Positions 1 through 64,000 of a stretch of 64,000 nucleotides of DNA are shown here, one piece after another. The DNA lies in contig JAKQBN010000055.1 in NCBI GenBank assembly GCA_029559475.1, forward strand, positions 92,031 through 156,030, written 5' to 3'. Numbering within the stretch: position 1 is the first letter of the stretch; each line of letters opens with the position of its first letter. Source of the stretch: a bacterium. Lineage in GTDB: Bacteria; UBA4055. A program made the translations under genes and the position numbers. A model generated the notes under the pieces. It ran no database searches, was not told the origin of the DNA, and saw only the letters and a list, made by a program, of their open reading frames with translations.

Positions 1-232
1 CGGCGAAAATGTCTTTTTCAGCTTCAAATACTTTTTCGATCGCTTCAGGATCCCTAAGATCAGCCTCGTAGAAACTTACCTGTTTACCCGTTAACTTTTC
101 AACTCTCTCTACGCTTTCATATACAGAGTTGCTAAAATTATCAACGAGAACAAGTTCATAATCTTCTTTTAAGAGTTCAACATTCGTATGAGATGCAATA
201 TAGCCTGCGCCGCCGGTGATGAGTATTTTCAT
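1..232 (-). CDS. galE: UDP-glucose 4-epimerase (GalE-like NAD-dependent epimerase), N-terminal fragment running off the window start
   Basis: Reverse-strand translation from the ATG at 230-232 gives MKILITGGAGYIASHTNVELLKEDYELVLVDNFSNSVYESVERVEKLTGKQVSFYEADLRD. It has the Rossmann GGAGYIxSH motif and the GalE N-terminal pattern. Confidence 0.75.
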   Translation of the reverse strand, partial: MKILITGGAGYIASHTNVELLKEDYELVLVDNFSNSVYESVERVEKLTGKQVSFYEADLRDPEAIEKVFEAEKDIFA

Positions 233-341
233 CCAATTCTCCATGAATTTTTTAAATTCAAACCGAAAATTAAATAAAAGTTCATTCTAAGTCAAACTTA
301 AAATAAATTTAAGTTGATAAAATAATCCGAAAAGTTTATTT

Positions 342-767
342 TTGTTTCGTTTGGAGAATAGGAAAAGTATGGGGTTTTACGACGGTGGAATACGGTTCGA
401 ATGCAAAAAGTGCGGAAACTGCTGCAATGTGCAGGGGTATGTATTTATTTTTCAGAAAGACCTCGACAGGCTTGTTGATAAATCGGGTTTCACATTAGAA
501 GAACTGCAGAGGACATATCTTTCGACCGTTGACGGATACACGGTTTTTCGCGATGCAGGGAACGGAGCCTGTATTTTCTGGGACCCGATCGTAAAAGGCT
601 GTAAAATATATGAAGCGAGGCCGACACAGTGCAGAACTTATCCTTTCTGGAAAACACTGCTCTATAAAAAATCAAAATGGGATGAGGAAACAAAAACATG
701 CCCGGGCATAGGATCGGGAAGGCTTTATTCATTTGAAGAGATCGAAGAATTAAAAAATCAATTATAA
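342..767 (+). CDS. YkgJ-family cysteine-cluster protein (putative Fe-S or zinc-binding, UPF0153)
   Basis: 141-aa ORF with a CKKCGNCC motif and later conserved Cys (GACIFW, KGCKIY, CRTYPFW, KTCPG), typical of YkgJ/CxxCxxCC proteins. Confidence 0.65.
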   Translation: MFRLENRKSMGFYDGGIRFECKKCGNCCNVQGYVFIFQKDLDRLVDKSGFTLEELQRTYLSTVDGYTVFRDAGNGACIFWDPIVKGCKIYEARPTQCRTYPFWKTLLYKKSKWDEETKTCPGIGSGRLYSFEEIEELKNQL

Positions 768-781
768 TAAGGGAGAGAGAA

Positions 782-2011
782 ATGGGAAAGAGGATCGTAG
801 TAAGGGCTAAAGTCCTTTATAACGGAAAATCAAAACTGTACGAACAAAATATAATTGTCGAGGACGGTAAGATCGCCGAATTAACAAAAAAGGATGTCAA
901 AGCTGATTACGAAGGCATTGTGACACCTGCTTTCATTGATGCGCATTCTCATATCGGGATGTTTCGCGACGGAGAACCTGACGGTGAAAGCGAAGGCAAC
1001 GACATTTCTGATCAGTTCATGCCTCTTAACGATCCGTTGAACAGCATATACTACGACGACAGGGCATTTAAAGATGCTGTTGATTTCGGAGTACTTTATT
1101 CCTGCGTTGTACCCGGAAGCGGCAATCTCATCGGCGGAAGAGCGATGATAATAAAGAATTTCGCTGAGAATACGAAGGATGCTCTTTTAAAGGATTACGG
1201 ATATAAAATGGCATTAGGTTTCAATCCCAGATCGACGGGCGAATGGAGAGGGAAGAGACCGAATACGAGAATGGGAATCTATTCCATGCTCGAAGAGAAA
1301 TTCGATACCGTTCTTGCAAAAAAAGAGAAAGCCGGGATAGCGAGGGATAAAAAACTGAGCGAAATAGAAAAGAAAAAGACCGGGAAGGAAAAAATATCCG
1401 CTAAAGAATATACCGAGCAGAAAAAGCAGACTCTTAGAGAATTCGAATTAGAGTTCACACCCGACGAAAAGGCTATACTTGAGATCCTGTCAGGAAAAGT
1501 GACAGCGAAGATACATGTTCATAAAGAAGACGACGTTCTGTATCTGATAAAACTTGTGAAAAAATACGGAATTAAGGCTACGGCAGACCACACATGCGAC
1601 GTTTTCCACAAAGAGATCTATGACGAACTCGGAAAAGCGGGGATCCCGGTAATATTCGGACCTTTAGGCGGGATAGGACCGAAGATCGAACTTGCTCATG
1701 CCTATTATCAGAACGCGGAACTCTTAATGAGATCGAAAGCCGAATACGGGCTTATGACAGATCATCCGGTTATATGGACGCCTCATCTGCGCGACAGCCT
1801 CAAATTCTTCCTTATCTATGGAATGAAGGATGAGGAAGCGATATCGGTCGTGACATATAAGAACGCGAAAATATTAGGAATTGACGACATTCTCGGAACG
1901 GTCGAAAAAGGAAAGACTGCCAGTCTGATCGTATGGGATAAAGAACCTATGCATCTGGGGGCTTATCCGAAAATGGTCATGGCCGAAGGTAAAATAGTAA
2001 GAAAGAGATAA
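782..2011 (+). CDS. metal-dependent amidohydrolase family protein with an internal K/E-rich insertion
   Basis: 409 aa. N-terminal FIDAHSHIG metal-binding signature (HxH) of the amidohydrolase superfamily, with conserved H/D residues downstream. A ~75-aa lysine-rich low-complexity insert interrupts the fold. Confidence 0.7.
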
Positions 2012-2022
2012 GGGGGCAATTT

Positions 2023-2418
2023 ATGCCTAAAGCAAGCGGAAAGGAATTCGGGTTCGATTCGCACAAGTCAATAAGAACAGATTTTCTTGAAACGATAATT
2101 TATAAAGGGGAGACCCAGGAGATAACATTCGAAACTGATGAGCTCTCGGCAGTCTGCCCGTTCTCGGGGCTTCCTGATTACAGCAATCTGAATATTCATT
2201 ACGTGCCGAACAAACTGATAGTTGAGCTTAAATCTCTCAAATATTATCTTGTTTCATTCAGAAATGTAGGCATATATCAGGAAGAGCTTACTGACAGAAT
2301 ATATAAGGATCTGAAAAATCTTCTAAAACCGAAGTCTCTAAGAATTGAAACTAATTATAATGTTAGGGGCGGTATTTACACGACCTGCGTTATAGATTCG
2401 GAAAAGATAAAAAAATAA
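2023..2418 (+). CDS. queF: NADPH-dependent 7-cyano-7-deazaguanine (preQ0) reductase QueF, unimodular type
   Basis: 131 aa. Catalytic Cys in [11 protein letters not shown] and the QueF motif ELKSLKYYL (E-x-K-S-x-K-Y-Y). Length fits type I QueF. Confidence 0.8.
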
Positions 2419-2422
2419 TTTC

Positions 2423-3643
2423 TTATTCCTGCCTCAGGGCATCGATCGGATTAAGATTGCTCGCCTTGAGCGCGGGATATATCCCGGCGCTAATACCAAT
2501 TAACAATGATACAGTAAATGCAGTAGCTATAGTCCAAAGCGGCGCGAAAGTGGAATAGCTCGATACGGCAGAAATGATCTTTGATACAGATATGCCGATG
2601 ATTATTCCTGCAGTTCCGCCTGTCAGGCTTAAAAGAACGGATTCTATCAGGAACTGGGTGATTATATTAACTTTATTCGCGCCGAGCGAGCGCCTAATTC
2701 CTATCTCATTTGTTCTTTCAGTTATCGACACCAGCATCATATTCATGATACCGATGCTTCCGACAAGTAAAGACATTCCCCCGATCGACAGCGCGACAAG
2801 ATAGATAACAGCTATTATTCCGTTCATTTTATCAGTGATCTCGTCCTTAGTCGTGATCTCAAAATCGTTTTCATCGTCCGCTTTCAGATTCCTCTGCCTT
2901 CGAAGGGACATTATGACCTGGTCTTTCGCCGCGGAAAGTTTCTGAGTTGAAACGGCCTGAACAAGCATGTCTATGTTCCGGGATTTACCGTATAGTTTCT
3001 CGTAGTGAAAATCAGATATGCAGGCGATTATGTCCTGATCGTAATTGAATTTTGTTCCCTTAGATACAAATTCGCCGATCACCAGAAATTTTTTATTTTC
3101 TATCAGGACATACCGGCCTACGGGAGAAGCTCCGTCGAAAAGTCTGTCGGATATCGTTGTACCTATTACAACGTAATTCTGGCGAAAAAGATAATCATTC
3201 TCAGAAAAAAATCTGCCTTCCCCAATCTCATATCCTGAAATTTCGAGCCAGCCGTCCGAAGCTCCTATGATTATCGCTTTTCTGTCGGTCTTCTTATTCT
3301 TATAAGTTATCTCTTCGTTCCAGTTCTCCATTATCGGGATTATACCGGTAATGTCGGGGCAGTCCTTTTTTATAAGAGGGATAAGATCAGCTGTCAGGTT
3401 CGTTCTTTTCTCATATTTTTCCCAGTCATTTCCGTGCTGAAAAGCCGGCATTTTTGAAACAACGAAACTCGCCGAACCTAGCTTGTCTATCTCTGTGCTT
3501 ATTTCTTTTCTTAAACCTTCGATCGCCGCCTGCATTAGTATGATTACCATGATCCCAATTATTATCCCGAGCATCGTAAGAAATGATCTCAGCTTGTGCA
3601 TTCTGAGGGTATTGAGAGCAATAATAAAAATATCTTTAAACAT
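2423..3643 (-). CDS. ABC transporter permease, MacB/LolE-like (FtsX-fold with periplasmic domain)
   Basis: 406 aa. N-terminal TM helix, large periplasmic domain, three C-terminal TM helices, and the FtsX-family end motif NPIDALRQE. Confidence 0.8.
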   Translation of the reverse strand: MFKDIFIIALNTLRMHKLRSFLTMLGIIIGIMVIILMQAAIEGLRKEISTEIDKLGSASFVVSKMPAFQHGNDWEKYEKRTNLTADLIPLIKKDCPDITGIIPIMENWNEEITYKNKKTDRKAIIIGASDGWLEISGYEIGEGRFFSENDYLFRQNYVVIGTTISDRLFDGASPVGRYVLIENKKFLVIGEFVSKGTKFNYDQDIIACISDFHYEKLYGKSRNIDMLVQAVSTQKLSAAKDQVIMSLRRQRNLKADDENDFEITTKDEITDKMNGIIAVIYLVALSIGGMSLLVGSIGIMNMMLVSITERTNEIGIRRSLGANKVNIITQFLIESVLLSLTGGTAGIIIGISVSKIISAVSSYSTFAPLWTIATAFTVSLLIGISAGIYPALKASNLNPIDALRQE

Positions 3644-4863
3644 TATTCGTACCTCAGAGCTTCGATAGGATTAAGATCCGCGGCTTTTTTTGCGGGAAAA
3701 TACCCGAAAATAATTCCCACAAGTGCCGAAAATCCGACCCCTATTATCACGGATGACAGCGAGACGGCTGAAGGTAGAGGAGTGAACCTGCTGATCAGGC
3801 TTGCCGCAGTAAAGCCCGCAAGAGTTCCGGCGATTCCACCCACCATGCAAAGGATCATTGATTCAGTTGTGAACTGGAACATGATTAGCCTGCTTGTCGC
3901 ACCTATCGCTTTTCTTGTGCCGATCTCTCTAGTGCGCTGAGTGACCGTAACGAGCATGACGTTCATGATGCCTATGCCGCCTACAAGAAGAGACATCGCT
4001 CCGATAGCTATAATAAGCAGACGGAGCGTGCGGGTCACCTTATTAAGAAAATCAAGGATCTGCTTTATCTCGTTTATGGAAAAATCGTTGTCATCTCCGG
4101 GTTTTAAGCCGCGTGCGGTACGTAGTAGCGATGTGAGCTCGGATTTTGTCTGATTTATCATAGTCGGATCTTTCGCGGTCACTTTTATATCTACTCCATG
4201 TCTTTTTCCCCACCAGAAATATTTTTTCAGGCTGCCGATGGGAATAATGATCTGTTTGTCCAGGCTTTCACCGAATATCTCGCCCTTTTTCGGAAGTACT
4301 CCGATAACAAGGTATTTATGGCCGTTGATCTTAACATTTTTTCCGACAGATTCTCCCTCATCGAACAGAATGCTGCTCACTTCATAGCCTAAGACAGCGA
4401 CATTTGAATTCCTGTCGTTCTCGCTGTAAGTAAAAAACCTGCCCGTTCCCGGAGTGGCATCCGAAGTGAATTCATAATCCGCGGTGCTTCCGACGACCAG
4501 AATGTTCCTAACTTCATTATCTTTATATTTAGCGTTTCCCCATGAATTTATTACCGGAGTCACATATTCTGCAAGTTCGGAGTTCTCTCTGATAAAGTCC
4601 GCGTGTTTTTCGGTAAGCGGCTTTCTTTTAATCTCCTTTCTCCAGTCGTTCTCCATCCATGTGAATTTGGAAATGTAAAGCGAATTCGACCCGAGCGAGG
4701 AAAGCTGCCCGATAATATATTTTTCGGTACCTTTCATGACCGAATGAATGAAGATTATAGTCGTAACGCCTATCATAATTCCGAGAAGGGTAAGAAAAGA
4801 TCTCAGCTTGTTTTCTTTTATAGAGCTTAAAGAGATGAGTATTGCTTCGTATATATGGCGCAA
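3643..4863 (-). CDS. ABC transporter permease, MacB/LolC-like paralog
   Basis: 406 aa with the same architecture as the downstream permease. C-terminal NPIEALRYE. The tandem paralog overlaps its neighbour by 1 nt. Confidence 0.8.
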   Translation of the reverse strand: MRHIYEAILISLSSIKENKLRSFLTLLGIMIGVTTIIFIHSVMKGTEKYIIGQLSSLGSNSLYISKFTWMENDWRKEIKRKPLTEKHADFIRENSELAEYVTPVINSWGNAKYKDNEVRNILVVGSTADYEFTSDATPGTGRFFTYSENDRNSNVAVLGYEVSSILFDEGESVGKNVKINGHKYLVIGVLPKKGEIFGESLDKQIIIPIGSLKKYFWWGKRHGVDIKVTAKDPTMINQTKSELTSLLRTARGLKPGDDNDFSINEIKQILDFLNKVTRTLRLLIIAIGAMSLLVGGIGIMNVMLVTVTQRTREIGTRKAIGATSRLIMFQFTTESMILCMVGGIAGTLAGFTAASLISRFTPLPSAVSLSSVIIGVGFSALVGIIFGYFPAKKAADLNPIEALRYE

Positions 4864-4864
4864 T

Positions 4865-5563
4865 TTAACCGCCTTTTAAAGTATCGTGCTCGATAAATCC
4901 GTCTTTCAGCCTGATTATTCTCTGGGCGAAATCAGCAATGTCCTGCTCGTGAGTCACTACAATAAGCGTGTTACCCTCTTCGTGTAGCTCTTTGAACAGC
5001 TGCATGATCTCCATGCTTGTTTTAGAATCCAGATTCCCCGTAGGCTCGTCCGCCAGGATTATCGACGGTCTGTTGACAAGAGCTCTGGCTATCGCGACCC
5101 TCTGCTTTTGTCCGCCGGAAAGCTCGTTGGGTCTGTGTTTCATCCTTTCACCCAGTCCGACGCGTGTAAGAGCTTCTTCGGCTCTTTTCTTTCTGTCATC
5201 TGAATCAGTTTTCGAATAGATCAGCGGCAGTTCCACATTGCTCAAGGCTGTCGATCTTGCCAGCAGATTGAATGTCTGAAAAACGAATCCGATCTCTTTA
5301 TTCCTGACAGATGCCAGCTGCACATCATTCATGCCGGCAACATTCATTCCGTTCAGAAAATATCTTCCTGATGTCGGAGTGTCAAGACATCCTATAATGT
5401 TCATCAGCGTGGATTTTCCCGAACCCGATGCGCCCATGACTGCAATGTATTCGTTCCGCTTTACAGTTAATGAAACATTGTTTAGAGCGTGTATCACTTC
5501 TTCGCCGGGCTGATAGGTCTTAAACAGATCTTCTATTTTTATTAAATATTCATCCATGATCAT
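4865..5563 (-). CDS. ABC transporter ATP-binding protein (MacB/LolD-type)
   Basis: Walker [13 protein letters not shown] signature [15 protein letters not shown], Walker [13 protein letters not shown]-loop VTHE. Confidence 0.9.
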
Positions 5564-6789
5564 TTAACCGAGTCGTTCTTCAAAGTCTGCTTAACCTTCA
5601 TCCCGTCTTTCAGCACTTTACTTATCGTTTTATAGTCGCCGGACACGATTAGATCGTTCACTTTAAGGCCGTCTGTTATGTGAATATATCTTTCGTTCGA
5701 TATCCCTGTCTTTATCTTAACTGCTTCAACGGTGAATTCATCCTCATCTCCGTCTTTGAGCCTGAAAATGATGTCTTCGTACTCTCCGTCAGGATCTTTT
5801 GAACCTGTTCCGTTCACCATCCCGTTCTTTTTGCGTCTTGCGAGAGACTGAATAGGAACGGAAAGGACATCTTCTACCACATCGGTAACGATCTCGGCGT
5901 AAGTAGTCATTCCCGGTTTTATCAGATCGTTTTTTGTGATCATGTTCACAGCAACCGTATACTCAACTGCCACATCGGCGTTCGCGGCGTTCAAAGGAGT
6001 ATTGCCGATCTCGGTAACCACACCTGTAAAGACTGAGTCTTCCATCGCGTCCAGAGTTATCTTTACTGAATCATATAGTGATATAGAAGTAACATCATTC
6101 TCATCCACATCAACATTAACTTTATAAGCGTTAAGATCAGCGATACTCAGGATTACATCCGTATTAAACTGGCTGCCCAGAACCATTTCGCCCTCTTCTT
6201 TATAAAGCTTTGTAACGATGCCATCCATCGGGGCATATATATTAGTTTTACCGAGTCTGTCCTTTATCTGATCAAGGTAAGCGGTCTGAAGCTTGATGCT
6301 CTCGAGAGATGATTCATAAGCTGTCTTAGCTATGTCCAGCTTAATCTGATAGGCTTCGAATTCGCTGTCCGAAATAAAATTATTGGTTTTCAGTTGTTTT
6401 TTATTGTCGTAATCGATCTGAGCCTGTTTAAGCTGAAGCTTCGCCGCTTCGGAGCTGTGCTGCTGCTGCGTAAGGGCGGCTGTCTGTTGTTCAACTTCGG
6501 CCAGAATGGTCTCCCTGTCTAAACGGGCAAGAAGGTCGCCTTTATTTACGGACTGGCCTTCTTTAACCAGAAGCTCGATTATATTAGCAGAAATGGATGA
6601 AGAAATGTTGACTTTCTTGACAGGTTCGATCACGCCTGATGCTGATACTGTTTTTACGATAGTTCTGATAACGGCTCTGTCCGATTCGATAAATACCGGT
6701 TTCGGCTTTTTTGCATAATAAACCGATATTATTATTGCAGCGACTATTACAACAGCTATCGAGATTCTTATCACAGTTTTCTTTTTCAT
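5560..6789 (-). CDS. efflux periplasmic adaptor (HlyD/MacA-family membrane fusion protein)
   Basis: 409 aa. N-terminal TM anchor, coiled-coil segment rich in Q/A/L, then beta-barrel/lipoyl-like regions. First gene of the MFP-ATPase-permease-permease operon. Confidence 0.8.
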
Positions 6790-7004
6790 TTTATGGTCTC
6801 ATATACTTGATTACTTAATTATACAACAGTGTGAAATATATGTTCTTAGCGGTTAAAATCATAATTAAATATTGCGAAAGAACGCTTTTTGAGTGTGAAA
6901 CGTTTGAATTAGGTAATGAAATGAATTAAAAATATTCCTTGACTGACTTTATATTTAAAAATATATTCACAAAAAAAATCAACTAAAATAGAACGGAGCA
7001 TGAA

Positions 7005-8252
7005 ATGGCAGTACTGAGAAAATTTAAAGCCATAAGGCCGAAAAAGGGGCTTGAGGCGAAGATCGCCAGCTATCCCTACGACGTGATCAACAGCGAAGAG
7101 GCTAAAGAGATAGCAAAAGGCAACAAATATTCGTTTTTACACATCAACAAACCGGAGATCGATCTTCCTAAGGGGACTGACCTTTATTCTGATAAAGTTT
7201 ATCAGAAAGCGAAAGAGAATTTTCAATTATTTATGAAGGAAGGCTGGTTCATTCAGGATAAAGAGGAGCACCTATACATTTACCGCCAGACGATGGACGG
7301 AAGAGAGCAGTACGGGATAGTAGGTTGCTGCAGCGCGGAAGATTATTACAGTGATGTGATAAAAAAACACGAACACACAAGAAAAGCGAAAGAGGAAGAC
7401 AGGATCAAACACGTTGACGTTACCGGTATAAACGCAGGCCCGATATTTCTTACATATAAAGCGAGAAAATGCGTAAACGCAATGGTGGAAGAGATTGTAA
7501 AAGATAAACCTGTTTACGATTTCGTAGCAGAAGACGGTATAGGTCATACGGTATGGATCGTAAAAGACGAAAAACTGGCTGACAGGATCATAGCCAGGAT
7601 CAAGCTCACCAAGTATCTTTATATCGCTGACGGGCATCACAGGGCTGCTTCGGGCGCAATGGTGGCTAAAAGAAGACAGGCTAAGAACAAAAAGCATACA
7701 GGCAAAGAAGAATATAATTTCTTTATGTCGGTTCTTTTCCCTGACAATCAGCTTAAGATATTCGATTACAACAGGGTTCTTAAAAGCCTGAACGGGCATA
7801 CCGAGAAAGAGCTTTTCTCTTCGCTTGAAGGATTATTTAATATTACAAAAGCCGGTAAGGATGAATACAGACCGAAAAAGAAAGGCGAGATCGGAATGTA
7901 TTATAAAAAAAGCTGGTATAAGCTTGCGCTTAAAACAGGGATAAGGGACAATTCGGATCCGGTTAAATCATTAGATATTTCGATACTTCAGGATAAAATA
8001 CTTGATCCGTTCTTCGGAATTAAGGATCCCAGGACTTCGGACGATATCGATTTCGTCGGCGGCATCAGAGGTCTTAAAGAGCTGGTTAAACTTGTCGACA
8101 GCGGTAAATTCAAAGTCGCTTTCGCGATGTATCCGACATCTGTAAAAGAGCTGATGAAGATAGCCGATTCGGGAAAAGTAATGCCTCCAAAATCGACGTG
8201 GTTCGAGCCTAAATTAAGATCGGGGCTTTTAGTTCATGCGCTTGAAGATTAA
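7005..8252 (+). CDS. DUF1015-family protein
   Basis: 415 aa. N-terminus MAVLRKFKAIRPKK...ASYPYDVINSEEAKEIAKGNKYSFLHINKPEIDL matches my recollection of the DUF1015 family N-terminal consensus. No catalytic motif assigned. Confidence 0.5.
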   Translation: MAVLRKFKAIRPKKGLEAKIASYPYDVINSEEAKEIAKGNKYSFLHINKPEIDLPKGTDLYSDKVYQKAKENFQLFMKEGWFIQDKEEHLYIYRQTMDGREQYGIVGCCSAEDYYSDVIKKHEHTRKAKEEDRIKHVDVTGINAGPIFLTYKARKCVNAMVEEIVKDKPVYDFVAEDGIGHTVWIVKDEKLADRIIARIKLTKYLYIADGHHRAASGAMVAKRRQAKNKKHTGKEEYNFFMSVLFPDNQLKIFDYNRVLKSLNGHTEKELFSSLEGLFNITKAGKDEYRPKKKGEIGMYYKKSWYKLALKTGIRDNSDPVKSLDISILQDKILDPFFGIKDPRTSDDIDFVGGIRGLKELVKLVDSGKFKVAFAMYPTSVKELMKIADSGKVMPPKSTWFEPKLRSGLLVHALED

Positions 8253-8285
8253 ATAAAAAACGGCCGGTTGATCCGGCCATTTTAT

Positions 8286-9134
8286 TTACTGTTTTACTTT
8301 TCTGTGATTCTTATCCGGCAGTTTTGCCGACATGCTTTGGATAACTACTGTCTCGAAAACGCCGTCTTTGGTCTGATATTTTATCTGAAGGCTTTTTTCG
8401 TTGGCTGTCGGGAAATTCACTCCGAGGAACGTATCCGAGCAGGTGACTTTGAGATATCCGTCTTTTACTTTTGCGTTAAGTATATCGGTAACATCCATCG
8501 AATTGTCTTCTAAAAAATCGCCGTACACCGCTTTAACTATCTTCAGGTTCGGATCAGCTGCGGCTTTTACAGGTTCCTGTTTTACGACAGACGTTTCTTT
8601 TTTTACCGGTTCAGCCGGTGCTGATTTTACGGTCTCGGCGATCTTTACGGGTAATTCTGCTGCTGCTCCAATGACCCTGATGTTATCTTTTCTGACATTG
8701 TACCCGCCGGAGACTAAAACATGACCTTTATATAATGTGGAAGTATCTGTGATCTTAGCCATGAACCAGTTGTGCGTTCTTGCGTCATCCCTTTGTTTGG
8801 GCGGAATGTATACGTCGCCGGAAGAGTAATCGAACATTATTGCTACGGTTCCGATCTTTATCTCGTTCTCAGCAGCTATTCTGGACTGCCAGTAATTTTT
8901 TGTCCAGAGCTCTTTGCCGTCATGAACTCTCATAAATTTTGCTTCGCCGTTAGTGTTAGCTCCCGGGGGTTCGATCATTTTGGCGACCTGAATTCCTATC
9001 CAGCTGTGACCTTCGAGCGGTCTGTCTGATATGAAATAGTCATCGGGCTGTATGTAATGATTATCCATTACCTGTGAGTAAAGGCATGCGGCTGATAAGG
9101 CTATGAGCAACAATATTATTTTCTTGAGCATCAT
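8286..9134 (-). CDS. secreted hypothetical protein (signal peptide, A/P/K/E/V-rich linker, C-terminal beta-domain)
   Basis: 282 aa. N-terminal hydrophobic signal MMLKKIILLLIALSAACLYSQ. Linker PAEPVKKETSVVKQEPVKAAADP. C-terminal KIVKAVYGDF...DVTDILNAKVKDGYLKVT...KSLQIKYQTKDG module. Confidence 0.5.
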   Translation of the reverse strand: MMLKKIILLLIALSAACLYSQVMDNHYIQPDDYFISDRPLEGHSWIGIQVAKMIEPPGANTNGEAKFMRVHDGKELWTKNYWQSRIAAENEIKIGTVAIMFDYSSGDVYIPPKQRDDARTHNWFMAKITDTSTLYKGHVLVSGGYNVRKDNIRVIGAAAELPVKIAETVKSAPAEPVKKETSVVKQEPVKAAADPNLKIVKAVYGDFLEDNSMDVTDILNAKVKDGYLKVTCSDTFLGVNFPTANEKSLQIKYQTKDGVFETVVIQSMSAKLPDKNHRKVKQ

Positions 9135-9213
9135 TTTCTCCGTTTTTTTATCTTTAATTTACTTTAAATCCGTTCTGATTGCAATAAAATATTTTTGAGT
9201 GTATATTTCACGC

Positions 9214-9660
9214 ATGAAGATATTTATTGACGGCGATGCTCTGCCGAACATACTTAAGCCGATCATTGTGAGATCGGTTGAGCGTTTGAACCTTACGGCT
9301 GTTACTGTTTCAAATAAGCCTGTGAGGATAGGCAAAACGGAAAATTTTATTTATATTCTTGTCGGTTCAGGGGCTGATGTTGCGGATGATAAGATAGCGG
9401 AGATGGTTGAGGCTGGTGATCTTGTTATTACGGGCGATGTTCCTCTGGCTGACCGCGTTATTTCAAAAAACGCATTTGCGATAGACCACCGCGGTAAATT
9501 TTTCGATGCGGATAATATTAAATTCTTTCTTTCTGTGCGCGATCTGATGCAGGGTGCGCGTGACAGCGGGATCCAGACAAGCGGTCCGGCGCCATATTCT
9601 CAGAAAGACGCGCACGAATTCGCGAACCAGTTCAATAATATTCTGTCCAAGCACGTGTGA
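9214..9660 (+). CDS. yaiI: YaiI/YqgE-like UPF0178 (DUF188) protein
   Basis: MKIFIDGDALPN...VGSGADVADDKIAEMVEAGDLVITGDVPLADRVI matches the YaiI family pattern (MKIWVDADACP...DVAD..I...V..GDLVIT.D.PLA). The ORF could also start at 9199. Confidence 0.7.
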   Translation: MKIFIDGDALPNILKPIIVRSVERLNLTAVTVSNKPVRIGKTENFIYILVGSGADVADDKIAEMVEAGDLVITGDVPLADRVISKNAFAIDHRGKFFDADNIKFFLSVRDLMQGARDSGIQTSGPAPYSQKDAHEFANQFNNILSKHV

Positions 9661-9781
9661 TTGCTATTTTAGATACAAACTTACCCGTTACCGTCTTCGC
9701 CCGCCTGTACGTGTTTGTTATAAAGTAGTAATTAGCCTGATGCGCCAGGGTGAGTTTTTAGATAAATATAGCAATCATACT

Positions 9782-10963
9782 TTAAAGTACTCTCAATACC
9801 AGACCTTTCAGATATTCGGTCTCGGGAACGGATACGCTGACGGGATGATCTGATGCCTGATGAAGCTGCTCAAGTATCTGGACAGTCCTTCCGGAATCTT
9901 TGGCCGAGTAAGCGATCATCTCCTTGAACATTTCCGGCGTGAAATTACCTGAACAGGAGAACGTGAACATTAAACCGCCTTTTTTAACGAGCCTCATCGT
10001 ATTGAAATTCAGGTCTTTATAGGCTCTCATGGCTTTGATCTCATCCTTCTTTTTCGGCATGAGTTTAGGCGGATCGAGAATTATTACATCGAACTGCTTT
10101 TTCTGCTGATGCAGCTCTCTTATATATTCAAAACAGTCTTTTTCGGCGGTATCAGGATCATTAAAACCGTTCAGTCTGAAATTGACTTTAGCGGCCGTAA
10201 GAGCTTCGGCAGATGAATCGCAGAGGGTAATATCACCGGCACCATTAAAGGCAGCGGTTAGTCCGAATCCTCCGGTGAATGAAAATAGATCGAGCACGCA
10301 ATCACCCTTTTTTATGTATTTTTTTAAAATTGCGCGGTTGTTTCTCTGATCCGCATAAAATCCCGTCTTCTGAGATGTTATGTCGACTTTATATTTTATT
10401 CCGTTCTCTCTGATAGTGATTTTATCGGGCATTGTTCCAAATAGAACTCCAATCGAATTCGCCAGCCCTTCCATTTTTCTGCCATCTCCGTCGCTTTTTT
10501 CATAAATGCAGCTGACCGCAGGGATCTCTTCCGTCAATATTTTTACTATTGTCTGTTTATCTCTATCCATGCCTGAGGTGTGCGACTGAAGAACGAGTGT
10601 GTCCGCGAATTTATCAACGATCAAGCCGGGCAGAAAATCGCCTTCAGAGAATATCAGCCTGAATGAATCGGCGTCTTTTGAATCAAAAAGGCTTTTTCTG
10701 AGAGCGATCGCGGAAATGATCTTTTCCCTGAACCAGGCTTCATTTACATGCTTGTTCTCATTCCATTCCAGCAGTCTGATAACTATACCGGACGTAGGAT
10801 TATAATGACCGTAAGCAATAAATTTTCCTTCATGCGTTCTTACGCAGACGACTTCGCCGGCTTCAGGGCTGCCTTCGATCCTATTCACCGCCCCTGAAAA
10901 GATATAGGAATGTCTGTTCAGCGGCTGTTTTTCTTTACCTTTATGTAAGGTCGCGTATATCAT
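9782..10963 (-). CDS. rlmI: class I SAM-dependent 23S rRNA (m5C) methyltransferase, RlmI/RlmK-like (PUA + MTase)
   Basis: Start at MIYATLHKGKEKQPLNRHSYIFSGAV (like E. coli RlmI [27 protein letters not shown]). SAM-binding VLDLFSFTGGFGL and DPPK motif region. The ORF track extends to 11014. Confidence 0.8.
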   Translation of the reverse strand: MIYATLHKGKEKQPLNRHSYIFSGAVNRIEGSPEAGEVVCVRTHEGKFIAYGHYNPTSGIVIRLLEWNENKHVNEAWFREKIISAIALRKSLFDSKDADSFRLIFSEGDFLPGLIVDKFADTLVLQSHTSGMDRDKQTIVKILTEEIPAVSCIYEKSDGDGRKMEGLANSIGVLFGTMPDKITIRENGIKYKVDITSQKTGFYADQRNNRAILKKYIKKGDCVLDLFSFTGGFGLTAAFNGAGDITLCDSSAEALTAAKVNFRLNGFNDPDTAEKDCFEYIRELHQQKKQFDVIILDPPKLMPKKKDEIKAMRAYKDLNFNTMRLVKKGGLMFTFSCSGNFTPEMFKEMIAYSAKDSGRTVQILEQLHQASDHPVSVSVPETEYLKGLVLRVL

Positions 10964-11107
10964 TGTTACTCCGTAAATAATGTTCAAATTAAGTAAAATC
11001 CCGTTCAATTGCAATTTGAAAAACTTTTTTTAATAATTAAGAATTTCCTGTTTGCATTATCGGTTAATGTCAAATATATTCCTTTAAATAAAACTCAAAG
11101 GCTTATC

Positions 11108-11515
11108 ATGTGGACCTGTCCTGACTGCGGACGCAGTTTTAAGAACAAAAACCAGAAGCATTCATGCTCGGTTTTTGACGTGGCGGACCATTTCAATAAA
11201 AGGCCGCCTTTGATAAAGGATATATATAATAAACTGATAGATTCCGTCAGACCTTTCGCAGAATTCGACATAGGCGCGGTAAGATCGGCGATATTTTTCA
11301 GATCCGGAACGACGTATATTGAGATCAAGCCGAAAAAACAATGCCTGAGCATTTATTTCTATCTTGACGAGAAAACCGACGATACAGTAATAAAAAGCGG
11401 CCTTGAGATATCCGAACGCAGGATCGTTCACACCGCGGATCTTTTTAAACCGGACGACGTTAACAAAACGCTTTTAGCACATTTGAAAAGATCATACGAA
11501 CTGATATGTATGTAA
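11108..11515 (+). CDS. DUF5655-like zinc-finger hypothetical protein
   Basis: Likely start MWTCPDCGRSFKNKNQKHSC (CxxC...HxC zinc ribbon). The ORF track extends upstream to 11009. Confidence 0.45.
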   Translation: MWTCPDCGRSFKNKNQKHSCSVFDVADHFNKRPPLIKDIYNKLIDSVRPFAEFDIGAVRSAIFFRSGTTYIEIKPKKQCLSIYFYLDEKTDDTVIKSGLEISERRIVHTADLFKPDDVNKTLLAHLKRSYELICM

Positions 11516-11536
11516 TAATATAAACGAGTAAAGCCA

Positions 11537-14362
11537 ATGTGCATTCAATCGGAAGCGACTTTAGAGAAAAAACTCATCGAGCAGCTTGAAATTCAGGGCT
11601 ATGAAAAGGTCATTCTGCATGATGAAAAAGATCTTATTTCGAATTTTAAGACGCAGTTGGAAAAGCACAATAAGACGATTTTTTCGAAATCAGAGTTTAA
11701 TAAGATACTCAATCATTTAGACGGCGGAACGATATTCGAGAAATCGAAAAAGCTGCGCAATAAGTTCGAGCTTTACAGAGATGTCGGCACTCTTTCCTAC
11801 ATAGAATTTTTTAATACAGAAGAATGGTGCAAGAACGAATTTCAGGCATCAAACCAGATAAATTTGGCGGAAAGGTACAAGAACCGCTACGATGTGACGA
11901 TCCTGATAAACGGGCTGCCTCTCGTTCAGATCGAACTTAAAAGGCGCGGGATCGAGCTCAAAGAGGCATTCAATCAAATATGCCGCTATAAAGATCATTC
12001 GTTCAGGGGACTCTTTTTATACCTCCAGCTTTTCATCATCTCGAACGCGGTCAACACAAGATATTTTGCGAATAACAGAACGCTTAATTTTAAGCAGAGC
12101 TTCTGCTGGACGGATGAGAAGAATGAAAAATTCAACAGGCTGAACGAATTCGCCGATATTTTCCTGGAAAAATGCCATCTCGCCAAGATCATTTCAAAAT
12201 ATGTCGTCCTGAACGAATCCGATAAATTTTTAATGGTGCTCAGGCCATATCAATATTACGCGGCTGAAAAGATAATCAAGCGCGTAGCCGGAAAAGTTGA
12301 CCGGAACGGCTATATCTGGCACACGACCGGATCAGGCAAGACGCTCACTTCATTCAAGGCGAGCCAGATACTGACCGCTGACAAGGATGTGGACAAGGTC
12401 GTCTTTGTCGTTGACAGGAAAGATCTCGACTTCCAAACCATGAAGGAGTTCAATAAATTCTCGAAAGGCTCGGTTGATGCGACTGACGACACCATAATGC
12501 TCGTTAAACAGCTTTCCGACGAAAAGACGAAGCTTATCATAACAACGATACAGAAGCTCAACAATGCGGTCAGCAGGGTCAAATTCAACAATAAACTCGG
12601 CGACGTATCTAATAAGCGTATAATATTTATTTTTGACGAATGCCACAGGAGCCAGTTCGGCGAAACCCACAAAAGGATAAAAGATTATTTTAAGAACAGG
12701 CTTTTCTTCGGCTTTACGGGCACTCCGATATTCGAGGAGAACAGCGTAGGGTTTACGACTACGAAAGATCTTTTCGGGTCATGCCTGCACAAATATATCA
12801 TCAAGGACGCAATAGACGACGATAATGTGCTCGGTTTTTCCGTCGAGTACTATTCCACTTTCAGGTCAAAACTTCTAAAGGAAGAGAACGGGGATGATCT
12901 CGACGTGGATGAAATGGATAAGGTAAAAGGCATCAACAAAGATGAGGTGTTTTCAGCGGATGTCAGGCTGTCAAACATAGTTGATTTTATCATAAAGAAT
13001 CACGACAGAAAGACATATAACAAGGAATACAACGCGATATTCGCGGTAAGCTCAATTGAGACGCTTTTAAAATACTATGAGCTTTTCAGGAAGAAAAAGC
13101 ATAACTTAAACATAGCGACGATCTTTTCATATCAGGCGAACGAGGAGCTTGAGGATCAATACGGCAACCATAACGAGAGAGAGAACTGGAGCATGGTGGC
13201 TGAGGAGAGAGCACCTTACGGCGATAAGCAGGTTCATTCGAGAGAAAAGCTCGATCTGATCGTGAACGATTATAACAAAACTTTCAAGACGAACTTCGAC
13301 CTGAACAAGGACAACGGCTTCAACGCATATTTTGTGGATGTTTCCAAAAAGGTGAAGGAAAAGAAGATAGACATTCTACTTGTGGTCAACATGTTCTTAA
13401 CGGGATTCGACAGCGTTTTCACCAATACTCTGTATGTGGATAAGAACCTGCGCTATCACGGGCTTATTCAGGCATTTTCGAGAACGAACAGGGTGCTTGG
13501 GGAAAAGAAGAAATACGGCAATATCGTCTGCTTCAGAAACCTCAAGAAGAGAACAGACGAAGCGATAGTTTTATTTTCTAATCCCGATGCGATAGAAACC
13601 GTTTTAATGAAAGCCTACACGGAATACGCTGCAGATTTTAACAAAGCTCTCGAAGAGCTAAAAAACATCACACCGACAATAGATTCGGTTGACAAGCTCG
13701 AAGGCGATGAGCAGAAAGCACTTTTCGTCAAAGCTTTCAGGAACCTTTTACGGATCATGAACAGGCTTGTGACCTTCACCGAATTCAAATATGACGATCT
13801 GACCATTACAAGGCAGGAATTTGAGGATTACAGGAGCAAATATTTAGACATCCGCGACGAAACGAAAGACCCTGATAAGGAATCTATCTTAAAAGACCTC
13901 GATTTTGAGGTCGAACTTGTGCGCAGGGACGATATCAATGTGGATTATATCTTAAAGCTGTTAAAAGACCTCGACATGAACGATTCCGGATTTGTTAAAG
14001 ACGTGGAATTTATCTTAAAGACCATGGAAGGCTCGGACGAACTCCGCAGCAAGCGCGAACTGATCGAAAGGTTCATTAAGGAAAACCTGCCGGAATTAGG
14101 CACAGACGCGAATGTGGAGGAAGAATTCGACAAATTTATCTCGGTCGAAAAGGAAAAAGAGATAGGGGAGATGATAAGATCAGAAAAGCTGAACAAAGAA
14201 CTCGTTTACGCAGTGGTCGAGGAATATGAATTTTCGAACAAATTCCAGCGCGATAAGATCAAATCGGCACTCGTCGGCAACCTTAAACTCTCGGAACGGA
14301 AAAGAAAGATCGAACAATTGGAAAACAGCATAGAAAGCATCGTGAATAAATATAAATGGTAG
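11537..14362 (+). CDS. hsdR: Type I restriction enzyme R subunit (HsdR)
   Basis: 941 aa. N-terminal HsdR region (LEKKLIEQLEIQGYE), helicase motif I HTTGSGKT, DEAH-like FIFDECHRS, and a C-terminal helical domain. Confidence 0.9.
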   Translation: MCIQSEATLEKKLIEQLEIQGYEKVILHDEKDLISNFKTQLEKHNKTIFSKSEFNKILNHLDGGTIFEKSKKLRNKFELYRDVGTLSYIEFFNTEEWCKNEFQASNQINLAERYKNRYDVTILINGLPLVQIELKRRGIELKEAFNQICRYKDHSFRGLFLYLQLFIISNAVNTRYFANNRTLNFKQSFCWTDEKNEKFNRLNEFADIFLEKCHLAKIISKYVVLNESDKFLMVLRPYQYYAAEKIIKRVAGKVDRNGYIWHTTGSGKTLTSFKASQILTADKDVDKVVFVVDRKDLDFQTMKEFNKFSKGSVDATDDTIMLVKQLSDEKTKLIITTIQKLNNAVSRVKFNNKLGDVSNKRIIFIFDECHRSQFGETHKRIKDYFKNRLFFGFTGTPIFEENSVGFTTTKDLFGSCLHKYIIKDAIDDDNVLGFSVEYYSTFRSKLLKEENGDDLDVDEMDKVKGINKDEVFSADVRLSNIVDFIIKNHDRKTYNKEYNAIFAVSSIETLLKYYELFRKKKHNLNIATIFSYQANEELEDQYGNHNERENWSMVAEERAPYGDKQVHSREKLDLIVNDYNKTFKTNFDLNKDNGFNAYFVDVSKKVKEKKIDILLVVNMFLTGFDSVFTNTLYVDKNLRYHGLIQAFSRTNRVLGEKKKYGNIVCFRNLKKRTDEAIVLFSNPDAIETVLMKAYTEYAADFNKALEELKNITPTIDSVDKLEGDEQKALFVKAFRNLLRIMNRLVTFTEFKYDDLTITRQEFEDYRSKYLDIRDETKDPDKESILKDLDFEVELVRRDDINVDYILKLLKDLDMNDSGFVKDVEFILKTMEGSDELRSKRELIERFIKENLPELGTDANVEEEFDKFISVEKEKEIGEMIRSEKLNKELVYAVVEEYEFSNKFQRDKIKSALVGNLKLSERKRKIEQLENSIESIVNKYKW

Positions 14363-14369
14363 GCAATAA

Positions 14370-15917
14370 ATGACAAAGCAGAAGCTCGAACGGAAATTAT
14401 GGGACATAGCGGACACTTTACGCGGAAATATGGGTGCGGATGAATTCAGGGACTATATTCTCGGCTTTATTTTTTATAAATTCTTATCGGAAAAGATCGA
14501 AAAATTCGTTTCAGATGAGCTTAAATCGGACAAATTGAGCTTTGAAGAGGCTATGAAGGATAAAGAGCTTTCGCATGACTTAAAAGAGGAATGTATCGAA
14601 GATATGGGCTTTTTTATCGAACCGGCAAACTTATTCAGCAGGATAGCGGAAAGGGCAAAGAACAGAGAGTTTATTATTGAAGATCTCGGCCGCGCTTTAA
14701 AATCGGTAGAGGAAGCCACCATCGGGCATAAGAGCGAGGAGGATTTCGCGGGGCTTTTTGAGGATGTTGATCTTACTTCGACAAAGCTCGGAAGAACGGT
14801 TGAACAGAAGAACAAGCTCATTTCGGAAGTTATCAAGCACATAGCGGAAGTTGATTTCAGGCTTGAGGATACGGAGGCGGATGTTCTCGGCGACGCTTAT
14901 GAATATCTGATCTCACAGTTCGCGAGCGGAGCGGGAAAGAAAGCGGGAGAGTTCTATACGCCCCAGCAGGTATCAAAAATACTGGCAAAGATCGTCACTA
15001 CGGGCAAGACAAGGCTAAAATCTGCTTATGACCCAACATGCGGCTCGGGATCTTTACTTTTGAGGGTATCGAAGGAATGTAAAGTATCGGACTTCTACGG
15101 GCAGGAATTAAACACCACCACTTTCAACCTGGCGAGAATGAATATGATTCTCCATTCGGTCAAATACAACGATTTTCACATAACGCAGGGAGACACTTTA
15201 GAAGAACCGCACGACCTCGACAAACGCTTTGAGGCAGTGGTAGCCAATCCGCCATTCTCCGCGCACTGGGCGGCAAACCAGACCTTCTTATCGGACGAAA
15301 GATTCAGCCCGTACGGAAAACTCGCGCCCAAAACAAAGGCGGACTTCGCATTCGTTCAGCACATGCTCTATCAGCTTGACGAAAACGGAACAATGGCAAT
15401 AGTCTTACCTCACGGAGTACTATTCAGAGGAGCAGCGGAAGGCGAGATCAGAAAATACATCATAGAGGAAAAAAACTGGCTCGATGCCGTCATCGGACTA
15501 CCCGCGAACATCTTTTACGGAACATCAATACCCACAGTCATACTAGTATTCAAAAAATGCAGAACAGAATCCGACAGCATACACTTCATAGATGCAAGCC
15601 GGTCTTACGAAAAAGCCAAAAATCAGAACAATTTACGCGATGAAGATGTCGAAAAGATCATAAGCACATACAGGAACAGAACTCAGGAAGAAAAATACTC
15701 GCACTCAGCCTCAATAGAACAGATCAGGCAGAACGACTACAACCTAAACATTCCCAGATATGTCGATACATTCGAAGAGGAAGACGAAATTGACCTCGAT
15801 AAGATCGCGCAGGAACTCAAAAACATCGAAGCTGACATAAAACTCACAGACAAAAAGATCATCGCGCAGTGCAAAGAACTCGGAATCACCCCGCCCGTGT
15901 TTGGAGGAGAAAAATGA
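14370..15917 (+). CDS. hsdM: Type I R-M system N6-adenine DNA methyltransferase subunit (HsdM)
   Basis: 515 aa. HsdM N-terminal domain (KLWDIADTLRG), SAM motif DPTCGSGSLL and catalytic VVANPPFS (NPPF). Confidence 0.9.
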   Translation: MTKQKLERKLWDIADTLRGNMGADEFRDYILGFIFYKFLSEKIEKFVSDELKSDKLSFEEAMKDKELSHDLKEECIEDMGFFIEPANLFSRIAERAKNREFIIEDLGRALKSVEEATIGHKSEEDFAGLFEDVDLTSTKLGRTVEQKNKLISEVIKHIAEVDFRLEDTEADVLGDAYEYLISQFASGAGKKAGEFYTPQQVSKILAKIVTTGKTRLKSAYDPTCGSGSLLLRVSKECKVSDFYGQELNTTTFNLARMNMILHSVKYNDFHITQGDTLEEPHDLDKRFEAVVANPPFSAHWAANQTFLSDERFSPYGKLAPKTKADFAFVQHMLYQLDENGTMAIVLPHGVLFRGAAEGEIRKYIIEEKNWLDAVIGLPANIFYGTSIPTVILVFKKCRTESDSIHFIDASRSYEKAKNQNNLRDEDVEKIISTYRNRTQEEKYSHSASIEQIRQNDYNLNIPRYVDTFEEEDEIDLDKIAQELKNIEADIKLTDKKIIAQCKELGITPPVFGGEK

Positions 15918-17035
15918 AATATGATAAACTTATAGAAATACTTGAGACAACTCATTCAGATATGCAGTATCAGGCTTTCAGATCCGTTGATATTGCGTTA
16001 ATTATCCGTAACTGGCTGTTCGGATTTTATCTGGTCGAATATGAGCAGAACGGTGAAGACAGGGCTGAATACGGCGCAAGGCTGATTGAAAATATCTCCC
16101 AAGATTTAAGAAACAAAGGTGTCAAAGGCGTTTCACCCACAAATCTGAAAAAGGACAGAGAGTTTTATATTGAGTATAAACAAATTCGACAGACAGTGTC
16201 CGTCGAATCTTTGGTTCAGCCTCAAAAAAAAGCAACCTCAGGCACAAATATCCAAATTCGACAGTCAGTGACCGTCGAATTGGCAAAACAATTCAAATTA
16301 AGCTGGACGCATTATGTTAGTCTGTTGACCATTGACGATATAAATGAAAGAAAATTCTACGAGATAGAATCGATAAACAATTCGTGGGGCGTAAGAGAAC
16401 TCAAAAGACAGATCGCTTCTTCGTTGTATCAGCGGCTTTCAGTCAGTAAGAATAAGGCTAAATTGAAACAGCTGTCTCAAAAAGGTCAGATCATTGAAAA
16501 ACCTGAAGATTTCATAAAAGATCCGTTTATACTTGAATTTGCCGGAATAAAAGAAAAGAGCCGGTACTCAGAATATGATCTTGAAACAGCGCTTATAAAC
16601 AAACTGGAAATGTTCCTTTTAGAGCTTGGCAAAGGCTTTTTATTCGAGGCAAGACAGAAAAGATTCACATTTGACGATGACCATTATTATGTTGATCTCG
16701 TATTTTACAACAGACTGCTTAAATGTTATGTTCTGATTGATCTCAAGCGCGATAAACTTACGCATCAGGATCTCGGTCAGATGCAGATGTATGTGAACTA
16801 TTTTGACAGATATGTTAAGCTTAAAGATGAAAATCCGACAGTCGGGATCGTATTGTGCCACAGGAAAAATGACGCTTTAGTAGAACTCACACTCCCTGAA
16901 AATTCTAATATATTCGCTTCAAAATACAAATTATATTTACCGACAAAGGAAGAATTAAAACGGCAGCTTGTAAAAGAAATAGGTATGGTCAAAGAAGAAA
17001 TGGCACTTTACGGAACTCAGCGGAAAGGAGAATAA
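15914..17035 (+). CDS. DUF1016/YhcG-like PD-(D/E)XK nuclease-domain protein embedded in the Type I R-M operon
   Basis: ATG at 15914 overlaps the hsdM stop (ATGA). The C-terminus carries a PD-(D/E)XK-like core (YYVDLVFYN ... YVLIDLKRD) and the N-terminal helical DUF1016_N-like region. Confidence 0.65.
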   Translation: MKYDKLIEILETTHSDMQYQAFRSVDIALIIRNWLFGFYLVEYEQNGEDRAEYGARLIENISQDLRNKGVKGVSPTNLKKDREFYIEYKQIRQTVSVESLVQPQKKATSGTNIQIRQSVTVELAKQFKLSWTHYVSLLTIDDINERKFYEIESINNSWGVRELKRQIASSLYQRLSVSKNKAKLKQLSQKGQIIEKPEDFIKDPFILEFAGIKEKSRYSEYDLETALINKLEMFLLELGKGFLFEARQKRFTFDDDHYYVDLVFYNRLLKCYVLIDLKRDKLTHQDLGQMQMYVNYFDRYVKLKDENPTVGIVLCHRKNDALVELTLPENSNIFASKYKLYLPTKEELKRQLVKEIGMVKEEMALYGTQRKGE

Positions 17036-17887
17036 ATGAAATCAGATTTTCAGAAATACTTGAACAAACAGAACAGCGGAGCATTAAACGACTTTGACGG
17101 ACTTTCACCCGACACAATGCACAACATTCTGTATTCATCCTTCCAGAAAAACGGCCTGATCCGGATTAACGCGGACATATCGGCTGAAGCTATAAATCAG
17201 GTGCCTGTCTTCAAGCTCGTCAAACATTTTATGCGGATACTTGAGCGTGAAAAACAGATAAAGCTCACACAGGCCGAATACCTGCCTCCAAAGTATGTGA
17301 AGGAACTTTACGAAAGCACCGTACTCAAAGATGACGCGGTTGAAAGTGGAATAGTAAAGCTTACAGGCGAAAAAGATGTCATTATCATATTTGTTGCCCG
17401 CATTCTGGCCAAGTTATGCGGATATACAAAATTGAGGAACAATGTTATAACTATAACAAAAGCAGGCGAACAGGCACTAACCGACGATCGGGAGCTATAT
17501 TTCGGGTTAATGGACGCTCTCATATCTAAATTCAACTGGGGATTTGAATCCGTCAGACAGGACGACGGTTTCATCCAAAGGTCAGTCGGCTACACTTTAT
17601 ACCTTCTCAAAAAGTACGGGAACGAATACAGGGAATCAAGATATTACTACAACAAGTTCTTTAAAGCTTTCCCCGCCTCAATGAACGCGTTCGATTTCGA
17701 TCCCGATCCAAAATATAAGACCATGTCTCACTGGTGGGCTTACCGTAACAGAATATTCAGAACATACCTGACATACATGGGCGCGGTCGAATACGAGATC
17801 ATCTATAATAAAGAGGAACACACCGAGACCGATCAGGTCAGAAAAACAAAATTGTTCGATGAAATATTCACAATAAACATAAAATAA
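17036..17887 (+). CDS. hypothetical protein (283-aa ORFan) embedded between the YhcG-like gene and hsdS
   Basis: Long ORF in operon context. ATG directly abuts the upstream stop and the gene lies 11 nt before hsdS. No recognisable motif. Confidence 0.5.
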   Translation: MKSDFQKYLNKQNSGALNDFDGLSPDTMHNILYSSFQKNGLIRINADISAEAINQVPVFKLVKHFMRILEREKQIKLTQAEYLPPKYVKELYESTVLKDDAVESGIVKLTGEKDVIIIFVARILAKLCGYTKLRNNVITITKAGEQALTDDRELYFGLMDALISKFNWGFESVRQDDGFIQRSVGYTLYLLKKYGNEYRESRYYYNKFFKAFPASMNAFDFDPDPKYKTMSHWWAYRNRIFRTYLTYMGAVEYEIIYNKEEHTETDQVRKTKLFDEIFTINIK

Positions 17888-17898
17888 GAACAGAAATA

Positions 17899-18996
17899 AT
17901 GAAAAGCCATTCAGATAAAAACACAAAACAACCAAAACTCCGCTTCCCCGGTTTCACAGAAGAGTGGCAGGAAAAAAGACTGGGGGAAATTGGGAAAATA
18001 ACTACGGGTAGCACTCCGAGCACTTTCGTAGAAAAATACTATAACGGGGAATACCTATTCGTATCTCCTTTCGATATTAGTGATAAGAAATATATTTTTA
18101 CTACACAAAAAACGCTTACTGAAGAGGGATTTAAGAAAACAAGAAATATCAAAAAATGCAGTGTATTATTTGTTTGTATAGGTTCGACAATAGGAAAAAT
18201 TGCCGTAGCGGGTACGGATTTAGCGACAAATCAACAAATCAATGCAATAACATGCGAGCATGAAGCCCAGAACGAATTTGTTTATTACTCGTTATTGAAG
18301 AAAGCAGATCAAATAAAACTCATGGCTGGAGAGCAAGCCGTTCCGATAATAAATAAATCAAACTTTGAAACTGTTAAGTTACCAATGACTTCACCAGCAG
18401 AACAAAAGAAGATCTCAGAATTCCTTTCCGACATAGACACAAAGATCGAAAAACTCACCCGCAAAAAAGAACTCACCGAGCAGTACAAAAAAGGAGCAAT
18501 GCAAAAAATCTTCTCGCAGAAAATCCGCTTCAAAGATGATAACGGAAAAAATTATCCTGACTGGCAAGAAAAGAGGCTGGGTGAGGTGGCTACGATAAAA
18601 AGAGGAGCAAGCTCTCAATATTTAAAATATGTTAATAATTCTTCTGAAGGTGTAAGGCTGATTAGAATCACTGATTTCTTAGAAAGTGAACCAGTATTTA
18701 TCAAGGAGAGTCTAGAATTAGATAGGTTCAAACTAAAAAAAGATGATATCCTTATTGCAGGTACTGGAGCAACAGCAGGTATTACTTTCAAAGTACCAGA
18801 TAAATTTATCGGTATGGTTTATAGCTATAACGTTCCTCAGATCACTCCTGTTTCATGTGATCCTAATTATTTAATTCAATTTCTCAAGTCCGATTCGATC
18901 TCTAAACAACAAGAAGGTTTATTTACAGGTAATGCACAGCATTTTTTAGACATAAAGGCAATTTCAAACTTGAAATTACCTTTACAATGTGCATAA
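17899..18996 (+). CDS. hsdS: Type I R-M specificity subunit (HsdS), C-terminally truncated at the IS21 junction
   Basis: Two target-recognition domains, each preceded by the conserved LRFPGFTEEWQEKRLGE / IRFKDDNGKNYPDWQEKRLGE segment. Central conserved helix VKLPMTSPAEQKKISEFL...KIF. The protein ends at LKLPLQCA*, where the C-terminal conserved helix should begin. The stop TAA at 18994-18996 abuts the IS terminus. Confidence 0.8.
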   Translation: MKSHSDKNTKQPKLRFPGFTEEWQEKRLGEIGKITTGSTPSTFVEKYYNGEYLFVSPFDISDKKYIFTTQKTLTEEGFKKTRNIKKCSVLFVCIGSTIGKIAVAGTDLATNQQINAITCEHEAQNEFVYYSLLKKADQIKLMAGEQAVPIINKSNFETVKLPMTSPAEQKKISEFLSDIDTKIEKLTRKKELTEQYKKGAMQKIFSQKIRFKDDNGKNYPDWQEKRLGEVATIKRGASSQYLKYVNNSSEGVRLIRITDFLESEPVFIKESLELDRFKLKKDDILIAGTGATAGITFKVPDKFIGMVYSYNVPQITPVSCDPNYLIQFLKSDSISKQQEGLFTGNAQHFLDIKAISNLKLPLQCA

Positions 18997-19115
18997 TTCT
19001 TGCGAAAGTGACCAGTCAATTCCTGTCAAAGTGTTACAGATAATCTGATATAAAATAAAAGTTTTCCACTTCAAGAACTCCTATTATATTCGCTCCGAAC
19101 AAAAGAGGAGCGGAT

Positions 19116-20747
19116 ATGTCAAACAGGAGGCTTGATATGATAAATGTTCAACACCTGATACGGCAACTGGCTGAAGGCAAGTCGTATCGGGTAATAGGCA
19201 CAAATCTGGCGATATCGCCGACAACTGTCAAGAAATATGCGAAGTATATCAGAAAGAACGGTCTTAATGTCGAAGAGCTTAAGGGAAAACCGCCATCCGA
19301 GCTGGAGACTATTATAGACATAGCGGATCCTGCAGAAAGGCAACGAGCGGAAGAAGCTTTAACATGTATCAGGAAACATGAAAGTTCTTTGGTTGCAAGG
19401 CGGCTGACACGAAAAGATGTCTATGAAAAATATAGAATAGATATAGAATCTCCTCTAAGCTACAGCCGTTTCTGCGTAAAAGTAGAAGATGAACTTAAGA
19501 AAAGCGGCGCAACAATGCACTTTAATCACAAGCCAGGCGACAAGCTGTTCGTTGACTTTGCCGGAGACAAGCTGTGTTATTATGAAAAAGAGACAGGCGA
19601 GAAGATATCTGTTGAGGTCTTTGTGGCTGTTCTCGGACACAGTCAGAAGACCTTTGTCTTTGCGGTACATAGCCAGTGTAAAAACGATTTTATAGAGTCA
19701 CTTAAGCGTGCGTTCGAATACTACGGAGGTATACCATGCGCGATAGTACCGGACAATCTGAAATCAGGCGTAAATAAAGCAAGCTTATATGAACCTGAAA
19801 TGAACAGGAGCTTCAAACACTTTTGTGAACATTACGGCTGTTTTGCTTATCCCGCAAGGCCGCGTTCTCCAAAAGACAAGAGCCTTGTCGAGAATGCCGT
19901 AGGCAGAATGTACAGAGACATTTACACGCACATAAAAGCCTGTAAATACTACTCGATGGAAGAGTTGAATGCGGCTATACTTGAAAAGCTTGAAGAATCG
20001 AACAATAAACCGTTCCAGCGTCGTGATTACAGCAGAAATGATCTTTTTGAAAGTAATGAAAAGGACTGCCTTAAGCCGTTGCCTTCAAACGAATATGAGA
20101 CAGTAGATTTTTACAGTGCCACAGTCAGGCGCGATTATCATATCTGGTTCAGGCCTGACAAGCACCAGTACAGCGTACCTTATGAATACATAGGCAAAAC
20201 ATTAAAAGTTATTTACAATACAGATACCGTAGAGATATTTTACGGATACACAAGAATAGCCTTGCATAAGAGAAACAGATCAAGATACGGCTTTACCACA
20301 AACCCTGAACATATGCCGGCAAATCATAAATACATGGCTGATCTTACTCCTGAAAATCTGATGAAGAAAGCTGAAGAAATAGGCGTTTATACATCATCTG
20401 TAATCGAAAAAATACTCGGATCAGGCAACTATTATGATCAGAGAATAAGAAGCTCAAGAGGAGTACTGTCGCTTGCAAATAAGCTCGGAAAAGAAATTAT
20501 GGAACAGTGCTGTAAACGGGCTTTATCATACGGTATTTATAATTACAGACAGCTAAGAAACATAGCGGATATGAAGCTGTATCTTGAAGAAGATATAACC
20601 GTAACCGGCGGGTATATAGACAACCATCAAAACAAGAGAGGTGTTGAATATTATTTTGCGACACTTTTACAGGAATCGTGTGACACTTTGACAAGAATCA
20701 GCTACAATAATACAGAAATACAAACGAAAACGGAGGCGGAATGTTAA
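19116..20747 (+). CDS. istA: IS21-family transposase IstA
   Basis: 543 aa. N-terminal HTH (SYRVIGTNLAISPTTVKKY) and a DDE integrase core (FVDFAG...CAIVPDNLKSG...ENAVGRMYRD...) typical of IstA. Confidence 0.85.
   Translation: MSNRRLDMINVQHLIRQLAEGKSYRVIGTNLAISPTTVKKYAKYIRKNGLNVEELKGKPPSELETIIDIADPAERQRAEEALTCIRKHESSLVARRLTRKDVYEKYRIDIESPLSYSRFCVKVEDELKKSGATMHFNHKPGDKLFVDFAGDKLCYYEKETGEKISVEVFVAVLGHSQKTFVFAVHSQCKNDFIESLKRAFEYYGGIPCAIVPDNLKSGVNKASLYEPEMNRSFKHFCEHYGCFAYPARPRSPKDKSLVENAVGRMYRDIYTHIKACKYYSMEELNAAILEKLEESNNKPFQRRDYSRNDLFESNEKDCLKPLPSNEYETVDFYSATVRRDYHIWFRPDKHQYSVPYEYIGKTLKVIYNTDTVEIFYGYTRIALHKRNRSRYGFTTNPEHMPANHKYMADLTPENLMKKAEEIGVYTSSVIEKILGSGNYYDQRIRSSRGVLSLANKLGKEIMEQCCKRALSYGIYNYRQLRNIADMKLYLEEDITVTGGYIDNHQNKRGVEYYFATLLQESCDTLTRISYNNTEIQTKTEAEC
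20659..20698 (+). repeat. internal copy of the IS21 right-end double repeat, inside the istA 3' coding region
   Basis: gcgacacttttacaggaatcgtgtgacactttgacaagaatca is near-identical to the right terminus ctgtgacactttaaacaggaatcagtgggacactttgacaagaat. Confidence 0.6.
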
Positions 20748-21493
20748 ACGAAAATACATTGTCAAAAATGAAAGAGATGAACCTGACAGGAATGTATGAT
20801 GCATTTAAGCTAACTCTTAGCCTGAATGACTATAAGAAAATGACTTGCGATCAGCTAGCGGCATCTCTTGTTGACGCAGAATACGATAACAGGCGAAACA
20901 AAAGACTTGCCCAAAGGTTAAGTACAGCTAAGTTGCGTTATCCGGCATCAGCTGAACAGGTTGACTTTAATGCGGATAGAAAGCTCGATAGAAACCTGTT
21001 CATGAGACTTACAGACTGCAACTACATCAGACAGGCTGAGAATGTTATAATCAGCGGTATGACGGGCACAGGTAAAAGCTATATAGCCTGCGCATTAGGA
21101 CATCAGGCTTGTATAGCAGGATATAAAGTTATATATCACAACTTCAACAAACTCATGGCTAAGCTAGTAATGTCAAGAGGAGACAACTCGTATCTAAAGG
21201 AAATAAATAAGATAGCCGGCTACGATCTTTTAATCATAGATGACTTCGGCCTACAAACAATGGATCATGCCTCAAACATATCACTCCTTGAAATACTCGA
21301 AGACCGCTACGGCTCGAAATCTACGGTCATAGCTTCTCAGATCCCGCCTGAAAACTGGTATGCTCTCTTCAATAGCTCAACTATAGCTGATGCCTGCTTA
21401 GACAGAATAATACATAATGCGCATAAAATGGATATTACAGGGGAATCTATGAGAAAGAATAAAAAGGTTGCAGCGAAGAAAAAGAATGGTTAA
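20741..21493 (+). CDS. istB: IS21-family helper ATPase IstB
   Basis: 250 aa. Walker A GMTGTGKSY, Walker B LLIIDDFG. Overlaps the istA end by 7 nt, as is typical for IS21. Confidence 0.9.
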   Translation: MLNENTLSKMKEMNLTGMYDAFKLTLSLNDYKKMTCDQLAASLVDAEYDNRRNKRLAQRLSTAKLRYPASAEQVDFNADRKLDRNLFMRLTDCNYIRQAENVIISGMTGTGKSYIACALGHQACIAGYKVIYHNFNKLMAKLVMSRGDNSYLKEINKIAGYDLLIIDDFGLQTMDHASNISLLEILEDRYGSKSTVIASQIPPENWYALFNSSTIADACLDRIIHNAHKMDITGESMRKNKKVAAKKKNG

Positions 21494-21529
21494 ATTTTAA
21501 CGGGTTCAGGAGGTGGAAACTGTGACACT

Positions 21530-23323
21530 TTAAACAGGAATCAGTGGGACACTTTGACAAGAATCTACACCTGTATAATTCTGGCTGGTTTGAGAAGTGC
21601 TAACATTTGAGTAGGATCGCTGGCTTGGGCTAAAAGTATAACTCGATTTACTCGGAGTTATAACTCCTGTCCAGATATCTGTTGGAACAGATAATGAATA
21701 ATCACCGTTTGAATCTGTTGTTGTTGATACTATTCCATTGGTTCCTGATAACGTTACACCGCTTATTGTTGCGCCTGAGCTGTTTGTGATCCTGCCTGAA
21801 ATTACATTTGATGATTCACTAAAATTTAATTTAAAAGAATACGGAAAAGCGAATGTGTTTGCTGTGGCAGTTCCTATGATTTTTAAATAAATGTCACTGT
21901 TGTATAACAAAGAATATGAGAACTGAATGTTAGTGCTAAATGTACCGAATTTAACTTGAACTAGGCTGCCATTATTATTCTCATATAAATAGTACGTATT
22001 CACACCTGAAGCGTTTGGATAAAGATTGACGGTGACACTACCTGGTTTGTTATTGATATATCTATACATATCTTGATCTGATGAACCGCCTCCTGATTGA
22101 ATAGTTACTGATCCATTATATTCTATATTGTTGCTTATCGTATATGCCAATTCTTTAGTTGATGGTTCATCCATTCCTCGGATTAAATGACGGTAAGCGT
22201 CACATTCATCATTATGCTCTAAATTTACATTTAAAGTGTCAGATATATTCAAAGGTACAATATTACCAGTTTCATTTCTTAAATACTGGCGACTATATAA
22301 AACACAGCCATCACCAGGATCTTGAGGAATTGGATTCAACCAGTTCGCTGGGTTCTCACCATCATGTGAATTAGAAGCTATCCAAGTATACCGAATATTT
22401 GGTGGTAATGGCATATTAGTATTATAACTAAACGAAGCACTACTTAAGTTGAGACCGACAATGTTCGAATTAATAGCACTATCGCAGTTGATGTCCCTAT
22501 TAAAATAATCATCCAATGAACTAGACCATTCTTTACCACCAAATAGATAAATTCCGTCTGCGCCAGCATCAAAAGAATATTTCAAATCTCGCATAGCTTC
22601 AGAATGTATATTTGGTGGTGTTTCAGATTTCTGATCGTAATACTTTGTATTAGAAGGATCGAATCCTGAGTTTGATCCAAGATGAGGTGTCCCTATAGTA
22701 ACTACTCGTGCAACTTTGTGTCCGTTTATGTTATCAGAAGGATTTACCCACCACTTATGATTAGTGCTTGTTGTACCGTCTATTGTTCTTTGGAGATATT
22801 CTCTTATAGCAAGGCCACCCATAGAATGCCCAACTAGTATTACTTTCTCCGAGTTCGTAAAATCGATTACTTCAGTTATCATTTTACTTAACGCATATCC
22901 CTGCTTAAAAATCGCCGATTCATTGCTATGGTCAAACTGATCATTCCACCACCCATCTGCTGCCTTTATTCTTTCTTCTTTGAAATTGATCGCAAAAATA
23001 TAAGAATCTGGATCCCAATCATACAAACTATAATTAAATCTTCGTGGTCCAAGTATTATTGTTTTATCACCATATACTGTATCAGACCATTTGACATCGT
23101 TTTCGAGCACAGAAGTATCGTTAGCATTATCGAAATTTAGTATAACATCATATGAATTTATGTTTCCCCAATCGTAATTACCACTATTCAAATAATTCAT
23201 CGTTTCTTGAAATGACTCATCGCTACCGACTAGTCCGTGAACGAAAATAATAGGATATGGAGGTTTTGCTCCATAAATTAATGTTGTTAACACGATAATG
23301 AGAATCAACAATATTTTCTTCAT
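21530..23323 (-). CDS. secreted lipase/esterase (alpha/beta hydrolase, PGAP1-like) with a C-terminal carboxypeptidase-regulatory-like domain. The C-terminus is supplied by the IS21 end.
   Basis: Signal peptide MKKILLILIIVLTTLIYGA. Nucleophile elbow ILVGHSMGGLAIREY. C-terminal ITNSSGATISGVTLSG...TTDSNGDYSLSVP is CarbopepD_reg-like. The last 11 codons (DSCQSVPLIPV*) are encoded by the IS21 right terminal repeat. Confidence 0.7.
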   Translation of the reverse strand: MKKILLILIIVLTTLIYGAKPPYPIIFVHGLVGSDESFQETMNYLNSGNYDWGNINSYDVILNFDNANDTSVLENDVKWSDTVYGDKTIILGPRRFNYSLYDWDPDSYIFAINFKEERIKAADGWWNDQFDHSNESAIFKQGYALSKMITEVIDFTNSEKVILVGHSMGGLAIREYLQRTIDGTTSTNHKWWVNPSDNINGHKVARVVTIGTPHLGSNSGFDPSNTKYYDQKSETPPNIHSEAMRDLKYSFDAGADGIYLFGGKEWSSSLDDYFNRDINCDSAINSNIVGLNLSSASFSYNTNMPLPPNIRYTWIASNSHDGENPANWLNPIPQDPGDGCVLYSRQYLRNETGNIVPLNISDTLNVNLEHNDECDAYRHLIRGMDEPSTKELAYTISNNIEYNGSVTIQSGGGSSDQDMYRYINNKPGSVTVNLYPNASGVNTYYLYENNNGSLVQVKFGTFSTNIQFSYSLLYNSDIYLKIIGTATANTFAFPYSFKLNFSESSNVISGRITNSSGATISGVTLSGTNGIVSTTTDSNGDYSLSVPTDIWTGVITPSKSSYTFSPSQRSYSNVSTSQTSQNYTGVDSCQSVPLIPV

Positions 23324-23528
23324 TTTCCCCTCTCCTTACTCTTGTATTTAATTTTTTTAATTTTTGATATATCAATGTTATAAAAAACTTGTGCTTATAA
23401 TCCGTACTTCTTCTATACATTTCTTACTTTCTCAAACTTATAATAATTTAATTTAACATTTCTCAGTTATCTGTTTCAACTGTTTCCGTATTATTTTTTA
23501 TTTTTTCCATTTTTAGCTTCGATTTTTG

Positions 23529-24854
23529 TTATATGAACTGATGTCTGTGTTCGGGATATACTAGAGATGGGGTACTGATCTGTCGGATCATCTGGTCGGC
23601 CTGAGCCTTTATTTCATGATAGCCGTTCTTTTGTGCCAGCTCGATGGACTTTTTGTAACATTCAACAGCTTTTTCAGTATTATAAAGTTCTTTTACGATC
23701 AGTCCGCAGTTCAGGTAGAATAATGCTAAAGCTTTTTCGTCATTGAGCGATGATACAATGCTGTGCGCCTTATTTAAATGATAGATAGAATTTTTACTGT
23801 CCTTAATGATCCTGTGACAGTCCGAATAGAGCATATATATCTGGTATCTGTACAGGTTCTGTCTGTCGGCCGGCAGAGAACGGATCCTGAGTAAAGCGGA
23901 TTTTAAAAGGTATTTTGTCGTCTCGGAATTGCTTCGGATGATCGATATCTTTGATCTTTTGATTATGGCATTTATCAGCAGCTCATCATCGGATCCTGAA
24001 CCTTCAAGAATGTGGATCAGTTTCTCGCAGATATTGTCTGAAGTCTCGTGATTTTTATTCTTTCTGTGCTGGACCGCGGCGCTGTACTTTGCTTTAAGAT
24101 CGCTTATCGTTTTTTCAGTATCGAAAAAATTCCCGCAGTCATACACGATGTCTGAATGCATGGTCATGTTGACTTTTTTTATAAAACTTTTGAATTTATT
24201 TGATTTTAACGCGGATCTTTCCAGAATTATCTGATTGTTCAAAGAGACCGTAGCCAACGAATCGAAAAGGAAATCACAGATGTTCTCGTATCTTGTCCTT
24301 TCTTTTAAATAATTATATTTTTTTAGGGAAAAATTAACATATTTTCTTATCTCTTTATAATGTTTCAGAATAAATTCTATATCTTTGTATCTGCTTCTAT
24401 CAACATCGAATATTTCGCAGGATTTATCTATAAATAGCCTTTTTATTCTGATCCCCGATCTTTTGCAGTCTGAAATGAATTGAGCTATGAACTGACTTAG
24501 GATCCGTTTTTCTTTTACGGGCGAATATGCGCAGAATACAAATCCGTGATTAATGTCTTTTATGAGATATCTGAATACAGGTTTTTCTTTTTGCAGCGGA
24601 TACAGTTCCGATACTTTTAATACAAGTTCTGAAAGCGGACTGCCGTTAGCCTTATAATTATCGTTTCCGTCTTCTTTTTTCTTTTGACTTTTATTCTTTG
24701 AAAGAAGACCGTTCTTTTGTGAGTTGATCCAGTTTCTTATTGTTCGCGGAGTTATCCCGTGAATTTCTGCAAGTTTTTTTATTTTTTTTCTGCTCGTAGC
24801 CTGTTTTATAACTTTCAGCTTTTCCTCGACGGACTTACGCATAATAATGCTCAT
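23529..24854 (-). CDS. HTH-domain + TPR-repeat protein (paralog A). Its transposase-like N-terminal region is speculative.
   Basis: 441 aa. N-terminal HTH KLKVIKQATSRKKIKKLAEIHGITPRTIRNWI. Central region conserved with the upstream paralog (FRYLIKDINHGFVFCAYS, YENICDFLFDS). C-terminal TPR-like helical repeats. Confidence 0.55.
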   Translation of the reverse strand: MSIIMRKSVEEKLKVIKQATSRKKIKKLAEIHGITPRTIRNWINSQKNGLLSKNKSQKKKEDGNDNYKANGSPLSELVLKVSELYPLQKEKPVFRYLIKDINHGFVFCAYSPVKEKRILSQFIAQFISDCKRSGIRIKRLFIDKSCEIFDVDRSRYKDIEFILKHYKEIRKYVNFSLKKYNYLKERTRYENICDFLFDSLATVSLNNQIILERSALKSNKFKSFIKKVNMTMHSDIVYDCGNFFDTEKTISDLKAKYSAAVQHRKNKNHETSDNICEKLIHILEGSGSDDELLINAIIKRSKISIIRSNSETTKYLLKSALLRIRSLPADRQNLYRYQIYMLYSDCHRIIKDSKNSIYHLNKAHSIVSSLNDEKALALFYLNCGLIVKELYNTEKAVECYKKSIELAQKNGYHEIKAQADQMIRQISTPSLVYPEHRHQFI

Positions 24855-24978
24855 TTTAATTTTCGGTTAATGTTTTATAAGCAAAATTTAATGCATAAAA
24901 AAGCTGAATTCAATTATTGCCGGATATTTTTATATTTTTTCCGTTTTTAGCTATGTTTTTAAAAATATGAAATAACTT

Positions 24979-27096
24979 TTATACCTGATGCAACTCTAAT
25001 TGTTTTTTCACAAAGTACATCTGTTCTTCAGTATCGTATAATTTACTTTTTAGCAGTTCCTGCAGATAAATTTTATAAGCTTCTTTTTTGTTCGTCTTAT
25101 AAAAATCAGACTTTTTTTCTAATATTACTGAAGAATAAGCATAGAATTCATTTGAATCTGAATCTGCTTTCTTATTAAGGATTTTTAAATTCGCTTTTGC
25201 CTTTTTAAAATCTCCGGACTCTATGTGCAGTTCGATTAATACCGTCAAAGCTTTGAGATAAGGGAATGGATTTCCTTTTGTTGTCTTTGCTATTTCTATT
25301 GCTGATAATATTTCCGATTCAGCCTTTACGAACTTTTTTTCAATTTTTGAGATCATTCCGTTATATAAAGGCAAATTATACTTCTGTGAAGTATTATCCG
25401 TATTCTCCAAGAGCAGAGAAACCTCGGACAATCTGCTTTTTACATCGGAAATTCGTCCTGATTCAATTTCAGACAGACACAAATTCAGCATATTATCTAT
25501 AAGCGGTACTTTCAGGTTGTTTTTTTGCGATAATTCAATATTGTCTTCAAATATTTTCCCGGCTTTTAGAAATTCATTCATTTTTATATACGCCACGGCT
25601 TTGTTGCCCGATACAGGGATTCGAATGGTGGTCAGCACAGCAGGATTATCTGATCTGTCAATAATTTCAACGGACTTATCATAAGCTTTAATGCTTTCCG
25701 ATAATTTTCCCGCGATCTGAAGACAGTCTCCGTATTTTGCCCATAGAACTACTTTCTGAACGAACATGTTTTTATATAGATCATCGGCTATCATTTTTTC
25801 GTATAATTTTATTGCTTCTGAAGTATTACCTCTTTTTACGTTGTAATCAGCTTTATTCTCTTTTACCGCAAGAAGGATGTCGTCGAATTTATTCTTCTCG
25901 GCTAATACTTCGGACTTGAGTAAGAATTCTTCAGCTTTATCAAATGTACCTGTATTCTTATAAAATAGGGAATAATTTATGTAAAATATTGCCTTGTTCC
26001 TTTCATTGCTGTCTGCTTCAACTTGTCGTCTTGCTTTTTCAAAGAAATAAAGGCACTTTCTGTTTTCGTTTGTCAGTCTGTAAACATCCGCGTAAAGCAT
26101 ATAGCCTGCATACTTAAACCCGCTTATTTTATCAGCCGGAAGTAATTTCGCCATTTTCATAGCCTTCGAAAAGTATTTTCTTGCATTAACCATATCTTTT
26201 TTTAATGCATAGACCTTCCCTATCTGGATCAGTATTTTTGCGTACAGTTCCGAATAAGATCCCGAATCTTTTAAGATCACTTCTATCCTTCTGTAACGGT
26301 CATCCGAATTCACAAGATCGAATTTTTTATGGATTTCGAGAGCCTGATCGAACATTTTTGTCAGTATTTCGCCTGATCTGCTTTCGTCAAAGCTTTTAAC
26401 TTCATCGGAAAGAATAGCCGAATGATACTTTATGTTCAGCTTTTTTACAGATTCGAAACATTTGGAAGATTTTACAGCCTTATATTTTTCTAATGCTGTA
26501 TGATTGTTTTTTGCTGTCGTAGCCATAGAATCAAATAAAAATTCATTATTGTTTTCGTATTTTGTTCTTTCTTTCATAAAACTATTGTGCTTTGTTGTAA
26601 AAGTCAGATGTTTTTTGATCGAAGTGTTGTTAACGCAGGTCAGTATTGTGCCTGTAGATTTTAGATCACTAACATGATTTCTTTTATCTGTAATAATTTT
26701 CTTTACTGTTATTCCTGATTTTTTCAGGTCTGAAAGAAAGAGATTTAAAATTTCTTTGAAATATCCGTTAGAGTTGTCGGATGAATACGCGCATAGAATA
26801 AATCCGCGGTTTATATCTTTTAAAAGATGCCTGTAAACAGTTTGATCTTTCAGAACAGAATATACAAGTGAAACTTTATAAACCGATTCGCTGAAAGGTC
26901 CTGATATTTTTTTACTCTTTTGAGGACTTTTCGGATCAGGATCCTTTTTGCCGTTAAGTTCGCCTGCTTTGTAAAGCGCGATCCAGTTCTTTATGGTTTT
27001 TTCGGTAATCCCGTGCTGGATGGCGAGTTTCTTTATCAGCTTTTTACTTTTCGCCTGTTTTACGATCTCTAATTTCTCGATCAATGATCTGGTCAT
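24979..27096 (-). CDS. HTH-domain + extended TPR-repeat protein (paralog B)
   Basis: 705 aa. N-terminal ~230 aa are paralogous to 23529-24854 (KLEIVKQAKSKKLIKKLAIQHGITEKTIKNWI, YRHLLKDINRGFILCAYS, YENNNEFLFDS). These are followed by ~450 aa of TPR-like repeats. Confidence 0.55.
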   Translation of the reverse strand: MTRSLIEKLEIVKQAKSKKLIKKLAIQHGITEKTIKNWIALYKAGELNGKKDPDPKSPQKSKKISGPFSESVYKVSLVYSVLKDQTVYRHLLKDINRGFILCAYSSDNSNGYFKEILNLFLSDLKKSGITVKKIITDKRNHVSDLKSTGTILTCVNNTSIKKHLTFTTKHNSFMKERTKYENNNEFLFDSMATTAKNNHTALEKYKAVKSSKCFESVKKLNIKYHSAILSDEVKSFDESRSGEILTKMFDQALEIHKKFDLVNSDDRYRRIEVILKDSGSYSELYAKILIQIGKVYALKKDMVNARKYFSKAMKMAKLLPADKISGFKYAGYMLYADVYRLTNENRKCLYFFEKARRQVEADSNERNKAIFYINYSLFYKNTGTFDKAEEFLLKSEVLAEKNKFDDILLAVKENKADYNVKRGNTSEAIKLYEKMIADDLYKNMFVQKVVLWAKYGDCLQIAGKLSESIKAYDKSVEIIDRSDNPAVLTTIRIPVSGNKAVAYIKMNEFLKAGKIFEDNIELSQKNNLKVPLIDNMLNLCLSEIESGRISDVKSRLSEVSLLLENTDNTSQKYNLPLYNGMISKIEKKFVKAESEILSAIEIAKTTKGNPFPYLKALTVLIELHIESGDFKKAKANLKILNKKADSDSNEFYAYSSVILEKKSDFYKTNKKEAYKIYLQELLKSKLYDTEEQMYFVKKQLELHQV

Positions 27097-27235
27097 ACAT
27101 AACCCCTCTTAATTTATTACTTTTCGCCAATATCGTTTTACATCACTTTTAGTGATAATTTATAAAAGACTGAATGAATAATCAAGATATATTAAACGTG
27201 ATCGATAAATCAGCGGAGTTGAAATAATCTTAAAA

Positions 27236-27270
27236 TAAAAAAGGCAGTACATAATTACTGCCTTTTTATT
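27236..27270. terminator. bidirectional rho-independent terminator
   Basis: aaaaaaggcagtac-ataat-tactgcctttttatt: a 7-bp stem (ggcagta/tactgcc) with an A-tract upstream and a T-tract downstream, just 3' of the VWA lipoprotein gene. Confidence 0.6.
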
Positions 27271-27303
27271 CAAAACCGGAATACCCGGTCATGTTCTTCA
27301 GAT

Positions 27304-28482
27304 CTAGTAATTAGCTTTGACTGTTACTTCCCCGTCCGAAGTTCCTATATCGATCACTATACGAATATCTTTTTCCGTGCCGTCAGTTTTAGATGTTTCA
27401 AATTCAACAAGCGAAGATGCTGCTGTGACTTCAACAATCGGAAGTGTAGTAAGATCAACATATCCTGTATAATCACCTGCTCCGAAAATATCGAACCACA
27501 TTCCTCCTGTTCCGGCAGATGTATATGAAATTTCATTCAGAATTAAATTTCCCGGTTGAGCCAGCCAGTGCATATCGTAAGCGCCATTTTCAAGATAAGT
27601 ATAATCTGGTGTCGGGGATACGACGTGGACGGTTGCATATCCTTCAAGAGCTGCCGCAAGTTCATCGGTTCGCCATGGAGAATGAGACGTTCCCGATCCG
27701 ACAGGAGCGCCTTCACCCCATGTGGATACATCTGTAAGGACTATGAACATTTTCTGCGCGCCTTCTCTCCATGTAAAATTGTTGTAAGCCCACCATATAG
27801 CATCAAATCCGCCTTCGGGGCTATCACCACCGTCATATCCTTCATAACCTGCATACAAGCTGTCAACGAATTTGTAAACCGGTCCTGTTGTATCGATCTT
27901 GGTAGTAATATTTTCATAGTCTACAACTACATAAGCTCCTGGATCATTATCGTCGGGTATTCCATTAATTTCAACAGGAATTCTCGAATCGTAATTATCT
28001 GCATATGCTACTGCTCCTGCTGCGACATTTATTCCTTCTGATTTCATGTTTTTTAAGAAATCAGTAACGCTGGCTCTGACACCGTCTATTGTTCCGCTCA
28101 TCGAACCTGTTACGTCGATTATAAAAACGATATCCGTTCCCAAAGAGATAGTGCCGTCGTTATTTGTAATTTTTATACCCTGAACTACTCCGTCTTCAAC
28201 CACTGTCAGGTTCTCGGTCGTGTAGATAATAGGATCACCTTTGCTTACATTTAAAAGTCCACCGACATTGAGTTTGACTCTTGTAGGATTAGACGGATCT
28301 ACTTTAACCGCTACGTTCGGTTTGAGCGGTCCGCTTTTTACTGCCGGTGGAAGAGTCCCCGGATCTGCAGGTATATCGGAATTATCAACTACTATCGGTT
28401 CCGACGATTTTTCATCACTACATGACCATATGAACATACCGGCTATGATAACTGCCAATGTTAAAAACTGCCATTTTTTCAT
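27304..28482 (-). CDS. von Willebrand factor A (VWA) domain lipoprotein
   Basis: Signal peptide with lipobox (FIWSCSDEK). MIDAS-like motif IVFIIDVTGSMSG. Predicted extracytoplasmic beta-rich N-terminal region. Confidence 0.65.
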   Translation of the reverse strand: MKKWQFLTLAVIIAGMFIWSCSDEKSSEPIVVDNSDIPADPGTLPPAVKSGPLKPNVAVKVDPSNPTRVKLNVGGLLNVSKGDPIIYTTENLTVVEDGVVQGIKITNNDGTISLGTDIVFIIDVTGSMSGTIDGVRASVTDFLKNMKSEGINVAAGAVAYADNYDSRIPVEINGIPDDNDPGAYVVVDYENITTKIDTTGPVYKFVDSLYAGYEGYDGGDSPEGGFDAIWWAYNNFTWREGAQKMFIVLTDVSTWGEGAPVGSGTSHSPWRTDELAAALEGYATVHVVSPTPDYTYLENGAYDMHWLAQPGNLILNEISYTSAGTGGMWFDIFGAGDYTGYVDLTTLPIVEVTAASSLVEFETSKTDGTEKDIRIVIDIGTSDGEVTVKANY

Positions 28483-28637
28483 TTCGTTTCTCCATTTTTG
28501 TTTTTCTTAGGATATTTACACTACTTTCCCAATTTAAAATAAACCAAAGTAATAATCAAGTAATAATTTACCTTATTATTCTGTAATTTATGCAGACATT
28601 TTTTTGGAGGATATCATGACGTGTAATTTCAAAAGAT

Positions 28638-30986
28638 CTATTTAAGCTCGATAACGGTGACCCCGTAATCACCTTCGCCGTACTCGCCGAATTTCTTGCG
28701 CTTGATATACGGACATTTTTCAAGATAATCATTGATCAGCTTTGATAGGATCCCCTGCCCTTTACCGTGAACGATCTCGCAGTAATTCATATTATGGAGC
28801 ATCATATTCTCGATATGCTTTTCAACAAGCATGACAGCCTCGTCTCCCCTCTTTCCTCTAAGATCGAGCCTTAATGAAACAGCGTTATCTTCAGACGGAC
28901 TGAATTTTATATTGACGTTCACATCCTCTTTTCTTTCCAGAACGTCAATAATGTCTGCCAGCTTGATCTTCATCTTAATGCTGCCTACAGTTACTTCGGC
29001 GTTCTTGCCCGAAACGCTTTCCACTATGCCTGAAGTTGAAAATCCGCCGATCTTGACTTCCATACCGGGTTTAATTTCACCATTATAGGTTTCTTTTTTC
29101 TTTTCGGGTTCTCTGGCTATCACTTCGATCTTCTTTTTTTCAGTCTCGATAGAACTTTTGACTTCCTTAACAACGGCTTTATCGGCTTTCGACGACCTGA
29201 TCTCGGCGACCGCGCTCTCGATCGCTCTGTTCGAATTATCGATTATATCCTGAGCTTTACGTGCGGCTTCCTTCAATATCTTCTTTTCGTTTTTCGAGAT
29301 CTCCTCGTACTTCCTGTTGTACATCTCCTTAAGTTCGTTAAGCTGCTGATTGACGCTCTTCGACTGCCTGAGAAGGTTATTGTAGCTGGTGATCTTTTCG
29401 TCAAGCTCGGATATCAACCCTTCGAGATCCTCTTTTTCGTTCGATAGATGCTTCCTTGCATTATCTATAATATACTGCGGAAGCCCGTGCCGTTTAGCTA
29501 TCTCGAAAGCATAGCTCGAACCCGGAACGCCCGATCTGAATTTATAAGTAGGAGTTATATTCTGCTTGTCGAACTCCATTGAGCCGTTCTCTACGCCCGG
29601 AGTTTTATAAGCGTAAGATTTAAGTACTCCCTGATGCGTTGTAGCCAGAGTGATATACTTTCTTTTTGTCAGCTCGGAAAGTACAGCCATCGACAGACTC
29701 GAACCTTCTGCAGGATCTGTTGATGCTCCGATCTCATCGAAAAGCACGAGTGTGTTTTTGCTTTTCGCTTTGAGTACTTTGGATATCTTGCTTATATGCG
29801 AGCTGAATGTCGAAAGATCGTTCTCTATCGACTGACCGTCACCGATATCTGTGAATATTTCATTGAACACCGCGACATTGGAATTACTCTGCGCGGGTAT
29901 GTGCATTCCGGCCTTGATCATAAGGCAGATAAGCCCGACGGTCTTTAATGCGACCGTTTTTCCACCCGCGTTCGGTCCCGTAATCACAAGAGTATTATAC
30001 TTTTCCCCTATCTCGAGGTCCAGAGGCACAACACCTTTCTCTCCGTGCGTATCCAACAGCAGCGGATGCCTGCCGTAATATATGTTGACAATATTTTTGT
30101 CGTTCACTTTAGGATGATGGCAATGATAATGAATGCTGAATTTAGCCTTGGAGTAAATCACATCGATCTCCGCGGAAATCTCAAGGTCGGTTAAAAGTTC
30201 ATTCTTAATATTGAATACTTTCGTCGAAAGCGCTCTTATTATCCTTTCAATCTCCTTTCTTTCCTGCCTGATCAGCTTCTCAAGCTCCGAATTAATCTCA
30301 ATCGCCTCGTACGGCTCAATAAAAACCGTACTCCCAGTCGCACTTTCGTCAATAACAACACCTCTGACCTTATTTCTTTTATCGGCTCTGACAGGTATGA
30401 CGAACCTTCCGTCCCTGATCGTGATCTCGCCGTCCCTCGTATATCCCGCCTGAGAATAAGCGTCGAGCATTTCAGAAGTCTTTTTCCTGAGTTTGTTCTG
30501 CGCAGTCTGTATCGAACTTCTTACCGATCTGAGTTCTTTCGATGCTGTATCAAGAACATTGCCTTCTTCACCGACCGCTTTAAAAATATCCTCTTCCACA
30601 TCTTCGAAAACCTCTATATCGCCGCAGATTTCATAAAGGAAAGGATATCTCTCCTTTTTTTCATGAAGATGAGAGAAAAGCCTTCTGAATACGGACATTG
30701 ACTCGGCTATCCTGTAGAGATCGGCGGGATCCATAAGCTGTTCCGGAGCGCTCAGGTTCTCAAGCGCTTCTTCTATGTCCCTCACCCCGCGTAACGGAAG
30801 CTCCGACTCGCTTAGAAGTTTCTTCATCTCGGTGACGAGATCCAGTGAAGATAGTATCACAGGCATTTCTTCTGAAAGTTCGAGAGAATCTATATAACTT
30901 TTACCCTTTCCGGTTACGGCGAGATCAATAAGTTTTTCTCTGATTTTATTGAACCCTAATGTTCTTTCTGAATTTATTACGTTCAT
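28638..30986 (-). CDS. mutS2: endonuclease MutS2 (MutS domain + C-terminal Smr)
   Basis: 782 aa. Walker A GPNAGGKTV, long coiled-coil linker, and a C-terminal Smr domain (LDLRGKRGDEAV...HGKGQG). Confidence 0.9.
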   Translation of the reverse strand: MNVINSERTLGFNKIREKLIDLAVTGKGKSYIDSLELSEEMPVILSSLDLVTEMKKLLSESELPLRGVRDIEEALENLSAPEQLMDPADLYRIAESMSVFRRLFSHLHEKKERYPFLYEICGDIEVFEDVEEDIFKAVGEEGNVLDTASKELRSVRSSIQTAQNKLRKKTSEMLDAYSQAGYTRDGEITIRDGRFVIPVRADKRNKVRGVVIDESATGSTVFIEPYEAIEINSELEKLIRQERKEIERIIRALSTKVFNIKNELLTDLEISAEIDVIYSKAKFSIHYHCHHPKVNDKNIVNIYYGRHPLLLDTHGEKGVVPLDLEIGEKYNTLVITGPNAGGKTVALKTVGLICLMIKAGMHIPAQSNSNVAVFNEIFTDIGDGQSIENDLSTFSSHISKISKVLKAKSKNTLVLFDEIGASTDPAEGSSLSMAVLSELTKRKYITLATTHQGVLKSYAYKTPGVENGSMEFDKQNITPTYKFRSGVPGSSYAFEIAKRHGLPQYIIDNARKHLSNEKEDLEGLISELDEKITSYNNLLRQSKSVNQQLNELKEMYNRKYEEISKNEKKILKEAARKAQDIIDNSNRAIESAVAEIRSSKADKAVVKEVKSSIETEKKKIEVIAREPEKKKETYNGEIKPGMEVKIGGFSTSGIVESVSGKNAEVTVGSIKMKIKLADIIDVLERKEDVNVNIKFSPSEDNAVSLRLDLRGKRGDEAVMLVEKHIENMMLHNMNYCEIVHGKGQGILSKLINDYLEKCPYIKRKKFGEYGEGDYGVTVIELK

Positions 30987-31143
30987 TTTTTTCTTCTCTA
31001 TTTTAATGCTGAAATCTAAGTTTAAATGCGTGATTATGAAATGAAAAAATAATTTATTTTTCTTGATTTCGGGTTCGAAGGAATATAGATTTTAAAAGAT
31101 ATTATTAACTGACGCTTAATAAAATACAAAGGGAGGATGTTTT

Positions 31144-34100
31144 ATGAAGAGAATATTAATTTGGGCTCTGTCGGTTATGTTATTCATCCCGGCAGCTGCG
31201 TTTTCGCAGTTCGCGGGAGGAGACGGATCGTCAGGGAATCCGTATCAGGTTTCTACTGCTGCTGAACTCAATAACGTAAGAAATTATCTCACATCTTACT
31301 TTATCCAGACAGCCGACATTCAGCTTGGTGAATCACCCTGGAATCAGGGAGAGGGATGGAATCCTATAGGTACGAACTCTACGAGCTTTCAGGGTAACTA
31401 TAACGGAGGCAATTACAAGATCCTGAACCTGACTATAAACAGGGGTCTTACTAACTATGTCGGCATTTTCGGATACTGCAGCAGCGCAACTCTGCAGAAC
31501 ATAGTCATTCAGTCTCCGAACATCACAGCGTACACAGCCATCGGGCCACTAGTGGGATACGCTTTAAACAGCTACATTTCGAACTGCGCGGTCATAGGAG
31601 GCGGCAGTATATCCGGTGAAAATTACGTCGGAGGTTTAGCAGGATGGATCGTTGGATCTAACATCTATTCAAGCTATACATACATAAACGTATTCGGTTT
31701 TGAAAGGATAGGCGGGATGGTGGGAAGGTGCGATACTAATTCCAACATCGCGAACTCTTATTCCAGATCATATGTTTCGGCATCCAACGATTACGCCGGA
31801 GGTTTCGCGGGGTACTGCCTGCAGACAACTGTAGCGAACAGCTATTCCTCCGGTTATGTTGACTGCGTAGGGTCAGTCAAAGGCGGATTCATTGCGTATA
31901 ATACTGTTACTGCTAACATTACTGAATGCTATTGGGATACCGAAGCAAGCGGTCAGACTTCTTCTCCGGGCGGAGGTACAGGAAAAACAACAGCCGAAAT
32001 GAAATCTCAGACAACTTTCTCAGCATGGGATTTTTCAACACCGGTATGGAAAATATATTCGTCCGTAAACGACGGATATCCTTATCTTGCATGGGGTGAC
32101 TGGCCCGGCATACTAACTACTATCGCCAGCCCGTCTGAGGGAGGTTCTGTTACCACCGGAGGAGCTTATGAAGAGGGGACGCCGGTATGGCTAGAAGCTT
32201 CACCGACAGCTCCCTATTATCAGTTCAAAAACTGGACGGATAATACATCGGCCGTCATTTCGACCGATCCGAACTTCGTATATTATATGCCGGAAGGAGA
32301 TATGACCCTGACGGCGAAATTCGAAAAATATTTTTCTGAAGTCAGCGCCGGATTTAGAGATGTTGCGGAAAGCACAACAAGCTGGTGCGATTATGATAAC
32401 GACGGCGATCTTGATGTTCTTGTTGTCGGCTGGAACGGCGCATCAAGCAAAGTTGCAGAAAGAGTTGCAAAAATTTACAGAAACGACGGCGGTGAAGTTT
32501 TTACAGATATAAATGCCGGTCTGATTCCGGTTAGATATTCATCTTGTGCCTGGGGTGATTATGATAACGACGGTCTTCTCGATCTGGTAGTTTCCGGTTG
32601 GGAGAGTTCGTTAGTAAGTACAAGAATTTATAAAAACTACGGTAGTGATCAATTCTATGATGTTGGTGCCGGATTACCCGGGATCAATTCAGGTTCTGTC
32701 GCATGGTCGGATTACGATAATGACGGCGATCTCGATCTCACTCTAAGCGGATGGTGCCCTTCGCAGGGACATAATATTACGAACATTTATAAAAACACGA
32801 ACGGCAGCTTTACCGATATAAGCGCAGGTTTAACAGGGTTGCAGTACAGCTCGATAGCATGGGCGGATTACGACAATGACGGCGATCCTGATCTGCTGAC
32901 AACAGGATTAACTGACGGTTCGACGACACTGACCGTTCTCTACAATAACAATAACGGTATTTTTACAGATGCCGGAATAGGCCTTCATAATCTTCATAAC
33001 GGATCAGTTGCGTGGGGTGATTATGATAACGATGGCGATCCTGATATACTTCTGACGGGCCAGGAAACAGGTGGAAAACAATATACTGAGATATACAGGA
33101 ACGATTTAACAGGTTTTACAGATATAGACGCCGCTACCGATTATGCGTCATGGAGTTCTGCAGCATGGTGCGATATCGATAACGACGGAATACTTGATAT
33201 CATTGTTACCGGAAAAAATCCTGATGAAATTAAAATAGCGAAAGTTTATAACATTTTCAGTGATACAGTTTATGAAAAAACAAATATCGCATTCGAAGGA
33301 GTACACTGGGGATCTATTGGATGCGGTGATTATGACAATGACGGGGACTCAGATATTATTATTTCGGGGTACGACAGCATAGAACATGCTGTAACAAAAC
33401 TTTACAGAAATAACCACCACCCGGTTAATACTCCGCCTTCAGCTCCTGCCAATCTTGCTTGGACGCTGTTCGACAATGATGTTACTTTATCATGGGACAG
33501 GTCGACAGACAGCCAGACTTATGATATGGGTCTGACATACAACATCTATGTCGGTTCATCGCCTGCGAACGGAAATACGAAAAGCTCAATGAGCGATAAT
33601 TCTACCGGTTTCAGAAAAGTAGTGCAGCTCGGAAATGCGGGTCAGCTTAACTCTTATACAATTAAGGACCTTCCGCTGGGAACATACTACTGGAGCGTCC
33701 AGGCGATTGATCCGTCCTATAAAGGCTCTCTTTTTGCGACCGAAGGTACATTTGTCGTAAGTTCATTCACCGAAATGACGACATCGCTCCCCGGTCTCGG
33801 GAATAGTTATAATTCATGGGGAGACTACGATAACGACGGCGATCTTGACGTTATTGTTTCCGGAACGACCGGAACAGCCAGACTTACTGAAATATTCAGG
33901 AATGACGGCGGAGGAACTTTTACCGATATCGACGCCGGTATTGTGAATGTATGGTACAGCGCTTCAGCCTGGGGCGATTATGATAACGACGGAGATCTAG
34001 ACCTCGTAATTTCCGGACACACAGGCTCGGTAAGAACTGCTAATATCTACATGAATGATTCAGGCGTATTTACCGATATCGGCGCAGGACTTCCCGGAGT

Positions 34101-37100
34101 AAATGCCGGATCTTTAGCATGGGGCGACTATGATAACGACGGCGACCTTGATCTTCTGCTGACAGGTTATAACGGTACTTCCGCTATTTCAGCATTGTAC
34201 AGAAACGATTCGGGAGTTTTTACCGATACCTCAGCCGGTATAACAGGCGTCTATAAATCTTCAGGATCATGGGCGGATTACGATAACGACGGCGATCTCG
34301 ATATTCTGATCACAGGACTTGTTACAGGTGTGACAAGAGTAGCAAAAATTTACAGAAATGATTACGGTTATTTCTTTGAGATTTCAGCGGGGTTAACTGG
34401 AGTCCAGGACGGAACTTCGGCTTGGGGCGACTTTGATAACGACGGCGATCAGGATATACTTATGACCGGAAACGGTATTGCTAAGATATACCATAACAAC
34501 GGTTTCGACAATTTCTCAGAATGGGATGCCGGATTTACCGGCGTAAATTTTTCTTCAGCTGCATGGGGAGATTACGATAGCGACGGTGATCTCGATGCAA
34601 TTATATCCGGTTTAGCAGGCTCAGAGAAAACTGTAAAAATATACCGTAACGAAGGCTGGGGTTTTACGGATATCGGTGCCGGCCTACAGGGTATTCAGGA
34701 CGGATCAGTTACATGGGCTGATTACGACAATGATAATGATCTTGATGTCTTTTACACCGGAACTGCGGGAACTACAAAAACATCGAAACTTTACAGGAAC
34801 AATGCTGTTATAAAAAATACAACACCTTCAGATCCTGTAAATCTTTCTTCGGTAGTTCATACGGACGGATCGGTTACTTTCTCGTGGGATAGAGCGTCTG
34901 ACAATGAAACACCTCAGTACGGACTTTCCTATAACCTTTACATTTCTTCAACGAGCATGGGCCTGGATCAGATGACACCTATGAGCGACCTGACTAACGG
35001 ATACAGAAGAATTGTAAACACAGGAAATATGTGCCAGGCAACTTCTTGGACGATCAAAGACCTGCCGACCGGACATTTCTACTGGAGCGTACAGGCTGTT
35101 GACCATAACTTCGCCGGCTCAAATTTCTCCGGAGAACAGGAGTACAGCTCATTTACTAATATTAATGCCGGATTAGAAGGCATACATATCGGAGACGGCG
35201 ACTGGGGTGACTTCGACAACGACGGTGATCTCGATATTCTTTTGACAGGGTACGAGAGTTCATACGGTCCGTTCGCAGCGGTTTATCGTAATAATATTGG
35301 AACAAAGATGTCCGAGTTTTCAAACATATCAGCGGCATTAGAAGGAGTTTACGAAAGTGCTTCCGAATGGGCAGATTATGATAACGACGGAGACCTCGAT
35401 ATAGCTTTGTGCGGATATTCATACACCTACGGTTACACAACAAGGATCTACCGTAACGATTCCGGTGTATTTACTGATATAAATGCTCCGCTTCAGGGTG
35501 TCCAAGATGGTTCTCTTAATTGGGGCGACTACGATAATGACGGTGACCTGGATCTTCTTTTGACTGGACATAACGGTAGTTATTATGTGTCTAAGGTTTA
35601 TCGCAATGATTCAGGTACTTTTAGTGACATCTCAGCTCCGTTAGAAGGTGTTTACAACGGATCTGCGGAATGGGGCGATTATGATAATGACGGTGATCTC
35701 GACATTGTATTATGCGGATATAACGGGTCATACACTATTTCCAAAATATACCGTAATGACTCTGGATCGTTTACAGATATTTCAGCCCAGATTATAGATG
35801 CATATTACGGCTCGATTGACTGGGGAGATTATGACAACGACGGCGACCTCGATATTCTTTTAAGCGGATATTCATACACCTCTGGCATCATAACAAAAAT
35901 CTACCGTAACGATTCTGGAACTTTTACAGATATAAACGCAGCTCTTGCCGTTGTACATGCCGGATCGGCTTACTGGGGCGATTATGATAATGACGGGGAT
36001 CTTGATATCGCTTTAACCGGTCATAACGGATACGGGGGAACTTCAAAAATATACCGTAATGATAATGGTATCTTCACAGATACGAATGCTCCTATTATGA
36101 GCCTTTACTGGAGTGATTTGTCATGGGGTGACTATAACAATGACGGAGCACTTGACCTGCTTTTATGCGGTTATAACGATTACGACGGTTCATATTATTC
36201 CATAGTTTATGAGAACAATTCTATCATTACTAATCCGGTCGTCAGCGCTCCGGCCGATCTTGTTATTTCAGGCAAACTGAACGATGCCGTATTCAGTTTT
36301 ACTCCGCCTGCAACGAAATCTCCTGCAGAAAGCTATACATACAATATGGATATTTCTATCGCTGGAATCAATGTTAAAACCTCTATGGCAGACATCACTA
36401 CCGGGCAAAGAAAAGTCGCTGAGATCGGCAACCTGAATTTTGGTAATTCTGATTTTAAAAAAGGTCCGGTAGCATCTTCCTGGAATCTTCTGAAGAATAT
36501 GCCTAACACAATACTGCCGCAGGAAGTTCTTCTTGTAGAAGCTGCTGTACAGTCAGTAGATCATTCTTATACAGGATCAGCTTTCACTTTTGCATTTGAA
36601 CATCTTCCGAATAGAGATCTTAAGACTCTGCCGAAAGAAGTAATGGTCCGCACAGATGAACTGCTCTGGGAATTATTCTGGTCGGACTCTCTGCAAAGCT
36701 ATACTCTTCAAATGGATGAAGATCCTCTCTTTAACAGCCCGTTCGAAGAAACGCAGTATCTTGTCAAAAATGATCCTAAGATTATCTATGTAGCTGTTGA
36801 ACTCCAGGATCTTTCTTTCTTCAGCAGCATGACCGACAACACGACCTATTACTGGAGAGTAAGACCGAATCATGTTAACCACAGTAAAGAGACCGTTTTC
36901 AATTCAGCTCCGGATTCTTTCATATATAATCCGGTTCTTTCTGCTCCTCTGAATGTAGCTGTCGCAAGCATTGACGGCAACAGCGTCGTTCTTACCTGGG
37001 ATCCTGTACCGCTTCCGAATGTTGAATACAGCGTTTACAGTGCGAACATGCCTTATGCGGTTTTCCCGGCAGAATGGACGCTCGAAGCCTCTAAACTCGG

Positions 37101-37212
37101 AAATACGACTTGTACGGTTAATTCGGGCGGTGCTGCAATGAAATTCTTCATCGTTACTGCTACAGATGGAATGAAGTCAGTAACTATTAAGAAAATTTCA
37201 GAAAGAAAATAG
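31144..37212 (+). CDS. giant secreted repeat protein (2022 aa): signal peptide, GLUG-motif region, 3 x 7 FG-GAP repeats separated by FN3 domains, C-terminal FN3-like modules
   Basis: Signal peptide MKRILIWALSVMLFIPAAAFSQ. GLUG-like repeats (YVGGLAGW, IGGMVGR, YAGGFAGY, VKGGFIAY). 21 FG-GAP units with consensus (A/S)WGDYDNDGDLD in three groups of seven. FN3-like segments (PPSAPANLAW...YYWSVQAIDPSY; PSDPVNLSS...FYWSVQAVDHNF). Confidence 0.8.
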   Translation: MKRILIWALSVMLFIPAAAFSQFAGGDGSSGNPYQVSTAAELNNVRNYLTSYFIQTADIQLGESPWNQGEGWNPIGTNSTSFQGNYNGGNYKILNLTINRGLTNYVGIFGYCSSATLQNIVIQSPNITAYTAIGPLVGYALNSYISNCAVIGGGSISGENYVGGLAGWIVGSNIYSSYTYINVFGFERIGGMVGRCDTNSNIANSYSRSYVSASNDYAGGFAGYCLQTTVANSYSSGYVDCVGSVKGGFIAYNTVTANITECYWDTEASGQTSSPGGGTGKTTAEMKSQTTFSAWDFSTPVWKIYSSVNDGYPYLAWGDWPGILTTIASPSEGGSVTTGGAYEEGTPVWLEASPTAPYYQFKNWTDNTSAVISTDPNFVYYMPEGDMTLTAKFEKYFSEVSAGFRDVAESTTSWCDYDNDGDLDVLVVGWNGASSKVAERVAKIYRNDGGEVFTDINAGLIPVRYSSCAWGDYDNDGLLDLVVSGWESSLVSTRIYKNYGSDQFYDVGAGLPGINSGSVAWSDYDNDGDLDLTLSGWCPSQGHNITNIYKNTNGSFTDISAGLTGLQYSSIAWADYDNDGDPDLLTTGLTDGSTTLTVLYNNNNGIFTDAGIGLHNLHNGSVAWGDYDNDGDPDILLTGQETGGKQYTEIYRNDLTGFTDIDAATDYASWSSAAWCDIDNDGILDIIVTGKNPDEIKIAKVYNIFSDTVYEKTNIAFEGVHWGSIGCGDYDNDGDSDIIISGYDSIEHAVTKLYRNNHHPVNTPPSAPANLAWTLFDNDVTLSWDRSTDSQTYDMGLTYNIYVGSSPANGNTKSSMSDNSTGFRKVVQLGNAGQLNSYTIKDLPLGTYYWSVQAIDPSYKGSLFATEGTFVVSSFTEMTTSLPGLGNSYNSWGDYDNDGDLDVIVSGTTGTARLTEIFRNDGGGTFTDIDAGIVNVWYSASAWGDYDNDGDLDLVISGHTGSVRTANIYMNDSGVFTDIGAGLPGVNAGSLAWGDYDNDGDLDLLLTGYNGTSAISALYRNDSGVFTDTSAGITGVYKSSGSWADYDNDGDLDILITGLVTGVTRVAKIYRNDYGYFFEISAGLTGVQDGTSAWGDFDNDGDQDILMTGNGIAKIYHNNGFDNFSEWDAGFTGVNFSSAAWGDYDSDGDLDAIISGLAGSEKTVKIYRNEGWGFTDIGAGLQGIQDGSVTWADYDNDNDLDVFYTGTAGTTKTSKLYRNNAVIKNTTPSDPVNLSSVVHTDGSVTFSWDRASDNETPQYGLSYNLYISSTSMGLDQMTPMSDLTNGYRRIVNTGNMCQATSWTIKDLPTGHFYWSVQAVDHNFAGSNFSGEQEYSSFTNINAGLEGIHIGDGDWGDFDNDGDLDILLTGYESSYGPFAAVYRNNIGTKMSEFSNISAALEGVYESASEWADYDNDGDLDIALCGYSYTYGYTTRIYRNDSGVFTDINAPLQGVQDGSLNWGDYDNDGDLDLLLTGHNGSYYVSKVYRNDSGTFSDISAPLEGVYNGSAEWGDYDNDGDLDIVLCGYNGSYTISKIYRNDSGSFTDISAQIIDAYYGSIDWGDYDNDGDLDILLSGYSYTSGIITKIYRNDSGTFTDINAALAVVHAGSAYWGDYDNDGDLDIALTGHNGYGGTSKIYRNDNGIFTDTNAPIMSLYWSDLSWGDYNNDGALDLLLCGYNDYDGSYYSIVYENNSIITNPVVSAPADLVISGKLNDAVFSFTPPATKSPAESYTYNMDISIAGINVKTSMADITTGQRKVAEIGNLNFGNSDFKKGPVASSWNLLKNMPNTILPQEVLLVEAAVQSVDHSYTGSAFTFAFEHLPNRDLKTLPKEVMVRTDELLWELFWSDSLQSYTLQMDEDPLFNSPFEETQYLVKNDPKIIYVAVELQDLSFFSSMTDNTTYYWRVRPNHVNHSKETVFNSAPDSFIYNPVLSAPLNVAVASIDGNSVVLTWDPVPLPNVEYSVYSANMPYAVFPAEWTLEASKLGNTTCTVNSGGAAMKFFIVTATDGMKSVTIKKISERK
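32340..36230 (+). repeat. tandem FG-GAP coding repeats (DNA-level near-repeats gattatgataacgacggcgatcttgat recurring ~21 times)
   Basis: Recurring 27-nt core encoding DYDNDGDLD, with ~150-200-nt periodicity inside the giant gene. Confidence 0.8.
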
Positions 37213-37229
37213 AACAGGTATCTTAAATG

Positions 37230-37264
37230 AAAAGGGCGGTTGAAAATTACCGCCCTTTTTTTAT
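37230..37264. terminator. bidirectional rho-independent terminator between convergent genes
   Basis: aaaagggcggt-tgaaaatt-accgccctttttttt: a GC-rich 7-bp stem flanked by A- and T-tracts. It overlaps the stop of the minus-strand ChaN-like gene. Confidence 0.7.
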
Positions 37265-38142
37265 TTATAGCTTTTAGGAGAGTTCTTCGGTATAACGATA
37301 AGATAATCGGCTTTCCCTTTGAACCCGGGTTCAGGTTTTGAAGGATCTTCAGCTTCCACTAAAGCGATATTGACTATCTTCAGATCTTTTCTTTCATAAT
37401 TCAAATAAAGTATGATGCCTTCTTTGTTGTATGAATGATAGCTGCCGTTGAAATGAAAGAAAACATCTCCCTTTTTATAATTATTTAATATGAACTGAGC
37501 CATGGTCGCGTCCTTTATCGCCTGTGCCTTCGCGAGATTTACAGGGTCGGTCTGCAACTTATGTCCCATTTTCCCCATTTCGCTCATCCCCTTTATCATA
37601 GTCTGATAACAGACAGCTTCGGGGTCGAATTTGACGGGGAGTTTCGCAATATATGACTTTGCCAGGGCTGATAATTTGTCGAGAGCCTGAAAACCACCGT
37701 AATTAACCATGCTCGCATACCTTCTGGGAATATTTGTCGCGATAAATTTCAGCTTCTTCTCTTTGGCATACTGTAGTATAGGTTTATAGTCCGTTTTATA
37801 ATTCGGCCATAGTCTTGCGTCAGCTTCGAATTTGCTGTCGTCAAAGTATCCAGCCAGGTATTCGTCAATTATCAGCTGATTATCCGTTTCGAACATCTCT
37901 GCGCCAATTTTTAGATTATCCCCTTTTGCCGCAAAAAGATCCTTTGCTATCTGAAGCTCAAGTTCGTGAGCAACGATGCTGTTGTGCGTTTCACCGAAGA
38001 ACACCATATCCGACCCGGAAGCCTTTTTAATTATATCGGCATATCCGGCAGCTTTTAGCGAAGAGTTGTAAATTTTATAGCCGTTCTGAGCGTTCATAAT
38101 TGTACTCCAGATAAAAATTGCGCTTAATAAAATTTGTTTCAT
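37261..38142 (-). CDS. ChaN-family (Tiki/TraB/GumN superfamily) putative heme-binding exported protein
   Basis: 293 aa. Signal peptide MKQILLSAIFIWSTIMNAQ. Conserved FFGETHNS (GxxH Tiki-like) motif, helical middle, C-terminal beta-region. Confidence 0.5.
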   Translation of the reverse strand: MKQILLSAIFIWSTIMNAQNGYKIYNSSLKAAGYADIIKKASGSDMVFFGETHNSIVAHELELQIAKDLFAAKGDNLKIGAEMFETDNQLIIDEYLAGYFDDSKFEADARLWPNYKTDYKPILQYAKEKKLKFIATNIPRRYASMVNYGGFQALDKLSALAKSYIAKLPVKFDPEAVCYQTMIKGMSEMGKMGHKLQTDPVNLAKAQAIKDATMAQFILNNYKKGDVFFHFNGSYHSYNKEGIILYLNYERKDLKIVNIALVEAEDPSKPEPGFKGKADYLIVIPKNSPKSYK

Positions 38143-38154
38143 TTATACCCCGTT

Positions 38155-39306
38155 TTATTTCCCGTCAATATAGATTCTCGGAACTCTGGAAGAAATCATA
38201 GTCAGAATTTCATAGGGTATCGTGCCTATCTTCGCGCAGAGGTCTTCAAGTCTTATCTCATCTTTGCCGTTCCGCCCGAAAAGCAGCACATCATCCCCGT
38301 TATAAGCCTCGCCGTCATGACCGATATCCGCCATAGTCTGATCCATACAGACATTGCCGGCTACTGTATACTTTCTGCCACGGATGATTACCTCTCCCCT
38401 GTTCGATAAAAGCCTGTTGTAACCGTCGCCGTAGCCGACAGGAAGCGTAACGATCCTCGTCTGGTTTTCGCTGACATAAGTGTGATTATAGCTGACACCT
38501 GTTCCGGGTGGTATAACCTTGAAATAAGATACTTTCGTTAAAAGCGTCATGACCGGCTTTAATTCTCCGGTAAAACCGTCCGGTAATTTTGAGTATCCGT
38601 ATAGCATAATCCCCGGCCTTACCATATTGAAGTGAGATTCCGGATAATTTATTATGCCCGCTGAATTCGCGCAGTGGATGTGTTTTGCGTCAAAACCTTT
38701 ATTAGCCATATATTCGAGTATCGAATCGAATCGTTTTGTCTGGGATCCGGTAAATTCCTTATCGCTTTCTTTTTTACCGTCAGATTTCGCGAAGTGAGTG
38801 AATATTCCTTCGACCTTAATGTTCGGCGCGTTGAAGGTTTCGTCAATGAACTTTTCGGCATTATACCAGTGAACTCCAAGCCTTTCCATTCCCGTGTCGA
38901 TCTTAATATGCACTTTCGCTGCTTTCTTCAGCCTCTGAGCTGTTTTACTTATCGCATAAGTTTTATCAAGTGATGAAGTCGTTATATCAATGTCATACTT
39001 AATAAAATCCGGTGTCTGTTCGACGTTGATTCCTCCCATGACGAGTATCGGTGTTTTGATCCCGCTTTTACGTAAATAAATCCCTTCTTCGAGAAAAGCC
39101 ACACCGAAATAATTGACTCCAAGCTTTAACAGCCTGTTCGCGACCTCGAGCATCCCGTGCCCGTAAGCATTGGCCTTGATGATGCCCATAACTTTCACGT
39201 CAGAATTTATAAAAGACCTCATTATGCCGAAATTGTGCCTGAGATTATCAAGGTTTATAATAGCTCTGGTCGGCCTGTTTTTGTATGCTTGTATTTCCTT
39301 TAACAT
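38155..39306 (-). CDS. alr: alanine racemase
   Basis: PLP-lysine motif GIIKANAYGHG near the N-terminus. ~380 aa. C-terminal beta-domain with the conserved Y (MDQTMADIG region). Confidence 0.9.
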   Translation of the reverse strand: MLKEIQAYKNRPTRAIINLDNLRHNFGIMRSFINSDVKVMGIIKANAYGHGMLEVANRLLKLGVNYFGVAFLEEGIYLRKSGIKTPILVMGGINVEQTPDFIKYDIDITTSSLDKTYAISKTAQRLKKAAKVHIKIDTGMERLGVHWYNAEKFIDETFNAPNIKVEGIFTHFAKSDGKKESDKEFTGSQTKRFDSILEYMANKGFDAKHIHCANSAGIINYPESHFNMVRPGIMLYGYSKLPDGFTGELKPVMTLLTKVSYFKVIPPGTGVSYNHTYVSENQTRIVTLPVGYGDGYNRLLSNRGEVIIRGRKYTVAGNVCMDQTMADIGHDGEAYNGDDVLLFGRNGKDEIRLEDLCAKIGTIPYEILTMISSRVPRIYIDGK

Positions 39307-39307
39307 T

Positions 39308-40624
39308 TCATTTCCCGATGCAAAATTTACTGAATATGTTGTTTATAATGTCGAGACTTGTCGTTTCTCCTGTCAGTTCTCCAAGCGTATCAAGCGCCTG
39401 CCTGAGATCAAGAATTATGACTTCGTTAGTATCAGATGAACTGACTGTGATTTTAGCCTGCTGAAGCTTTTCCGCGGTTTCTTTAAGAACGTTCAGATGC
39501 CTCAAATTAGATATATAATAAGGCTGATACGACATATTCTCTTCGATGACGGTTTTTACCATAAGATCTTTAAGTTCTTCTATCCCCTGTCCTGTTTTAC
39601 AGCTTATTTTTACTGATCCGGAGTGAACAGGTATGTCTTTCAGATCGCATTTATTATAAACTCTGATCACATTCTCTGCTTCTATTTCCGTCACGGAAGC
39701 CTCATTTGCCGAATCAATGATCTGAAGTACGATGTCAGCCTCTTTTAAAAGTTTTTTTGACCTTGTAATTCCTTCGCTTTCGATAATATCGTCAGTCTCT
39801 CTAAGCCCGGCCGTATCGAAAAGCCTCAAAAGATATCCGTGAACCTCGATTTTTTCTTCGATCGTGTCTCTTGTCGTTCCGGCTATGTCAGTCACTATCA
39901 CCCTGTCCGACTGCAGCAGTCTGTTCATTAATGACGATTTACCTACATTTACCTCACCGGCTAAGACTACCTTTATACCGTCCTTGTAGATGCGGCCTTT
40001 TTTATAGCCCTGAATAAATTTATTGATCACTTCAATCGCATCGCCGATCTTATCGCATATTTCGCCTGCGGGAGTAAATTCAAGTTCTTCTTCGGAAAAA
40101 TCGAGCTCGATCTCCAATAGCGATATCAGATCTATAAGCATCTGATTAATCTTTTTAAGCTCAATTGAAAGACCTCCCTCAAGCTGCTCCTTTGAAGCAG
40201 TATAAGCCGCGTCGCTCTCCGAATTTATAAGATCTATTACTGCTTCGGCCTGAACAAGGTCGGTTTTACCGTTCATGAACCTTCTTTGAGTAAATTCTCC
40301 CGGCTGTGCCTTTCTGACCTTTTTGCTTTCGTAAAGGGCTTCAAGGATCTTTTTTACGATCAGAGGTGAACCGTGACAGAATATCTCCGCGGATTCTTCG
40401 CCTGTATATGAGTGATCTTCTTTAAAAAATACAACTGTTACTTCGTCTATCAGCTCGCCTTCATTTACGAATTTAGTAAAATACAGCCTGTTGTATTCAA
40501 AATTGTTCCTGATGCGGGCGGATGTTAAAAATTCTTTCAGTATGCCGCAGGATCCTTTGCCTGACAGCCTTATTACCGATATTCCCGCTTTTCCCGGAGC
40601 GGATGCAAGAGCTGCGATTATCAT
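39308..40624 (-). CDS. mnmE: tRNA uridine-5-carboxymethylaminomethyl modification GTPase MnmE (TrmE)
   Basis: 438 aa. G1 GEVNVGKSSL, G3 DTAG, G4 NKCD, and C-terminal FCIGK (C-I-G-K motif). Confidence 0.9.
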   Translation of the reverse strand: MIIAALASAPGKAGISVIRLSGKGSCGILKEFLTSARIRNNFEYNRLYFTKFVNEGELIDEVTVVFFKEDHSYTGEESAEIFCHGSPLIVKKILEALYESKKVRKAQPGEFTQRRFMNGKTDLVQAEAVIDLINSESDAAYTASKEQLEGGLSIELKKINQMLIDLISLLEIELDFSEEELEFTPAGEICDKIGDAIEVINKFIQGYKKGRIYKDGIKVVLAGEVNVGKSSLMNRLLQSDRVIVTDIAGTTRDTIEEKIEVHGYLLRLFDTAGLRETDDIIESEGITRSKKLLKEADIVLQIIDSANEASVTEIEAENVIRVYNKCDLKDIPVHSGSVKISCKTGQGIEELKDLMVKTVIEENMSYQPYYISNLRHLNVLKETAEKLQQAKITVSSSDTNEVIILDLRQALDTLGELTGETTSLDIINNIFSKFCIGK

Positions 40625-41748
40625 TATTCGCCCTTCATAAATTGTTTTATTCTTTTCCCCGCTTCTCTGATCTCATCATCAGGCCTCGCTATATTGAATC
40701 TGACGTACTGTTTACCGTGATCTGAAAAATGTATACCCGGAACTGTCGCGACTTTCTTTTTGTCGTATAGATCCATCGAGAATTTGAGGCTGCTTTTAAA
40801 ACTTTTCGGCATCTTTGCCCAGATGAAATAGCCGCCTTCTATCTCAGGCACATCGAAACCTGAGTCCTCAAGCGATTTTTTAAGCAGTCCGAAAGAGACT
40901 TTCATTTTTTTCCTCAATATGGCGGAATATTCTTTCCCGAAATCATATTTTTCTAGATAATTCGCGAGAGCCTCCTGCAAAACCGAAGGGGCGCACAGAC
41001 CCGTGTAATCGTGGATAAGCCTGATCTTTTCCAGATGATCGGCGGAGGCGATATAATAACCGACGCGCCAGCCTGTAATTGACAGAAGTTTTGAAAAGCT
41101 GTTCACATAGAAAACATTATCGCTTCTAAAAAGCGGTTCGAACGGTTTCTTGTTAAAATAAATTTCCGAATATACACAGTCGGCTATAATAAAAGCGCCG
41201 GACATTTCGGCAATCTCTAAGAGTTTCGTGAACTCTTTTTCTGTCCAGATCCTGCCGTAGGGATTTCCGGGCGAGTTGACAAAAATTATCCCGGCTTTAT
41301 TGCCGGTGATAAATTTTTCAAGCTTGTTGAAATCTATCGAGAAGTCCTTTTCCGGAATAAAAGAAAAATACTTACTACCGAAGATTTCCGGAAGCCTTGT
41401 GTAGCTTTCGTAAGCAGGGTCGAAACCTATCGCCGCCCTATTTTTCGGCAGTATATTGTTCAGATAAGTAAAGATCAGCGAAACTGCTTCTGTCGCGCCG
41501 TTCGTGACCATTATGTTCTCTTTTGAAAAAAGACTGTATTTTTGTTCAAGAAGATCGAGAAGTTTCTGATTGCCGTTCGACGGCGCGTATTGATGGATAT
41601 CTCTGCATGCAATGTTTCCGAGAATCTTCAGAAGTTCCTCGGGAGGCGGAAATCCGGGTATTCCCTGCGCGAGATTTATGCCTCCTTGCATTTTTACTTT
41701 ATTGCTCATTACGCTTATATATGAAATTTTCTCCAGCGTGACCTCCAT
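40624..41748 (-). CDS. PLP-dependent aminotransferase, class I/II
   Basis: 374 aa. NSPGNPYG and PLP-Lys SFSKLLSITGWRVGY motifs. Confidence 0.8.
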   Translation of the reverse strand: MEVTLEKISYISVMSNKVKMQGGINLAQGIPGFPPPEELLKILGNIACRDIHQYAPSNGNQKLLDLLEQKYSLFSKENIMVTNGATEAVSLIFTYLNNILPKNRAAIGFDPAYESYTRLPEIFGSKYFSFIPEKDFSIDFNKLEKFITGNKAGIIFVNSPGNPYGRIWTEKEFTKLLEIAEMSGAFIIADCVYSEIYFNKKPFEPLFRSDNVFYVNSFSKLLSITGWRVGYYIASADHLEKIRLIHDYTGLCAPSVLQEALANYLEKYDFGKEYSAILRKKMKVSFGLLKKSLEDSGFDVPEIEGGYFIWAKMPKSFKSSLKFSMDLYDKKKVATVPGIHFSDHGKQYVRFNIARPDDEIREAGKRIKQFMKGE

Positions 41749-41817
41749 TTATACTCTGATTCTGCGATTTCATGGTAATAATATAACAAATCGGCAGCGT
41801 TATTCAAATATCTAAAG

Positions 41818-41830
41818 TTATATTTTGATT
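41818..41830 (+). promoter_or_regulatory. possible Bacteroidetes-type -7 promoter element (TAnnTTTG) upstream of the EF-G-like gene
   Basis: tatattttg in the AT-rich leader ~110 nt upstream of the start at 41939. The assignment is tentative. Confidence 0.25.
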
Positions 41831-41938
41831 TTATATGAAAAATTATCAGTTAATTTTCTTGACTTAGCTTTTGAATATAATTATTTTTACCGCGCTTTTA
41901 ATTTAATTAAATTATTAATATAAATTAATGGAGGAAAA

Positions 41939-44017
41939 ATGAAAGCGTATCACGCCAAGGAAATCAGAAATATCGCACTCGTCGGGCACAATTCCGTGGG
42001 AAAAACGATACTGGCTGAGAGCATAGCTTTCCACACAGGTAAGATCACCCGTATGGGATCGATCGAGGACGGAACGACATTATCCGATTACTCTGCGAAC
42101 GAGATCGAGAAAAAATATTCCATCAGGTCGTCTTTGATAGCTATAGACAACAAAGATGTAAAATATAACATCATAGACTGCCCGGGCTACGTCGATTTTA
42201 TCGGCGAGACCCACAGCGCTATAAAAGTCGCCGACACAGTTGTTGTTGCGGTATCCGCAGCAAGTACACAGGGAACGGAAGTAGGAACAGAACAGGGTTT
42301 TGAGATCGCCCGTCACAATCATAAACCTACAGCTTTTTTTATAAATAAATGCGACTATGAAAACGCGGATTACGATAAAGTGATATCAGATCTTCAGACC
42401 GCCTTTTCATCTTCTGTTACAGAAGTTCAGTTCCCGATCGGAAAAGGAGACACTTTTCACGGGATAGTCGATATCTTCGACATGAAAATGTACACAATGG
42501 AGAACGGAAAACCCGTAGCAAAAGACATACCGGCGGATGTAAAATCGAAAGCCGAAGAGATAAAAAACGCTCTCGCTGAGAACATAGCCGGCTCTGACGA
42601 AGAACTGATGAATAAATACCTTGAAGCCGGCGAACTTACTCCGGAAGAATTCAATACAGGTTTTAAGAAAGCTTTTACCGAAGGCTCGATATTCCCCGTC
42701 TTCTGCGGAAGCGCGATCAAAGGCATCGGAATCCATTCTCTGATGGATAAATTCAATACTATTTTCCTTTCGCCGGCAGATGTAAAGACTCCTGCTATCG
42801 AAAAAAACCTGACCGAAGAACTGACGGCGGACGAAAATAAACCGTTCAGCGCTTTCGTATTCAAAACAGTCGCCGAATCCCATGTGGGCGATATGACTTT
42901 CTTCAAAGTTATAACAGGAAAACTTACACCCGGAACAGATCTTAAGAACGGCGACAAGATCGAAAGGGTCGGTCTTATAAATATAGTTACAGGAAAGACA
43001 AGACACGAGACCAACGAGATTTTTGCCGGGGACATCGGCGCGGTTGTAAAGCTGAAATACACAAAAACCAACGACACTCTTACGGACAAATCTCTAAATT
43101 ACATAATCAAGCCGATGGATATTCCCAAACCGCTTGTATGGGAAGCTGTTAACACAAAAGACAAGAAAGACGATGCCAAGATCGGTCAGGCGCTGACAGC
43201 TCTGTCGAATGAAGATCCTACTTTCGGTTATACTATTGAGCCTGAACTCCACCAGACGATCATCCACGGGCAGGGTCAGAAACATATAGAGACTATGATC
43301 GAAAAACTGAAAGAAAGATTCAGCATAGAAATAGATGTAACAGAACCGAAAATACCTTACAGGGAAACCATAACTTCGAATGCAGAAGGCTCTTACAGAC
43401 ATAAAAAGCAGTCAGGTGGCAAAGGCCAGTTCGGCGAAGTTCATATGAGAGTAAGACCGAAAGGAAGAGGTGAAGGCTATAATTTCGTTGATTCTATCGT
43501 CGGCGGTTCTATACCCGCAAGGTTTATACCTGCAGTTGAGAAAGGTGTCAATGAGACTCTTGTAACAGGCGTAATTTCCGGTTCTCTTGTAGTTGACCTT
43601 GAAGTAGAACTTTTCTTCGGTAAATTCCACGATGTCGACTCATCGGAGATGGCATTTAAGATCGCATCCAGAACATGTTTTAAAGACCTGTTCAAAAAAG
43701 CTAATCCGATACTTCTTGAGCCTATATATACAGTAAAAGTGTCGGTTCCCGAAGAATATACGGGCGATATAATGGGCGATATTTCGACAAAAAGAGGAAG
43801 ACCTGAGGGAATGGAATCAAAAGCCGGTAAGCAGGTAATTACGGCAAAAGTGCCTCTGAGCGAAATGTACAGATACGCTACGACTTTAAGAACAATGACA
43901 CAGGGAAAAGGCTGGTTCGAGCAGGAATTCAGCCATTATGAAGTCGTTCCGCGCGAGGTTCAGCAGAAGATCGTTGAGAAATACGAAGCCAGCAAAGGTC
44001 AGGAAGAGGAAGAATAA
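41939..44017 (+). CDS. elongation factor G paralog (EF-G-like translational GTPase) with a divergent P-loop
   Basis: 692 aa. G1 VGHNSVGKT (canonical AHIDAGKTT), G3 DCPGYVDF, G4 NKCD. Domain IV RHKKQSGGKGQFGEV. Domain V VPEEYTGDIMGDISTKRG...VPLSEMYRYATTLRTMTQGKG. Confidence 0.8.
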   Translation: MKAYHAKEIRNIALVGHNSVGKTILAESIAFHTGKITRMGSIEDGTTLSDYSANEIEKKYSIRSSLIAIDNKDVKYNIIDCPGYVDFIGETHSAIKVADTVVVAVSAASTQGTEVGTEQGFEIARHNHKPTAFFINKCDYENADYDKVISDLQTAFSSSVTEVQFPIGKGDTFHGIVDIFDMKMYTMENGKPVAKDIPADVKSKAEEIKNALAENIAGSDEELMNKYLEAGELTPEEFNTGFKKAFTEGSIFPVFCGSAIKGIGIHSLMDKFNTIFLSPADVKTPAIEKNLTEELTADENKPFSAFVFKTVAESHVGDMTFFKVITGKLTPGTDLKNGDKIERVGLINIVTGKTRHETNEIFAGDIGAVVKLKYTKTNDTLTDKSLNYIIKPMDIPKPLVWEAVNTKDKKDDAKIGQALTALSNEDPTFGYTIEPELHQTIIHGQGQKHIETMIEKLKERFSIEIDVTEPKIPYRETITSNAEGSYRHKKQSGGKGQFGEVHMRVRPKGRGEGYNFVDSIVGGSIPARFIPAVEKGVNETLVTGVISGSLVVDLEVELFFGKFHDVDSSEMAFKIASRTCFKDLFKKANPILLEPIYTVKVSVPEEYTGDIMGDISTKRGRPEGMESKAGKQVITAKVPLSEMYRYATTLRTMTQGKGWFEQEFSHYEVVPREVQQKIVEKYEASKGQEEEE

Positions 44018-44018
44018 A

Positions 44019-45116
44019 ATGAACATTCAGATGGTCGACATGAAAAAGCAGTATGACGAGATCAGATCCCGTCTTGAACCTAAAGTGATCGAAGTCCTGT
44101 CCGGCGGTTATTATATTGGAGGTCCGGAGCTTAAAGCATTCGAGGACAAAGCCGCTTCATATATCGGGGTGAAACATGCTATAGGCTGCGCTAACGGAAC
44201 TGACGCTCTTCAGATATCTATGATGGCGCTCGGCCTTAAAAGAGGTGATGAAGTTATAACAACGCCCTTTACATTTATAGCTACAGCAGAAACGATTAAC
44301 ATTCTCGGGCTGAAACCTGTTTTCGTTGATATTAAACAAGATACTTATAATATTGATCCTGATTTGATCGAAGCCGTCATTACAAATAAAACGAAAGCGA
44401 TAATCCCCGTTCATTTATACGGTCAGGCTTCTGATATGGATAAGATCAATAAGATCGCTAAGAAACATAAGCTGTTCGTGATAGAAGACAACTGCCAGGG
44501 ATTCGGAGCAAAATATAAGAATAAAATGCTCGGTTCATTGTCCGATATAGCTACTATCAGCTTCTATCCCGCAAAAAATCTCGGAGCTGCAGGCGACGGC
44601 GGTCTGATGCTGACGGATCATGACGAGCTTGCTGCGAAAGTAAGAATGATCGCGAATCACGGCCAGAACGAAAGGTATAAACATCAGGTGGTCGGTGTGA
44701 ATTCAAGGCTTGACGCGATCCAGGCCGCGATCCTGAATATCAAGCTCGATTTTTTAGACGGATGGAACGAAAAGAGAAGAACCGCGGCCGAAAGGTATAA
44801 AAAGAACCTGAAAGATATTGCAGTTGTTCCTTTTGAGCACAAAGATAATTATCATATCTATCACCAGTTCTCAATACAGGTTAAGAAAAGAGACGAGCTG
44901 CAGAAGTTTTTGAGCGAAAATAAAATACCTACAGCTATCCATTACCCGATTCCGCTTCACCTTCAGGTCGCATTCGAAGATCTGAAGCTGGGTAAAGGAT
45001 CTTTCCCTGTCTCTGAGAAAGTCGCAGAAGGAATCATATCGTTGCCAATGCATCCGCATATAACAAATGAAGAGATAGATTTCATCTCTGACACAATAAA
45101 AAAATTCTATAAGTAG
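44019..45116 (+). CDS. DegT/DnrJ/EryC1/StrS-family PLP-dependent sugar aminotransferase
   Basis: Start MNIQMVDMKKQYDEIRS 1 nt after the EF-G stop. Motifs YIGGPELKAFE, AIGCANGTDAL, SFYPAKNLGAAGDGG. Confidence 0.85.
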   Translation: MNIQMVDMKKQYDEIRSRLEPKVIEVLSGGYYIGGPELKAFEDKAASYIGVKHAIGCANGTDALQISMMALGLKRGDEVITTPFTFIATAETINILGLKPVFVDIKQDTYNIDPDLIEAVITNKTKAIIPVHLYGQASDMDKINKIAKKHKLFVIEDNCQGFGAKYKNKMLGSLSDIATISFYPAKNLGAAGDGGLMLTDHDELAAKVRMIANHGQNERYKHQVVGVNSRLDAIQAAILNIKLDFLDGWNEKRRTAAERYKKNLKDIAVVPFEHKDNYHIYHQFSIQVKKRDELQKFLSENKIPTAIHYPIPLHLQVAFEDLKLGKGSFPVSEKVAEGIISLPMHPHITNEEIDFISDTIKKFYK

Positions 45117-45124
45117 TGACTTTT

Positions 45125-45150
45125 AAAGGGGGCAAAAGCCCCCCTTTTTT
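45125..45150 (+). terminator. rho-independent terminator
   Basis: aaagggggc-aaaa-gcccccctttttt: a perfect 7-bp G/C stem followed by a T-tract, immediately 3' of the DegT-family gene. Confidence 0.75.
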
Positions 45151-45709
45151 ATTGAAGAACTTTGTTCTCAAAACCGTTAATTAAGGCATCCACGCAATCT
45201 TCATTCGTTACAGGCTCTTCTTTGATAAATTCTTCGTTATGCGAATTAAGAATTCCTTTTATTGCTATTCTGCCTACATTATCTACAAGATAGTAATGAA
45301 TGCCTACGATTTTGGAATTTTTTCCGCCTCTTAAAATTTCGCAGTAAAAAATATACGTTCCGTTCGGAAATTTATGATAACGCACAAATTCTATCAATAG
45401 CCCGAGACTTTCATCAGCCATTTCTGACTGATCCGGCATCCAGTTGCCGTTTGGCGGAGGATAAAGATCTATAACTTCAGCTTCCGAAATTTTCTTTTCA
45501 TTAAAATAATCAGCGATCATCTCAGCGAGTGTTCTGTCAAAAGAACTGCTTTCTCTGTCCAGCAGATGAACGGGACATACTATCATTTTATAGCCTCCGG
45601 AAATGAATTTTTCCCTCAGAAGCTTATTCTCTGATGAGCAGCCGGATATTATTATCATTAAAATTATAACTGCTGTCGCATATAATATTTTTCCTGTTCT
45701 CATAAACAC
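45149..45709 (-). CDS. hypothetical lipoprotein
   Basis: 186 aa. Signal peptide with lipobox IIISGCSS. No recognisable enzymatic motif. Confidence 0.5.
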   Translation of the reverse strand: MFMRTGKILYATAVIILMIIISGCSSENKLLREKFISGGYKMIVCPVHLLDRESSSFDRTLAEMIADYFNEKKISEAEVIDLYPPPNGNWMPDQSEMADESLGLLIEFVRYHKFPNGTYIFYCEILRGGKNSKIVGIHYYLVDNVGRIAIKGILNSHNEEFIKEEPVTNEDCVDALINGFENKVLQ

Positions 45710-45777
45710 CCCCGTAATTTTCAGTTAGTATTATAAATAATAACCGTTATATAAGTCAAGTCAGAAATTTTAATAAT

Positions 45778-47046
45778 CTAATTATCTACAGTTGTTTTAA
45801 AAATCTCCTTTTTGCTTCTCAAGAACATCCAGCATAAACCAATGAGAACAACTACTACACCAGCACTGACGATAAAGCCTGCCCTTCCGCCCCAGGCTCC
45901 CGAAACAGATCCGGCAAACAGATTTCCGATCGGAGTTACCCCTCCGAAGACCATAGTGTAAACGCTCATAACTCTTCCTCTGAACTGAGGATCAGAATTC
46001 AGTTGAAGCGTGGAATTTACTGATGTAAAGAACATTATATTGGATATTCCCAAGAGTATAAGAAATGACGAAGCTGTATAGAAATTCGAAGATAAACCTA
46101 TAAGGATCATCGCAAAACTTATTGAATAAGGCATGGCTGCTATCAGAAATTTCTGATTCAGTTTATGGGAATAAACAGCAACGGTTAATGCGCCGATGAC
46201 GGATCCGATTCCCAGAGCGGACAATAAAAAACCGAACCCTTGTGCTTCGGTTTTAAGGACGGTTTTTGCAAAAACAGGTATTATAACATTAAAATTTATC
46301 GCAAAAGTTGATACTATCGCCACGAAAAGAAGAGGCCGGAAAAGAATCGCTTTACTTCTTATATAGGCCAGGCCTTCCTTAATCTCTTTCATCACGGTTT
46401 GCCTTACTACGGCTGTTTCCTCTTTCCTGATCTTCAGATTTTTGATCATGTGAACCGTTACTATAACAGCCATAAAAGACAGCGCATTGAACAGAAAGCA
46501 GAATCCTATTCCGAAATTAGCTATCAGTATCCCTCCGACTGCCGGCCCGATGATCCTGGCCAGGTTAAAAGTGACCGAATTAAGCGCGATTGCGCTTGTC
46601 AGGTGGGTTTTACCTACTAGTTCTATCATAAATGACTGCCGCGTGGGCATATCGAGCGTATTAACGAAACCTAGTATGATCACGATCACCGCTATATGCC
46701 AGAACTGAACGGCTCCGCTGAGAACAAGTATAGTAAGCAGAAGCGCAAGTACCATTGATACCGTCTGTGTAACAAGTATTATCTTTTTTTTAGGGAACCT
46801 GTCCAGATAAACTCCCGCCACCAGCGAAAAAAGCATTACAGGTGTGAACTGAAGCGCTCCGATAAGTCCCAGTAGAAAGGGAGACTTCGTGAGTTCATAA
46901 ACAAGCCATGCCTGAGCTGTGGTCTGCATCCATGTGCCGGAAAGAGAAATGCCCTGTCCATACCAGAAAAGTCTGTAATTCCTGTGCCTGAAAGCAGGAA
47001 ATGTTTTCTTGATAAAATATGGTATTGCTTTTAAGCGGTACTTCAT
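45778..47046 (-). CDS. MFS transporter (EntS/MFS_3-like efflux family)
   Basis: 422 aa with ~12 predicted TM helices. MFS-type loop motifs (GVYLDRFPKKK). Confidence 0.75.
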   Translation of the reverse strand: MKYRLKAIPYFIKKTFPAFRHRNYRLFWYGQGISLSGTWMQTTAQAWLVYELTKSPFLLGLIGALQFTPVMLFSLVAGVYLDRFPKKKIILVTQTVSMVLALLLTILVLSGAVQFWHIAVIVIILGFVNTLDMPTRQSFMIELVGKTHLTSAIALNSVTFNLARIIGPAVGGILIANFGIGFCFLFNALSFMAVIVTVHMIKNLKIRKEETAVVRQTVMKEIKEGLAYIRSKAILFRPLLFVAIVSTFAINFNVIIPVFAKTVLKTEAQGFGFLLSALGIGSVIGALTVAVYSHKLNQKFLIAAMPYSISFAMILIGLSSNFYTASSFLILLGISNIMFFTSVNSTLQLNSDPQFRGRVMSVYTMVFGGVTPIGNLFAGSVSGAWGGRAGFIVSAGVVVVLIGLCWMFLRSKKEIFKTTVDN

Positions 47047-47138
47047 GAACTCTCGCTTTTATTCGCTCTGCCTAAAAATAAACCTATGTTTAAATATAAG
47101 TCAAATCAAATTTTATTAAACTTTGATGCAGAAATAAA

Positions 47139-47483
47139 CTATTTATCTTCGTCAATCCATTTACTCCAGATTTCGGGTCTATCTCCTGCAGCGGACTTTT
47201 TCCCGTTCCTGACGACCGGAAGTTTTATCAATTCCTGATTTGCGAGAAGTTCAGTAAACAGATCGAATTTAAGATATGCGAATTTTGATTTATACAGCTT
47301 TGATTCTTTATCTATAAGTTCTTCTTTATCATCCAGCCCTGATAGAATGCTCTCAAGCTCTCCCCTGCTCATCTGCTTATCGTCAAGGTCAACAGAATGG
47401 AATTTTATCCTTCGCTCGGAAAAATATCTTTCGGCTTTCTTTGTGGCGCTGCTTTTTTTTCGTCCGAATATCTGTATATTCAT
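47139..47483 (-). CDS. ArsC/Spx/YffB-family protein lacking the N-terminal catalytic cysteines
   Basis: Likely start MNIQIFGRKKSSATKKAERYF (family pattern I.IYG..NC.TC.KA, with Cys replaced by Ser). Downstream LIKLPVVRNG matches LIKRPIV.G. The ORF track extends to 47552. Confidence 0.55.
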   Translation of the reverse strand: MNIQIFGRKKSSATKKAERYFSERRIKFHSVDLDDKQMSRGELESILSGLDDKEELIDKESKLYKSKFAYLKFDLFTELLANQELIKLPVVRNGKKSAAGDRPEIWSKWIDEDK

Positions 47484-47529
47484 GACTGTCTCCTTAAAAA
47501 AAAAGTCCCGCATTAAGCGGGACATTTGA

Positions 47530-48816
47530 TTAGAATGATGTTGTATCCGCAAAAGTGAAATCTTTTATGAGCATCGTAGGAACTTTGGTGCCTGCAGCGA
47601 TATTGTCTTCTTTTCCTAAGAGAAGGATATTCTTCGCTGCATCATGAAGAACTTCGTTGAACCTCAGGTTGTTGACGGAATGTTTGATCTTTCCGTTCTC
47701 GAAGTAATAGATACCGTCCCTTGTAAGGCCAGTTACCTCGTTCTTTCTCATGCTGACTGTTCTGATGTACCAGAAATTGTTTATGATGAGTCCGTTTTTA
47801 ACTTTCTTCATCATTTCCTCTTCTGTCGCATTTCCGCCCCTGATGATCACATTCGGGATAAAATTTGGTTCTGCTTTTATCTTATGAGCATAAGACCTGT
47901 TTGTGAACAGCTCTTTAACCACACCGTTCTTTATCCAGTCTATGTTCCTGGCTGCAAGACCGTCACCGCTGAACGCACTGGCGGTAAGGTCTTTCTCGTC
48001 AAGACTTGATATAAGCGAAAAATTCTTTCCGAACATGTTTTTTCCGATCGAATTATGAAAAGCAGATACTCCGTAATCAGCGTTCTTTCTGTCAAAAAAA
48101 TACAACAGAAAGCTGAAGAAATTAATTACAGCCTGAGGCCGGAGAATTACATTATACTGACCTGCTTCGATCTTTTTAGGTTCAGTAAGAGCATCGAACC
48201 TTGAATTAAGCTGGTCGATCTCTTTCTTTATTGAATAATCATTAACATCTTTTACGCTTCTTTCAACCTTGGCTTCCCTTGTTTTATTGTCTGCCATGGT
48301 CATTGAGTTCTCAAATTCTGATGAGGAGTCGAAGCCTTCGAAACCGTTTTTGTTCTTGAGATATGAATCAGTTACTCTTTTCGTAACTATACCGGAAACA
48401 AAAGCCTTTTTCTTCTCCGCATTGTCAACAGTCTTCTTAATAACATCCACCATCTCTTTCATCGAGAATTTAACCGTGTTCTCCGAAAGATTGTCCGTCT
48501 TCGGAATCTTAGCTTTGGATGTACTGGGAACGAATTCAGGGTCGGGTTTGTTTAATTTAGCTATATTCTGAGCTGTTTCGACCATTTTTTTCAGTTCGCA
48601 TTCGTCAAGAGAATTTATTCTGGCACTGCCTGTTTGTGTTCCGTAAGCTACATTCAGCCTGACGCCGTATTTTACTCCGGTCATATTCTGTGTGATCATA
48701 TTCTGTGCATATCTTGTAGCAGTTTCGTCAGACCTGTACATAAAAAGCGAGAAATCATCGGCAGAGCAATTATTCTCAATAAATTTTGCGGCTTTCTGAA
48801 ATTGTTTGTCTGTCAT
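47530..48816 (-). CDS. pmbA: TldE/PmbA-family metalloprotease partner
   Basis: 428-aa TldD/PmbA fold without the HExxxH motif. Overlaps the upstream tldD by 4 nt. Confidence 0.7.
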   Translation of the reverse strand: MTDKQFQKAAKFIENNCSADDFSLFMYRSDETATRYAQNMITQNMTGVKYGVRLNVAYGTQTGSARINSLDECELKKMVETAQNIAKLNKPDPEFVPSTSKAKIPKTDNLSENTVKFSMKEMVDVIKKTVDNAEKKKAFVSGIVTKRVTDSYLKNKNGFEGFDSSSEFENSMTMADNKTREAKVERSVKDVNDYSIKKEIDQLNSRFDALTEPKKIEAGQYNVILRPQAVINFFSFLLYFFDRKNADYGVSAFHNSIGKNMFGKNFSLISSLDEKDLTASAFSGDGLAARNIDWIKNGVVKELFTNRSYAHKIKAEPNFIPNVIIRGGNATEEEMMKKVKNGLIINNFWYIRTVSMRKNEVTGLTRDGIYYFENGKIKHSVNNLRFNEVLHDAAKNILLLGKEDNIAAGTKVPTMLIKDFTFADTTSF

Positions 48817-50255
48817 TTTGAACCTCCGACTCTGATTTTTTTGAACCTTGCCGTTGCAGCTCCGTGCGTCATCCTCGCTGTTTGAGGAGGCTGTCCCTTT
48901 CCGCAGTTCGTAACTCCGAAATCCTTCCAGTACCTTGCGTCACAGATAGCGTCGCATGAATTCCAGAATTCAGGATTGCATGATTTGTACAGAACATCCT
49001 TTAGAGGCCTTACTTTCTTTCCGTTCTTTATCTCCCAGAACATATCGCCGCCGAACTGGAAATTCACCCTGTGCTGATCTATCGAAAAAGATCCTCTTCC
49101 TTCAATGTAAATACCGTCTTCGGTATCTGCTATAAGCTCCTGCGGAGAAAGCAGTTTTTTACCGGGTTCTAGATAAAGGTTGGGTATTCTGTTTATAGGA
49201 AAATCATAATAATATGTAGCCCTGTTACAGCCTCTGCTCATGTTCTCGCCAATAAAAGGTGCGGTGTCTCTTGTTGTTCCGTATTCATTAAGTATCCCGT
49301 CCTTTATAATATACCATTTCTGGCCTGGAACACCGTCGTCATCGTATCCTGCCGTAGCAAGTCCGAAAGAAAGAGTGTTGTCGCCCACAAAATTTACTAT
49401 CTCTGAGCCGTAGCGGTATTTTTTGAGTTTTTCGGGAGTCGCGAACGATACACCTGCGTAATCAGCTTCCCATTTTAACACCCTGTCAAGCTCGGTAGGA
49501 TGCCCGACACTTTCGTGCATGGTAAGTCCGAGGTGGTTCGGATCAAGAATTAAGTCTCTTCTTCTGATCTCTCCCGGTTCATCAGCTTCAAGTTTGATGA
49601 TAGCTTCTTCTGCTATCTGAACCGCTTTCTGTACAAGATTCATTTTGAGCACATGTTCCCATCCTGCTCCATATCCGCCTTCGTCAAATGATCTCGTCTG
49701 AGAATCTTTATCGTTAACAGCGGTTGCAGATATCATTGGATTAATATAATAAGTATTCGAATGAATAACCGAACCGAGTGTTGATGCGAAATACTTATCG
49801 TCGTTCAGCATGTCAAGCATGAAAAATGCTCTTTTGATCTTAGAATAATTCAGAAGTGTTTTATTAACTTCCAGCATAAGATCAACTTTTTCGGAAAGCG
49901 GAACCTTAAAAGGGTCAATCTGTATCTTTGTAGAATAAGAATCGATATAGCCCCTTTCATGTGCAAGTGTTAACCCTTTGCCTTTTTTTATCTTTGCTGA
50001 AAGCTCCGCCACTTTTACCGCTTTTTCTACGGTCTTCTTTACTTCGTCATTTGAAAAAATGTTTGAATGTGCAAAACCCCATGCTCCATTCTTCATTACT
50101 CTGATCCCGTAGCCGTGCTCGACATTCCTGCTGGTGTTCTTCAGGCTCAGGTCCATAAGAAAAATAGTCTCCCTTGTGGTTTTCTGAATTCTGATGTCCG
50201 CATATTCGGCTCCCATACTCTGCGCGTGATTCAAAGCTGTTGAGAGATGATCCAT
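48813..50255 (-). CDS. tldD: TldD-family metalloprotease
   Basis: 480 aa with the HESVGHPTE motif and C-terminal GGDMFWE / CGKGQ region typical of TldD. Confidence 0.8.
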   Translation of the reverse strand: MDHLSTALNHAQSMGAEYADIRIQKTTRETIFLMDLSLKNTSRNVEHGYGIRVMKNGAWGFAHSNIFSNDEVKKTVEKAVKVAELSAKIKKGKGLTLAHERGYIDSYSTKIQIDPFKVPLSEKVDLMLEVNKTLLNYSKIKRAFFMLDMLNDDKYFASTLGSVIHSNTYYINPMISATAVNDKDSQTRSFDEGGYGAGWEHVLKMNLVQKAVQIAEEAIIKLEADEPGEIRRRDLILDPNHLGLTMHESVGHPTELDRVLKWEADYAGVSFATPEKLKKYRYGSEIVNFVGDNTLSFGLATAGYDDDGVPGQKWYIIKDGILNEYGTTRDTAPFIGENMSRGCNRATYYYDFPINRIPNLYLEPGKKLLSPQELIADTEDGIYIEGRGSFSIDQHRVNFQFGGDMFWEIKNGKKVRPLKDVLYKSCNPEFWNSCDAICDARYWKDFGVTNCGKGQPPQTARMTHGAATARFKKIRVGGSK

Positions 50256-50357
50256 TTATGCCTCCGCATAGTTTTTTTTAACTAAAATTAAAAATACACA
50301 ATAAAACGAATTATATCAAACAATTAATGATAAAAGGCATTAAAACAGAGATGAAAT

Positions 50358-50383
50358 AAAAAAAGCCCGGATGAACGGGCTTT
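50358..50383 (-). terminator. rho-independent terminator at the end of the V-ATPase operon
   Basis: On the minus strand: aaagcccg-ttcatc-cgggcttttttt, immediately 3' of the subunit K gene. Confidence 0.6.
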
Positions 50384-50402
50384 AGAAATGAAATAATTGT
50401 TT

Positions 50403-50918
<516 letters not shown>

Positions 50919-52718
50919 TTATGCATTCTTTTTAAACGGTTTATACTCTTTTCCTCCGCCTGTCCATCCGGCGTTCTTATAAAATTCCACGAAAGTCAGC
51001 CTCATCGGATGAACGAAAGATCCCAGACTGCATAGCAGAAGGTTTCCCGTATGACCCACAAGCAGAAAGATCAGCCATACCAGCCAGCCTACATACGGAA
51101 TGTCCAGGAATATCTCCCCGATGTTATTTATAACTAATCCTAAAATCGATCCGGACAGCCCGAGCGCGAACAGCCTGATATAAGATAATGTATCGCCGAA
51201 TACTCCTGTTATGTTGTTGTACATATCCCATATTCCGAGACCGAGTCTTTTGAAAATATTTCCGGTAGTGCTGAAAAGCATGGCTGCAGCAAGACCGATC
51301 CATACAAAGATCATTGCAATGGATTTTATTTCAGGAAAAGCTCCTGCAGTTATTCCGGCTATGATCATCATAACCCAGCCCAGTGTCGGCAGAGCTGCTA
51401 TAAAGCTGTTTTGCTTTGTAATGTTGAAAGCTTTGATCAGCAGACCGAATATTATCTGTATAAGTCCTATTGCGATCGAAAGATTGAACATTTCGTCCGC
51501 TGTCAGGAAAAGCCCTTTTGTTTCAGCTGATTTTATAATACTGGATTCTGCAAGAGTTACGCCGAAAATAGTTCCGGTTATCGCACCCGCTATCACAGTA
51601 GCTAATCCCAGGAACTGAACGAGCGTCAGTATCGCCCTCATGTCAGCTTTTTTGATCTTGAATTTAGCAGCAGTGGCTGCGACAATCATTACGACTCCGT
51701 AACCCGCATCGCCCAGGCATAAACCGAAGAACATCATATAGAATGGAGCGAAGAATGCGGTCAGATCTATCTCTGTGTAGGAAGGCAGCGAGAACAGCCT
51801 GGCTATAGGTTCGAATAACTTTGCGAATCCGTTGTTTTTCAGTAGGATCGGCACTTTACCCATCTCTTCGGAGGAAGGTTTGTCCGCAATATAAACAAGT
51901 CCTTCTTCATCAAGATACTCAAGCAGCGTCTGTTCCTTTTCCTCAGGTATCCACCCCTGAACTATCTTAACGAGATCCTCAGAAACGGACACGGAGTTCA
52001 TTCCGGCTTTTTCCAGCATGGTTTCATTTATAAGGTCGTTCATAGCCTTCTCCACTTCTCCGGAAGAATGCCATGCAAAACCGTCGAGAAGATCATCTAT
52101 CTCTTTCTTCCTTACAAGCTCGGATTCCCTTTCTTTTATCAGCGAACCCAGAGTACTTTCAGGCAGTTTGATATCCTCTAATTCAGGAAAATTATTCACG
52201 TCTTTTCTGCTAAGAACTATGAAATTGGCGGTGTTACCTGAAGTAGAAATTATTTCGCATATATATTTTTCTTTGAAATCTTCAGTCAGTTTATCGATTC
52301 CGAGCCTGTAGAATCTTATGTTCAGGCCTGACATCTCGAGCTTTTTCTTATCTTCCTGTCCGAATTCGCCCCACGGTTCAAGAGCTTTAATATCCCTGTT
52401 AACTGATATTAAATGCTGATTAATCTGCTCGTACTCGGTCTGAAGCTTAACTATGGCATCATAAACCGATTTTCCTTTGCCTTGATGATCCGGTTCTTCC
52501 GGAACGATTCCGGACGCTTTCAGTGTTTTTATCCTTCTTCTCAAAAATTTCAGTACAGCTTCTTTCTGAGATATTCTCAAAAGATTTGTCTTCTGGATGT
52601 CGTTCGTCTCCGCTGTTTCAATTATGTGCAGAAGTCCCAGATCCTGAAGTTTTGACAGAAACGGTGTCAGATCTTTGTGATAAAGAAGTATCGAGTATTT
52701 TTTCATAGGCACTATCAT
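50919..52718 (-). CDS. atpI: V-type ATP synthase subunit I (a)
   Basis: 599 aa. Soluble N-terminal coiled-coil half and a C-terminal multi-TM half with conserved R in RLFALGLSG. Confidence 0.85.
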   Translation of the reverse strand: MIVPMKKYSILLYHKDLTPFLSKLQDLGLLHIIETAETNDIQKTNLLRISQKEAVLKFLRRRIKTLKASGIVPEEPDHQGKGKSVYDAIVKLQTEYEQINQHLISVNRDIKALEPWGEFGQEDKKKLEMSGLNIRFYRLGIDKLTEDFKEKYICEIISTSGNTANFIVLSRKDVNNFPELEDIKLPESTLGSLIKERESELVRKKEIDDLLDGFAWHSSGEVEKAMNDLINETMLEKAGMNSVSVSEDLVKIVQGWIPEEKEQTLLEYLDEEGLVYIADKPSSEEMGKVPILLKNNGFAKLFEPIARLFSLPSYTEIDLTAFFAPFYMMFFGLCLGDAGYGVVMIVAATAAKFKIKKADMRAILTLVQFLGLATVIAGAITGTIFGVTLAESSIIKSAETKGLFLTADEMFNLSIAIGLIQIIFGLLIKAFNITKQNSFIAALPTLGWVMMIIAGITAGAFPEIKSIAMIFVWIGLAAAMLFSTTGNIFKRLGLGIWDMYNNITGVFGDTLSYIRLFALGLSGSILGLVINNIGEIFLDIPYVGWLVWLIFLLVGHTGNLLLCSLGSFVHPMRLTFVEFYKNAGWTGGGKEYKPFKKNA

Positions 52719-53314
52719 GCGCTTGCCTCCATCATCTGCCGGTTCTTAACGATCTTCTGGGATGATTTGGACAGATTGTCCTCATCCTCCATAAACCTTT
52801 TGATCTTCAGAATCGCTTCCTGGAATCCGGGTATCTGAACTTTTTCGTACAGATTTACTTTCTGAGTGGTCTTTCTTCTCGCTTTTTCAAGGAGCTCCAT
52901 TTTTTTGGTAAATACTTCTCTTTCAACGGCGATCTTAACCAGCTCTTTCAAGATCTCTATTCCGTCATAATACCACACCGGCGATTCGAACATACTGAAT
53001 TCCTTAACTGTAAACTCGATATTTTGAAGTAAAGGCGTCGATACTCCGGCTATCTTTTTCTGGCTGAGGACTACATTTTCCACCCTGATAAGCGAAGGTT
53101 TAAATTCGTTCCAAAGTCCCGACATCCCGGAATATTTCAGCATTTCCGCTTCTAAAAGCGAATCCAGCTCCTGCACTTTGTCTTTAGCCTTCTTGACCTC
53201 CATCCTCAAAGCTGACTCCTTGTTCTTGATGGTCGGCAGGGCTCTCTGTCTTATCTTGAGCTGTTTACCCAAAAGCTGCATCGAGATCTTGTTATATTGA
53301 AATTTTATAGCCAT
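52715..53314 (-). CDS. atpD: V-type ATP synthase subunit D
   Basis: 199-aa coiled-coil protein. N-terminus MAIKFQYNKISMQLLGKQLKIRQRA fits the subunit D pattern. Confidence 0.8.
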   Translation of the reverse strand: MAIKFQYNKISMQLLGKQLKIRQRALPTIKNKESALRMEVKKAKDKVQELDSLLEAEMLKYSGMSGLWNEFKPSLIRVENVVLSQKKIAGVSTPLLQNIEFTVKEFSMFESPVWYYDGIEILKELVKIAVEREVFTKKMELLEKARRKTTQKVNLYEKVQIPGFQEAILKIKRFMEDEDNLSKSSQKIVKNRQMMEASA

Positions 53315-53328
53315 TTTGACTCTCGGAT

Positions 53329-54651
53329 TTAGTTTTTGGGCCAGTATTTAGCTACCAGAGCTTCTTTTATTCCTATCTCTGACTTATTGAAGTATTTAGC
53401 GAACAGCCTCCATCCTGTATCAAGCATGGCATCTATCTCGATGTTGATATCAATAGCAAGCAGTTCTCTCGAATATTCCTTTGCGTATTTAAGTGTCCTT
53501 TCGTCATAATCGTTCAGGTCGAAACCGTTCTCGAGCTTAGTTTTCGCGTTTGCCGCGTCTGCGAAAAGTCTGATAGCGGCGTTCATAACCTGAGGATGAT
53601 CTTCTCTTGTCTGTTTTCCGATCACAAGTTGTTTCAGCCTTGAAAGTGATCTGAAGGGATCGATAATGACCTTTCCTATGTCCGTATCTCTTCTTAAGAA
53701 CAGCTGCCCTTCGGTAATATATCCTGTGTTGTCGGGTATTGCGTGAGTGATATCTCCGCCTGACAGAGTTGCAACAGCTATGATAGTGATAGATCCGCCT
53801 TCAGGGAACTGAACCGCTTTTTCATAAAGCTTGGCGAGATCAGAATATAAAGATCCGGGCATACTGTCCTTTGACGGTATCTGGTCCATCCTGTTAGAAA
53901 CTATACTTAAAGCGTCGGCATAGAGCGTCATGTCGGTAAGAAGTACGAGCACCTTCTGATGTTTTTCGTGAGCGAAGTATTCAGCTGTGGTAAGAGCCAT
54001 ATCCGGAACGAGAAGCCTTTCCACCGGCGGGTTCTCTGTAGTGTTGATAAAGCTGATGATCCTGTCGAGTGCGCCTGCATTTTCAAATATATGCTTAAAG
54101 AAAAGATAATCGTCGTTGGAAAGTCCCATACCGCCCAGAATGATCTTGTCGGCTTTCGCTCTTAAAGCGACCATGGCCATAACCTGATTGAAAGGCTGGT
54201 CCGGATCGGCGAAGAAAGGTATCTTCTGTCCTGTAACAAGCGTGTTGTTAAGGTCGATCCCGGCTATTCCCGTGGGTATAAGTTCCGAAGGCTGCTGTCT
54301 TCTCACGGGATTTACCGAAGGGCCGCCTATCTCTATTTCTTTTCCTTCTACAGACGGACCGCCGTCTATAGGATCGCCGTAGGCGTTGAAAAACCTTCCG
54401 GCAAGTTCGTCGGATACTTTGATCGTCGGCGCTTTTCCCATAAAAACGACTTCAGCGTTCGTAGGAATACCTTCCGTTCCGGAGAATATCTGGAGAGTTA
54501 CGGTATCGCCCTGTATCTTGACCACCTGAGCTAGTTTTCCGTTAACTGTGGCTATCTCTTCGTTGCCCACACCTTCCGCTTTGAGAGAACAGGTGGCTTT
54601 TGTGATCTGAGTTATCTTTGTATATATTTTCTGAAAAGCCGTAGTTTCCAT
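53329..54651 (-). CDS. atpB: V-type ATP synthase subunit B
   Basis: 440 aa, non-catalytic A/B family (TGQKIPFFADPDQPF region; degenerate P-loop). Confidence 0.9.
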   Translation of the reverse strand: METTAFQKIYTKITQITKATCSLKAEGVGNEEIATVNGKLAQVVKIQGDTVTLQIFSGTEGIPTNAEVVFMGKAPTIKVSDELAGRFFNAYGDPIDGGPSVEGKEIEIGGPSVNPVRRQQPSELIPTGIAGIDLNNTLVTGQKIPFFADPDQPFNQVMAMVALRAKADKIILGGMGLSNDDYLFFKHIFENAGALDRIISFINTTENPPVERLLVPDMALTTAEYFAHEKHQKVLVLLTDMTLYADALSIVSNRMDQIPSKDSMPGSLYSDLAKLYEKAVQFPEGGSITIIAVATLSGGDITHAIPDNTGYITEGQLFLRRDTDIGKVIIDPFRSLSRLKQLVIGKQTREDHPQVMNAAIRLFADAANAKTKLENGFDLNDYDERTLKYAKEYSRELLAIDINIEIDAMLDTGWRLFAKYFNKSEIGIKEALVAKYWPKN

Positions 54652-56409
54652 TTAAACCGCCTTTCTTTCGTTTAATTTATTGTTGAGCTGCTGTAGATAA
54701 TTATTGAATTTTTCAGATTTGAACTCAGAATAGTTCATCTGCTTGAAAATATTTATTACGGCCTTAAAGAAAGGGTTGATCTCTTCGAAGGATGTGAATT
54801 TATATTTCATATTATAAACTTTGAGCACTTCATCAAGCATAAACTCCTGCCTTTCAAAAGGTGTAGATTTGTCGATCTTATCGAAAGCATCCTGCTGAAG
54901 TATCACAAAATCGAGCACTTCGGCTTTCCAGTACCTTTCATGATAATCGATAGGAACACCGTCATCTCCGAGAATATTGATCTGCTCGGAAGCCTCTTTT
55001 CCTCTAAGAAGGATATCTTTCGCTAAAGTGACCTTTTCCACCCAGTCAGGAGCGATAGTTTTCTTAAGATATTCCTGTATCTCAGGATATTCAAGATATT
55101 TTGAATACGAATCGATCGGGTCGATCGCCGGATATCTTTTGCTGTCAGCCCTTTCCTGATTCAGCGCGTAAAAACATCTCGCCGCTTTTTTCGTGGATTC
55201 GGTAACCGGCTCTTTTAAGTTTCCTCCTGCAGGTGAAACCGTTCCTAAAAAAGTTATCGAACCTGTTGCGCCGTTGTTTAAATAAACAGAACCGGCTCTC
55301 GAGTAGAAATTCGATATGATCGCGGGAAGGTCCATCGGGAACGCGTCCGGTCCCGGAAGCTCTTCCATCCTGTTCGACATCTCCCTAAGAGCCTGAGCCC
55401 ATCTGGAAGTTGAATCTGCAAGAAGCAGAACTTTAAGTCCCATTGACCTGTAATATTCTGCAAGGGTCATTCCTGTATATACTGATGCTTCCCTCGCTGC
55501 TACGGGCATGTTGGATGTGTTACAGATGATGGTAGTTCTTTCCATCAGCTTTCTACCCGTTCTCGGGTCTTCAAGCTCCGGGAACTCTGTGAAGATCTCT
55601 ACTACCTCATTAGCCCTTTCTCCGCATGCCGTGACGATGATCATATCAGCTTCGGCCTGCTGGGAAACAGCGTGCTGCAGAACTGTCTTTCCGCATCCGA
55701 AAGGCCCCGGAATAAATCCGGTACCGCCTTCTGCCAGAGGATTCAGTGTGTCTATAGTTCTTACGCCGGTTTCCATTATTTTGAAAGGCCTCGGTTTTTC
55801 TTTATATGCTCTGATCGGGATCTTTACCGGCCATTTCTGCATCATGGTAACGTTATGGTCCTTGCCTTTTTCATCTGTAACTACAGCGACAGTATCTTTC
55901 GTTCTGTACTTGCCTTTTAGGGCAACGCTTTTTACGATGAACTGTCCTTCGAATTTGAACGGAAGCATAATTTTGTGCGGCATCCATCCTTCTGTGACTT
56001 CTCCGAGCCAGCTTCCCGCTTCGACTTTATCCCCCGCCTTCGCGATCGGAGTAAAATCCCATTCAGCGTCAGGATCAAGAGCTTCCGTGTATTCGCCTTT
56101 CTTTAGAAATACGCCCTTCATTTTGTTCAGATCGTTCTGAAGCCCGTCGTAATTCTTCGACAGGATACCCGGCCCGAGCGTCACTTCGAGCATGTGGTCT
56201 TTAAATTCGGCTTCTGTTCCTACCTTAAGACCTCTCGTGCTTTCGAAAACCTGAGTGAATGCTTTGTTCCCGAGCACTTTTATGACTTCAGCCATCAGAT
56301 CTACGCCTTTATGCCTGATAAAACAAATCTCGTTTTGTGAAACAGGCCCGTCGGCTTCGATGACGACCATGTTGGCTATAATACCGGTGACTTTTCCTTT
56401 TGTAGCCAT
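54652..56409 (-). CDS. atpA: V-type ATP synthase catalytic subunit A
   Basis: 585 aa. P-loop GPFGCGKTV and the non-homologous insert region typical of A subunits. Confidence 0.9.
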   Translation of the reverse strand: MATKGKVTGIIANMVVIEADGPVSQNEICFIRHKGVDLMAEVIKVLGNKAFTQVFESTRGLKVGTEAEFKDHMLEVTLGPGILSKNYDGLQNDLNKMKGVFLKKGEYTEALDPDAEWDFTPIAKAGDKVEAGSWLGEVTEGWMPHKIMLPFKFEGQFIVKSVALKGKYRTKDTVAVVTDEKGKDHNVTMMQKWPVKIPIRAYKEKPRPFKIMETGVRTIDTLNPLAEGGTGFIPGPFGCGKTVLQHAVSQQAEADMIIVTACGERANEVVEIFTEFPELEDPRTGRKLMERTTIICNTSNMPVAAREASVYTGMTLAEYYRSMGLKVLLLADSTSRWAQALREMSNRMEELPGPDAFPMDLPAIISNFYSRAGSVYLNNGATGSITFLGTVSPAGGNLKEPVTESTKKAARCFYALNQERADSKRYPAIDPIDSYSKYLEYPEIQEYLKKTIAPDWVEKVTLAKDILLRGKEASEQINILGDDGVPIDYHERYWKAEVLDFVILQQDAFDKIDKSTPFERQEFMLDEVLKVYNMKYKFTSFEEINPFFKAVINIFKQMNYSEFKSEKFNNYLQQLNNKLNERKAV

Positions 56410-56412
56410 CTT

Positions 56413-57258
56413 TTACCCTTCTATTCTATTTTTTTCTTTTTCTTCATCTGTGATACCCGACTCTTTTCCCTGCTTTTCAAGTTCTCTGATGAACCTTTCG
56501 AAAAGTTCCTTTCCGGTCTCGGGATCGAGCTTGATCCATCTTTCGATGATCGTTACCTTAATGAAATGCACAAGCAGTTTTTCTATCGTAAAATAATTCC
56601 ATACGGTCTTTTCATCTAACCAGTCCCACTTAAAAAGATCTATCGCTTTTTCCCTTGCGAGAAGATCTTTTATTTCGAATATTGAACTCAGCCTGTCTAT
56701 GTATTCAACGCTGTCAGAAAGTCCGAAATCCTTTAAACTGCTTGATTTTAGGGCGGATGATACTTCGTTTATTTTAAGAATGTATTTTTCTGCATCCAGA
56801 CCGTGCTTTCTGACATTTAAGGCCGCAAGAATGTTCCTCATGTTTATTTCGAGCTCGAAATAGCTTTTGAGAAACTCATTGTCGCATTCGAGCAGGTGAT
56901 CGATATAGGAAGTTACAAGTTTCTGCTTTAATTCATCTCTTTTTTCGATGTCCTTTTCAAAAGCTTCTATAAATTCCCGAATGTAAGAGACCGCCTCATC
57001 CGGCTCTTCGATCATTTGTTCGATCTGGGCGCGGGTGTAGTTGCCGCTCTCGAATGCTTTCACATCGAAACCGCAAAGGATCTTATACAGATTACGATTA
57101 TCCTGCTTCAGCCTGAAAAGCTCGAAATAAGAGTAATCCTTTTTGTGAAGGAACTCTTTCATGTCCGAAAGCATCTCCGCCGAACCGTAAGACAGCTTTG
57201 AGTCCTCGATCGTTATATTAGGCAGCCCTGCGACAAGAAAGTAATAATTCCTGGCCAT
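56413..57258 (-). CDS. DUF2764-family protein (putative V-ATPase accessory/C-like subunit of Bacteroidetes-type operons)
   Basis: 281-aa helical protein in the canonical position between subunits E and A, as in Bacteroidota V-ATPase operons. Confidence 0.55.
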   Translation of the reverse strand: MARNYYFLVAGLPNITIEDSKLSYGSAEMLSDMKEFLHKKDYSYFELFRLKQDNRNLYKILCGFDVKAFESGNYTRAQIEQMIEEPDEAVSYIREFIEAFEKDIEKRDELKQKLVTSYIDHLLECDNEFLKSYFELEINMRNILAALNVRKHGLDAEKYILKINEVSSALKSSSLKDFGLSDSVEYIDRLSSIFEIKDLLAREKAIDLFKWDWLDEKTVWNYFTIEKLLVHFIKVTIIERWIKLDPETGKELFERFIRELEKQGKESGITDEEKEKNRIEG

Positions 57259-57875
57259 TATTTTCCTCCGAACAGCATTTCGGCCGTCTTCGGTCTCATA
57301 TATTTTTTAAAGAAGTTCTCGAAATCTTTTTCAGTAAAACTCAGTTTGTAGCTTCCGTCAGCCGGCCCTATTTTGAATCCGTTTTCCATGTTCGCGTCGG
57401 GAACTATGTTCAAACCGCCGTTAAGCAGCGTTCTTACTCCTGATTTAAGATGATTTTCAAGCTCTGTTCTGTGCTCGGCCGGTATCGACACTTCGAGATC
57501 CATTCCTTTCGAAGGGTCGGAAAAGAAATTCTTTACAGATATTTCAATTATCTTTTTCATAAAATCTTTATCTGAAAGCGTGTTCTTGACCGCTTCAGAA
57601 ACGACTTTTGTTGTGATCAGATCGGTAATTTTCTGTTTTACATCGCTTACCGACTGATTCACTGACATTTTCATTTCCGTTCTGCCGTTATTTATTATCT
57701 CCGCAGCGCTGTTTTTTGCGTCAGATATGATCTTTTCCGCATCAGCTTTTGCTTTTGAAAGTGTTTCCTCAGCCGTTTTCTTTGCTGTACCGATTATCGA
57801 ATCCGCTTCGATCTTTGCTTTTTCGACGCCTTCTGAATAGATCTTTCCTGTCAGTTCCTGGAGTTTGTTGTCCAT
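57258..57875 (-). CDS. atpE: V-type ATP synthase subunit E
   Basis: 205 aa. N-terminal long helix (LQELTGKIYSEGVEKAKIEADSII...) and a globular C-terminus. First gene of the operon. Confidence 0.75.
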   Translation of the reverse strand: MDNKLQELTGKIYSEGVEKAKIEADSIIGTAKKTAEETLSKAKADAEKIISDAKNSAAEIINNGRTEMKMSVNQSVSDVKQKITDLITTKVVSEAVKNTLSDKDFMKKIIEISVKNFFSDPSKGMDLEVSIPAEHRTELENHLKSGVRTLLNGGLNIVPDANMENGFKIGPADGSYKLSFTEKDFENFFKKYMRPKTAEMLFGGK

Positions 57876-57980
57876 TATCTGTCTCCGGTATGTTTTATAT
57901 TAAATATTATATTCAAATTGATCATATCCTGTTTTTAACTTTGGAAATTTATCCTTTTTAATATGATTGTCAAGTTGTTT

Positions 57981-58688
57981 TTATTCTAAAAAATCATAAT
58001 TAAAATATGCTTCGAACAGATCTCTGAAAGAAGAGAGGGATGTGCTTATATGAATCGGTACTGTCTTGGCAAAAATGTCGAGAGTTACTATCGCATTGAT
58101 CGCGGAATCCGTTTCCGAAGCCGCTCTCAGCCTGTCTGCGACCGCAGAATTAACGATACTTAAATTTTTGTATATCTTATTAAGTCCCTGCAGATCGATC
58201 TCGTATTTTTTACCTTCTTTCGCCAGAAAATACTGGGCCAGAAGATACATCGATGTAGCTCTGAATATAGTATTCTCTTTATCAGCCAGCGGAAGATGAA
58301 AATATGCCATCGGTTTAAAAAAGGCAAGGTGAGGACAGCCTGAAGCTGCGTTGACGAGACCCATCATTGCGCCGACAGCCTTTTGTACAGTTGTATCCTG
58401 CGATATTTTTTTGCCGTCGATCACGACTTCGAGATATACTTTTTCAAATGACTTTAAACCGTCAAAGTATTTTACCAGGTTAACGAGCGAAACGGCAAGG
58501 GGACAGTGTCTTGTAAAGGCGGATTTTAAGGGGCAGTTCGGGCATTTGCAGAAATCGAGCTCTGTCCAATCCGGCAGGTGATCTTCGGTTCTGTTTTCTG
58601 TCAGCCTGATCTTGTCTTTATCCCACTGAAAACTGAAATCTTTTTCTTTACCGTCTGCGAATATGAATTTGTAATCAATTGTTTTCAA
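57981..58688 (-). CDS. hypothetical Cys-cluster protein upstream of the V-ATPase operon
   Basis: 235 aa. FCKCPNCP...RHCP...SGCPHL cysteine pattern. No family assigned. Confidence 0.45.
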   Translation of the reverse strand: MKTIDYKFIFADGKEKDFSFQWDKDKIRLTENRTEDHLPDWTELDFCKCPNCPLKSAFTRHCPLAVSLVNLVKYFDGLKSFEKVYLEVVIDGKKISQDTTVQKAVGAMMGLVNAASGCPHLAFFKPMAYFHLPLADKENTIFRATSMYLLAQYFLAKEGKKYEIDLQGLNKIYKNLSIVNSAVADRLRAASETDSAINAIVTLDIFAKTVPIHISTSLSSFRDLFEAYFNYDFLE

Positions 58689-58736
58689 CTTATTTCTTCC
58701 CGGGCTGAAAATTTCCTGCCCCAGTATTCCGAATAA

Positions 58737-59372
58737 TTATAAATGAGCCCTGCACTGCATCGAGAACAGATCCTGGCTCGGTTTGTGCCCTTTTACCTTC
58801 GGATCGAACCTTTTATCGAACTCCTCTGCCGCAGCTTTGTCGAATTCATAAGCCGGGCTGTTGTAGAACTTCCAGCTGTGTCCTTCAAAAAAGCCCTTTT
58901 TCAGTTCAAGCACGAGAAGTCCCAGCGGAAAGCTTCCGTCATTAGAGCTTATGTTGTAATCCTTACCGTTCTTAAAACCATGCTTGCAGTAATTGTGCGG
59001 ATCTCCGTAAATTATAACAGCCGGATATCCTTTTTCCCTCGCCAGCCTGACCGTATGCCTGATAAGCATTGCTCCCACTCCGTTCCTCTGATATCCGGGA
59101 AGAACGCTTACCGGGCCGAAAGTCGCCGTTTCTGTCTTTTCGCCTTTTTCATTCTCGACATAAGATCTTGTGTACATTATGTTCCCGATTACCTTACCCG
59201 AGCATTCAACGACGAAATCGAATTCTTTGATAAAATCGGGATGATCCCTTAATATATGCGCCAGATAATGTTCGTCGCAGCCGGGAACATAAAGGTTCCA
59301 GAAAGCCTCGCGAGTCAGCTCCTCTACAGCTCTGTAGTCAGATTCGGTTTCCGTTCTTAAAGTTGTTATCAA
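58737..59372 (-). CDS. GNAT-family N-acetyltransferase
   Basis: 211 aa. Acetyl-CoA binding motif LPGYQRNGVGAMLI (Q/R-x-x-G-x-G/A). Confidence 0.75.
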   Translation of the reverse strand: MITTLRTETESDYRAVEELTREAFWNLYVPGCDEHYLAHILRDHPDFIKEFDFVVECSGKVIGNIMYTRSYVENEKGEKTETATFGPVSVLPGYQRNGVGAMLIRHTVRLAREKGYPAVIIYGDPHNYCKHGFKNGKDYNISSNDGSFPLGLLVLELKKGFFEGHSWKFYNSPAYEFDKAAAEEFDKRFDPKVKGHKPSQDLFSMQCRAHL

Positions 59373-59497
59373 TAGTTTCCCCCATGTTTTTCAAAACGGA
59401 TGCAATATACGAATAATGTCCGGTCTTTTCAATTTATATTTCTTGCATTTGTTCTTCAGCTCTGTTATTTTGCCTATAAGTTAAAAAAGGAGCGTAA

Positions 59498-60232
59498 ATG
59501 AAGTATCTGATATTCTTTGTCGTCTTAGCTGCAGCTGCGACCCAAAGTCTTTTTTCGCAATTCGGTGTAGACGCGGAAACAGGCATACTCGCTACCACTT
59601 ACAATAACGTGAGAATAGCCGGATATACGGGAACAAAGTTCTCGCTCTGCGACGATCTGGAGGATGATCCCGTTTTCTTTTACCGTATCAGGCTTAATTA
59701 CCTTTTAAAAGAAAAACACTTCTTTTCTCTCCTATACGCGCCTCTGACAATTAAGTCAGAAGGTTCTCTTGATAGAAACATTTATTTTATGGAAACATCA
59801 TATCCGGCCGGAACTGAGCTGGACGCCAGCTTCAGATTCAATTCATACAGGCTGACCTACCGCTATGAATGGATAAACAGTGAAAATATAGAATTCGGAA
59901 TAGGCTTTACCGCAAAGATAAGAGATGCGGAGATCAAACTTAAGAGCGAACATATCTCCAGAAGCAAAAAGAATGTCGGTTTCGTGCCTATCATCAATTT
60001 CAGGTTCCTCTGGAAGATCACAGATAAGATCGGATTTCTTACAGAAGGTGACGCTCTCGCTGCTCCTCAGGGCCGTGCTGAAGATGTTCTTGCCGCAGTT
60101 ACTTACAGAACCGGAGATCATCTGACCGTCAAGGGCGGCTACAGGATCCTTGAAGGCGGCGCTGACAACGATGAAGTATATACTTTCTCGCTTATAAATT
60201 ACGCTGTACTGGGATTTATATACAATTTCTGA
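59498..60232 (+). CDS. outer-membrane beta-barrel protein (OmpA-like barrel family, putative)
   Basis: Signal peptide MKYLIFFVVLAAAATQSLFSQ, alternating amphipathic beta-strands, and a C-terminal aromatic residue (..IYNF). Confidence 0.55.
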   Translation: MKYLIFFVVLAAAATQSLFSQFGVDAETGILATTYNNVRIAGYTGTKFSLCDDLEDDPVFFYRIRLNYLLKEKHFFSLLYAPLTIKSEGSLDRNIYFMETSYPAGTELDASFRFNSYRLTYRYEWINSENIEFGIGFTAKIRDAEIKLKSEHISRSKKNVGFVPIINFRFLWKITDKIGFLTEGDALAAPQGRAEDVLAAVTYRTGDHLTVKGGYRILEGGADNDEVYTFSLINYAVLGFIYNF

Positions 60233-60255
60233 ACATAATTAACACGGAGCGTAAA

Positions 60256-61350
60256 TTGAAAAAATATTTAATTATGCTGATCCTTTTGAGTTTAATAGCA
60301 GCATCCGGAAGTGCAATTGTCACAAAAAACGAAATTAAGGCAGGTCTGTCCGGAACAGCCAGTTTCGACCTGCCGGGAGACCGTTCCGGTTATCTAAGCT
60401 TTAACTCGCCGGAATTATCGTATCAGTTCGAACTTAAACTGAATAATAATTTTTTCTTTTTAGTTAATGCTAAAGCCGGTTACTTCAGAAATCCCGATAA
60501 AAGAGCTGAATTCAGTTCCTTCGAGTGGCTAAATTTTTCTGTACTAAGATGGCCTGAACAAGATACAGACAGGTTTAGCTTTGAAGCAGCACCCGGACTG
60601 AAGGCGAGATTCGGTGATTTTTCTGCCGGTTTTCATTTCAGACACATTTATGACCATGAAATATGGTATGCGGCGATAGACGAAACAACTCCCTTATATC
60701 CTGCAGGTACAGGAAGAACTCTTGATGTCATAACGGATTATGAATACTTTGATTACGGTTTTAATCTCAGCTATGGAAAAGATAATTATTTTATTGAAGC
60801 ATATTTAAAGGACAGGTACAAGAGCGATTACGATACAGATTTTGAAAACAGCGACAAAAAAGAAACAAAACAGGATAAACCTAATTCTACTGAGCGCACC
60901 GATTATCCTTTTATTTACGGGATAAGAGGGTCATATTCGATGCGTGTCAGCGAAAATTCAGAAATGAACGCTTCGGTGATGTTCGAAATGTTCGAAGACA
61001 ACAGTGACAATTATAATAACAAGCTCGACACGGGATTAAATTACACAGCATCATTAAGCCCCGTTTTCAGTTTTTCGCTTGGCGGTACATACGAGCAGTA
61101 CTTCTATCAGTATGGCAAAGTAACTTTCCCTGAAAATGCCGATCCTGAAGATCCTGAACTTGAAGTATTAGAAGGAGAAGATTCTTTTACCTGTGTAAAA
61201 ACGTTTGGTAATATCACATATACACCGTTTACCAATTTTGATGTATATTTATACTCAGGCTATGATGCATATTTTAATACCGATGATATTTCCGACAAAA
61301 TAAGTATCGGTCTCGGATGCGATTACACATTTGATTTTGCATCTCGATAA
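60256..61350 (+). CDS. hypothetical exported/outer-membrane protein
   Basis: Signal peptide MKKYLIMLILLSLIAASGSA. Y/F/D-rich strand pattern. Confidence 0.45.
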   Translation: MKKYLIMLILLSLIAASGSAIVTKNEIKAGLSGTASFDLPGDRSGYLSFNSPELSYQFELKLNNNFFFLVNAKAGYFRNPDKRAEFSSFEWLNFSVLRWPEQDTDRFSFEAAPGLKARFGDFSAGFHFRHIYDHEIWYAAIDETTPLYPAGTGRTLDVITDYEYFDYGFNLSYGKDNYFIEAYLKDRYKSDYDTDFENSDKKETKQDKPNSTERTDYPFIYGIRGSYSMRVSENSEMNASVMFEMFEDNSDNYNNKLDTGLNYTASLSPVFSFSLGGTYEQYFYQYGKVTFPENADPEDPELEVLEGEDSFTCVKTFGNITYTPFTNFDVYLYSGYDAYFNTDDISDKISIGLGCDYTFDFASR

Positions 61351-61372
61351 TTTCTTACTTAATACTCTCTAT

Positions 61373-61400
61373 CAGCTTCAATCCGGCTTTATCCATTTTC
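61373..61400 (-). repeat. 28-bp direct repeat copy 1: remnant 3' end of an ORF6N-type gene (encodes ...KMDKAGLKLIESIK*)
   Basis: cagcttcaatccggctttatccattttc matches cagcttcaaaccagctttatccattttc at 62004-62031 with 2 mismatches. That copy is the 3' end of the gene at 61983-62957. Confidence 0.65.
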
Positions 61401-61414
61401 TGCCTGATCACTTA

Positions 61415-61785
61415 TCAACTGCCCATGTGTGCTTCGAGCCAGTCCAGTGTACGTCTGACGGTCTCCTGTCGGCATAGACTTAGAGCGTGATCGCCATCCG
61501 GGAACTCATACCATTCAACAGTCGGTACGGCTTCTATTAAAGGCGGATAATGGTGTGTCGGAAAAATATCGTCTTTTCTGCCGGTCAGCATAAGTATTGG
61601 ACGGTTTAAGAGGTGCTCCCCTACCGATTCTATCGAAGGAAGCGCTTCATACTGCAATTTCAGCTCCTCGCCTGACACGCCGTAGGGCGCGGTCCCTGCC
61701 CTGATGCCCTATAAAATCCGCCGAGGATCTTACAGCCTTTGGAAGTAAGTGTAATTCCATCAAGTCCGGCTTCATATATGCTCAT
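61415..61785 (-). pseudogene. alpha/beta-hydrolase (dienelactone-hydrolase-like) pseudogene: N-terminal and C-terminal fragments joined by an internal deletion and frameshift. The patch is GC-rich.
   Basis: N-fragment MSIYEAGLDGITLTSKGCKILGGFYRASGQGPRPTA (61785 downward) runs into a stop. The -1 frame continues GIRAGTAPYGVSGEELKLQ...PILMLTGRKDDIFP...FPDGDHAL, a C-terminal His region. The nucleophile-elbow segment is missing. Local GC is markedly higher than the flanks. Confidence 0.6.
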
Positions 61786-61982
61786 ATTGTTCCCTTCCTT
61801 TTTACTCTTAGCAATTTGTTATAGGGTTAGTTTAATTCATCTGTTCTTCCATTAACCGGAATTTACTCTTTACACTGTTTAAAATCAAGAGTTTTACAAA
61901 CATTCTACTTAAGACCTCGACAATGCTGCTTAATTACCTTTCTTCAATCACTCAATCCGAATTTAAATAACATACCGTACAA

Positions 61983-62957
61983 TTAAAAGTTTATCTTATC
62001 CAACAGCTTCAAACCAGCTTTATCCATTTTCGTGAATCCGAACAGCTTTCTACCCAAATCCTTCAACGATGCCCCGAAGTGGTAAACAATCTCACCGTCA
62101 ATAATAATAAACCTGTCGTGAATATCCTTTGTCTCTTTGACCTCGATCGGAAAATACTGTTCACCAAACTTCTTTAAATCGAGCCTGAACTGATCTGATA
62201 TCGATTTCGTAACGATCCTAACCTGCACACCCTTCTTTATTTTCGTCAGATGAATCAGCACTGTATCATCAACATAATTATCTAGGATAACGATAGATCT
62301 TTCCGCGCTTCTGAACAGATCGGAAACGAACTTGTATGCATCGAAAATCTGACCTTCAAAGAATATTCCCTGCTCCGGTACGCTATTCTTACTTTCCATG
62401 ATCTCAAAAACCTGATCGATCCTCTTGTCGGTTTCTATCTGCTTCAACTCTACCTTGTCCAGCCTCTGAAATATCAGCCCGTTAATCTGAATGAATTTCC
62501 GCATTGCTACAAATGCATTAATGATCCTGATACTTGTTTGTATTGCTGTTGAGCTTCTTAATACCGCGGAAAGCATAGAGACACCCTGTTCTGTGAAAGC
62601 ATAAGGCAAATACGTCCTTCCTCCTTTTATCATCTTTATTGAATTATGCTTTGCCAATATCGAGGTCACAATTTGTGACCTCGATATTAAACTTTCATTT
62701 TTTTCGTGATCGATAGATAAGACCAATATTTCATATTCTTCATATGATAATTGAAAACAGAAATTTTCGGGAAACCTTTCAAAATTTCTTTTAACAGCCT
62801 GATTCAGAACTTTCGTCTCTACCCCATACAACTCAGCCAGATCTCTGTCCAGCATCACCTGAAATCCCCTTACAGAAAATATCCTGTCCCTTATACTCTC
62901 CTCGAACTTCACTAACTCACCTTTCGACATACGCACTCCGCCATTACTTTTACGCAA
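61983..62957 (-). CDS. ORF6N-domain (KilA-N/Bro-N-like DNA-binding) protein
   Basis: N-terminal RGFQVMLDRDLAELYGVETKVLNQAVKRNFERFPENFCFQL is the ORF6N signature. ~320 aa. Its 3' end is duplicated at 61373-61400. Confidence 0.65.
   Translation of the reverse strand: MRKSNGGVRMSKGELVKFEESIRDRIFSVRGFQVMLDRDLAELYGVETKVLNQAVKRNFERFPENFCFQLSYEEYEILVLSIDHEKNESLISRSQIVTSILAKHNSIKMIKGGRTYLPYAFTEQGVSMLSAVLRSSTAIQTSIRIINAFVAMRKFIQINGLIFQRLDKVELKQIETDKRIDQVFEIMESKNSVPEQGIFFEGQIFDAYKFVSDLFRSAERSIVILDNYVDDTVLIHLTKIKKGVQVRIVTKSISDQFRLDLKKFGEQYFPIEVKETKDIHDRFIIIDGEIVYHFGASLKDLGRKLFGFTKMDKAGLKLLDKINF
62004..62031 (-). repeat. 28-bp direct repeat copy 2 (3' end of the ORF6N-domain gene)
   Basis: See copy 1 at 61373-61400. 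Confidence 0.65.
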
Positions 62958-63045
62958 TATACGAAAAGATGGCGTTCATCTAATGACACTCATCTATTTT
63001 TTATAAAAATATTCTAAAAATTAATAAATAAAGATCAGATCATAT

Positions 63046-63936
63046 TTAATCAGATTTGCTCTTAAACAGCATGAACTCGGAAATAGCCACAGATGACTTC
63101 CAATCATCAGGAACATCTGCTTCCCAGTGCGCCTCCAGCAGCCTTACTTTGACAAATCGCCCCCGGGAAGGACTGATTTCAAATACCGTCGGTTCAGCTC
63201 TGTCAATATATGTGCAGACCTGTCCGCCGGCTGTTTTGAAACACATCGGCGAAGGACCTTCAACTTCACCAGTCTCAACCTCCTGCCATGGACCGACGGA
63301 AGACTCACTCACTGCGACTCCGAGCCTTCGCACAGAATTATTACCTCCGCCTGTACCGCGATTGTCAGTATGCGGCGCGAATACTACGATACGGTCAAAT
63401 ATCACAGAATTACCAAGATCGATAACCGCTTCGGGCACCGTACCCGTTAGCGGAGCTGCCCAGGACTTAAATCCGTCACCGTCAATAAGAGCTTCACTTC
63501 CCTGCTTTGCGGAATCAGGCAGTACCGAAATTATCGTACTCCCCGCACATAAATTCTGACTCCATTCAGTAGGCTGAACAAAATGAAAATCCTCAGGCTT
63601 CGGCTGAAGCTGAACGATCCGTGCTTCGATCTCATCAATCGAAAGTTCGTTTGAAGCTTCATTGTCAATTGATGTCATATTACCTCCTTCTTTACTGATA
63701 ATCAGCAATGCTAAATACGGTATAGCGAAGAAAACGATTATCATTATTTTAAAGATTCCGAGAAAACCGTACATAACAAGACTTATCTGTTCTCTATTCA
63801 GCTCAGGAAAGAAAATCTTCTGACTTTTTATTACAAGCTCCGGAGCCGATTTCCAAGCAAGAGTTATAAAAATCATCAGCCCGAAACCAATAACGGTTCC
63901 CCACAAAAAGAATTCTCTGAGTATGCTTAAATCCAT
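63046..63936 (-). CDS. membrane-anchored protein with a C-terminal F5/8 type C (discoidin)-like domain
   Basis: Two N-terminal TM helices (AT-rich coding). C-terminal EALIDGDGFKSWAAP...VIDLGNSVIFDRIVVF...GRFVKVRLLEAHWE...AISEFMLF fits the discoidin-domain pattern. That part is encoded in GC-rich DNA. Confidence 0.5.
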   Translation of the reverse strand: MDLSILREFFLWGTVIGFGLMIFITLAWKSAPELVIKSQKIFFPELNREQISLVMYGFLGIFKIMIIVFFAIPYLALLIISKEGGNMTSIDNEASNELSIDEIEARIVQLQPKPEDFHFVQPTEWSQNLCAGSTIISVLPDSAKQGSEALIDGDGFKSWAAPLTGTVPEAVIDLGNSVIFDRIVVFAPHTDNRGTGGGNNSVRRLGVAVSESSVGPWQEVETGEVEGPSPMCFKTAGGQVCTYIDRAEPTVFEISPSRGRFVKVRLLEAHWEADVPDDWKSSVAISEFMLFKSKSD

Positions 63937-64000
63937 AATATCCTCCGCTTATTTATTGTAATATACAAAATTTATCGACAATTTCACAATTCAACCTCAG

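What the first reader, a model, noticed from the sequence alone, without database searches (positions are those of the whole stretch)
15914..17887. Type I R-M operon carries two embedded cargo genes (DUF1016/YhcG-like PD-(D/E)XK protein + 283-aa ORFan) between hsdM and hsdS
The locus reads hsdR-hsdM-X-Y-hsdS with tight or overlapping junctions: ATGA overlap at hsdM/X, X stop abutting the Y start, and Y ending 11 nt before hsdS. Both inserted genes are therefore co-transcribed with the methylase and specificity subunits. X has a PD-(D/E)XK-like core (VDLVFY...IDLK). Y (17036-17887) has no recognisable family. In other R-M loci, genes placed between hsdM and hsdS are often accessory defence or anti-restriction-countering modules (e.g. 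anticodon nucleases). That makes the X+Y pair a candidate undescribed R-M-associated defence or regulatory module.
Basis: partly seen in the sequence, partly recalled or inferred. Interest (0 to 1): 0.7.

Follow-up and report, generated by a model that had tools for sequence, protein, structure and literature searches.

The report
Two separate cargo genes in restriction operon
A bacterial type I restriction-modification operon carries two inserted genes: a nuclease already listed as a candidate anti-phage gene, and a probable DNA-binding protein from a large uncharacterised family that turns up repeatedly in restriction operons and defence islands and is worth testing on its own.

Summary
The anatomy is real: hsdR-hsdM-X-Y-hsdS on the + strand, with an ATGA overlap at hsdM/X, the X stop abutting the Y start, and 11 nt between Y and hsdS.

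X is a YhcG/DUF1016 PD-(D/E)XK nuclease with an intact catalytic motif. It matches PADLOC candidate PDC-S02, so its embedding in type I R-M loci is already described.

Y is not an ORFan. It has 1331 representative homologs, labelled Pfam PF27146 Y4jL_N. It models confidently as a non-enzymatic protein containing winged-helix modules and is under purifying selection.

X+Y is not a fixed pair:
- In sister loci the X slot holds a non-orthologous or an internally deleted DUF1016 gene.
- X and Y have discordant divergence.
- Relic loci that lost hsdR, hsdM and X still keep an intact Y.

The Y family recurs in defence contexts:
- A 34%-identical homolog sits between hsdM and hsdS of an unrelated type I system, without DUF1016.
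- Other homologs lie next to RhuM (PDC-S05), Fic (PDC-S04) and AIPR genes.
- None of seven Y-family proteins scanned hits PADLOC v2.0.0.

In this window hsdS is truncated by an IS21-family element.

Verdict: known kind of feature (R-M-embedded cargo). X is already known. Y is a new, testable candidate of unknown mechanism.

The parts
11009..11515 (+). DUF5655 gene in the variable slot just upstream of hsdR. The related locus L001 has a DUF1016 gene at this position.
   Evidence: Pfam PF18899 E 1.1e-14. L001 gene table.
11537..14362 (+). hsdR, 941 aa, with an EcoR124-type C-terminal domain.
   Evidence: HSDR_N, SWI2_SNF2/ResIII, T1R_D3-like and EcoR124_C, all well above cut-off.
14370..15917 (+). 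hsdM, 515 aa.
   Evidence: N6_Mtase E 1.7e-111 and HsdM_N E 2e-21.
15914..17035 (+). X: YhcG/DUF1016 PD-(D/E)XK nuclease, 373 aa, matching PADLOC candidate PDC-S02. The ATG overlaps the hsdM stop (ATGA).
   Evidence: YhcG_C E 1.5e-53 and DUF1016_N E 1.1e-29. PDC-S02 E 3.2e-130. Junction read. NCBI names it 'PDDEXK nuclease domain-containing protein' HQO09126.1.
16646..16747 (+). Predicted catalytic core of X: E245 ... D261 ... D276-L-K278.
   Evidence: Motif positions located. The family motif E-D-E(I/L/V)K is described for YhcG in PMC1189080.
17036..17887 (+). Y: 283-aa protein of the Y4jL_N family containing winged-helix modules. It starts on the base after the X stop codon.
   Evidence: Junction read. 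Homologs. AF2 model pLDDT 83, pTM 0.82. Only partial winged-helix fold matches. dN/dS 0.11-0.27.
17899..18996 (+). hsdS, 365 aa. Both target-recognition domains are present, but the C-terminal conserved helix (about 45 aa) is missing. The stop codon is completed by the first base of the IS element.
   Evidence: Methylase_S with two stretches. Alignment with L001 hsdS. Junction sequence.
18996..21564 (+). IS21-family insertion sequence (istA 19116-20747, istB 20741-21493) with imperfect terminal inverted repeats of about 44 nt. It truncates hsdS.
   Evidence: Pfam rve/Mu-transpos_C_2 and IstB_IS21. Inverted repeats I1-I4. End sequences.

Best explanation
The interval holds two independent cargo genes that colonised the hsdM-hsdS junction of a type I R-M operon. 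They use its transcript, and the tight junctions suggest translational coupling to the neighbouring genes.

X is a YhcG/DUF1016 PD-(D/E)XK enzyme with an intact E-D-(D/E)xK site. Inferred: it is a Mg2+-dependent nuclease effector of the PDC-S02 type, acting on its own. Its trigger and substrate are unknown.

Y is a non-catalytic protein built around two winged-helix-like modules. The wing of the first module is strongly basic in the family consensus (KKRxNKLSLTKKG). Inferred: Y binds nucleic acid.

Y belongs to a large family (Pfam Y4jL_N). Its members sit as single genes inside type I R-M operons, next to other R-M-embedded candidate defence genes (RhuM, Fic, KilA-N, DUF1016, AIPR), or beside recombinases and IS elements.

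Most likely Y works autonomously as a DNA-binding accessory factor, either a sensor/regulator or a DNA-binding protective factor. I do not think it is a dedicated partner of X or a subunit of the R-M enzyme.

Shown here: gene order, family assignments, fold class, purifying selection, slot swapping, survival of Y after R-M decay, and recurrent embedding.

Inferred only: nuclease activity of X, DNA binding by Y, and any anti-phage role.
For: Independence of X and Y:
- Window vs L001: hsdR-hsdM is 92% and Y plus the hsdS 5' end is 90% nt-identical. The X slot has no nt similarity and holds a DUF1016 only 34% identical, with intergenic gaps of 114 and 87 nt.
- L025 has a 274-aa DUF1016 with the nuclease core deleted, followed by the start of Y (first 36 codons identical in protein; the contig ends there).
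- L037 vs L034: X has dS 0.10 but Y has dS 1.83.
- L034 keeps X and Y behind a 31-aa in-frame hsdR'-'hsdM fusion remnant.
- L005 keeps only an intact Y, flanked by hsdR 5' and hsdS pseudogene remnants. L034 vs L005 gives Y dN/dS 0.23.

Y family in R-M and defence contexts:
- P0173 (34% identical) lies between hsdM and hsdS of an unrelated EcoEI-type system (hsdM 33%, hsdR 26% identical to the window). That locus has KilA-N/PDC-S22 and no DUF1016.
- A Paludibacter homolog starts 6 nt after a RhuM gene, in an island with McrBC, AbiEii, AAA_15, Fic and RloB.
- A KSB1 homolog forms a Y-RhuM (PDC-S05) islet inside a V-ATPase operon.
- Another locus reads Fic (PDC-S04)-Y-AIPR.
- RhuM or DUF1016 lies within 0.6-2.8 kb of Y in L070, L073, L072 and L084.

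X.
Against: - In four loci of one clade, the same X ortholog (85-92% identical) directly precedes Y with junctions of 0, 2, -4 and -4 nt.
- In every locus of this clade that still has hsdM, Y follows some DUF1016 gene. A functional link is therefore not excluded.
- About 70 further loci with distant Y homologs show no hsd genes and no conserved neighbour, and many neighbours are housekeeping genes. The defence association is partial and was not tested against a proper genomic background.
- No experiment exists for any Y-family member. No paper mentions the family.
- DNA binding is inferred from fold class only.
- One PDC-S02 representative was among the candidates not reported to protect against T4, T5 or T7.
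Confidence: 0.55

Rival explanations
1. X and Y form a two-gene system. Y is the sensor, regulator or antitoxin-like partner that controls the DUF1016 nuclease. More generally, Y-family proteins would partner whichever effector gene sits next to them (DUF1016, RhuM, Fic).
For: - Abutting or overlapping X/Y junctions in the window, L037, L031 and L034.
- In this R-M clade, Y is preceded by a DUF1016 of three different subtypes wherever hsdM is still present.
- Distant Y homologs lie 6 nt after RhuM, 197 nt before RhuM, about 200 nt after Fic, or within 0.6-2.5 kb of DUF1016.
- Keeping Y after loss of X (L025, L005) is the pattern expected for an orphan antitoxin.
Against: - DUF1016 is a single-gene PADLOC candidate and occurs in R-M loci without Y.
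- Most Y homologs have no effector-like neighbour.
- L100 has Y between hsdM and hsdS with no DUF1016, RhuM or Fic immediately adjacent.
- X and Y have discordant dS.
- L001 pairs Y with a DUF1016 only 34% identical to X, across 87 nt.
- No X-Y, RhuM-Y or Fic-Y gene fusions were found among long family members.
Confidence: 0.15
2. Y is a passenger gene of mobile elements with no defence role. Its presence in the R-M operon reflects only that R-M islands are recombination hot spots.
For: - Family members are fused to PRiA4_ORF3, a plasmid ORF-type domain by its Pfam name.
- Neighbours include ISL3 transposases and integrases.
- One homolog sits in an IS-dense region with a group II intron.
- Plasmid copies lie next to a recombinase or integrase.
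- Pfam family name after Y4jL, which from memory is a Rhizobium symbiotic-plasmid ORF (not checked here).
Against: - Purifying selection holds, and Y stays intact in loci where everything around it decayed.
- Y occupies the same hsdM-hsdS slot in two unrelated type I systems.
- It is repeatedly adjacent to PDC-S02, S04, S05 and S22 genes.
- There are no phage-genome hits and only 1 hit in 2.9 million viral contigs.
Confidence: 0.2
3. Y is a regulator or accessory subunit of the type I R-M system itself. It would act like a C-protein controlling hsd transcription, or as a factor that modulates the HsdM2S methylase.
For: - Winged-helix fold typical of transcription factors.
- Y sits between hsdM and hsdS in two unrelated type I systems.
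- One JGI record calls a homolog 'predicted transcriptional regulator'.
Against: - Y stays intact and under purifying selection after hsdR, hsdM and hsdS are destroyed (L034, L005).
- Most family members have no R-M neighbour.
- Y (283 aa, several domains) is much larger than C-proteins, which from memory are about 80 aa.
Confidence: 0.08

Closest known systems
PADLOC PDC-S02 (YhcG/DUF1016 single-gene phage-defence candidate; Payne et al. 2024, bioRxiv 10.1101/2024.01.29.577857)
   Same: X matches the PDC-S02 HMMs (best E 3.2e-130, near full length) and lies embedded in a type I R-M operon. PDC candidates were defined from genes embedded in BREX, DISARM and type I R-M systems.
   Different: Nothing substantive. 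X is an ordinary member. Function is unproven: one representative was among the candidates not reported to protect against T4, T5 or T7.
R-M-embedded cargo genes in general (PrrC in type I R-M; RhuM, GIY-YIG and DUF1016 genes between hsd core genes)
   Same: Extra genes sit between hsdM and hsdS on the same strand and are co-transcribed. This slot is known to hold cargo.
   Different: Neither X nor Y has the ABC-ATPase or anticodon-nuclease domains of PrrC/RloC; Pfam finds none. Y is not in PADLOC v2.0.0.
Winged-helix DNA-binding proteins (MarR, PadR and Fur regulators; tandem-wH proteins such as Wadjet JetB; wH-based recognition domains of FokI and BpuJI)
   Different: No whole-protein match (best Foldseek E 0.05, TM<=0.26). 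No sequence-profile match to any solved structure (best E 0.07-0.23). Y also has a conserved N-terminal FDGLSP motif region not seen in those families.
Pfam PF27146 Y4jL_N, an uncharacterised family
   Same: Homologs of Y down to 30% identity carry this precomputed label.
   Different: The window protein itself has no precomputed hit and the model is not in the local Pfam copy. No literature was found on the family.

Membership tests
Type I restriction-modification system | HsdR with nuclease N-domain, SF2 motor and C-terminal domain; HsdM N6-adenine methyltransferase | tested here: met
   HSDR_N, SWI2_SNF2/ResIII, T1R_D3-like and EcoR124_C; N6_Mtase E 1.7e-111 and HsdM_N.
Type I restriction-modification system | Complete HsdS: two target-recognition domains plus central and C-terminal conserved helices | tested here: not met
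   Both TRDs and the central region are present. The C-terminal conserved region (about 45 aa in L001 hsdS) is absent, and the ORF ends at the IS21 left end at 18996. No second hsdS in the window.
YhcG / DUF1016 (PF06250 + PF17761) | Both domains score above the Pfam gathering thresholds | tested here: met
   YhcG_C 181.3 bits (cut-off 32.5); DUF1016_N 103.7 bits (cut-off 32.8).
YhcG / DUF1016 (PF06250 + PF17761) | PD-(D/E)XK catalytic motif E ... D ... (D/E)xK | tested here: met
   E245, D261 and D276-L-K278 located. Motif definition from PMC1189080. The L025 paralog lacks this core.
YhcG / DUF1016 (PF06250 + PF17761) | Nuclease activity | not testable with these tools
No solved structure of a homolog by sequence search.
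PADLOC PDC-S02 | Match to the PDC-S02 HMMs | tested here: met
   PDLC04807 E 3.2e-130, residues 2-363 against profile 12-346 of 351.
PADLOC PDC-S02 | Anti-phage activity | not testable with these tools
   From the literature only: a PDC-S02 representative was not among the four of eight candidates that protected E. coli B against T4, T5 or T7.
Pfam PF27146 Y4jL_N | Match to the family HMM | tested here: inconclusive
   The model is absent from the local Pfam copy and the window protein has no precomputed label. Homologs at 78%, 60% and 30-36% identity do carry it. Y matches them at E 1e-33 to 1e-143.
   No such Pfam, PADLOC or NCBIfam hit for X or Y.
   No Pfam hit even at E<=10. hhalign of the Y family profile against the window HsdS gives probability 0.17%.
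MarR/PadR-type wHTH transcription factors | Sequence-profile match and whole-domain architecture | tested here: not met
   Partial fold similarity only. No Pfam or PDB sequence match.
Two-gene toxin-antitoxin-like or sensor-effector module (X+Y) | Co-inheritance of the two genes as a unit across lineages | tested here: not met
   The pair is conserved only in one clade. The X slot is swapped or degraded, divergence is discordant, and Y occurs alone.

The most novel reading that the evidence does not exclude
Y4jL_N-family winged-helix proteins form a widespread anti-phage or anti-MGE defence (or defence-regulating) family that current catalogues miss. The family has at least 1300 clusters at 50% identity and is mostly found in Bacteroidota, KSB1, Cloacimonadota and Delongbacteria. 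Its members would act as single-gene DNA-binding factors that repeatedly colonise type I R-M operons and small defence islets, possibly sensing invading DNA for neighbouring effectors such as DUF1016, RhuM or Fic.
Probability: 0.25. Interest if true: 0.6.

Novelty: new member of a known kind. Interest (0 to 1): 0.42.

Why it matters
R-M operons are known to shelter other defence genes, and more than half of such embedded genes remain unexplained. X adds nothing new.

Y points to a large, unnamed family that has several features of a defence or accessory gene but is not in PADLOC v2.0.0:
- recurrent embedding in unrelated type I systems;
- adjacency to PDC-S02, S04, S05 and S22 genes;
- retention under purifying selection when the surrounding R-M decays.

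Y has no enzymatic domain. If it proved to be a defence gene, it would be a defence component without a recognisable enzymatic domain. If it has no such role, the locus still gives a clean natural series showing how cassettes inside an R-M operon are swapped, degraded and outlive the operon.

Tried and rejected
- Local Pfam, NCBIfam, PHROGs and PADLOC scans of Y found nothing.
- Profile searches of the Y family against PDB sequences gave only PezA at E 0.07-0.23, treated as chance.
- The afdb50 library was unavailable.
- The 40-sequence alignment was too diverse for the search for related loci, so the 11-sequence alignment was used instead.
- I looked for a conserved neighbour among 20 distant loci by all-vs-all blastp. 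None was found beyond same-genus synteny.
- I looked for Rosetta-stone fusions of the Y domain to DUF1016, RhuM, Fic or KilA-N. None was found; only PRiA4_ORF3, TPR and unknown extensions appeared.
- Phage genomes gave no hit. Viral contigs gave one hit. Plasmids gave three hits next to a recombinase or integrase.
- Literature searches for Y4jL and PF27146 returned nothing. Searches on pRiA4b ORF-3 returned nothing informative.
- Rejected: Y as an hsdS or hsdM fragment.
- Rejected: Y related to X.
- Rejected: internal promoters or terminators separating X and Y from the operon. Terminator-like sites were at the level of shuffled controls; promoter-like sites exceeded it region-wide (28 vs 16.1 +/- 4.3), with 4 weak + strand matches inside X and Y.
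- I did not attempt an X-Y co-fold. The structure tool takes single chains from the window only, and only four paired sequences exist.
Full report
**1. Observation**

ORF listing and direct reading of the junctions confirm the layout on the + strand:
- hsdR 11537-14362, hsdM 14370-15917, X 15914-17035, Y 17036-17887, hsdS 17899-18996.
- The X ATG and the hsdM TGA form an ATGA overlap.
- The Y ATG follows the X TAA with no spacer.
- Eleven nucleotides separate the Y stop from the hsdS ATG.

Pfam assigns hsdR, hsdM and hsdS unambiguously. It assigns X to YhcG_C (E 1.5e-53) plus DUF1016_N (E 1.1e-29). The PD-(D/E)XK residues E245, D261 and D276-x-K278 are present, matching the family motif in PMC1189080.

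A consensus scan finds no + strand terminator-like site between the end of hsdM and hsdS. The few weak promoter-like matches inside X and Y are unremarkable. Co-transcription is therefore plausible, but it was not shown.

hsdS ends 'LKLPLQCA*', where the homolog in L001 continues for about 45 residues through the C-terminal conserved helix. The break coincides with the left end of an IS21-family element. This element spans 18996-21564, encodes istA/istB, and has imperfect terminal repeats of about 44 nt. No other hsdS is present in the window.

**2. What X is**

X matches PADLOC PDC-S02 at E 3.2e-130. PDC candidates were defined by Payne et al. from genes embedded in BREX, DISARM and type I R-M systems.

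Linkage of DUF1016 to type I R-M had been noted several times:
- in 2005;
- in 2012;

In one study a PDC-S02 representative was among the candidates not reported to protect E. coli B from T4, T5 or T7. X is therefore an ordinary member of an already catalogued, functionally unproven candidate family.

**3. What Y is**

The local Pfam, NCBIfam, PHROGs and PADLOC libraries give no hit. Even so, Y is not an ORFan.
- A word-indexed search found 11 homologs.
- An exhaustive HMMER search of 1.84 billion representatives found 1331 homologs at E<=1e-3 and 789 at E<=1e-10. Most are about 280 aa.
- A profile search returned 359 proteins. Nearly all carry the precomputed Pfam label PF27146 'Y4jL_N' and are annotated as hypothetical. 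They come mainly from Bacteroidota, KSB1, Cloacimonadota and similar lineages.
- Some members carry an N-terminal PRiA4_ORF3 domain or TPR repeats. None is fused to DUF1016, RhuM, Fic or KilA-N.

AlphaFold2 gives a confident model (pLDDT 83, pTM 0.82).
- By my reading of its secondary-structure elements, it has an N-terminal helical region carrying the conserved FDGLSP motif, followed by two helix-helix-helix-beta-hairpin modules.
- Only T78, G195 and Y204 are invariant across 40 diverse homologs. The first wing is strongly basic in the family consensus.

I therefore read Y as a non-enzymatic, probably nucleic-acid-binding protein. This is an inference from fold class.

Y is not a fragment of HsdS (hhalign probability 0.17%) and is not related to X.

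**4. Is X+Y a module?**

Related loci form a natural series.

| Locus | Arrangement |
|---|---|
| Window, L037 | hsdR-hsdM-X-Y-hsdS |
| L031 / L009 / L033 | hsdM (64% aa identity)-X (92%)-Y (87%)-hsdS, no adjacent hsdR |
| L001 (UBA4055) | hsdR-hsdM 92% and Y 90% nt-identical to the window. The X slot has no nt similarity and holds a DUF1016 only 34% identical, with gaps of 114 and 87 nt. A third DUF1016 type lies upstream of hsdR. |
| L025 | The X slot holds a 274-aa derivative of that third DUF1016 type, with the nuclease core deleted. It is followed by the start of Y (first 36 codons; the contig ends there). |
| L034 | hsdR and hsdM collapsed to a 31-aa in-frame fusion remnant. X (86%) and Y (64%) are intact, followed by hsdS fragments. 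|
| L005 / L039 | Only Y (60%) is intact. It is flanked by the hsdR 5' region and an hsdS pseudogene made of the N-terminal 27 codons joined to the C-terminal helix. |

Selection and divergence:
- Y is under purifying selection throughout (dN/dS 0.11-0.27), including between the two relic loci (0.23).
- X has dN/dS 0.06-0.13.
- X and Y have discordant histories. Between L037 and L034, X has dS 0.10 and Y has dS 1.83.

The tight X/Y junction is thus conserved in one clade (gaps of 0, 2, -4 and -4 nt). However, the two genes are exchanged, lost and retained independently, and Y is the only constant element of the locus family.

**5. Wider context of the Y family**

Among 22 genome loci and 54 metagenome or viral loci found by pattern search, hsd genes accompany Y only in the close clade. 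Distant loci share no conserved neighbour.

Their neighbours are a mix:
- housekeeping genes;
- mobile-element genes such as integrases and ISL3 transposases;

Six further family members had Pfam-annotated contexts, and these give a sharper picture:
- P0173 (34% identical to Y) lies between hsdM and hsdS of an unrelated EcoEI-type type I system (hsdM 33%, hsdR 26% identical to the window). That locus has KilA-N/PDC-S22 between hsdR and hsdM and no DUF1016.
- P0246 (Paludibacter) starts 6 nt after a RhuM gene, inside an island with McrBC, AbiEii, AAA_15, Fic and RloB.
- P0221 (KSB1) forms a Y-RhuM (PDC-S05) islet inserted in a V-ATPase operon.
- P0210 sits in Fic (PDC-S04)-Y-67 aa-AIPR (AbiU-like).
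- P0275 sits in an IS-dense region with HigB/HTH and a PDDEXK_2 gene.
- P0250 has no notable neighbours.

RhuM or DUF1016 also lies within 0.6-2.8 kb of Y homologs in L070, L073, L072 and L084. None of seven Y-family proteins tested hits PADLOC v2.0.0 above noise. There are no phage-genome hits. Three plasmid copies sit beside a recombinase or integrase.

The association with R-M-embedded candidate genes is recurrent and arises in independent lineages. It is also partial, and I could not score it against a proper genomic background.

**6. Mechanism**

Best-supported reading (confidence 0.55): X and Y are two independent cargo genes sharing the R-M transcript.
- X is a stand-alone PD-(D/E)XK nuclease effector (inferred).
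- Y is an autonomous, non-catalytic DNA-binding accessory protein from a family that belongs to the same gene pool as RhuM, Fic, KilA-N and DUF1016. This pool colonises type I R-M operons and defence islets.
- Whether Y senses, regulates or directly blocks foreign DNA cannot be told from sequence.

Rivals:
- An X-Y sensor/effector or antitoxin/toxin pair (0.15).
- A mobilome passenger with no defence role (0.20).
- A regulator or accessory subunit of the R-M enzyme (0.08).

**7. Comparison and novelty**

The kind of feature, cargo genes embedded in type I R-M operons, is established. X is already known as PDC-S02.

Y is a new member of that kind. It belongs to an uncharacterised Pfam family that is absent from PADLOC v2.0.0 and from the searchable literature. 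It shows independent embedding in two unrelated type I systems, and it persists after the R-M genes decay.

This makes Y a reasonable single-gene candidate for experimental testing, but nothing here shows a defence function. Interest is moderate (0.42).

The window proteins are HQO09126.1 and HQO09127.1 from a MAG labelled 'Clostridiales bacterium'. The closest related contigs are labelled Candidatus Delongbacteria or UBP11.

Noticed in passing
window 18996-21564 (and hsdS 17899-18996; minus-strand ORF 21530-23323): An IS21-family element (istA/istB, imperfect terminal repeats of about 44 nt with internal repeated sites) truncates hsdS by about 45 residues. It also abuts the 3' end of a 597-aa lipase-like gene on the opposite strand, which suggests an IS-associated deletion. 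The R-M system in this genome is probably impaired.
   Followed up: partly
window 11009-11515; L001 1274-2314: The slot just upstream of hsdR is also variable. It holds a DUF5655 gene here (weak PDC-S18 hit, E 0.0011) and a full-length DUF1016 gene in the related UBA4055 locus.
   Followed up: partly
window 15918-16985 vs L001 6705-8000 and L025 2156-2921: The DUF1016 cassette is exchanged between conserved flanks (hsdM 3' end and the DUF1016 C-terminal tail or Y start). Three DUF1016 subtypes, 30-46% identical to one another, occupy the same slot in sister loci. One of them (L025) is an internal-deletion derivative lacking the nuclease core.
   Followed up: yes
L034 6788-6883; L005 7860-7925 and 8864-9050: Clean decay intermediates of the R-M locus. 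One is a 31-aa in-frame fusion of the first 16 codons of hsdR to the last codons (about 15) of hsdM. The other is an hsdS pseudogene joining the N-terminal 27 codons to the C-terminal helix, with both TRDs deleted.
   Followed up: yes
L100 1-7201: An unrelated EcoEI-type type I R-M locus carries KilA-N (PDC-S22) between hsdR and hsdM. It also carries a Y-family gene plus a 43-aa ORF between hsdM and hsdS.
   Followed up: partly
L103 5001-6936: A two-gene islet, Y-family gene plus RhuM/PDC-S05, is inserted inside a V-type ATPase operon of a KSB1 bacterium, between the A/B subunit genes and the D subunit gene.
   Followed up: no
L001 10199-15871: Downstream of the related R-M locus lies a defence-island-like run: FGE-sulfatase, DUF1883-TIR, an AAA_15/AAA_21 ATPase and two unannotated genes. 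This segment is absent from the window, where the IS21 element sits.
   Followed up: no
proteins P0022, P0076, P0091, P0116; P0024, P0085, P0139, P0141, P0154: Y-family domains occur fused to an N-terminal PRiA4_ORF3 domain, or to TPR-like regions at either end. P0054 and P0071 have extensions with no Pfam match.
   Followed up: partly

Follow-up and report, generated by a model that had tools for sequence, protein, structure and literature searches.

The window, that is, the whole stretch of 64,000 nucleotides analyzed here, carries a complete Type I restriction-modification (R-M) operon, as revealed by Pfam matches of the genes surrounding an open reading frame termed X. The gene order is DUF5655, hsdR-hsdM-DUF1016-X-hsdS and then istA/istB of an IS21-family element, with all R-M genes on the + strand (Table 1). 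X is an ATG-initiated frame on the + strand whose coordinates and length agree exactly with a preliminary description made from the sequence of this DNA; its placement inside a defense operon, also claimed there, was borne out.

Table 1. Features of the operon, of X and of related loci (positions refer to the locus named in the first column).
Locus	Feature	Position	Strand	Remarks
Window	DUF5655 gene	11009-11515	+	Directly 5' of hsdR; Pfam
Window	hsdR, Type I restriction subunit	11537-14362	+	Pfam HSDR_N, SWI2_SNF2, EcoR124_C (EcoR124-type C-terminus)
Window	hsdM, Type I N6-adenine methyltransferase subunit	14370-15917	+	Pfam N6_Mtase 1.7e-111
Window	DUF1016/YhcG PD-(D/E)XK nuclease	15914-17035	+	Pfam DUF1016_N and YhcG_C; PADLOC candidate PDC-S02, 7e-131
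Window	AGGAG Shine-Dalgarno of X	17026-17030	+	Within DUF1016 3' end, 5 nt before ATG
Window	Gene X	17036-17887	+	283 codons; soluble protein; divergent PF27146 (Y4jL_N) member by homology
Window	X residues 1-84	17036-17287	+	N13...F20-x-G22-x-S24-P motif; first 'KLTxxG.LP' wing-like motif (76-84)
Window	X residues 85-147	17288-17476	+	Central winged helix, putative nucleic-acid-binding module; 'LTKKG' wing
Window	X residues 148-283	17477-17884	+	Most conserved family core: NW..D, LL.KYG, FY..K..AFP, R239
Window	hsdS, specificity subunit	17899-18996	+	Two target-recognition domains; Pfam Methylase_S, two stretches
Window	IS21-family element	19019-21564	+
Window	IS21 inverted repeats (16 nt)	19019-19034 and 21549-21564
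Window	istA	19116-20747	+	Pfam rve/Mu-transpos_C_2
Window	istB	20741-21493	+	Pfam IstB_IS21
Window	Gene overlapped by IS21 right end	21530-23323	-
Window	Two neighboring paralogs	23529-27096	-	441 and 705 aa
L030 (SLFX01000046.1, Delongbacteria)	Third DUF1016 allele	2148-2972		274 aa
L120	Compact defense-like island	3796-10694
L095	X-RhuM pair	4995-6930
L124 (E. coli IncN plasmid pECN580, NC_025183.1)	Stand-alone PRiA4_ORF3	7040-7585
L011 (UBP11 UBA4055)	Genes 3' of orthologous hsdS	10199-15871

The genes of the operon are tightly packed. The stop codon of hsdM is overlapped by the ATG of the DUF1016 gene (ATGA), the DUF1016 stop directly abuts the start of X (TAA/ATG, a gap of 0 nt), and hsdS follows X after 11 nt; the earlier remark that X has no gap on either side was therefore right upstream and nearly right downstream. 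A scan of the + strand from 14750 to 19200 found no terminator-like sites, and the motif D..IDLK is intact in the DUF1016 protein. Given these coupling signals, X would be translated from an hsdR-hsdM-DUF1016-X-hsdS mRNA by means of the stop/start abutment and its own Shine-Dalgarno sequence. At the 3' side of the operon, the inverted repeats of the IS21 element mark an insertion point 22 nt 3' of the hsdS stop; on its right side, the element runs into the 3' end of a minus-strand gene. The two minus-strand paralogs share an N-terminal HTH-like segment ('...KKLA..HGIT..TI.NWI...'), which is followed by long helical or TPR-like regions.

The protein encoded by X has a GRAVY value of -0.44 and zero transmembrane segments and is not of low complexity, just as the preliminary description had it. 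That the frame might be spurious, or a decaying pseudogene, would find its sole support in the empty scans of older libraries, and this reading is refuted to the point of retaining virtually no weight. Full-length orthologs of X exist at 60%-94% identity, three ortholog comparisons yielded dN/dS values of 0.27, 0.15 and 0.13, indicative of purifying selection, and the gene has a Shine-Dalgarno sequence, a confident predicted fold and thousands of homologs.

X had also been called an ORFan with no detectable motif. Scanned directly against Pfam, NCBIfam, PADLOC, PHROGs and PDB sequences, X gave nothing significant, and PADLOC-DB v2 returned 0 families at E ≤ 1. Pfam found no homology of X to HSDR_N/ResIII, N6_Mtase or Methylase_S, whereas the neighboring genes match strongly. 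The empty Pfam scans are due to the copy used, from which the PF27146 model is missing. A word-indexed search recovered 11 relatives only and by itself would have pointed wrongly to an ORFan; an exhaustive HMM search with the alignment of X and these relatives matched 2,270 cluster representatives (of 50%-identity clusters) at E ≤ 1e-3, of which 729 reach E ≤ 1e-30; the majority of the 2,270 are stand-alone proteins of 270-310 aa. The ORFan label is thus wrong, and the absence of a motif holds for the older libraries alone, as the fold is recognizable as multiple winged-helix domains (see below).

Searching with a 102-sequence family alignment yielded 294 annotated proteins, nearly all of which bear the precomputed label PF27146 (Y4jL_N); every one is named 'hypothetical protein' in its source, and the named organisms are mostly Bacteroidota. 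Among the broad-profile matches listed, the label is present in all but 2 of 120. The labeled relatives are 26%-37% identical to X over 86%-100% of its length (mostly 95%-99%). Two close orthologs, P0005 and P0007, are themselves annotated as PF27146; the precomputed label is plain for P0226, 'weak' for P0007, P0008 and P0209, and missing for P0003, P0004 and P0006. X shares with Y4jL_N proteins full-length homology, a length of ~285 aa, conserved motifs and the predicted fold, by which it is a divergent member of a large and functionally blank family. However, the clade to which X belongs (the window clade) is an outlier to the mainstream at ~30% identity, with weak or absent precomputed Pfam matches. 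The window is also set apart from the Bacteroidota mainstream in its probable origin from a Candidatus Delongbacteria genome, as contig SLFX01000046.1 matches it at 94%-97% nucleotide identity. Of eight among the near-invariant family residues, namely N13, T78, G81, Y92, E112, D172, Y204 and R239, X keeps six. The two clade substitutions, G81E (Gly in 92 of 102 sequences) and D172S (Asp in 94 of 102), suggest that these positions have changed in function or are under weaker constraint.

PF27146 is an N-terminal domain family, named for Y4jL, a protein encoded on the symbiotic plasmid of Rhizobium sp. NGR234. Some members are fused, in either order, to a PRiA4_ORF3 domain (PF07929), or to TPR repeats, whereas X has no PRiA4_ORF3 domain. 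The family occurs on three Bacteroidota plasmids, and no homologs were found in phage genomes or viral contigs. In the literature searched, y4jL does not come up in any paper, and PRiA4_ORF3 has a single unrelated mention.

We predicted the structure of X with AlphaFold2 from the family alignment (pLDDT 86.3, pTM 0.84). Models of this kind, with pLDDT values of 86-88, consist of winged-helix modules only, and the predicted fold displays the topology of a helix-turn-helix followed by a beta-hairpin wing. The C-terminal core (residues 148-283) has a PadR-like winged-helix fold, in which a beta-hairpin accompanies a long helix of the recognition type. Residues 85-147 show an H-H-H-beta-beta pattern in the predicted secondary structure, and residues 25-84 contain a second 'KLTxxG' motif; the winged-helix assignment of these two segments is a prediction from secondary structure and motif rather than from superposition. 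Foldseek on the AlphaFold model, which the preliminary description had proposed, gave zero matches against the PDB at E ≤ 0.001 and no whole-chain fold match; likewise, a profile search of PDB sequences yielded no more than a chance hit (E = 0.17). A regular-expression scan of X for Walker A, HEPN, PD-(D/E)XK, HNH, GIY-YIG and Fic motifs was negative, X has no R-x(4-6)-H motif, and none of its His or Cys residues is conserved. With a model made of winged helices only, no catalytic motifs and no conserved His or Cys, X would therefore serve in binding or as an adaptor rather than as an enzyme. The proposal that X is a new effector accordingly finds no support, since it has no nuclease, ATPase, HEPN or Fic motif.

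The modules of X differ in charge. The family median pI is 9.64 for the central module, which is basic, and 5.2 for the N-terminal region, which is acidic in most members, while the C-terminal winged helix is neutral. The conserved basic columns of the central module are K108, R122, K132, K/R 133, K/R 137 and K142. In the model, X would probably bind DNA through this basic central winged helix. Alternatively, winged-helix domains can act as protein-protein modules, and matches to cullin WHB, kleisin and kite domains were seen. Compared with PadR/MarR-type regulators, which are small dimers of 100-150 aa, X is ~285 aa long, has two or three winged helices per chain, shares only 5%-16% sequence identity and has no Pfam match; neither an operator site nor a regulated target is known for X. 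Tandem winged-helix subunits of the kite/kleisin type (JetB, ScpB and MukE, and the C-terminal winged helix of Scc1) are unlike X, which has no SMC or kleisin partner in its operon and neither resembles these subunits in sequence nor superposes on them globally (Foldseek TM ≤ 0.27).

Comparison of the operon with its closest counterparts revealed that, within the window clade, it appears in sequence as a recombination mosaic. In the R-M-linked orthologs (L005-L013; 62%-94% identity), X always lies after a DUF1016 gene and before hsdS. Against L011, however, the window shows identities of 95% for hsdR, 97% for hsdM, 32% for DUF1016, 86% for X and 40% for hsdS, and a gap of 87 nt separates DUF1016 from X in L011. 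Against L008, the values are 64% for hsdM, 92% for DUF1016, 88% for X and 52% for hsdS, with none for hsdR. In L030, hsdM and the start of X match the window at 94%-97% nucleotide identity, and between them lies a third DUF1016 allele, which lacks the PD-(D/E)XK core, although its 3' tail, the Shine-Dalgarno sequence and the abutting start of X are the same as in the window; recombination seems to have had a breakpoint within the 3' end of DUF1016. Given these allele swaps and the 86%-88% identity of X, X is the stable element of the operon, and its neighbors are exchanged or decaying. This pattern argues against a tightly co-evolved DUF1016-X pair and for selection on X itself.

The same comparison bears on the possibility that X is a dedicated partner of the DUF1016 nuclease, as a DNA-targeting subunit, a sensor or an inhibitor, the two genes forming a cassette within the R-M operon. 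The start of X abuts the DUF1016 stop or overlaps it by 4 nt in the window, L005-7 and L008-10; a DUF1016 allele lies 5' of X in every R-M-linked clade member in spite of allele replacement; and in L005-7 the pair persists amid degraded R-M genes. By analogy, X might act together with a Fic or RhuM effector elsewhere in the family, where effector-like genes lie directly 5' of X and in the same direction, namely RhuM in L071/74, Fic in L120, and Fic followed by a 50-aa frame in L042. A dedicated pair is at odds, however, with P0007, a 60% identical ortholog that stands solo 3' of an ftsZ cluster without DUF1016, and with L086, where X sits between hsdM and hsdS without DUF1016. The core-less allele preceding the X start in L030, and the 32% identical, 87-nt distant DUF1016 of L011, weaken the partner hypotheses further, and the great majority of family members and DUF1016 genes occur apart. 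We thus regard a dedicated nuclease partner as unlikely, yet worth keeping in sight.

To see how far the R-M setting extends, the neighborhoods of the family were compared. At 18 distant reference-genome loci there was no hsdR, hsdM, hsdS or DUF1016 within 6 kb, and the neighbors were a housekeeping mix, from which the association could have been taken as specific to the window clade. This was rejected, as a larger sample of 80 metagenomic loci of the mainstream subfamily, scanned with the narrower alignment A4 (the broad A3 being too diverse), showed independent R-M contexts. L086 is arranged as hsdR (EcoEI type)-hsdM-X-hsdS; in L063/64/72/75, X lies directly 5' of hsdR with hsdM and DUF1016 downstream; and in L078, hsdM and Fic are close to X. 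The island of L120 comprises DUF4172+Fic, X, a 939-aa Eco57I/TaqI_C Type IIG-like methylase and ApeA (HEPN_Apea), with 29 nt between Fic and X. L071/74 are ordered AAA_14/DUF4143-Fic-RhuM-X, the last two genes being 6 nt apart, and in L042 (Alkaliflexus) Fic_N+Fic and the 50-aa frame precede X. In L095, the X-RhuM pair splits an operon for a V-type ATPase, with the A/B subunits on one side and a V_ATPase_I-like gene on the other, and no transposase or integrase is visible nearby. Homologs in other defense contexts, the absence of which would have spoken against the preliminary description, thus exist as ~30% identical relatives found independently in R-M, Fic, RhuM and ApeA settings.

The frequency of such settings was assessed on lineages de-duplicated at 85% identity, 57 of which had usable flanks. 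Neighbors of the R-M, Fic, RhuM, DUF1016, AAA_14 or ApeA type were found in 13 of them and in none of the other 44, and Type I operon settings account for only 4 independent lineages. These genes make up 16 of 204 neighbors at ranks 1-2 versus 6 of 246 at ranks ≥3 (odds ratio 3.4, Fisher p = 0.014). Within this sample, neighborhood statistics of the kind advocated in the preliminary description show a significant concentration next to X, and about three quarters of the lineages without any such neighbor. Among 117 immediate neighbors, the most frequent Pfam families are HSDR_N (5), Por_Secre_tail (4), RhuM (3) and DUF5655 (3). DUF5655, which precedes hsdR in the window and is among these neighbors of distant X relatives, may be another R-M-linked passenger; jackhmmer seeded with the window DUF5655 did not recover the DUF5655 neighbors found by Pfam. 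In most cases, a family member stands alone amid housekeeping genes. The recurrent association of PF27146 with R-M, Fic, RhuM and DUF1016, which holds for a minority of loci, may be unreported so far.

The prevalence of solo loci would suit a protein without any tie to defense, namely a common cellular regulator or DNA-binding protein whose gene is a pure hitchhiker in recombination-prone loci. Solo copies lie, for instance, 3' of ftsZ, next to the genes for EF-G and an ECF sigma factor, or amid genes of metabolism; phage and viral copies were not found, and the gap between hsdM and hsdS is a known landing site of passengers (PMC9881135), such as rloA/B, which reside as Type I passengers in C. 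jejuni (PMC2928727). The conflict link may accordingly reflect no more than shared residence in variable regions. On the other hand, R-M-linked families top the tally of neighbors, the distance decay is significant, and the patchy phyletic spread with plasmid copies is ill-suited to a housekeeping role. In particular, tight and co-directional adjacency recurs in at least 5 independent lineages, which weakens the pure-hitchhiker hypothesis. We give it a minor chance of being right.

It is very unlikely that X assists or regulates the Type I enzyme itself, for instance by acting on HsdS/HsdM assembly, restriction alleviation or operon expression. X does lie directly 5' of hsdS both in the window clade and, independently, in L086, whose hsdR is of a different family (EcoEI_R_C type) from that of the window; it lies directly 5' of hsdR in the L063 group; and it is better conserved than hsdS and kept through operon recombination. 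Nevertheless, the small number of lineages in Type I operons is against this, R-M systems are absent from the 5-6 kb around most members, and X does not resemble the known controller (C) proteins. Controller proteins of R-M systems are small (~80-100 aa), have an Xre-type HTH and are encoded 5' of the genes under their control. As X has 283 aa, a mid-operon position and winged helices instead of an Xre-type HTH, it was rejected as a controller protein.

DUF1016, RhuM and Fic are standard passengers between the core Type I genes (PMC9881135; supported by PMC3424549), with odds ratios of 17 for DUF1016 and 14 for RhuM beside invertible specificity genes, and one operon listed carries 'a hypothetical protein' and Fic (PMC9881135). 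X occupies the same niche as restriction-linked passengers of Type I R-M operons (DUF1016/YhcG, RhuM, Fic/DOC, C. jejuni rloA-H and PrrC/RloC), being placed between hsd genes in a co-directional and tight manner, and outside R-M operons, too, it is found together with DUF1016, RhuM and Fic. By contrast, those passengers carry effector domains (nuclease, Fic fold, or ABC-ATPase plus anticodon nuclease), whereas X has none and is non-homologous to any of them. An anticodon nuclease of the PrrC/RloC type, in which an N-terminal ABC-ATPase (Walker A) is joined to a C-terminal nuclease motif, was rejected for X, in which Walker A, R-x(4-6)-H and a conserved His are lacking and no PADLOC or Pfam match was found. 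A Type II antitoxin, which would be paired obligately with a cognate toxin gene, was rejected as well, in view of the solo state of most members and of upstream toxin-like genes that vary (DUF1016, Fic, RhuM) or are absent. The paper on the SpxA1-TenA toxin-antitoxin pair was discarded as a parallel, being unrelated to any R-M-embedded cassette.

Together, the data lead us to propose, tentatively and with a probability of about 0.45, that X is a non-catalytic protein of multiple winged helices, probably a DNA-binding accessory or passenger (a regulator or sensor) of the mobile PF27146 family, and not an effector. In this proposal, the basic central winged helix would bind nucleic acid, probably DNA, and the remaining modules would mediate self-association or partner contacts. 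PF27146 would be a horizontally mobile and self-sufficient passenger, usually solo, that has recurrently lodged in R-M operons as well as beside Fic, RhuM and DUF1016, all classic passengers of R-M systems. Both DNA binding and any defense role are what we infer from these patterns. The loss of G81 and D172 speaks against the proposal, as the function of X may have shifted in the window clade. Of the earlier view that an orphan in an R-M operon is a candidate effector or sensor, the orphan part has fallen, the effector part finds no support, and X may yet have a role as a sensor or DNA-binding accessory. In a bolder version, PF27146 would be a modular nucleic-acid-sensing 'reader' of winged helices and an interchangeable partner of DUF1016, Fic, RhuM or Type I/IIG R-M enzymes, with DUF1016-X as a back-up defense or abortive-infection cassette wired to the R-M system; we consider this quite unlikely.

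If the association is functional, it offers the first functional handle on a family of >2,000 'hypothetical' protein clusters, and the Type I R-M passengers, a class that is still poorly understood, gain a member that is non-enzymatic and probably binds DNA. If it is not, the false lead of an ORFan and new effector is still removed, and the operon is still a clear example of modular recombination in a Type I R-M system, in which the passenger is steadier than its neighbors.

Two further observations concern related loci. The PRiA4_ORF3 domain alone is found in 2,862 plasmid records, 1,925 of them conjugative, and was considered as a marker of plasmid leading (anti-defense) regions. This was rejected, as the IncN example (L124) lies in a transposon and resistance region, where the stand-alone gene is located between two serine-recombinase genes and adjoins qnrS1 and ISKpn19. 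In L011, a second DUF1016 copy precedes hsdR, and the segment 3' of the orthologous hsdS encodes an FGE-sulfatase, a DUF1883+TIR protein, an AAA_15 ATPase and two unknown genes, which looks like a further defense island.

Follow-up and report, generated by a model that had tools for sequence, protein, structure and literature searches.

Recombination between two inverted copies of an IS21-family insertion sequence (IS) may have flipped a ~56-kb block of the genome studied here, thereby joining hsdS and a predicted lipase gene on one copy of the element, a reading to which we assign a probability of about one half. This reading draws on the observed junction sequences, the copy number of the IS, the length of its target-site duplications, the truncation of both genes, and the gene order found in relatives. 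The 64,000-nucleotide stretch of DNA that was analysed (hereafter, the window) contains a copy of the element flanked by both genes (Table 1). The first-pass annotation of this DNA proposed that a single IS21 copy had removed the 3′ ends of two convergent genes, either by an adjacent deletion or by recombination between IS copies. Recombination between IS copies is still the most likely class of event, whereas a single adjacent or IS-IS deletion is disfavored by synteny and by the retention of a Type ISP gene.

Table 1. Features of the window, with positions counted from its first nucleotide.
Feature	Position	Strand	Details
rlmI-like 23S rRNA methyltransferase gene, synteny anchor	9782..11014	-	NCBIfam similarity to RlmI; relatives 98% to 69%
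hsdR (941 aa), apparently intact	11537..14362	+	NCBIfam TIGR00348, 481 bits vs cutoff 284.55
hsdM (515 aa), apparently intact	14370..15917	+	NCBIfam TIGR00497, 458.6 bits vs cutoff 242.75; model 3-507/515
Two genes between hsdM and hsdS	15869..17887	+	YhcG/DUF1016 PDDEXK nuclease, then 283-aa ORF
hsdS (truncated, 365 aa)	17899..18996	+	Pfam Methylase_S, two stretches; layout S1-D1-S2, D2 helix missing
IS21-family insertion sequence, 2,580 bp, ~7 identical genome copies	18990..21569	+	5′-TG...CA-3′ ends
Left terminal inverted repeat	18990..19040	+	L1 ~18996-19017, L2 ~19019-19040, 23 bp apart; TG 18990-18991
istA transposase gene (543 aa)	19116..20747	+	NCBIfam NF033546 (IS21 family transposase), 210.9 bits vs cutoff 160
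Two internal terminal-repeat-unit copies, 3′ end of istA	20656..20699	+	Oriented as R2/R1; 0-2 mismatches to R1 core
istB AAA+ helper gene (250 aa)	20741..21493	+	NCBIfam NF038214, 229 bits vs cutoff 200; Pfam IstB_IS21 3.1e-58
Right terminal inverted repeat	21520..21569	+	R2 ~21521-21542, R1 ~21544-21565, 23 bp apart; CA 21568-21569
Alpha/beta-hydrolase ('lipase') ORF, 597 aa	21530..23323	-	Native part 21570-23323 = residues 1-585
First 42.4 kb of the ~56-kb block	21570..64000	.	lipase ... MutS2 ... TldD/V-ATPase ... DUF6901, 244-aa gene 59498-60232

An IS21-family element present in several identical copies

The assignment of the element to the IS21 family, which had been made in the first pass, is borne out by its istA and istB genes and by its TG...CA ends. 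Its boundaries coincide with those of a stand-alone metagenome contig of 2,580 bp (ERZ773361 NODE_48495), which is 100% identical to exactly positions 18990-21569. Like IS21, IS5376 and other members of this family, the element has 5′-TG...CA-3′ termini, generates short target duplications, is multicopy, and carries istA (HTH, DDE/rve and Mu-transposase-like C domains) followed by an overlapping gene for the IstB AAA+ helper. For example, the Pfam matches of istA include rve (1.6e-10) and Mu-transpos_C_2 (6.1e-15), and istB starts at 20741, before the istA stop codon at 20745-20747. Each terminal inverted repeat (TIR) consists of two direct repeats (L1/L2 and R1/R2) with the 23-bp spacing that has been described for IS21 TIRs (PMC10122671). 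These units begin at 18996 and 19019 on the left and at 21521 and 21544 on the right, the inverted-repeat arms occupy 18996-19026 and 21534-21564, the terminal repeat motif has four matches where 0.11 were expected, and the right end of the IS reads ...GACAAGAATCTACA.

Unlike known IS21 elements, the one described here has two extra repeat units inside the 3′ end of istA, and these are conserved in a sibling IS that is 88.7% identical. In addition, no annotated plasmid-borne IstA is more than 39% identical to that of this element, and the best matches come from Bacteroidota plasmids. A scan for the pattern of the IS ends gave no matches among viral sequences and a single match among genomes, a solo 53-nt remnant of the right end in UBP11 UBA4055; the corresponding scan of metagenomes is not exhaustive, as it missed two contigs that overlap the window.

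The IS contig has a coverage of 83.05, and junction contigs from this organism have one of 10.2-11.5 (11.5 for NODE_325, the lipase contig), which corresponds to ~7 copies that do not differ in sequence and were collapsed into one contig. The first-pass description of a single copy is thus correct for the window and incorrect for the genome. As judged from these sequences, the element appears to have expanded recently in this genome and is predicted to be mobile.

At two other copies of the IS, 8-bp duplications directly abut its ends (ATCTTATT at L007/L017 and TATCCTAT at L010/L009), in contrast to the 5 bp reported for IS5376/IS21 (PMC10122671). The copy in the window lacks such a duplication, as had been noted earlier, since its left flank ends in TTACAATG and its right flank starts with CCTGTATA. 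Because the IS makes 8-bp duplications elsewhere, something more than a simple insertion must have happened at this copy. Most copies of the IS in this genome also lack duplication partners. A 14-nt direct repeat (at 18990 and 21572) was considered as a target duplication and rejected, because its copies are out of register with the true IS ends, and the one on the right is conserved lipase coding sequence.

Loss of the 3′ ends of hsdS and the lipase gene

It had been proposed that hsdS ends where the left end of the IS begins, and this is the case with one correction: native sequence continues to position 18989 (Gln363 plus 2 nt), and the IS completes a Cys-Ala-stop that includes the TAA at 18994-18996. 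Both target recognition domains (TRDs) of HsdS are present (Pfam Methylase_S, 4e-32, in two stretches) and align to the two TRDs of its homologues, and the central conserved helix D1 (LPMTSPAEQKKISEFLSDIDTKIEKL...KKGAMQKIF) is encoded at 18373-18513. The D2 helix, which is the partner of D1, is absent, and the ORF stops in the proline motif that precedes it. Past the sequence ...LKLPLQ, all seven full-length homologues (~400 aa) run on for ~41 residues (LPxLxEQxKIAxFLSxIDxKI...KKGLLQQMFV) that include the C-terminal helix, so a segment of this length is missing from the hsdS product (alignment A1). These comparisons agree with the earlier view that the C-terminal helix has been lost and that the protein is not naturally short, and HsdS is therefore classified here, from its predicted sequence, as a truncated member of its family.

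The identical truncated HsdS protein occurs in at least four datasets; no intact, near-identical hsdS allele was found, nor any HsdS of >60% identity besides the truncated forms. When the C-termini of the seven homologues were used as tblastn queries, the window yielded only the central conserved region and the hsdS 3′ remainder was not found at any of the fetched IS-junction loci, in keeping with the earlier statement that no hsdS sequence lies beyond the IS. The far end of the 56-kb block may carry this remnant.

Linked hsdM and hsdR genes that score above the cutoffs of their family models accompany hsdS, and a JGI gene identical to hsdR has the HSDR_N, ResIII and EcoR124_C Pfam domains. 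Between hsdM and hsdS are a gene for a YhcG/DUF1016 PDDEXK nuclease, which ends at 17035 (Pfam YhcG_C, 1.6e-53; DUF1016_N, 1.3e-29), and the 283-aa ORF (17036-17887), which has no Pfam or NCBIfam match. As hsdR and hsdM both still appear intact, the loss of the specificity subunit from this Type I restriction-modification system is most likely a recent one.

The two TRDs of HsdS are held by a D1/D2 coiled coil (PMC3874165), and the loss of D2 has probably inactivated the specificity subunit. Active truncated HsdS variants, namely deletion mutants of EcoDXXI and EcoR124I as well as NgoAV, likewise have an hsdS gene that was shortened at its 3′ end by a genetic accident, and these proteins keep one TRD and one dimerisation helix (S1-D1) and act as homodimers (PMC3874165). 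Unlike these variants, the HsdS protein described here keeps S1-D1-S2 without D2; its second TRD would have no helix to pair with, so loss of function is the likelier outcome.

On the other side of the element, the IS encodes the end of the lipase ORF, as the first-pass annotation had recognised, with a contribution that is slightly larger than the 11 codons given there. The minus strand of the right TIR supplies the final 12 codons and the stop (VDSCQSVPLIPV*), together with the third base of the Gly585 codon. The closest homologue that covers this domain (P0123, 51%) is similar exactly up to residue 585 and extends 234 residues beyond that point, which upholds the claim that the native 3′ end of the gene is missing. 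The translated ORF contains a GxSxG nucleophile motif (GHSMGG), Pfam matches above their cutoffs to PGAP1 (31.8; cutoff 24.3), DUF676 (31.0; 20.3) and Lipase_2 (25.5; 20.3), and a CarboxypepD_reg-like domain at residues 508-549. The term 'lipase' is used here as a family label only, for a predicted hydrolase; this secreted hydrolase is now without its native C-terminus. The same lipase-IS fusion ORF is found in the JGI and ENA/NCBI assemblies and, by inference, in the Logan assembly, and no intact allele of >64% identity was found besides the truncated forms. A 158-aa ORF at the L011 junction (on NODE_973) was considered as the missing lipase C-terminus and rejected, since it resembles none of the lipase homologues and lacks a Pfam match; it looks like a 5′-truncated separate gene.

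Gene order in relatives and a model for inversion

The block that starts at the lipase gene continues for ~13.7 kb past the window (NODE_325, 56,226 bp; Ga0116236_10000724, 56,372 bp). In relatives, the V-ATPase/DUF2764/DUF6901 cluster directly adjoins RlmI, both in L034-L037 (RlmI 87%) and in L038 (RlmI 69%). In the window, this cluster occupies ~50.4-58.7 kb, which is ~47 kb away on the far side of the block, and is inverted relative to RlmI. The convergent neighbour of the lipase gene in the relative L025 (lipase 64%) is a Type ISP gene. The Type ISP orthologue (64%) of the window organism is found on L011 at 11.1x coverage, with an IS left end 3.7 kb away, and its orientation is exactly that expected if the left junction on L011 and the right junction at the lipase gene were once part of one IS copy. 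The RlmI/hsd side would ancestrally have been beside the V-ATPase end of the block, and the lipase end beside the Type ISP gene; therefore, the block is flipped in the window, whether this took place in the genome itself or just in its assembly. The proposal in the first-pass annotation that two convergent neighbours had been truncated is not sustained by this comparison, since gene order in relatives indicates that hsdS and the lipase gene were never convergent neighbours. The contig that is joined to hsdS is its syntenically correct neighbour, merely flipped, an outcome that an arbitrary exit from the repeat would give in ~1 of 8 cases. The GC/AT skew across the junction simply tracks the coding strand in the window and is uninformative on inversion.

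Homologous recombination between IS copies is known to yield chromosomal inversions and deletions as part of general bacterial genome plasticity. In the model that we prefer, one insertion event would have placed an IS left end in hsdS after codon 363, disconnecting the D2 helix, and a separate event would have placed an IS right end in the lipase gene after codon 585. The ~56-kb block would then have had an IS copy at each end, the two being inverted relative to each other, and homologous recombination between them would have flipped it. The IS copy in the window would be a recombinant that obtained its left part from the hsdS copy and its right part from the lipase copy, which would account for the missing 8-bp duplication. 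An extra IS-associated deletion would be required at the lipase end, because a different gene is cut at its 5′ end by L011, the ancestral partner junction, and because the L011 and lipase junctions share no duplication. Between the JGI (k=127) and ENA (k=55) versions, the length of the block changes by 146 nt (72 + 74), and therefore both of its ends stop in repeats. The far (244-aa/radical-SAM) end of the block is presumably an IS right end. We infer that the flip is physical and not a choice made in assembly. As in known IS-IS rearrangements, inverted identical IS copies would bound the block, hybrid copies lack matching duplications, the breakpoints are IS ends, and the gene order of relatives gives the polarity of the change. 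Unlike those cases, the data are short-read metagenome assemblies, in which a real flip is inseparable from a wrong assembly path because inversion isomers share identical junction sequences.

Alternative explanations

A distinct possibility, and the most serious competitor of a physical flip, is that both junctions are real but located on two different IS copies, and that the wrong end of the neighbouring contig was joined during assembly. The ancestral order would then have been kept, and would run from the Type ISP gene through one IS copy to the lipase gene, the V-ATPase cluster and the 244-aa gene, and through another IS copy to hsdS and RlmI. Repeats of 2.6 kb with ~7 copies are not normally crossable by short reads, and the IS is such a collapsed repeat. 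The link from hsdS through one IS copy to the lipase gene is present only in the contig of the window; in three other assemblies of the same organism (JGI 3300010353, ERZ773361/GCA_035431505.1 and Logan SRR5168926), both junctions are contig ends that stop 30-127 nt inside the IS. The caution about misassembly voiced in the first pass was justified. In the two annotated NCBI MAGs, gaps of 730 and 1,036 separate the accession numbers of the HsdS and lipase proteins, so the two genes are on different contigs in both. In addition, the length of the contig that links them (169,848 nt) is close to the sum of 111,232, 56,372 and 2,580 less the overlaps; this repeat is the only one that was crossed, and the contig as a whole again breaks at repeats on its outer sides. 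Both synteny tests also make the other orientation the ancestral one. Arguing against an artefact, an arbitrary exit from the repeat would reach the lipase end only about once in 7-8 cases, and the choice of the correct neighbour suggests that real linkage information was used; moreover, inverted identical 2.6-kb repeats are good substrates for recombination, which makes the flipped isomer biologically plausible.

It is unlikely that hsdS and the lipase gene were convergent and that one IS-adjacent deletion, or one deletion between directly repeated IS copies, took both 3′ ends along with the intervening DNA. Such an event would fit the precise truncation of both genes at the IS ends, the missing duplication at a copy of an element that makes 8-bp ones elsewhere, and the failure to find the hsdS remainder in the window or other fetched junction contigs; moreover, IS-associated deletions seem to be common in this genome, given that there are several further copies with no duplication partner. 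However, relatives at two distances place RlmI at the opposite end of the 56-kb block, and the Type ISP gene, which neighbours the lipase gene in a relative, is still present beside another IS left end at full coverage (11.1x) and was therefore not deleted. For a single deletion to apply, an earlier inversion in which the IS played no part would also have had to use the same two breakpoints.

It is more doubtful still that a non-canonical, duplication-less IS21 pathway drove these rearrangements directly, rather than through RecA recombination. Candidates for such a pathway could be reactive-junction-like or pseudo-end transposition, or transposition in which the internal site takes the place of an IS end. 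At a distance of 2-3 bp from the IS end, six of nine duplication-less junctions and none of the four paired ones have a TG in the right flank or a CA in the left flank, and the clearest flanking look-alike of the IS left end matches it at 12 of 14 positions (21572-21585). Together, the duplication-less junctions, these flanking dinucleotides and the internal repeats that resemble IstA sites could point to such a pathway.

Finally, a simple insertion of the IS between complete genes, or an HsdS protein that naturally ends at ...LKLPLQ, has a negligible probability, as nothing but the ORFs themselves speaks for it, and against it are the C-terminal helix in all full-length homologues, the stop codons of both ORFs inside the IS, and the lack of an 8-bp duplication at the window copy.

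Implications

The truncations of hsdS and the lipase gene, together with the expansion of the IS, are ordinary IS biology in a metagenome-assembled genome and include nothing unexpected. The main value of this analysis is one of caution, since the picture of one IS and two truncated convergent genes arose from a multicopy repeat in an assembly of short metagenome reads. The lineage with the expanded element is found in sludge and digester metagenomes, and in this uncultured lineage a recently expanded IS21-family element appears to reshape the genome, or at least to fragment its assembly.

The IS21-family element

The truncated hsdS and the lipase open reading frame (ORF) are separated by a complete element of the IS21 family, the family that the first-pass annotation had recognised. 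Both IstA and IstB score above their model cutoffs, and the ends are of the TG...CA type. Its limits are fixed by ERZ773361 NODE_48495, a stand-alone metagenome contig of 2,580 bp that is identical (100%) to exactly this interval, and by the 8-bp target duplications that abut the ends of two other copies. Each terminal inverted repeat (TIR) comprises a pair of repeat units with a 23-bp spacing (18996/19019 and 21521/21544), the same organisation as that described for IS21 (PMC10122671). The closest plasmid-borne annotated IstA proteins are at most 39% identical to that of the window, so the element is an undescribed member of a well-known family.

In addition, the 3' end of istA holds two tandem internal copies of the TIR unit in R2/R1 orientation. 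The second matches R1 at 21/22 positions, and AGCTACA follows it where the true IS end reads TCTACA. A sibling IS with 88.7% identity (L024, position 1695) keeps one of these units; the pair may act as an alternative right end or as a regulatory site for IstA. An 88%-identical sibling (JGI 3300037307, L023 20-739) lies directly 3' of a DDE_3 (IS630-like) transposase gene, an IS-next-to-IS arrangement. The genome collection gave a single match, in an otherwise unrelated MAG (L018 5131-5183; DFZN01000043.1, UBP11 UBA4055): a solo remnant of 53 nt that matches the IS right end at 90.6% identity and has no IS body beside it. A viral scan for IS ends was empty.

Features at and around the junction (window positions)
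Feature	Position	Strand	Remarks
RlmI	9782-11014		conserved; immediately left of the hsd island
DUF5655 gene	11009-11515		5' of hsdR
YhcG/DUF1016 PDDEXK nuclease gene and 283-aa ORF	15869-17887		between hsdM and hsdS; the 283-aa ORF lacks a family match
hsdS	17899-18996		native to Gln363 plus two bases
Complete IS21-family insertion sequence	18990-21569		ends 5'-TG...CA-3'
IstA	19116-20747		NCBIfam NF033546, 210.9 bits (cutoff 160)
Internal TIR-unit copies	20656-20699		within the 3' end of istA
IstB	20741-21493		NCBIfam NF038214, 229 bits (cutoff 200)
Lipase ORF	21530-23323	minus	native to Gly585
Adjacent paralogous genes, 441 and 705 aa	23529-27096	minus	immediately upstream of lipase; N-terminal transposase-like HTH (HTH_28, HTH_23, HTH_Tnp_1), then TPR repeats
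2,022-aa ORF	31144-37212		16 FG-GAP/VCBS-like repeats, Listeria-Bacteroides repeat domains, terminal fn3; probably a large surface protein

Truncation of hsdS and the lipase gene

hsdS is completed by the IS, which provides the remainder of a Cys codon, one Ala codon and the stop codon. The proposed loss of the C-terminal helix is borne out by seven homologues alignable along the full protein, all of which extend ~41 residues further (LPxLxEQxKIAxFLSxIDxKI...KKGLLQQMFV). The cut lies in the proline motif preceding the C-terminal D2 helix; paired with the central D1 helix, D2 makes a coiled coil that holds the two recognition domains of HsdS in position (PMC3874165). The truncated protein thus has the layout S1-D1-S2 without D2, and the coiled coil presumably cannot form. 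Known active truncations keep a target recognition domain with its helix (S1-D1) and act as homodimers (PMC3874165); the window HsdS, with D2 missing, does not match this pattern and has probably lost its function as a specificity subunit. That hsdR and hsdM have kept their full length, and that the IS copies do not differ from one another, argues that the event is recent. This truncated HsdS is the only allele of its gene in the protein collection. No hsdS remainder is present in the window, as had been noted; the missing 3' end may lie ~13.7 kb past the window, beside the IS copy presumed to bound the other end of the ~56-kb block starting with the lipase gene. The hsd island also lies beside rlmI in 98%-identical relatives (L026-L033).

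The tail of the lipase ORF is likewise encoded by the IS, as had been proposed, by 12 codons (VDSCQSVPLIPV plus the stop) rather than 11. Similarity to P0123, the closest homologue over that region (51%), ends exactly at residue 585, and P0123 extends 234 residues past this point; the closest homologue overall is P0122 (64%, 806 aa). Starting 2 bp outside the IS right end, the native coding sequence TGTATAATTCTGGC (21572-21585) matches the IS left terminus TGCATAATTCTTGC at 12/14 positions. The NCBI label of the MAG proteins, 'Clostridiales bacterium', looks doubtful. Against it stand a 64% RlmI homologue with the label Candidatus Delongbacteria, the T9SS sorting domains of many lipase homologues, and a T9SS-tail-like segment (L010 5099-5395; 38% to the C-terminus of P0124) encoded on another contig that has this IS at its end.

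Copy number and target duplications

The flanks of the window copy, TTACAATG (left) and CCTGTATA (right), have no duplication in common, in agreement with the first-pass annotation. Coverage in ERZ773361 is 83 for the IS contig versus 8-11.5 for contigs ending in the IS (11.5 for the lipase contig, NODE_325), and therefore indicates roughly 7 copies. A scan of ERZ773361 for both IS ends recovered 11 further exact-match contig-end junctions, plus one whose left end is a diverged variant (94%; L013). In two left/right pairs the flanks carry perfect 8-bp duplications: ATCTTATT, where the IS interrupts one gene, and TATCCTAT; recognisable partners are thus found for only 2 of the ~7 copies (L006-L017, ERZ773361 contig ends). 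Unpaired junctions cut ORFs at the 5' end (L012, L015) or the 3' end (L006+, L014).

TG or CA lies 2-3 bp outside the IS end at 6/13 junctions (21572-21585 and flanks in L002, L006, L008, L012 and L014); 6/6 of these are without a duplication partner, and 0/4 paired junctions show TG/CA (post-hoc binomial ~2e-3). In flank sequence, such duplication-less junctions are reminiscent of the IS21 abutted-end 'reactive junction'.

Apparent linkage of hsdS to the lipase gene

The hsdS left and lipase right junctions are each repeated base for base in JGI 3300010353, ERZ773361/GCA_035431505.1 and Logan SRR5168926, always as contig ends 30-127 nt into the IS. The two genes also lie on different contigs in both annotated NCBI MAGs, to judge from HsdS and lipase protein accessions that are 730 and 1,036 numbers apart. 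The IS is traversed only in the 169,848-bp contig behind the window, a length close to that of the 111-kb contig, the 56-kb contig and the IS added together. On both sides the 56-kb block ends in repeats, with a difference of 72 nt at one end and 74 nt at the other between the k=127 and k=55 versions. It is quite possible that the hsdS-lipase adjacency is present in the assembly only.

Gene order in relatives and origin of the arrangement

In relatives from four samples (L034-L037, RlmI 87%) and in an outgroup (L038, RlmI 69%, 256-kb contig), a TldD/V-ATPase/DUF2764/205-aa/DUF6901 cluster directly adjoins RlmI, a 23S rRNA methyltransferase-like anchor, with an orthologue of the window 244-aa gene between them in the 87% relative. 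The window has this cluster at ~48.8-60.2 kb, on the far side of the block and inverted relative to RlmI. Evidence independent of the RlmI side comes from L025 (lipase 64% identical), where the gene downstream of the lipase gene and convergent with it codes for a restriction enzyme of Type ISP. In the window organism, the 64% orthologue of that gene lies on NODE_973 (L011), 3.7 kb from another IS left end, oriented exactly as expected if this left end and the lipase right end were once one copy. Therefore, the ancestral order was Type ISP ... IS - lipase ... V-ATPase ... 244 ... - IS - hsdS ... hsdR - RlmI, in which, on synteny, the two IS copies appear mutually inverted; the block is flipped in the window. 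GC skew, used as a check of the flip, tracks the coding strand only.

The hsd island (11009-18989) is missing from L034 and L038, as are the ~17 kb after the 244-aa gene (60256-64000 and beyond, L020; ORF6N, DUF6868, HTH, DUF488, glycosyltransferase and radical SAM/SPASM genes). Together, in the ancestral orientation, the two regions would make up a single island, at least 27 kb long, flanked by the 244-aa gene and rlmI.

Homologous recombination between inverted IS copies flips the intervening DNA, and leaves hybrid IS copies, flanks without a common duplication, and unaltered junction sequences. Such an exchange between the two ancestral copies would flip the 56-kb block and yield the window arrangement. 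Since the assembler joined the syntenically correct contig, which an arbitrary exit would reach with ~1 chance in 8, we put the probability of a real inversion at about 0.5. The same odds weigh against an assembly artefact, a possible but less favoured source of the identical sequence, in which a collapsed repeat was left by the wrong exit; junction sequences are unchanged by the flip, so short reads cannot separate the flipped from the ancestral isomer. Whether or not the flip is real, the lipase side still calls for an IS-associated deletion that took out the 3' end of the lipase gene, the intergenic region and the beginning of the next gene, because the lipase right junction has no duplication partner and its ancestral partner L011 differs, ending CCCATACC and cutting the 5' end of a 158-aa ORF. 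The first-pass annotation had allowed for IS-IS recombination, which stands as the kind of event, but the single deletion it envisaged of the 3' ends of two formerly convergent neighbours is very improbable: it predicts hsdS-side genes beside lipase-side genes in window orientation, an order not found in the relatives compared, and the Type ISP contig, at a normal 11.1x, is not deleted.

Overall, this is an ordinary IS21-family insertion with rearrangement in a MAG. NODE_5074 has an IS right end at each end and NODE_973 an IS left end at each end, and the junctions suggest that this genome contains multiple IS-bounded segments that are invertible or deleted.

Follow-up and report, generated by a model that had tools for sequence, protein, structure and literature searches.

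A tandem gene pair of Candidatus Delongbacteria combining a transposase-type helix-turn-helix, a predicted integrase-fold core and TPRs: candidate transposase-derived regulators of neighbouring secreted proteins

The gene pair and its surroundings

The window, a stretch of 64,000 nt, carries two adjacent minus-strand genes whose ORFs code for proteins of 705 and 441 aa, as an initial sequence-only reading had stated. That reading also placed them between genes for a VWA protein and a lipase-like alpha/beta-hydrolase, and both neighbours were found as described. The genes and their parts are as follows.

21530..23323, minus: ORF for a lipase-like alpha/beta-hydrolase, 597 aa, with an N-terminal hydrophobic segment
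23529..24854, minus: ORF of the short paralog, 441 aa counted from the first ATG
23532-24110: short TPR part of the short paralog, aa ~245-437 (437-aa numbering)
24147-24635: integrase-fold core of the short paralog, predicted, aa ~70-232 (437-aa numbering)
24708-24842: HTH of the short paralog, aa 1-45 (437-aa numbering)
24979..27096, minus: ORF of the long paralog, 705 aa
24982-26385: TPR superhelix of the long paralog, ~24 predicted helices, aa 238-705
26419-26895: integrase-fold core of the long paralog, predicted, aa ~68-226
26962-27096: HTH of the long paralog, aa 1-45
27238..27267, minus: terminator-like hairpin after the VWA gene, a 12-bp stem followed by a T run
27304..28482: VWA protein with an N-terminal hydrophobic segment and Cys (ORF and domain match)

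The probable start of the short paralog is 24842, giving a 437-aa product; database copies and orthologs begin at M5 (MRKS...). The hairpin at 27238..27267, which is identical in locus L016, marks the upstream boundary of the unit. At the other end, no terminator-like site was found between the short paralog and the hydrolase gene, whose product matches the Pfam families PGAP1, DUF915, DUF676, Lipase_2 and Abhydrolase_1. As to the proposal that the pair regulates its secreted neighbours, nothing links the pair to the VWA gene, from which the terminator-like hairpin separates it, whereas regulation of the downstream lipase is plausible from gene order and from a promoter-like element described below.

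An old duplication in a very small family

The two proteins are 36% identical over 414 aa (BLASTP, E 2e-70) and about 40% identical over the N-terminal module taken by itself. The paralogy that had been noted is therefore real, and since the alignment spans 414 aa, the common region is longer than the ~230 aa proposed and extends into the first TPR helices. The similarity of the 3' flanks was likewise borne out, as a 63-nt direct repeat of 76% identity (23475-23537 versus 24909-24971). A recent tandem duplication, which these similarities had been taken to indicate, is rejected: proteins of 36% identity are too divergent for it, and in the tree the short copies group apart from the long ones, the two clades branching in parallel and each following one species order, so that the duplication is old. 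The likeness of the flanks reflects selection on a cis element, one also seen behind members in distant genomes, and not a remnant of duplicated DNA.

The family to which this old tandem pair belongs is very small. HMMER, run exhaustively against 1.84 billion proteins, recovered about 15 cluster representatives, and when genome contigs and metagenome contigs were each scanned once, the family grew by no more than loci L010 and L011. Named source organisms belong to Candidatus Delongbacteria, apart from two entries labelled Clostridiales, and the genes are currently annotated as 'helix-turn-helix domain-containing' or 'TPR repeat protein'. One natural member, P0005 (244 aa), consists of the N-module only.

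The genomic settings of these genes are stable. Family genes follow MutS2-VWA in the window and in L016, and polA in L001, L003, L007 and L008 (the ORF ahead of them in L001 being the 3' part of polA); in L006 and L014 the family gene lies between SLT-LysM and rpsO/mreBCD, and in L009 SLT-LysM is again upstream. Conserved synteny, the occurrence as single copies or a fixed pair and the lack of any inverted copy of the 3' motif upstream of the family genes indicate that the family is not mobile. Where a downstream gene has a recognisable domain, its product is mostly a hydrolase, a peptidase or an Ig-repeat surface protein, or else a small protein with an N-terminal hydrophobic segment. Examples of such small proteins are the 94- and 93-aa proteins after the gene in L006 and L009, which are 48% identical, and in L004 five small proteins of ~110 aa that accompany a C39-like peptidase. 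PADLOC returned no defence-system matches, and PHROGs matched the HTH alone; defence-system and phage families were set aside on this account.

A transposase-type head and a TPR tail

That the HTH is of transposase type, as the sequence-only reading proposed, is upheld by profile matches. HTH_28 matches both proteins at aa ~7-53 (29.2 and 29.5 bits against a Pfam cut-off of 25), HTH_23 matches the short protein (25.7 against 24.6), and the HTH also matches HTH_Tnp_1. The N-termini of NCBIfam IS3/IS481 transposases match the HTH far below their cut-offs, and the HTH also matches the transposase family PHROG 151. The head is predicted to be an IS3/IS481-type helix-turn-helix followed by a disordered linker and, as in IS3/IS481 transposases, it lies N-terminal to the core.

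The long protein carries a clear TPR domain (TPR_12, 54.2 bits against 30.1; TPR_2, 34.4 against 27, both Pfam cut-offs), modelled as about 24 helices at 238-704. In the short protein TPR_12 scores 23.0, below the cut-off, and the alignment with the long protein continues through aa 415. A PDB profile search with the TPR domain found RapJ (E 4e-7), and the best bacterial structural matches of the superhelix are NprR, Rap and PlcR. By prediction its nearest likeness is to the peptide-binding sensors found in RRNPP regulators; the similarity is generic, and eukaryotic TPR proteins reach the score of NprR. No NTPase domain (NACHT, NB-ARC or MalT) precedes the TPRs, unlike in STAND/MalT-type regulators. 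The window holds no obvious signalling propeptide gene adjoining the pair; a conserved small ORF at 23420 has no signal peptide.

Predicted fold and conserved residues of the central domain

The sequence-only reading saw in the central block a weak echo of rve-type integrases. Sequence and profile methods yielded no such link: Pfam gave no rve/DDE match with the full proteins at E<=1 and nothing with the central blocks of 13 members at E<=10, a PDB profile search returned no integrase, hhalign comparisons with IstA and with a 113-sequence IS21 core profile gave probabilities below 1%, and the exhaustive HMMER search recovered essentially the family alone, with zero transposases. A sequence-level relationship was therefore rejected, and the case for integrase homology stands on predicted structure. 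Both AF2 models show a b1b2b3-a1-b4-a-b5-a topology with good confidence (pLDDT 81.8 and 87.2), although they rest on different and shallow alignments of 11-17 sequences and pLDDT falls to ~55-70 in loop 169-187 and parts of the domain. A Foldseek search agrees with an RNase H-like (integrase-type) fold, so that the fold which the sequence-only reading had anticipated is the one predicted.

The conserved blocks quoted in that reading recur throughout the family, and they fall at the secondary-structure positions that we take to be those of the rve blocks: KD-x3-G lies at the turn between b2 and b3, (I/T)D comes after b4, and YEN..DF..DS opens a4. Within them, in 437-aa numbering, R91, Y106, Y185, D194 and S195 do not vary among 17 sequences, nor do N203 and H229 further downstream. 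The parallel drawn with the D...D...E triad holds for the positions of the blocks and, by secondary-structure mapping, fails for the aspartate of KD, which falls in the b2/b3 turn instead of at the catalytic site of b1.

Catalytic residues were mapped by secondary-structure register and by spacing relative to an IS3 consensus. On this mapping the b1 position has no conserved acid (S/T/I/F at 78, K at 76), and Glu79 in b1 is confined to the short-paralog clade. D139 after b4, the second Asp by register, is kept by 15 of 17 members, with N in its place in P0013 and A in P0016; D96 is V in P0014. Positions 186 (E/D) and 190 (D/E), at the start of a4, are acidic in all members. With the first Asp of the triad apparently absent throughout and the second N or A in two members, the core has probably lost catalysis, even if the invariant polar residues R91, Y106, D194, S195, N203 and H229 could form a working site. 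The pN/pS ratio comes to ~0.2 overall, and to 0.031/0.176 for the core domain, values that point to purifying selection on the integrase-fold domain of the long gene.

A conserved element past the stop codons

The 63-nt repeat forms part of two promoter-like elements, one behind each gene.

23450..23537, minus: element after the short gene, proposed operator and promoter for the lipase gene
23451-23456: -10-like TTAAAT
23474-23479: -35-like TTGAAA
23505-23519, minus: core AAGCTAAAAATGGAA
24886..24971, minus: element after the long gene, proposed operator and promoter for the short paralog (63-nt repeat, core statistics, element in other loci)
24886-24891: -10-like TTAAAT
24908-24913: -35-like TTGAAT, with a 16-nt spacer
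24939-24953, minus: core TAGCTAAAAACGGAA

In the window the 20-nt core AGCTAAAAAYGGAAAAAATA is present twice, where 0.06 occurrences are expected; a third motif-like site at 46509-46523 has one mismatch, lies inside an ORF and is within chance expectation. The element after the long gene has an A/T-rich spacer and a second GG 21 nt beyond the first, and is nearly identical in the L016 ortholog. For the element after the short gene, whose presumed target is the hydrolase gene, a promoter scan returned TTGAAA-18-TAAATT at 23479..23450; L001 keeps this element, together with the 5' leader, although another cargo gene follows it there. At other loci TAGCTRAA-N3-GGAA stands 0-35 nt past the stop codon of most family genes, and is missing after P0013 (L007) and after the L018 short paralog, where homology ends directly past the stop codon. 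Across 208 kb on both strands the expression AGCT[AG]AA.{1,5}GG[AG]AA has 21 matches (12 distinct), against a back-of-envelope chance expectation of ~0.6, and all lie at the 3' ends of family genes, beside proteins only ~30% identical.

The promoter-like score past the motif is 8.58 of 12, compared with 7.52+-0.23 for shuffled sequence (maximum 8.25 of 500), and a good -35 at fixed distance accompanies only ~7 of 12 motif instances. Single-copy members have lineage promoters of the form TTGACx-N17-TATAxT upstream. A sigma-54 promoter does not fit, the spacing from GG to TTG being 10 and not 12. A structured or known RNA was ruled out by RNAalifold (0 pairs over 12 motif instances) and Rfam (no match in 21000-29000 at E<=1). 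A flank-encoded peptide was rejected as well: the motif behind the short gene overlaps a 15-codon ORF, MEKIKNNTETVETDN, which has a counterpart in L001, but copies after long genes have no start codon, so conservation acts on the DNA. The stop codon itself falls inside the motif, in a frame that varies among genes.

A proposed mechanism and its alternatives

The reading that we favour, with a probability of roughly 55%, is that these proteins are domesticated, transposase-derived transcription regulators, with a probably inactive core and a TPR sensor, that drive the next gene through the 3' element. Of the earlier idea of a domesticated transposase fused to TPRs, the HTH type and the predicted fold thus stand, and the sequence link to rve does not. 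The motif TTYR-TAGCTRAA-N3-GGAA, 0-35 nt past the gene's own stop codon, would be bound by the family HTH, as its co-location with the family suggests. The site lies ~40 bp upstream of a sigma70-like -35/-10, and the bound protein would activate the next gene when its TPR domain is in the right ligand state, the integrase-fold domain now serving as a dimerisation or ligand-binding module. In the window the order long, short, lipase would make a cascade or feed-forward chain: the long paralog would drive the promoter of the short one, which alone or as a heteromer with the long would drive that of the secreted lipase. Elsewhere in the family this combination of regulator and promoter stands ahead of other exported products, namely small secreted proteins, Ig-repeat surface proteins and peptidases of the C10, C25 and C39-like kinds. 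Everything past the fold prediction we infer, and for a tiny family.

The motif might instead serve as an element of promoter or UP type, or be bound by some other factor, for example an alternative sigma, and travel with the genes only by shared ancestry while the proteins act elsewhere. Protein and motif are tied by their co-location, the A/T-rich stretch resembles an UP element, the GGAA-N16-GG spacing is kept only among closer relatives, and in L004 the pair has an ECF sigma gene nearby. We consider this unlikely: the core is invariant beside strongly diverged proteins while the remaining intergenic DNA has diverged, it is found nowhere else in the 208 kb, and it persists as the downstream cargo changes, the pattern expected of a regulator with its own operator. 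Whether transposases are involved at all can also be questioned, since the rve/DDE link escaped every sequence and profile method and the models combine shallow alignments with stretches of low pLDDT; ordinary HTH-TPR regulators with a lineage-specific alpha/beta dimerisation domain, the integrase-like model being convergence or artefact, are a decidedly unlikely reading.

Activity of the core is a separate matter. As an active nuclease or recombinase, it would make the proteins TPR-gated effectors of a defence- or toxin-like kind or site-specific DNA-processing enzymes, and the widely retained D139, the acids at 186 and 190, the invariant polar residues and Glu79 of the short-paralog clade speak for this. 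Yet long paralogs have no conserved acid at the b1 position, D96 and D139 are substituted in individual members, PADLOC found nothing, several members sit in housekeeping synteny and the conserved promoter-like element better fits regulation, all of which makes an active enzyme improbable. IS right ends often abut or overlap the transposase stop codon, and outward-facing promoters are common at IS ends. An undescribed insertion-sequence family, with the 3' motif as its right end, would explain the HTH followed by an integrase fold, the conserved sequence at the stop codon and the outward-facing -35-like hexamer. The missing left-end inverted repeat, the stable single or paired copies, the apparently incomplete triad, the 470-aa TPR fusion and the handful of cluster representatives, the opposite of a spreading element, largely refute it and reduce its probability to almost nothing. 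A bolder variant treats the 3' site as the surviving right end of the ancestral transposon, with an outward promoter, to which the transposase, itself no longer mobile, would still bind; taken furthest, the core would keep DNA-processing or synapsis activity at this site, and the locus would be an integron-like platform for exchanging secreted-protein genes. Compatible with it are the cargo, which varies among close relatives behind a conserved promoter and leader, the break in homology in L018 and the retention of D139 and of the acids opening a4; we hold it very improbable.

Relation to known systems

If confirmed, the favoured reading would describe a transposase that kept its DNA-binding head, a decayed core and possibly its own end sequence, and that acquired a TPR sensor, so becoming an activator that turns on secreted hydrolases in response to a signal. 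The system is compact, with a 15-nt site, a promoter and a natural member reduced to the N-module, and would offer a first functional handle on poorly annotated genes of an uncultured phylum.

Compared with IS3/IS481-type DDE transposases and retroviral integrases (rve, PF00665), the pair shows no detectable sequence similarity; secondary-structure mapping places no Asp at the first catalytic position and one that is not invariant at the second, and inverted repeats and multicopy spread give way to stable synteny and a long C-terminal TPR fusion. RRNPP regulators (NprR, PlcR, Rap, AimR) likewise join a DNA-binding head to a TPR superhelix, and their genes adjoin target genes (here proposed ones) with secreted products downstream. 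RRNPP proteins, which come from Firmicutes and from phages of these, attach an XRE-type HTH directly to the TPRs, whereas the pair, from Candidatus Delongbacteria, has an HTH of HTH_28/HTH_Tnp_1 type and a ~160-aa integrase-fold domain before the TPRs, with no cognate propeptide gene identified.

There are well-documented cases in eukaryotes of transposases domesticated as DNA-binding factors of the host: CENP-B, FHY3/FAR1 and GIN-1 are domesticated transposases or integrases that act as DNA-binding factors. These retain, as the pair probably does, a DNA-binding domain and a decayed core under purifying selection for a host function; unlike the pair, they are eukaryotic. Literature searches found no bacterial regulator built on an integrase/DDE-fold core and no rve fold joined to a TPR sensor. 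A bacterial parallel, recently shown, is TldR, a nuclease-dead, TnpB-like repressor: a transposon-encoded nuclease that became a transcription factor after losing catalysis and is encoded beside its targets (PMC10705468). A nuclease-derived regulator next to its target genes is also what we propose here, with the difference that TldR descends from the RuvC-type, RNA-guided TnpB and finds its sites by a guide RNA, whereas the gene pair would be DDE/integrase-derived and would find them by its protein HTH.

The gene pair and its surroundings

The two adjacent minus-strand genes encode proteins of 705 aa (the long paralog) and 441 aa (the short paralog) that align with 36% identity over 414 aa (E 2e-70), confirming that they are paralogs. 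An earlier reading made from the sequence alone had placed the similarity in a shared N-terminal module of ~230 aa; the sharing stands, but the 414-aa alignment shows that it extends further and takes in the first TPR helices. Database copies of the short paralog and all of its orthologs begin at the fifth codon (MRKS..., 437 aa), and residue numbering for this protein refers to the 437-aa version. The pair and its flanks are as follows.

Features of the gene pair and its neighbours
27304..28482, VWA protein gene, upstream neighbour
27238-27267, terminator-like hairpin after the VWA gene and before the long gene
24979..27096, minus strand, long paralog (705 aa)
23529..24854, minus strand, short paralog (441 aa)
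21530..23323, lipase-like alpha/beta-hydrolase gene with an N-terminal hydrophobic segment, downstream neighbour

These neighbours match the initial description. The hairpin separates the VWA gene from the pair and nothing connects the two, while no terminator-like site lies between the long, short and lipase genes. An IS21-family element (19019-21564; istA 19116..20747, istB 20741..21493; inverted repeats 19019-19034 and 21549-21564) reaches into this region, its right end overlapping the final ~11 codons of the lipase ORF (stop at 21530). The present lipase C-terminus (..DSCQSVPLIPV) is thus encoded by IS sequence, and the native one may have been lost. Just past MutS2, a plus-strand gene (31144-37212) encodes a 2022-aa protein with an N-terminal hydrophobic segment, mostly composed of repeated 'WGDYDNDGDLD' units, FG-GAP/VCBS-like in appearance, with Ig-like segments interspersed.

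A predicted integrase fold with a probably incomplete triad

In both proteins, Pfam identifies residues ~7-50 as a helix-turn-helix (HTH) of the HTH_28/HTH_23/HTH_Tnp_1 type and the C-terminal parts as TPR_12, TPR_2 and TPR_MalT-like repeats; residues ~60-240 gave no match at E<=1. NCBIfam matched the N-terminus alone, weakly, as an IS3/IS481 transposase. The supposed sequence-level likeness of the central block to the core of rve-type integrases found no support. Thirteen central blocks searched individually against Pfam at E<=10 returned no rve or DDE match, a PDB profile search gave no meaningful match, and hhalign assigned probabilities below 1% against both the IstA of the window's IS21 element and an IS21 core profile of 113 sequences. 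An exhaustive HMMER search of a 13-sequence profile against 1.84 billion cluster representatives (E<=0.001) recovered 15 proteins, none of them a transposase; 13 were family members and the other two, very long proteins matched over multiple short stretches, were taken as spurious.

Structure prediction gave a different picture. Modelled with AlphaFold2 from 17 aligned sequences, residues 1-235 (pLDDT 81.8) form three HTH helices, a disordered linker (51-62) and then, in order, b72-84, b87-96, b102-107, a112-128, b135-139, a146-151, b156-160, a162-168, a188-209 and a215-230. The topology recurs when the whole 705-aa protein is modelled from another alignment, of 11 sequences (pLDDT 87.2); alignments of 11-17 sequences are shallow for such models. 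Both models predict an RNase H-like fold, and Foldseek returned the same families (E ~1e-5, probability 1.00). The absence of such a fold, which would have told against the transposase ancestry first proposed, was therefore not what was found. Homology of the central block to integrases would thus rest on predicted structure.

Catalytic positions were mapped by secondary-structure register and by the block spacing of IS3/rve enzymes, so that the assignment is partly inferential. The (I/T)D139 directly past b4 presumably occupies the second catalytic Asp position and is Asp in 15 of 17 members (Asn in member P0013, Ala in P0016). The Y-E/D186-N-x-x-D/E190-F segment at the start of a4, within which an acid is conserved, we take to be the 'DNAxxESFF' block with the catalytic Glu. 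The 'KD96-x3-G' block at the b2/b3 turn (position 96 is Val in P0014) is assumed to stand in place of the non-catalytic 'iDxxSR' block of rve. On that register the first catalytic Asp should presumably fall mid-b1, at about position 78 (18 residues ahead of D96), where the column holds S/T/I/F/V; position 76 is a near-conserved Lys, and a Glu at 79 occurs in the short-paralog clade only. With no acid at the expected first-Asp position the triad appears incomplete, and the integrase-fold domain has probably lost catalysis. Other polar residues are invariant (R91, Y106, D194, S195, N203, H229), so that a surface or pocket is still strongly constrained.

Age of the duplication and selection

The pair recurs in other genomes, with a varying downstream gene (loci designated L001-L018).

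Gene order at homologous loci
L001/L003: polA, long, short, Ig-repeat protein
L004/L005: long, 244-aa short, five small secreted proteins, C39-like peptidase
L012: long, 244-aa short, 391-aa and 803-aa proteins
L016: MutS2, VWA, long, short (the window order)

In a neighbour-joining tree of the N-modules (HTH plus central block), the short copies group in a clade of their own, as do their long partners, with the same species order in both, so the duplication predates these species. Together with the 36% identity, these parallel clades overturn the proposal of a recent tandem duplication. In two species the short copy consists of the N-module only (244 aa, without TPR). In L014/L015 (6001-8148), two separate ORFs with 37 nt between them replace a single-copy gene, one for a 233-aa N-module and the other for a 469-aa TPR protein. 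This split gene lies in an SLT-LysM/rpsO context on contigs from two sources (ENA and JGI), and the split may be natural or a shared frameshift.

The long gene and an 89%-identical ortholog yield a pN/pS of 0.055/0.275 overall; taken separately, the central domain gives 0.031/0.176 and the TPR part 0.071/0.349, and both are under purifying selection. Window positions 26893-27310 are 100% identical to L016 6560-6975 (210 nt upstream of the long gene plus its first ~68 codons), beyond which synonymous differences rise to 0.18 (core domain) and 0.35 (TPR part), a mosaic that suggests a recombination breakpoint within the long gene.

A conserved element and putative promoter behind the genes

The 3' flanks of the two genes are indeed similar, as had been noted, and contain a 63-nt direct repeat (23475-23537 vs 24909-24971, 76% identity) whose 20-nt core has two copies in the window where 0.06 would be expected. 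Since neutral DNA would long have been randomised between genes whose proteins are only 36% identical, the flank is under selection, and what had been read as a trace of recent duplication is instead a conserved cis element. The pattern AGCT[AG]AA.{1,5}GG[AG]AA, searched on both strands of 208 kb (the window plus 15 loci), occurs 21 times in 12 distinct sequences, against ~0.6 chance matches by a back-of-envelope estimate, and all 21 lie directly at the 3' end of family genes, including members ~30% identical to the window proteins (L006, L009, L013, L014). At the split gene of L014/L015 the motif follows only the 469-aa TPR protein; it is absent behind P0013 (L007) and the short paralog of L018. 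It starts 0-35 nt past the stop codon, or contains the stop, in differing frames, in five loci (TAG of TAGCT in L009, L013 and L014; TAA or TGA of AGCTRA in L004 and L012). The universal core is TAGCTRAA-N3-GGAA with TTYR ahead, by which TTnnTAGCTAnnAA forms an imperfect dyad; in closer relatives the first GG is joined by another exactly 21 nt further on.

An RNA element was considered and rejected, as RNAalifold on 12 instances gave zero pairs and an Rfam search of the region no match. A third, one-mismatch match to TAGCTRAANNNGGAA (TAGCTAATTTCGGAA; 46509-46523, minus strand), inside a 422-aa ORF (45778..47046), is within chance expectation (0.86 expected at one mismatch). L018 (2084-2384) has a short paralog with 85% identity to that of the window and lacks motif, promoter and cargo. 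Homology to the window stops there a few bases past the stop codon, giving way to a terminator-like hairpin and a small convergent ORF.

About 39-40 nt past the core lies a -35-like hexamer (TTGAAA or TTGAAT), followed after 16-18 nt by a -10-like hexamer (TTAAAT or TATATT). Against the sigma70 consensus, the sequences after the motif score 8.58 of 12 on average, vs 7.52+-0.23 in shuffled controls (maximum 8.25 in 500), and a generic promoter scan independently listed a site at 23479..23450. From these sequence features we conclude that family genes, except P0013 and the L018 short paralog, are followed by an operator-like site and then a putative promoter into the next gene. Single-copy genes in L006, L007, L009 and L014 have a conserved TTGAC(T/A)-N17-TATAxT upstream, from which it follows that the lineage uses canonical promoters; the full form, ATTGAC(T/A)TTTGTC(A/G)TAT...TATAxT, lies at L006 ~7850-7900, L007 ~5870-5910, L009 ~5930-5970 and L014 ~5890-5930. 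Its -35 sits within a TGAC-N4-GTCA palindrome, a possible operator, autoregulatory or otherwise.

A small ORF (window 23223-23420, minus strand) begins ~20-30 nt past the predicted lipase-promoter start point and has a counterpart at L001 5835-5930. Its first ~19 codons are conserved in the two sequences compared (MYRRSTDYKHKFFITLIYQ.. vs MFRNRMNVKYKFYIALIFQ.. in L001), with several changes at third codon positions; the ORF may encode a leader peptide or be no more than conserved leader DNA.

A proposed regulatory unit with changing cargo

We propose that the dyad-like TAGCTRAA-N3-GGAA sequence is the binding site of the HTH, which would probably act as a dimer joined through the integrase-fold domain; integrase cores are dimeric. 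The candidate site is centred ~70 bp upstream of the predicted start point, a typical class I activator position, and the stretch from there to the -35 is A/T-rich and UP-like. The TPR domain would tune activity according to its ligand, a peptide or a protein. In the window, the short paralog would be activated by the long protein, and the lipase gene by the short protein or by a heteromer of the two. Across loci the regulator-plus-promoter unit is retained and the cargo, the gene downstream of the promoter-like sequence, changes.

Cargo genes by locus
Window: lipase-like hydrolase
L001: Kre9_KNH Ig-repeat protein; promoter and leader otherwise conserved
L013: C10 peptidase with Spi prodomain
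L009: 93-aa protein, then C25 peptidase
L006: 94-aa protein, 48% identical to the L009 93-aa protein
L004 8680-12249 (also L005), behind the 244-aa short: five tandem paralogs of ~107-116 aa; C39-like peptidase

The small L004/L005 paralogs have hydrophobic segments at both termini and a GG-acidic stretch. After them come genes for a 201-aa Peptidase_C39-like protein and for one of 396 aa without Pfam match; the cluster looks like one for peptide or surface-protein processing.

No inverted-repeat partner of the 3' motif was found upstream of family genes. In L006 and L014 a family gene is flanked by SLT-LysM and rpsO/mreBCD (SLT-LysM is also upstream in L009), in L001, L003, L007 and L008 it comes after polA, and the family is extremely rare in the databases searched. 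This context of fixed, often housekeeping synteny, rarity and no inverted repeat argues against mobility.

Relationship to known systems

We read the family as a domesticated transposase that probably serves as a regulator; its tiny distribution and the inferred nature of its function temper its significance. The ancestor appears to have been an IS3/IS481-like transposase, although the family falls outside rve by sequence, its triad appears incomplete and it has no sign of mobility. The literature searched contained no bacterial regulator with an integrase-fold core. By analogy, the proteins may work like RRNPP and other HTH-TPR regulators, but they do not belong to RRNPP, differing in HTH type, in their extra domain and in phylum, and no propeptide was identified. 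The nearest bacterial precedent is TldR, a transcription factor derived from the transposon nuclease TnpB that uses a guide RNA (PMC10705468); the fold of TldR is unrelated to that of the present family, and the guide RNA is a feature of TldR.
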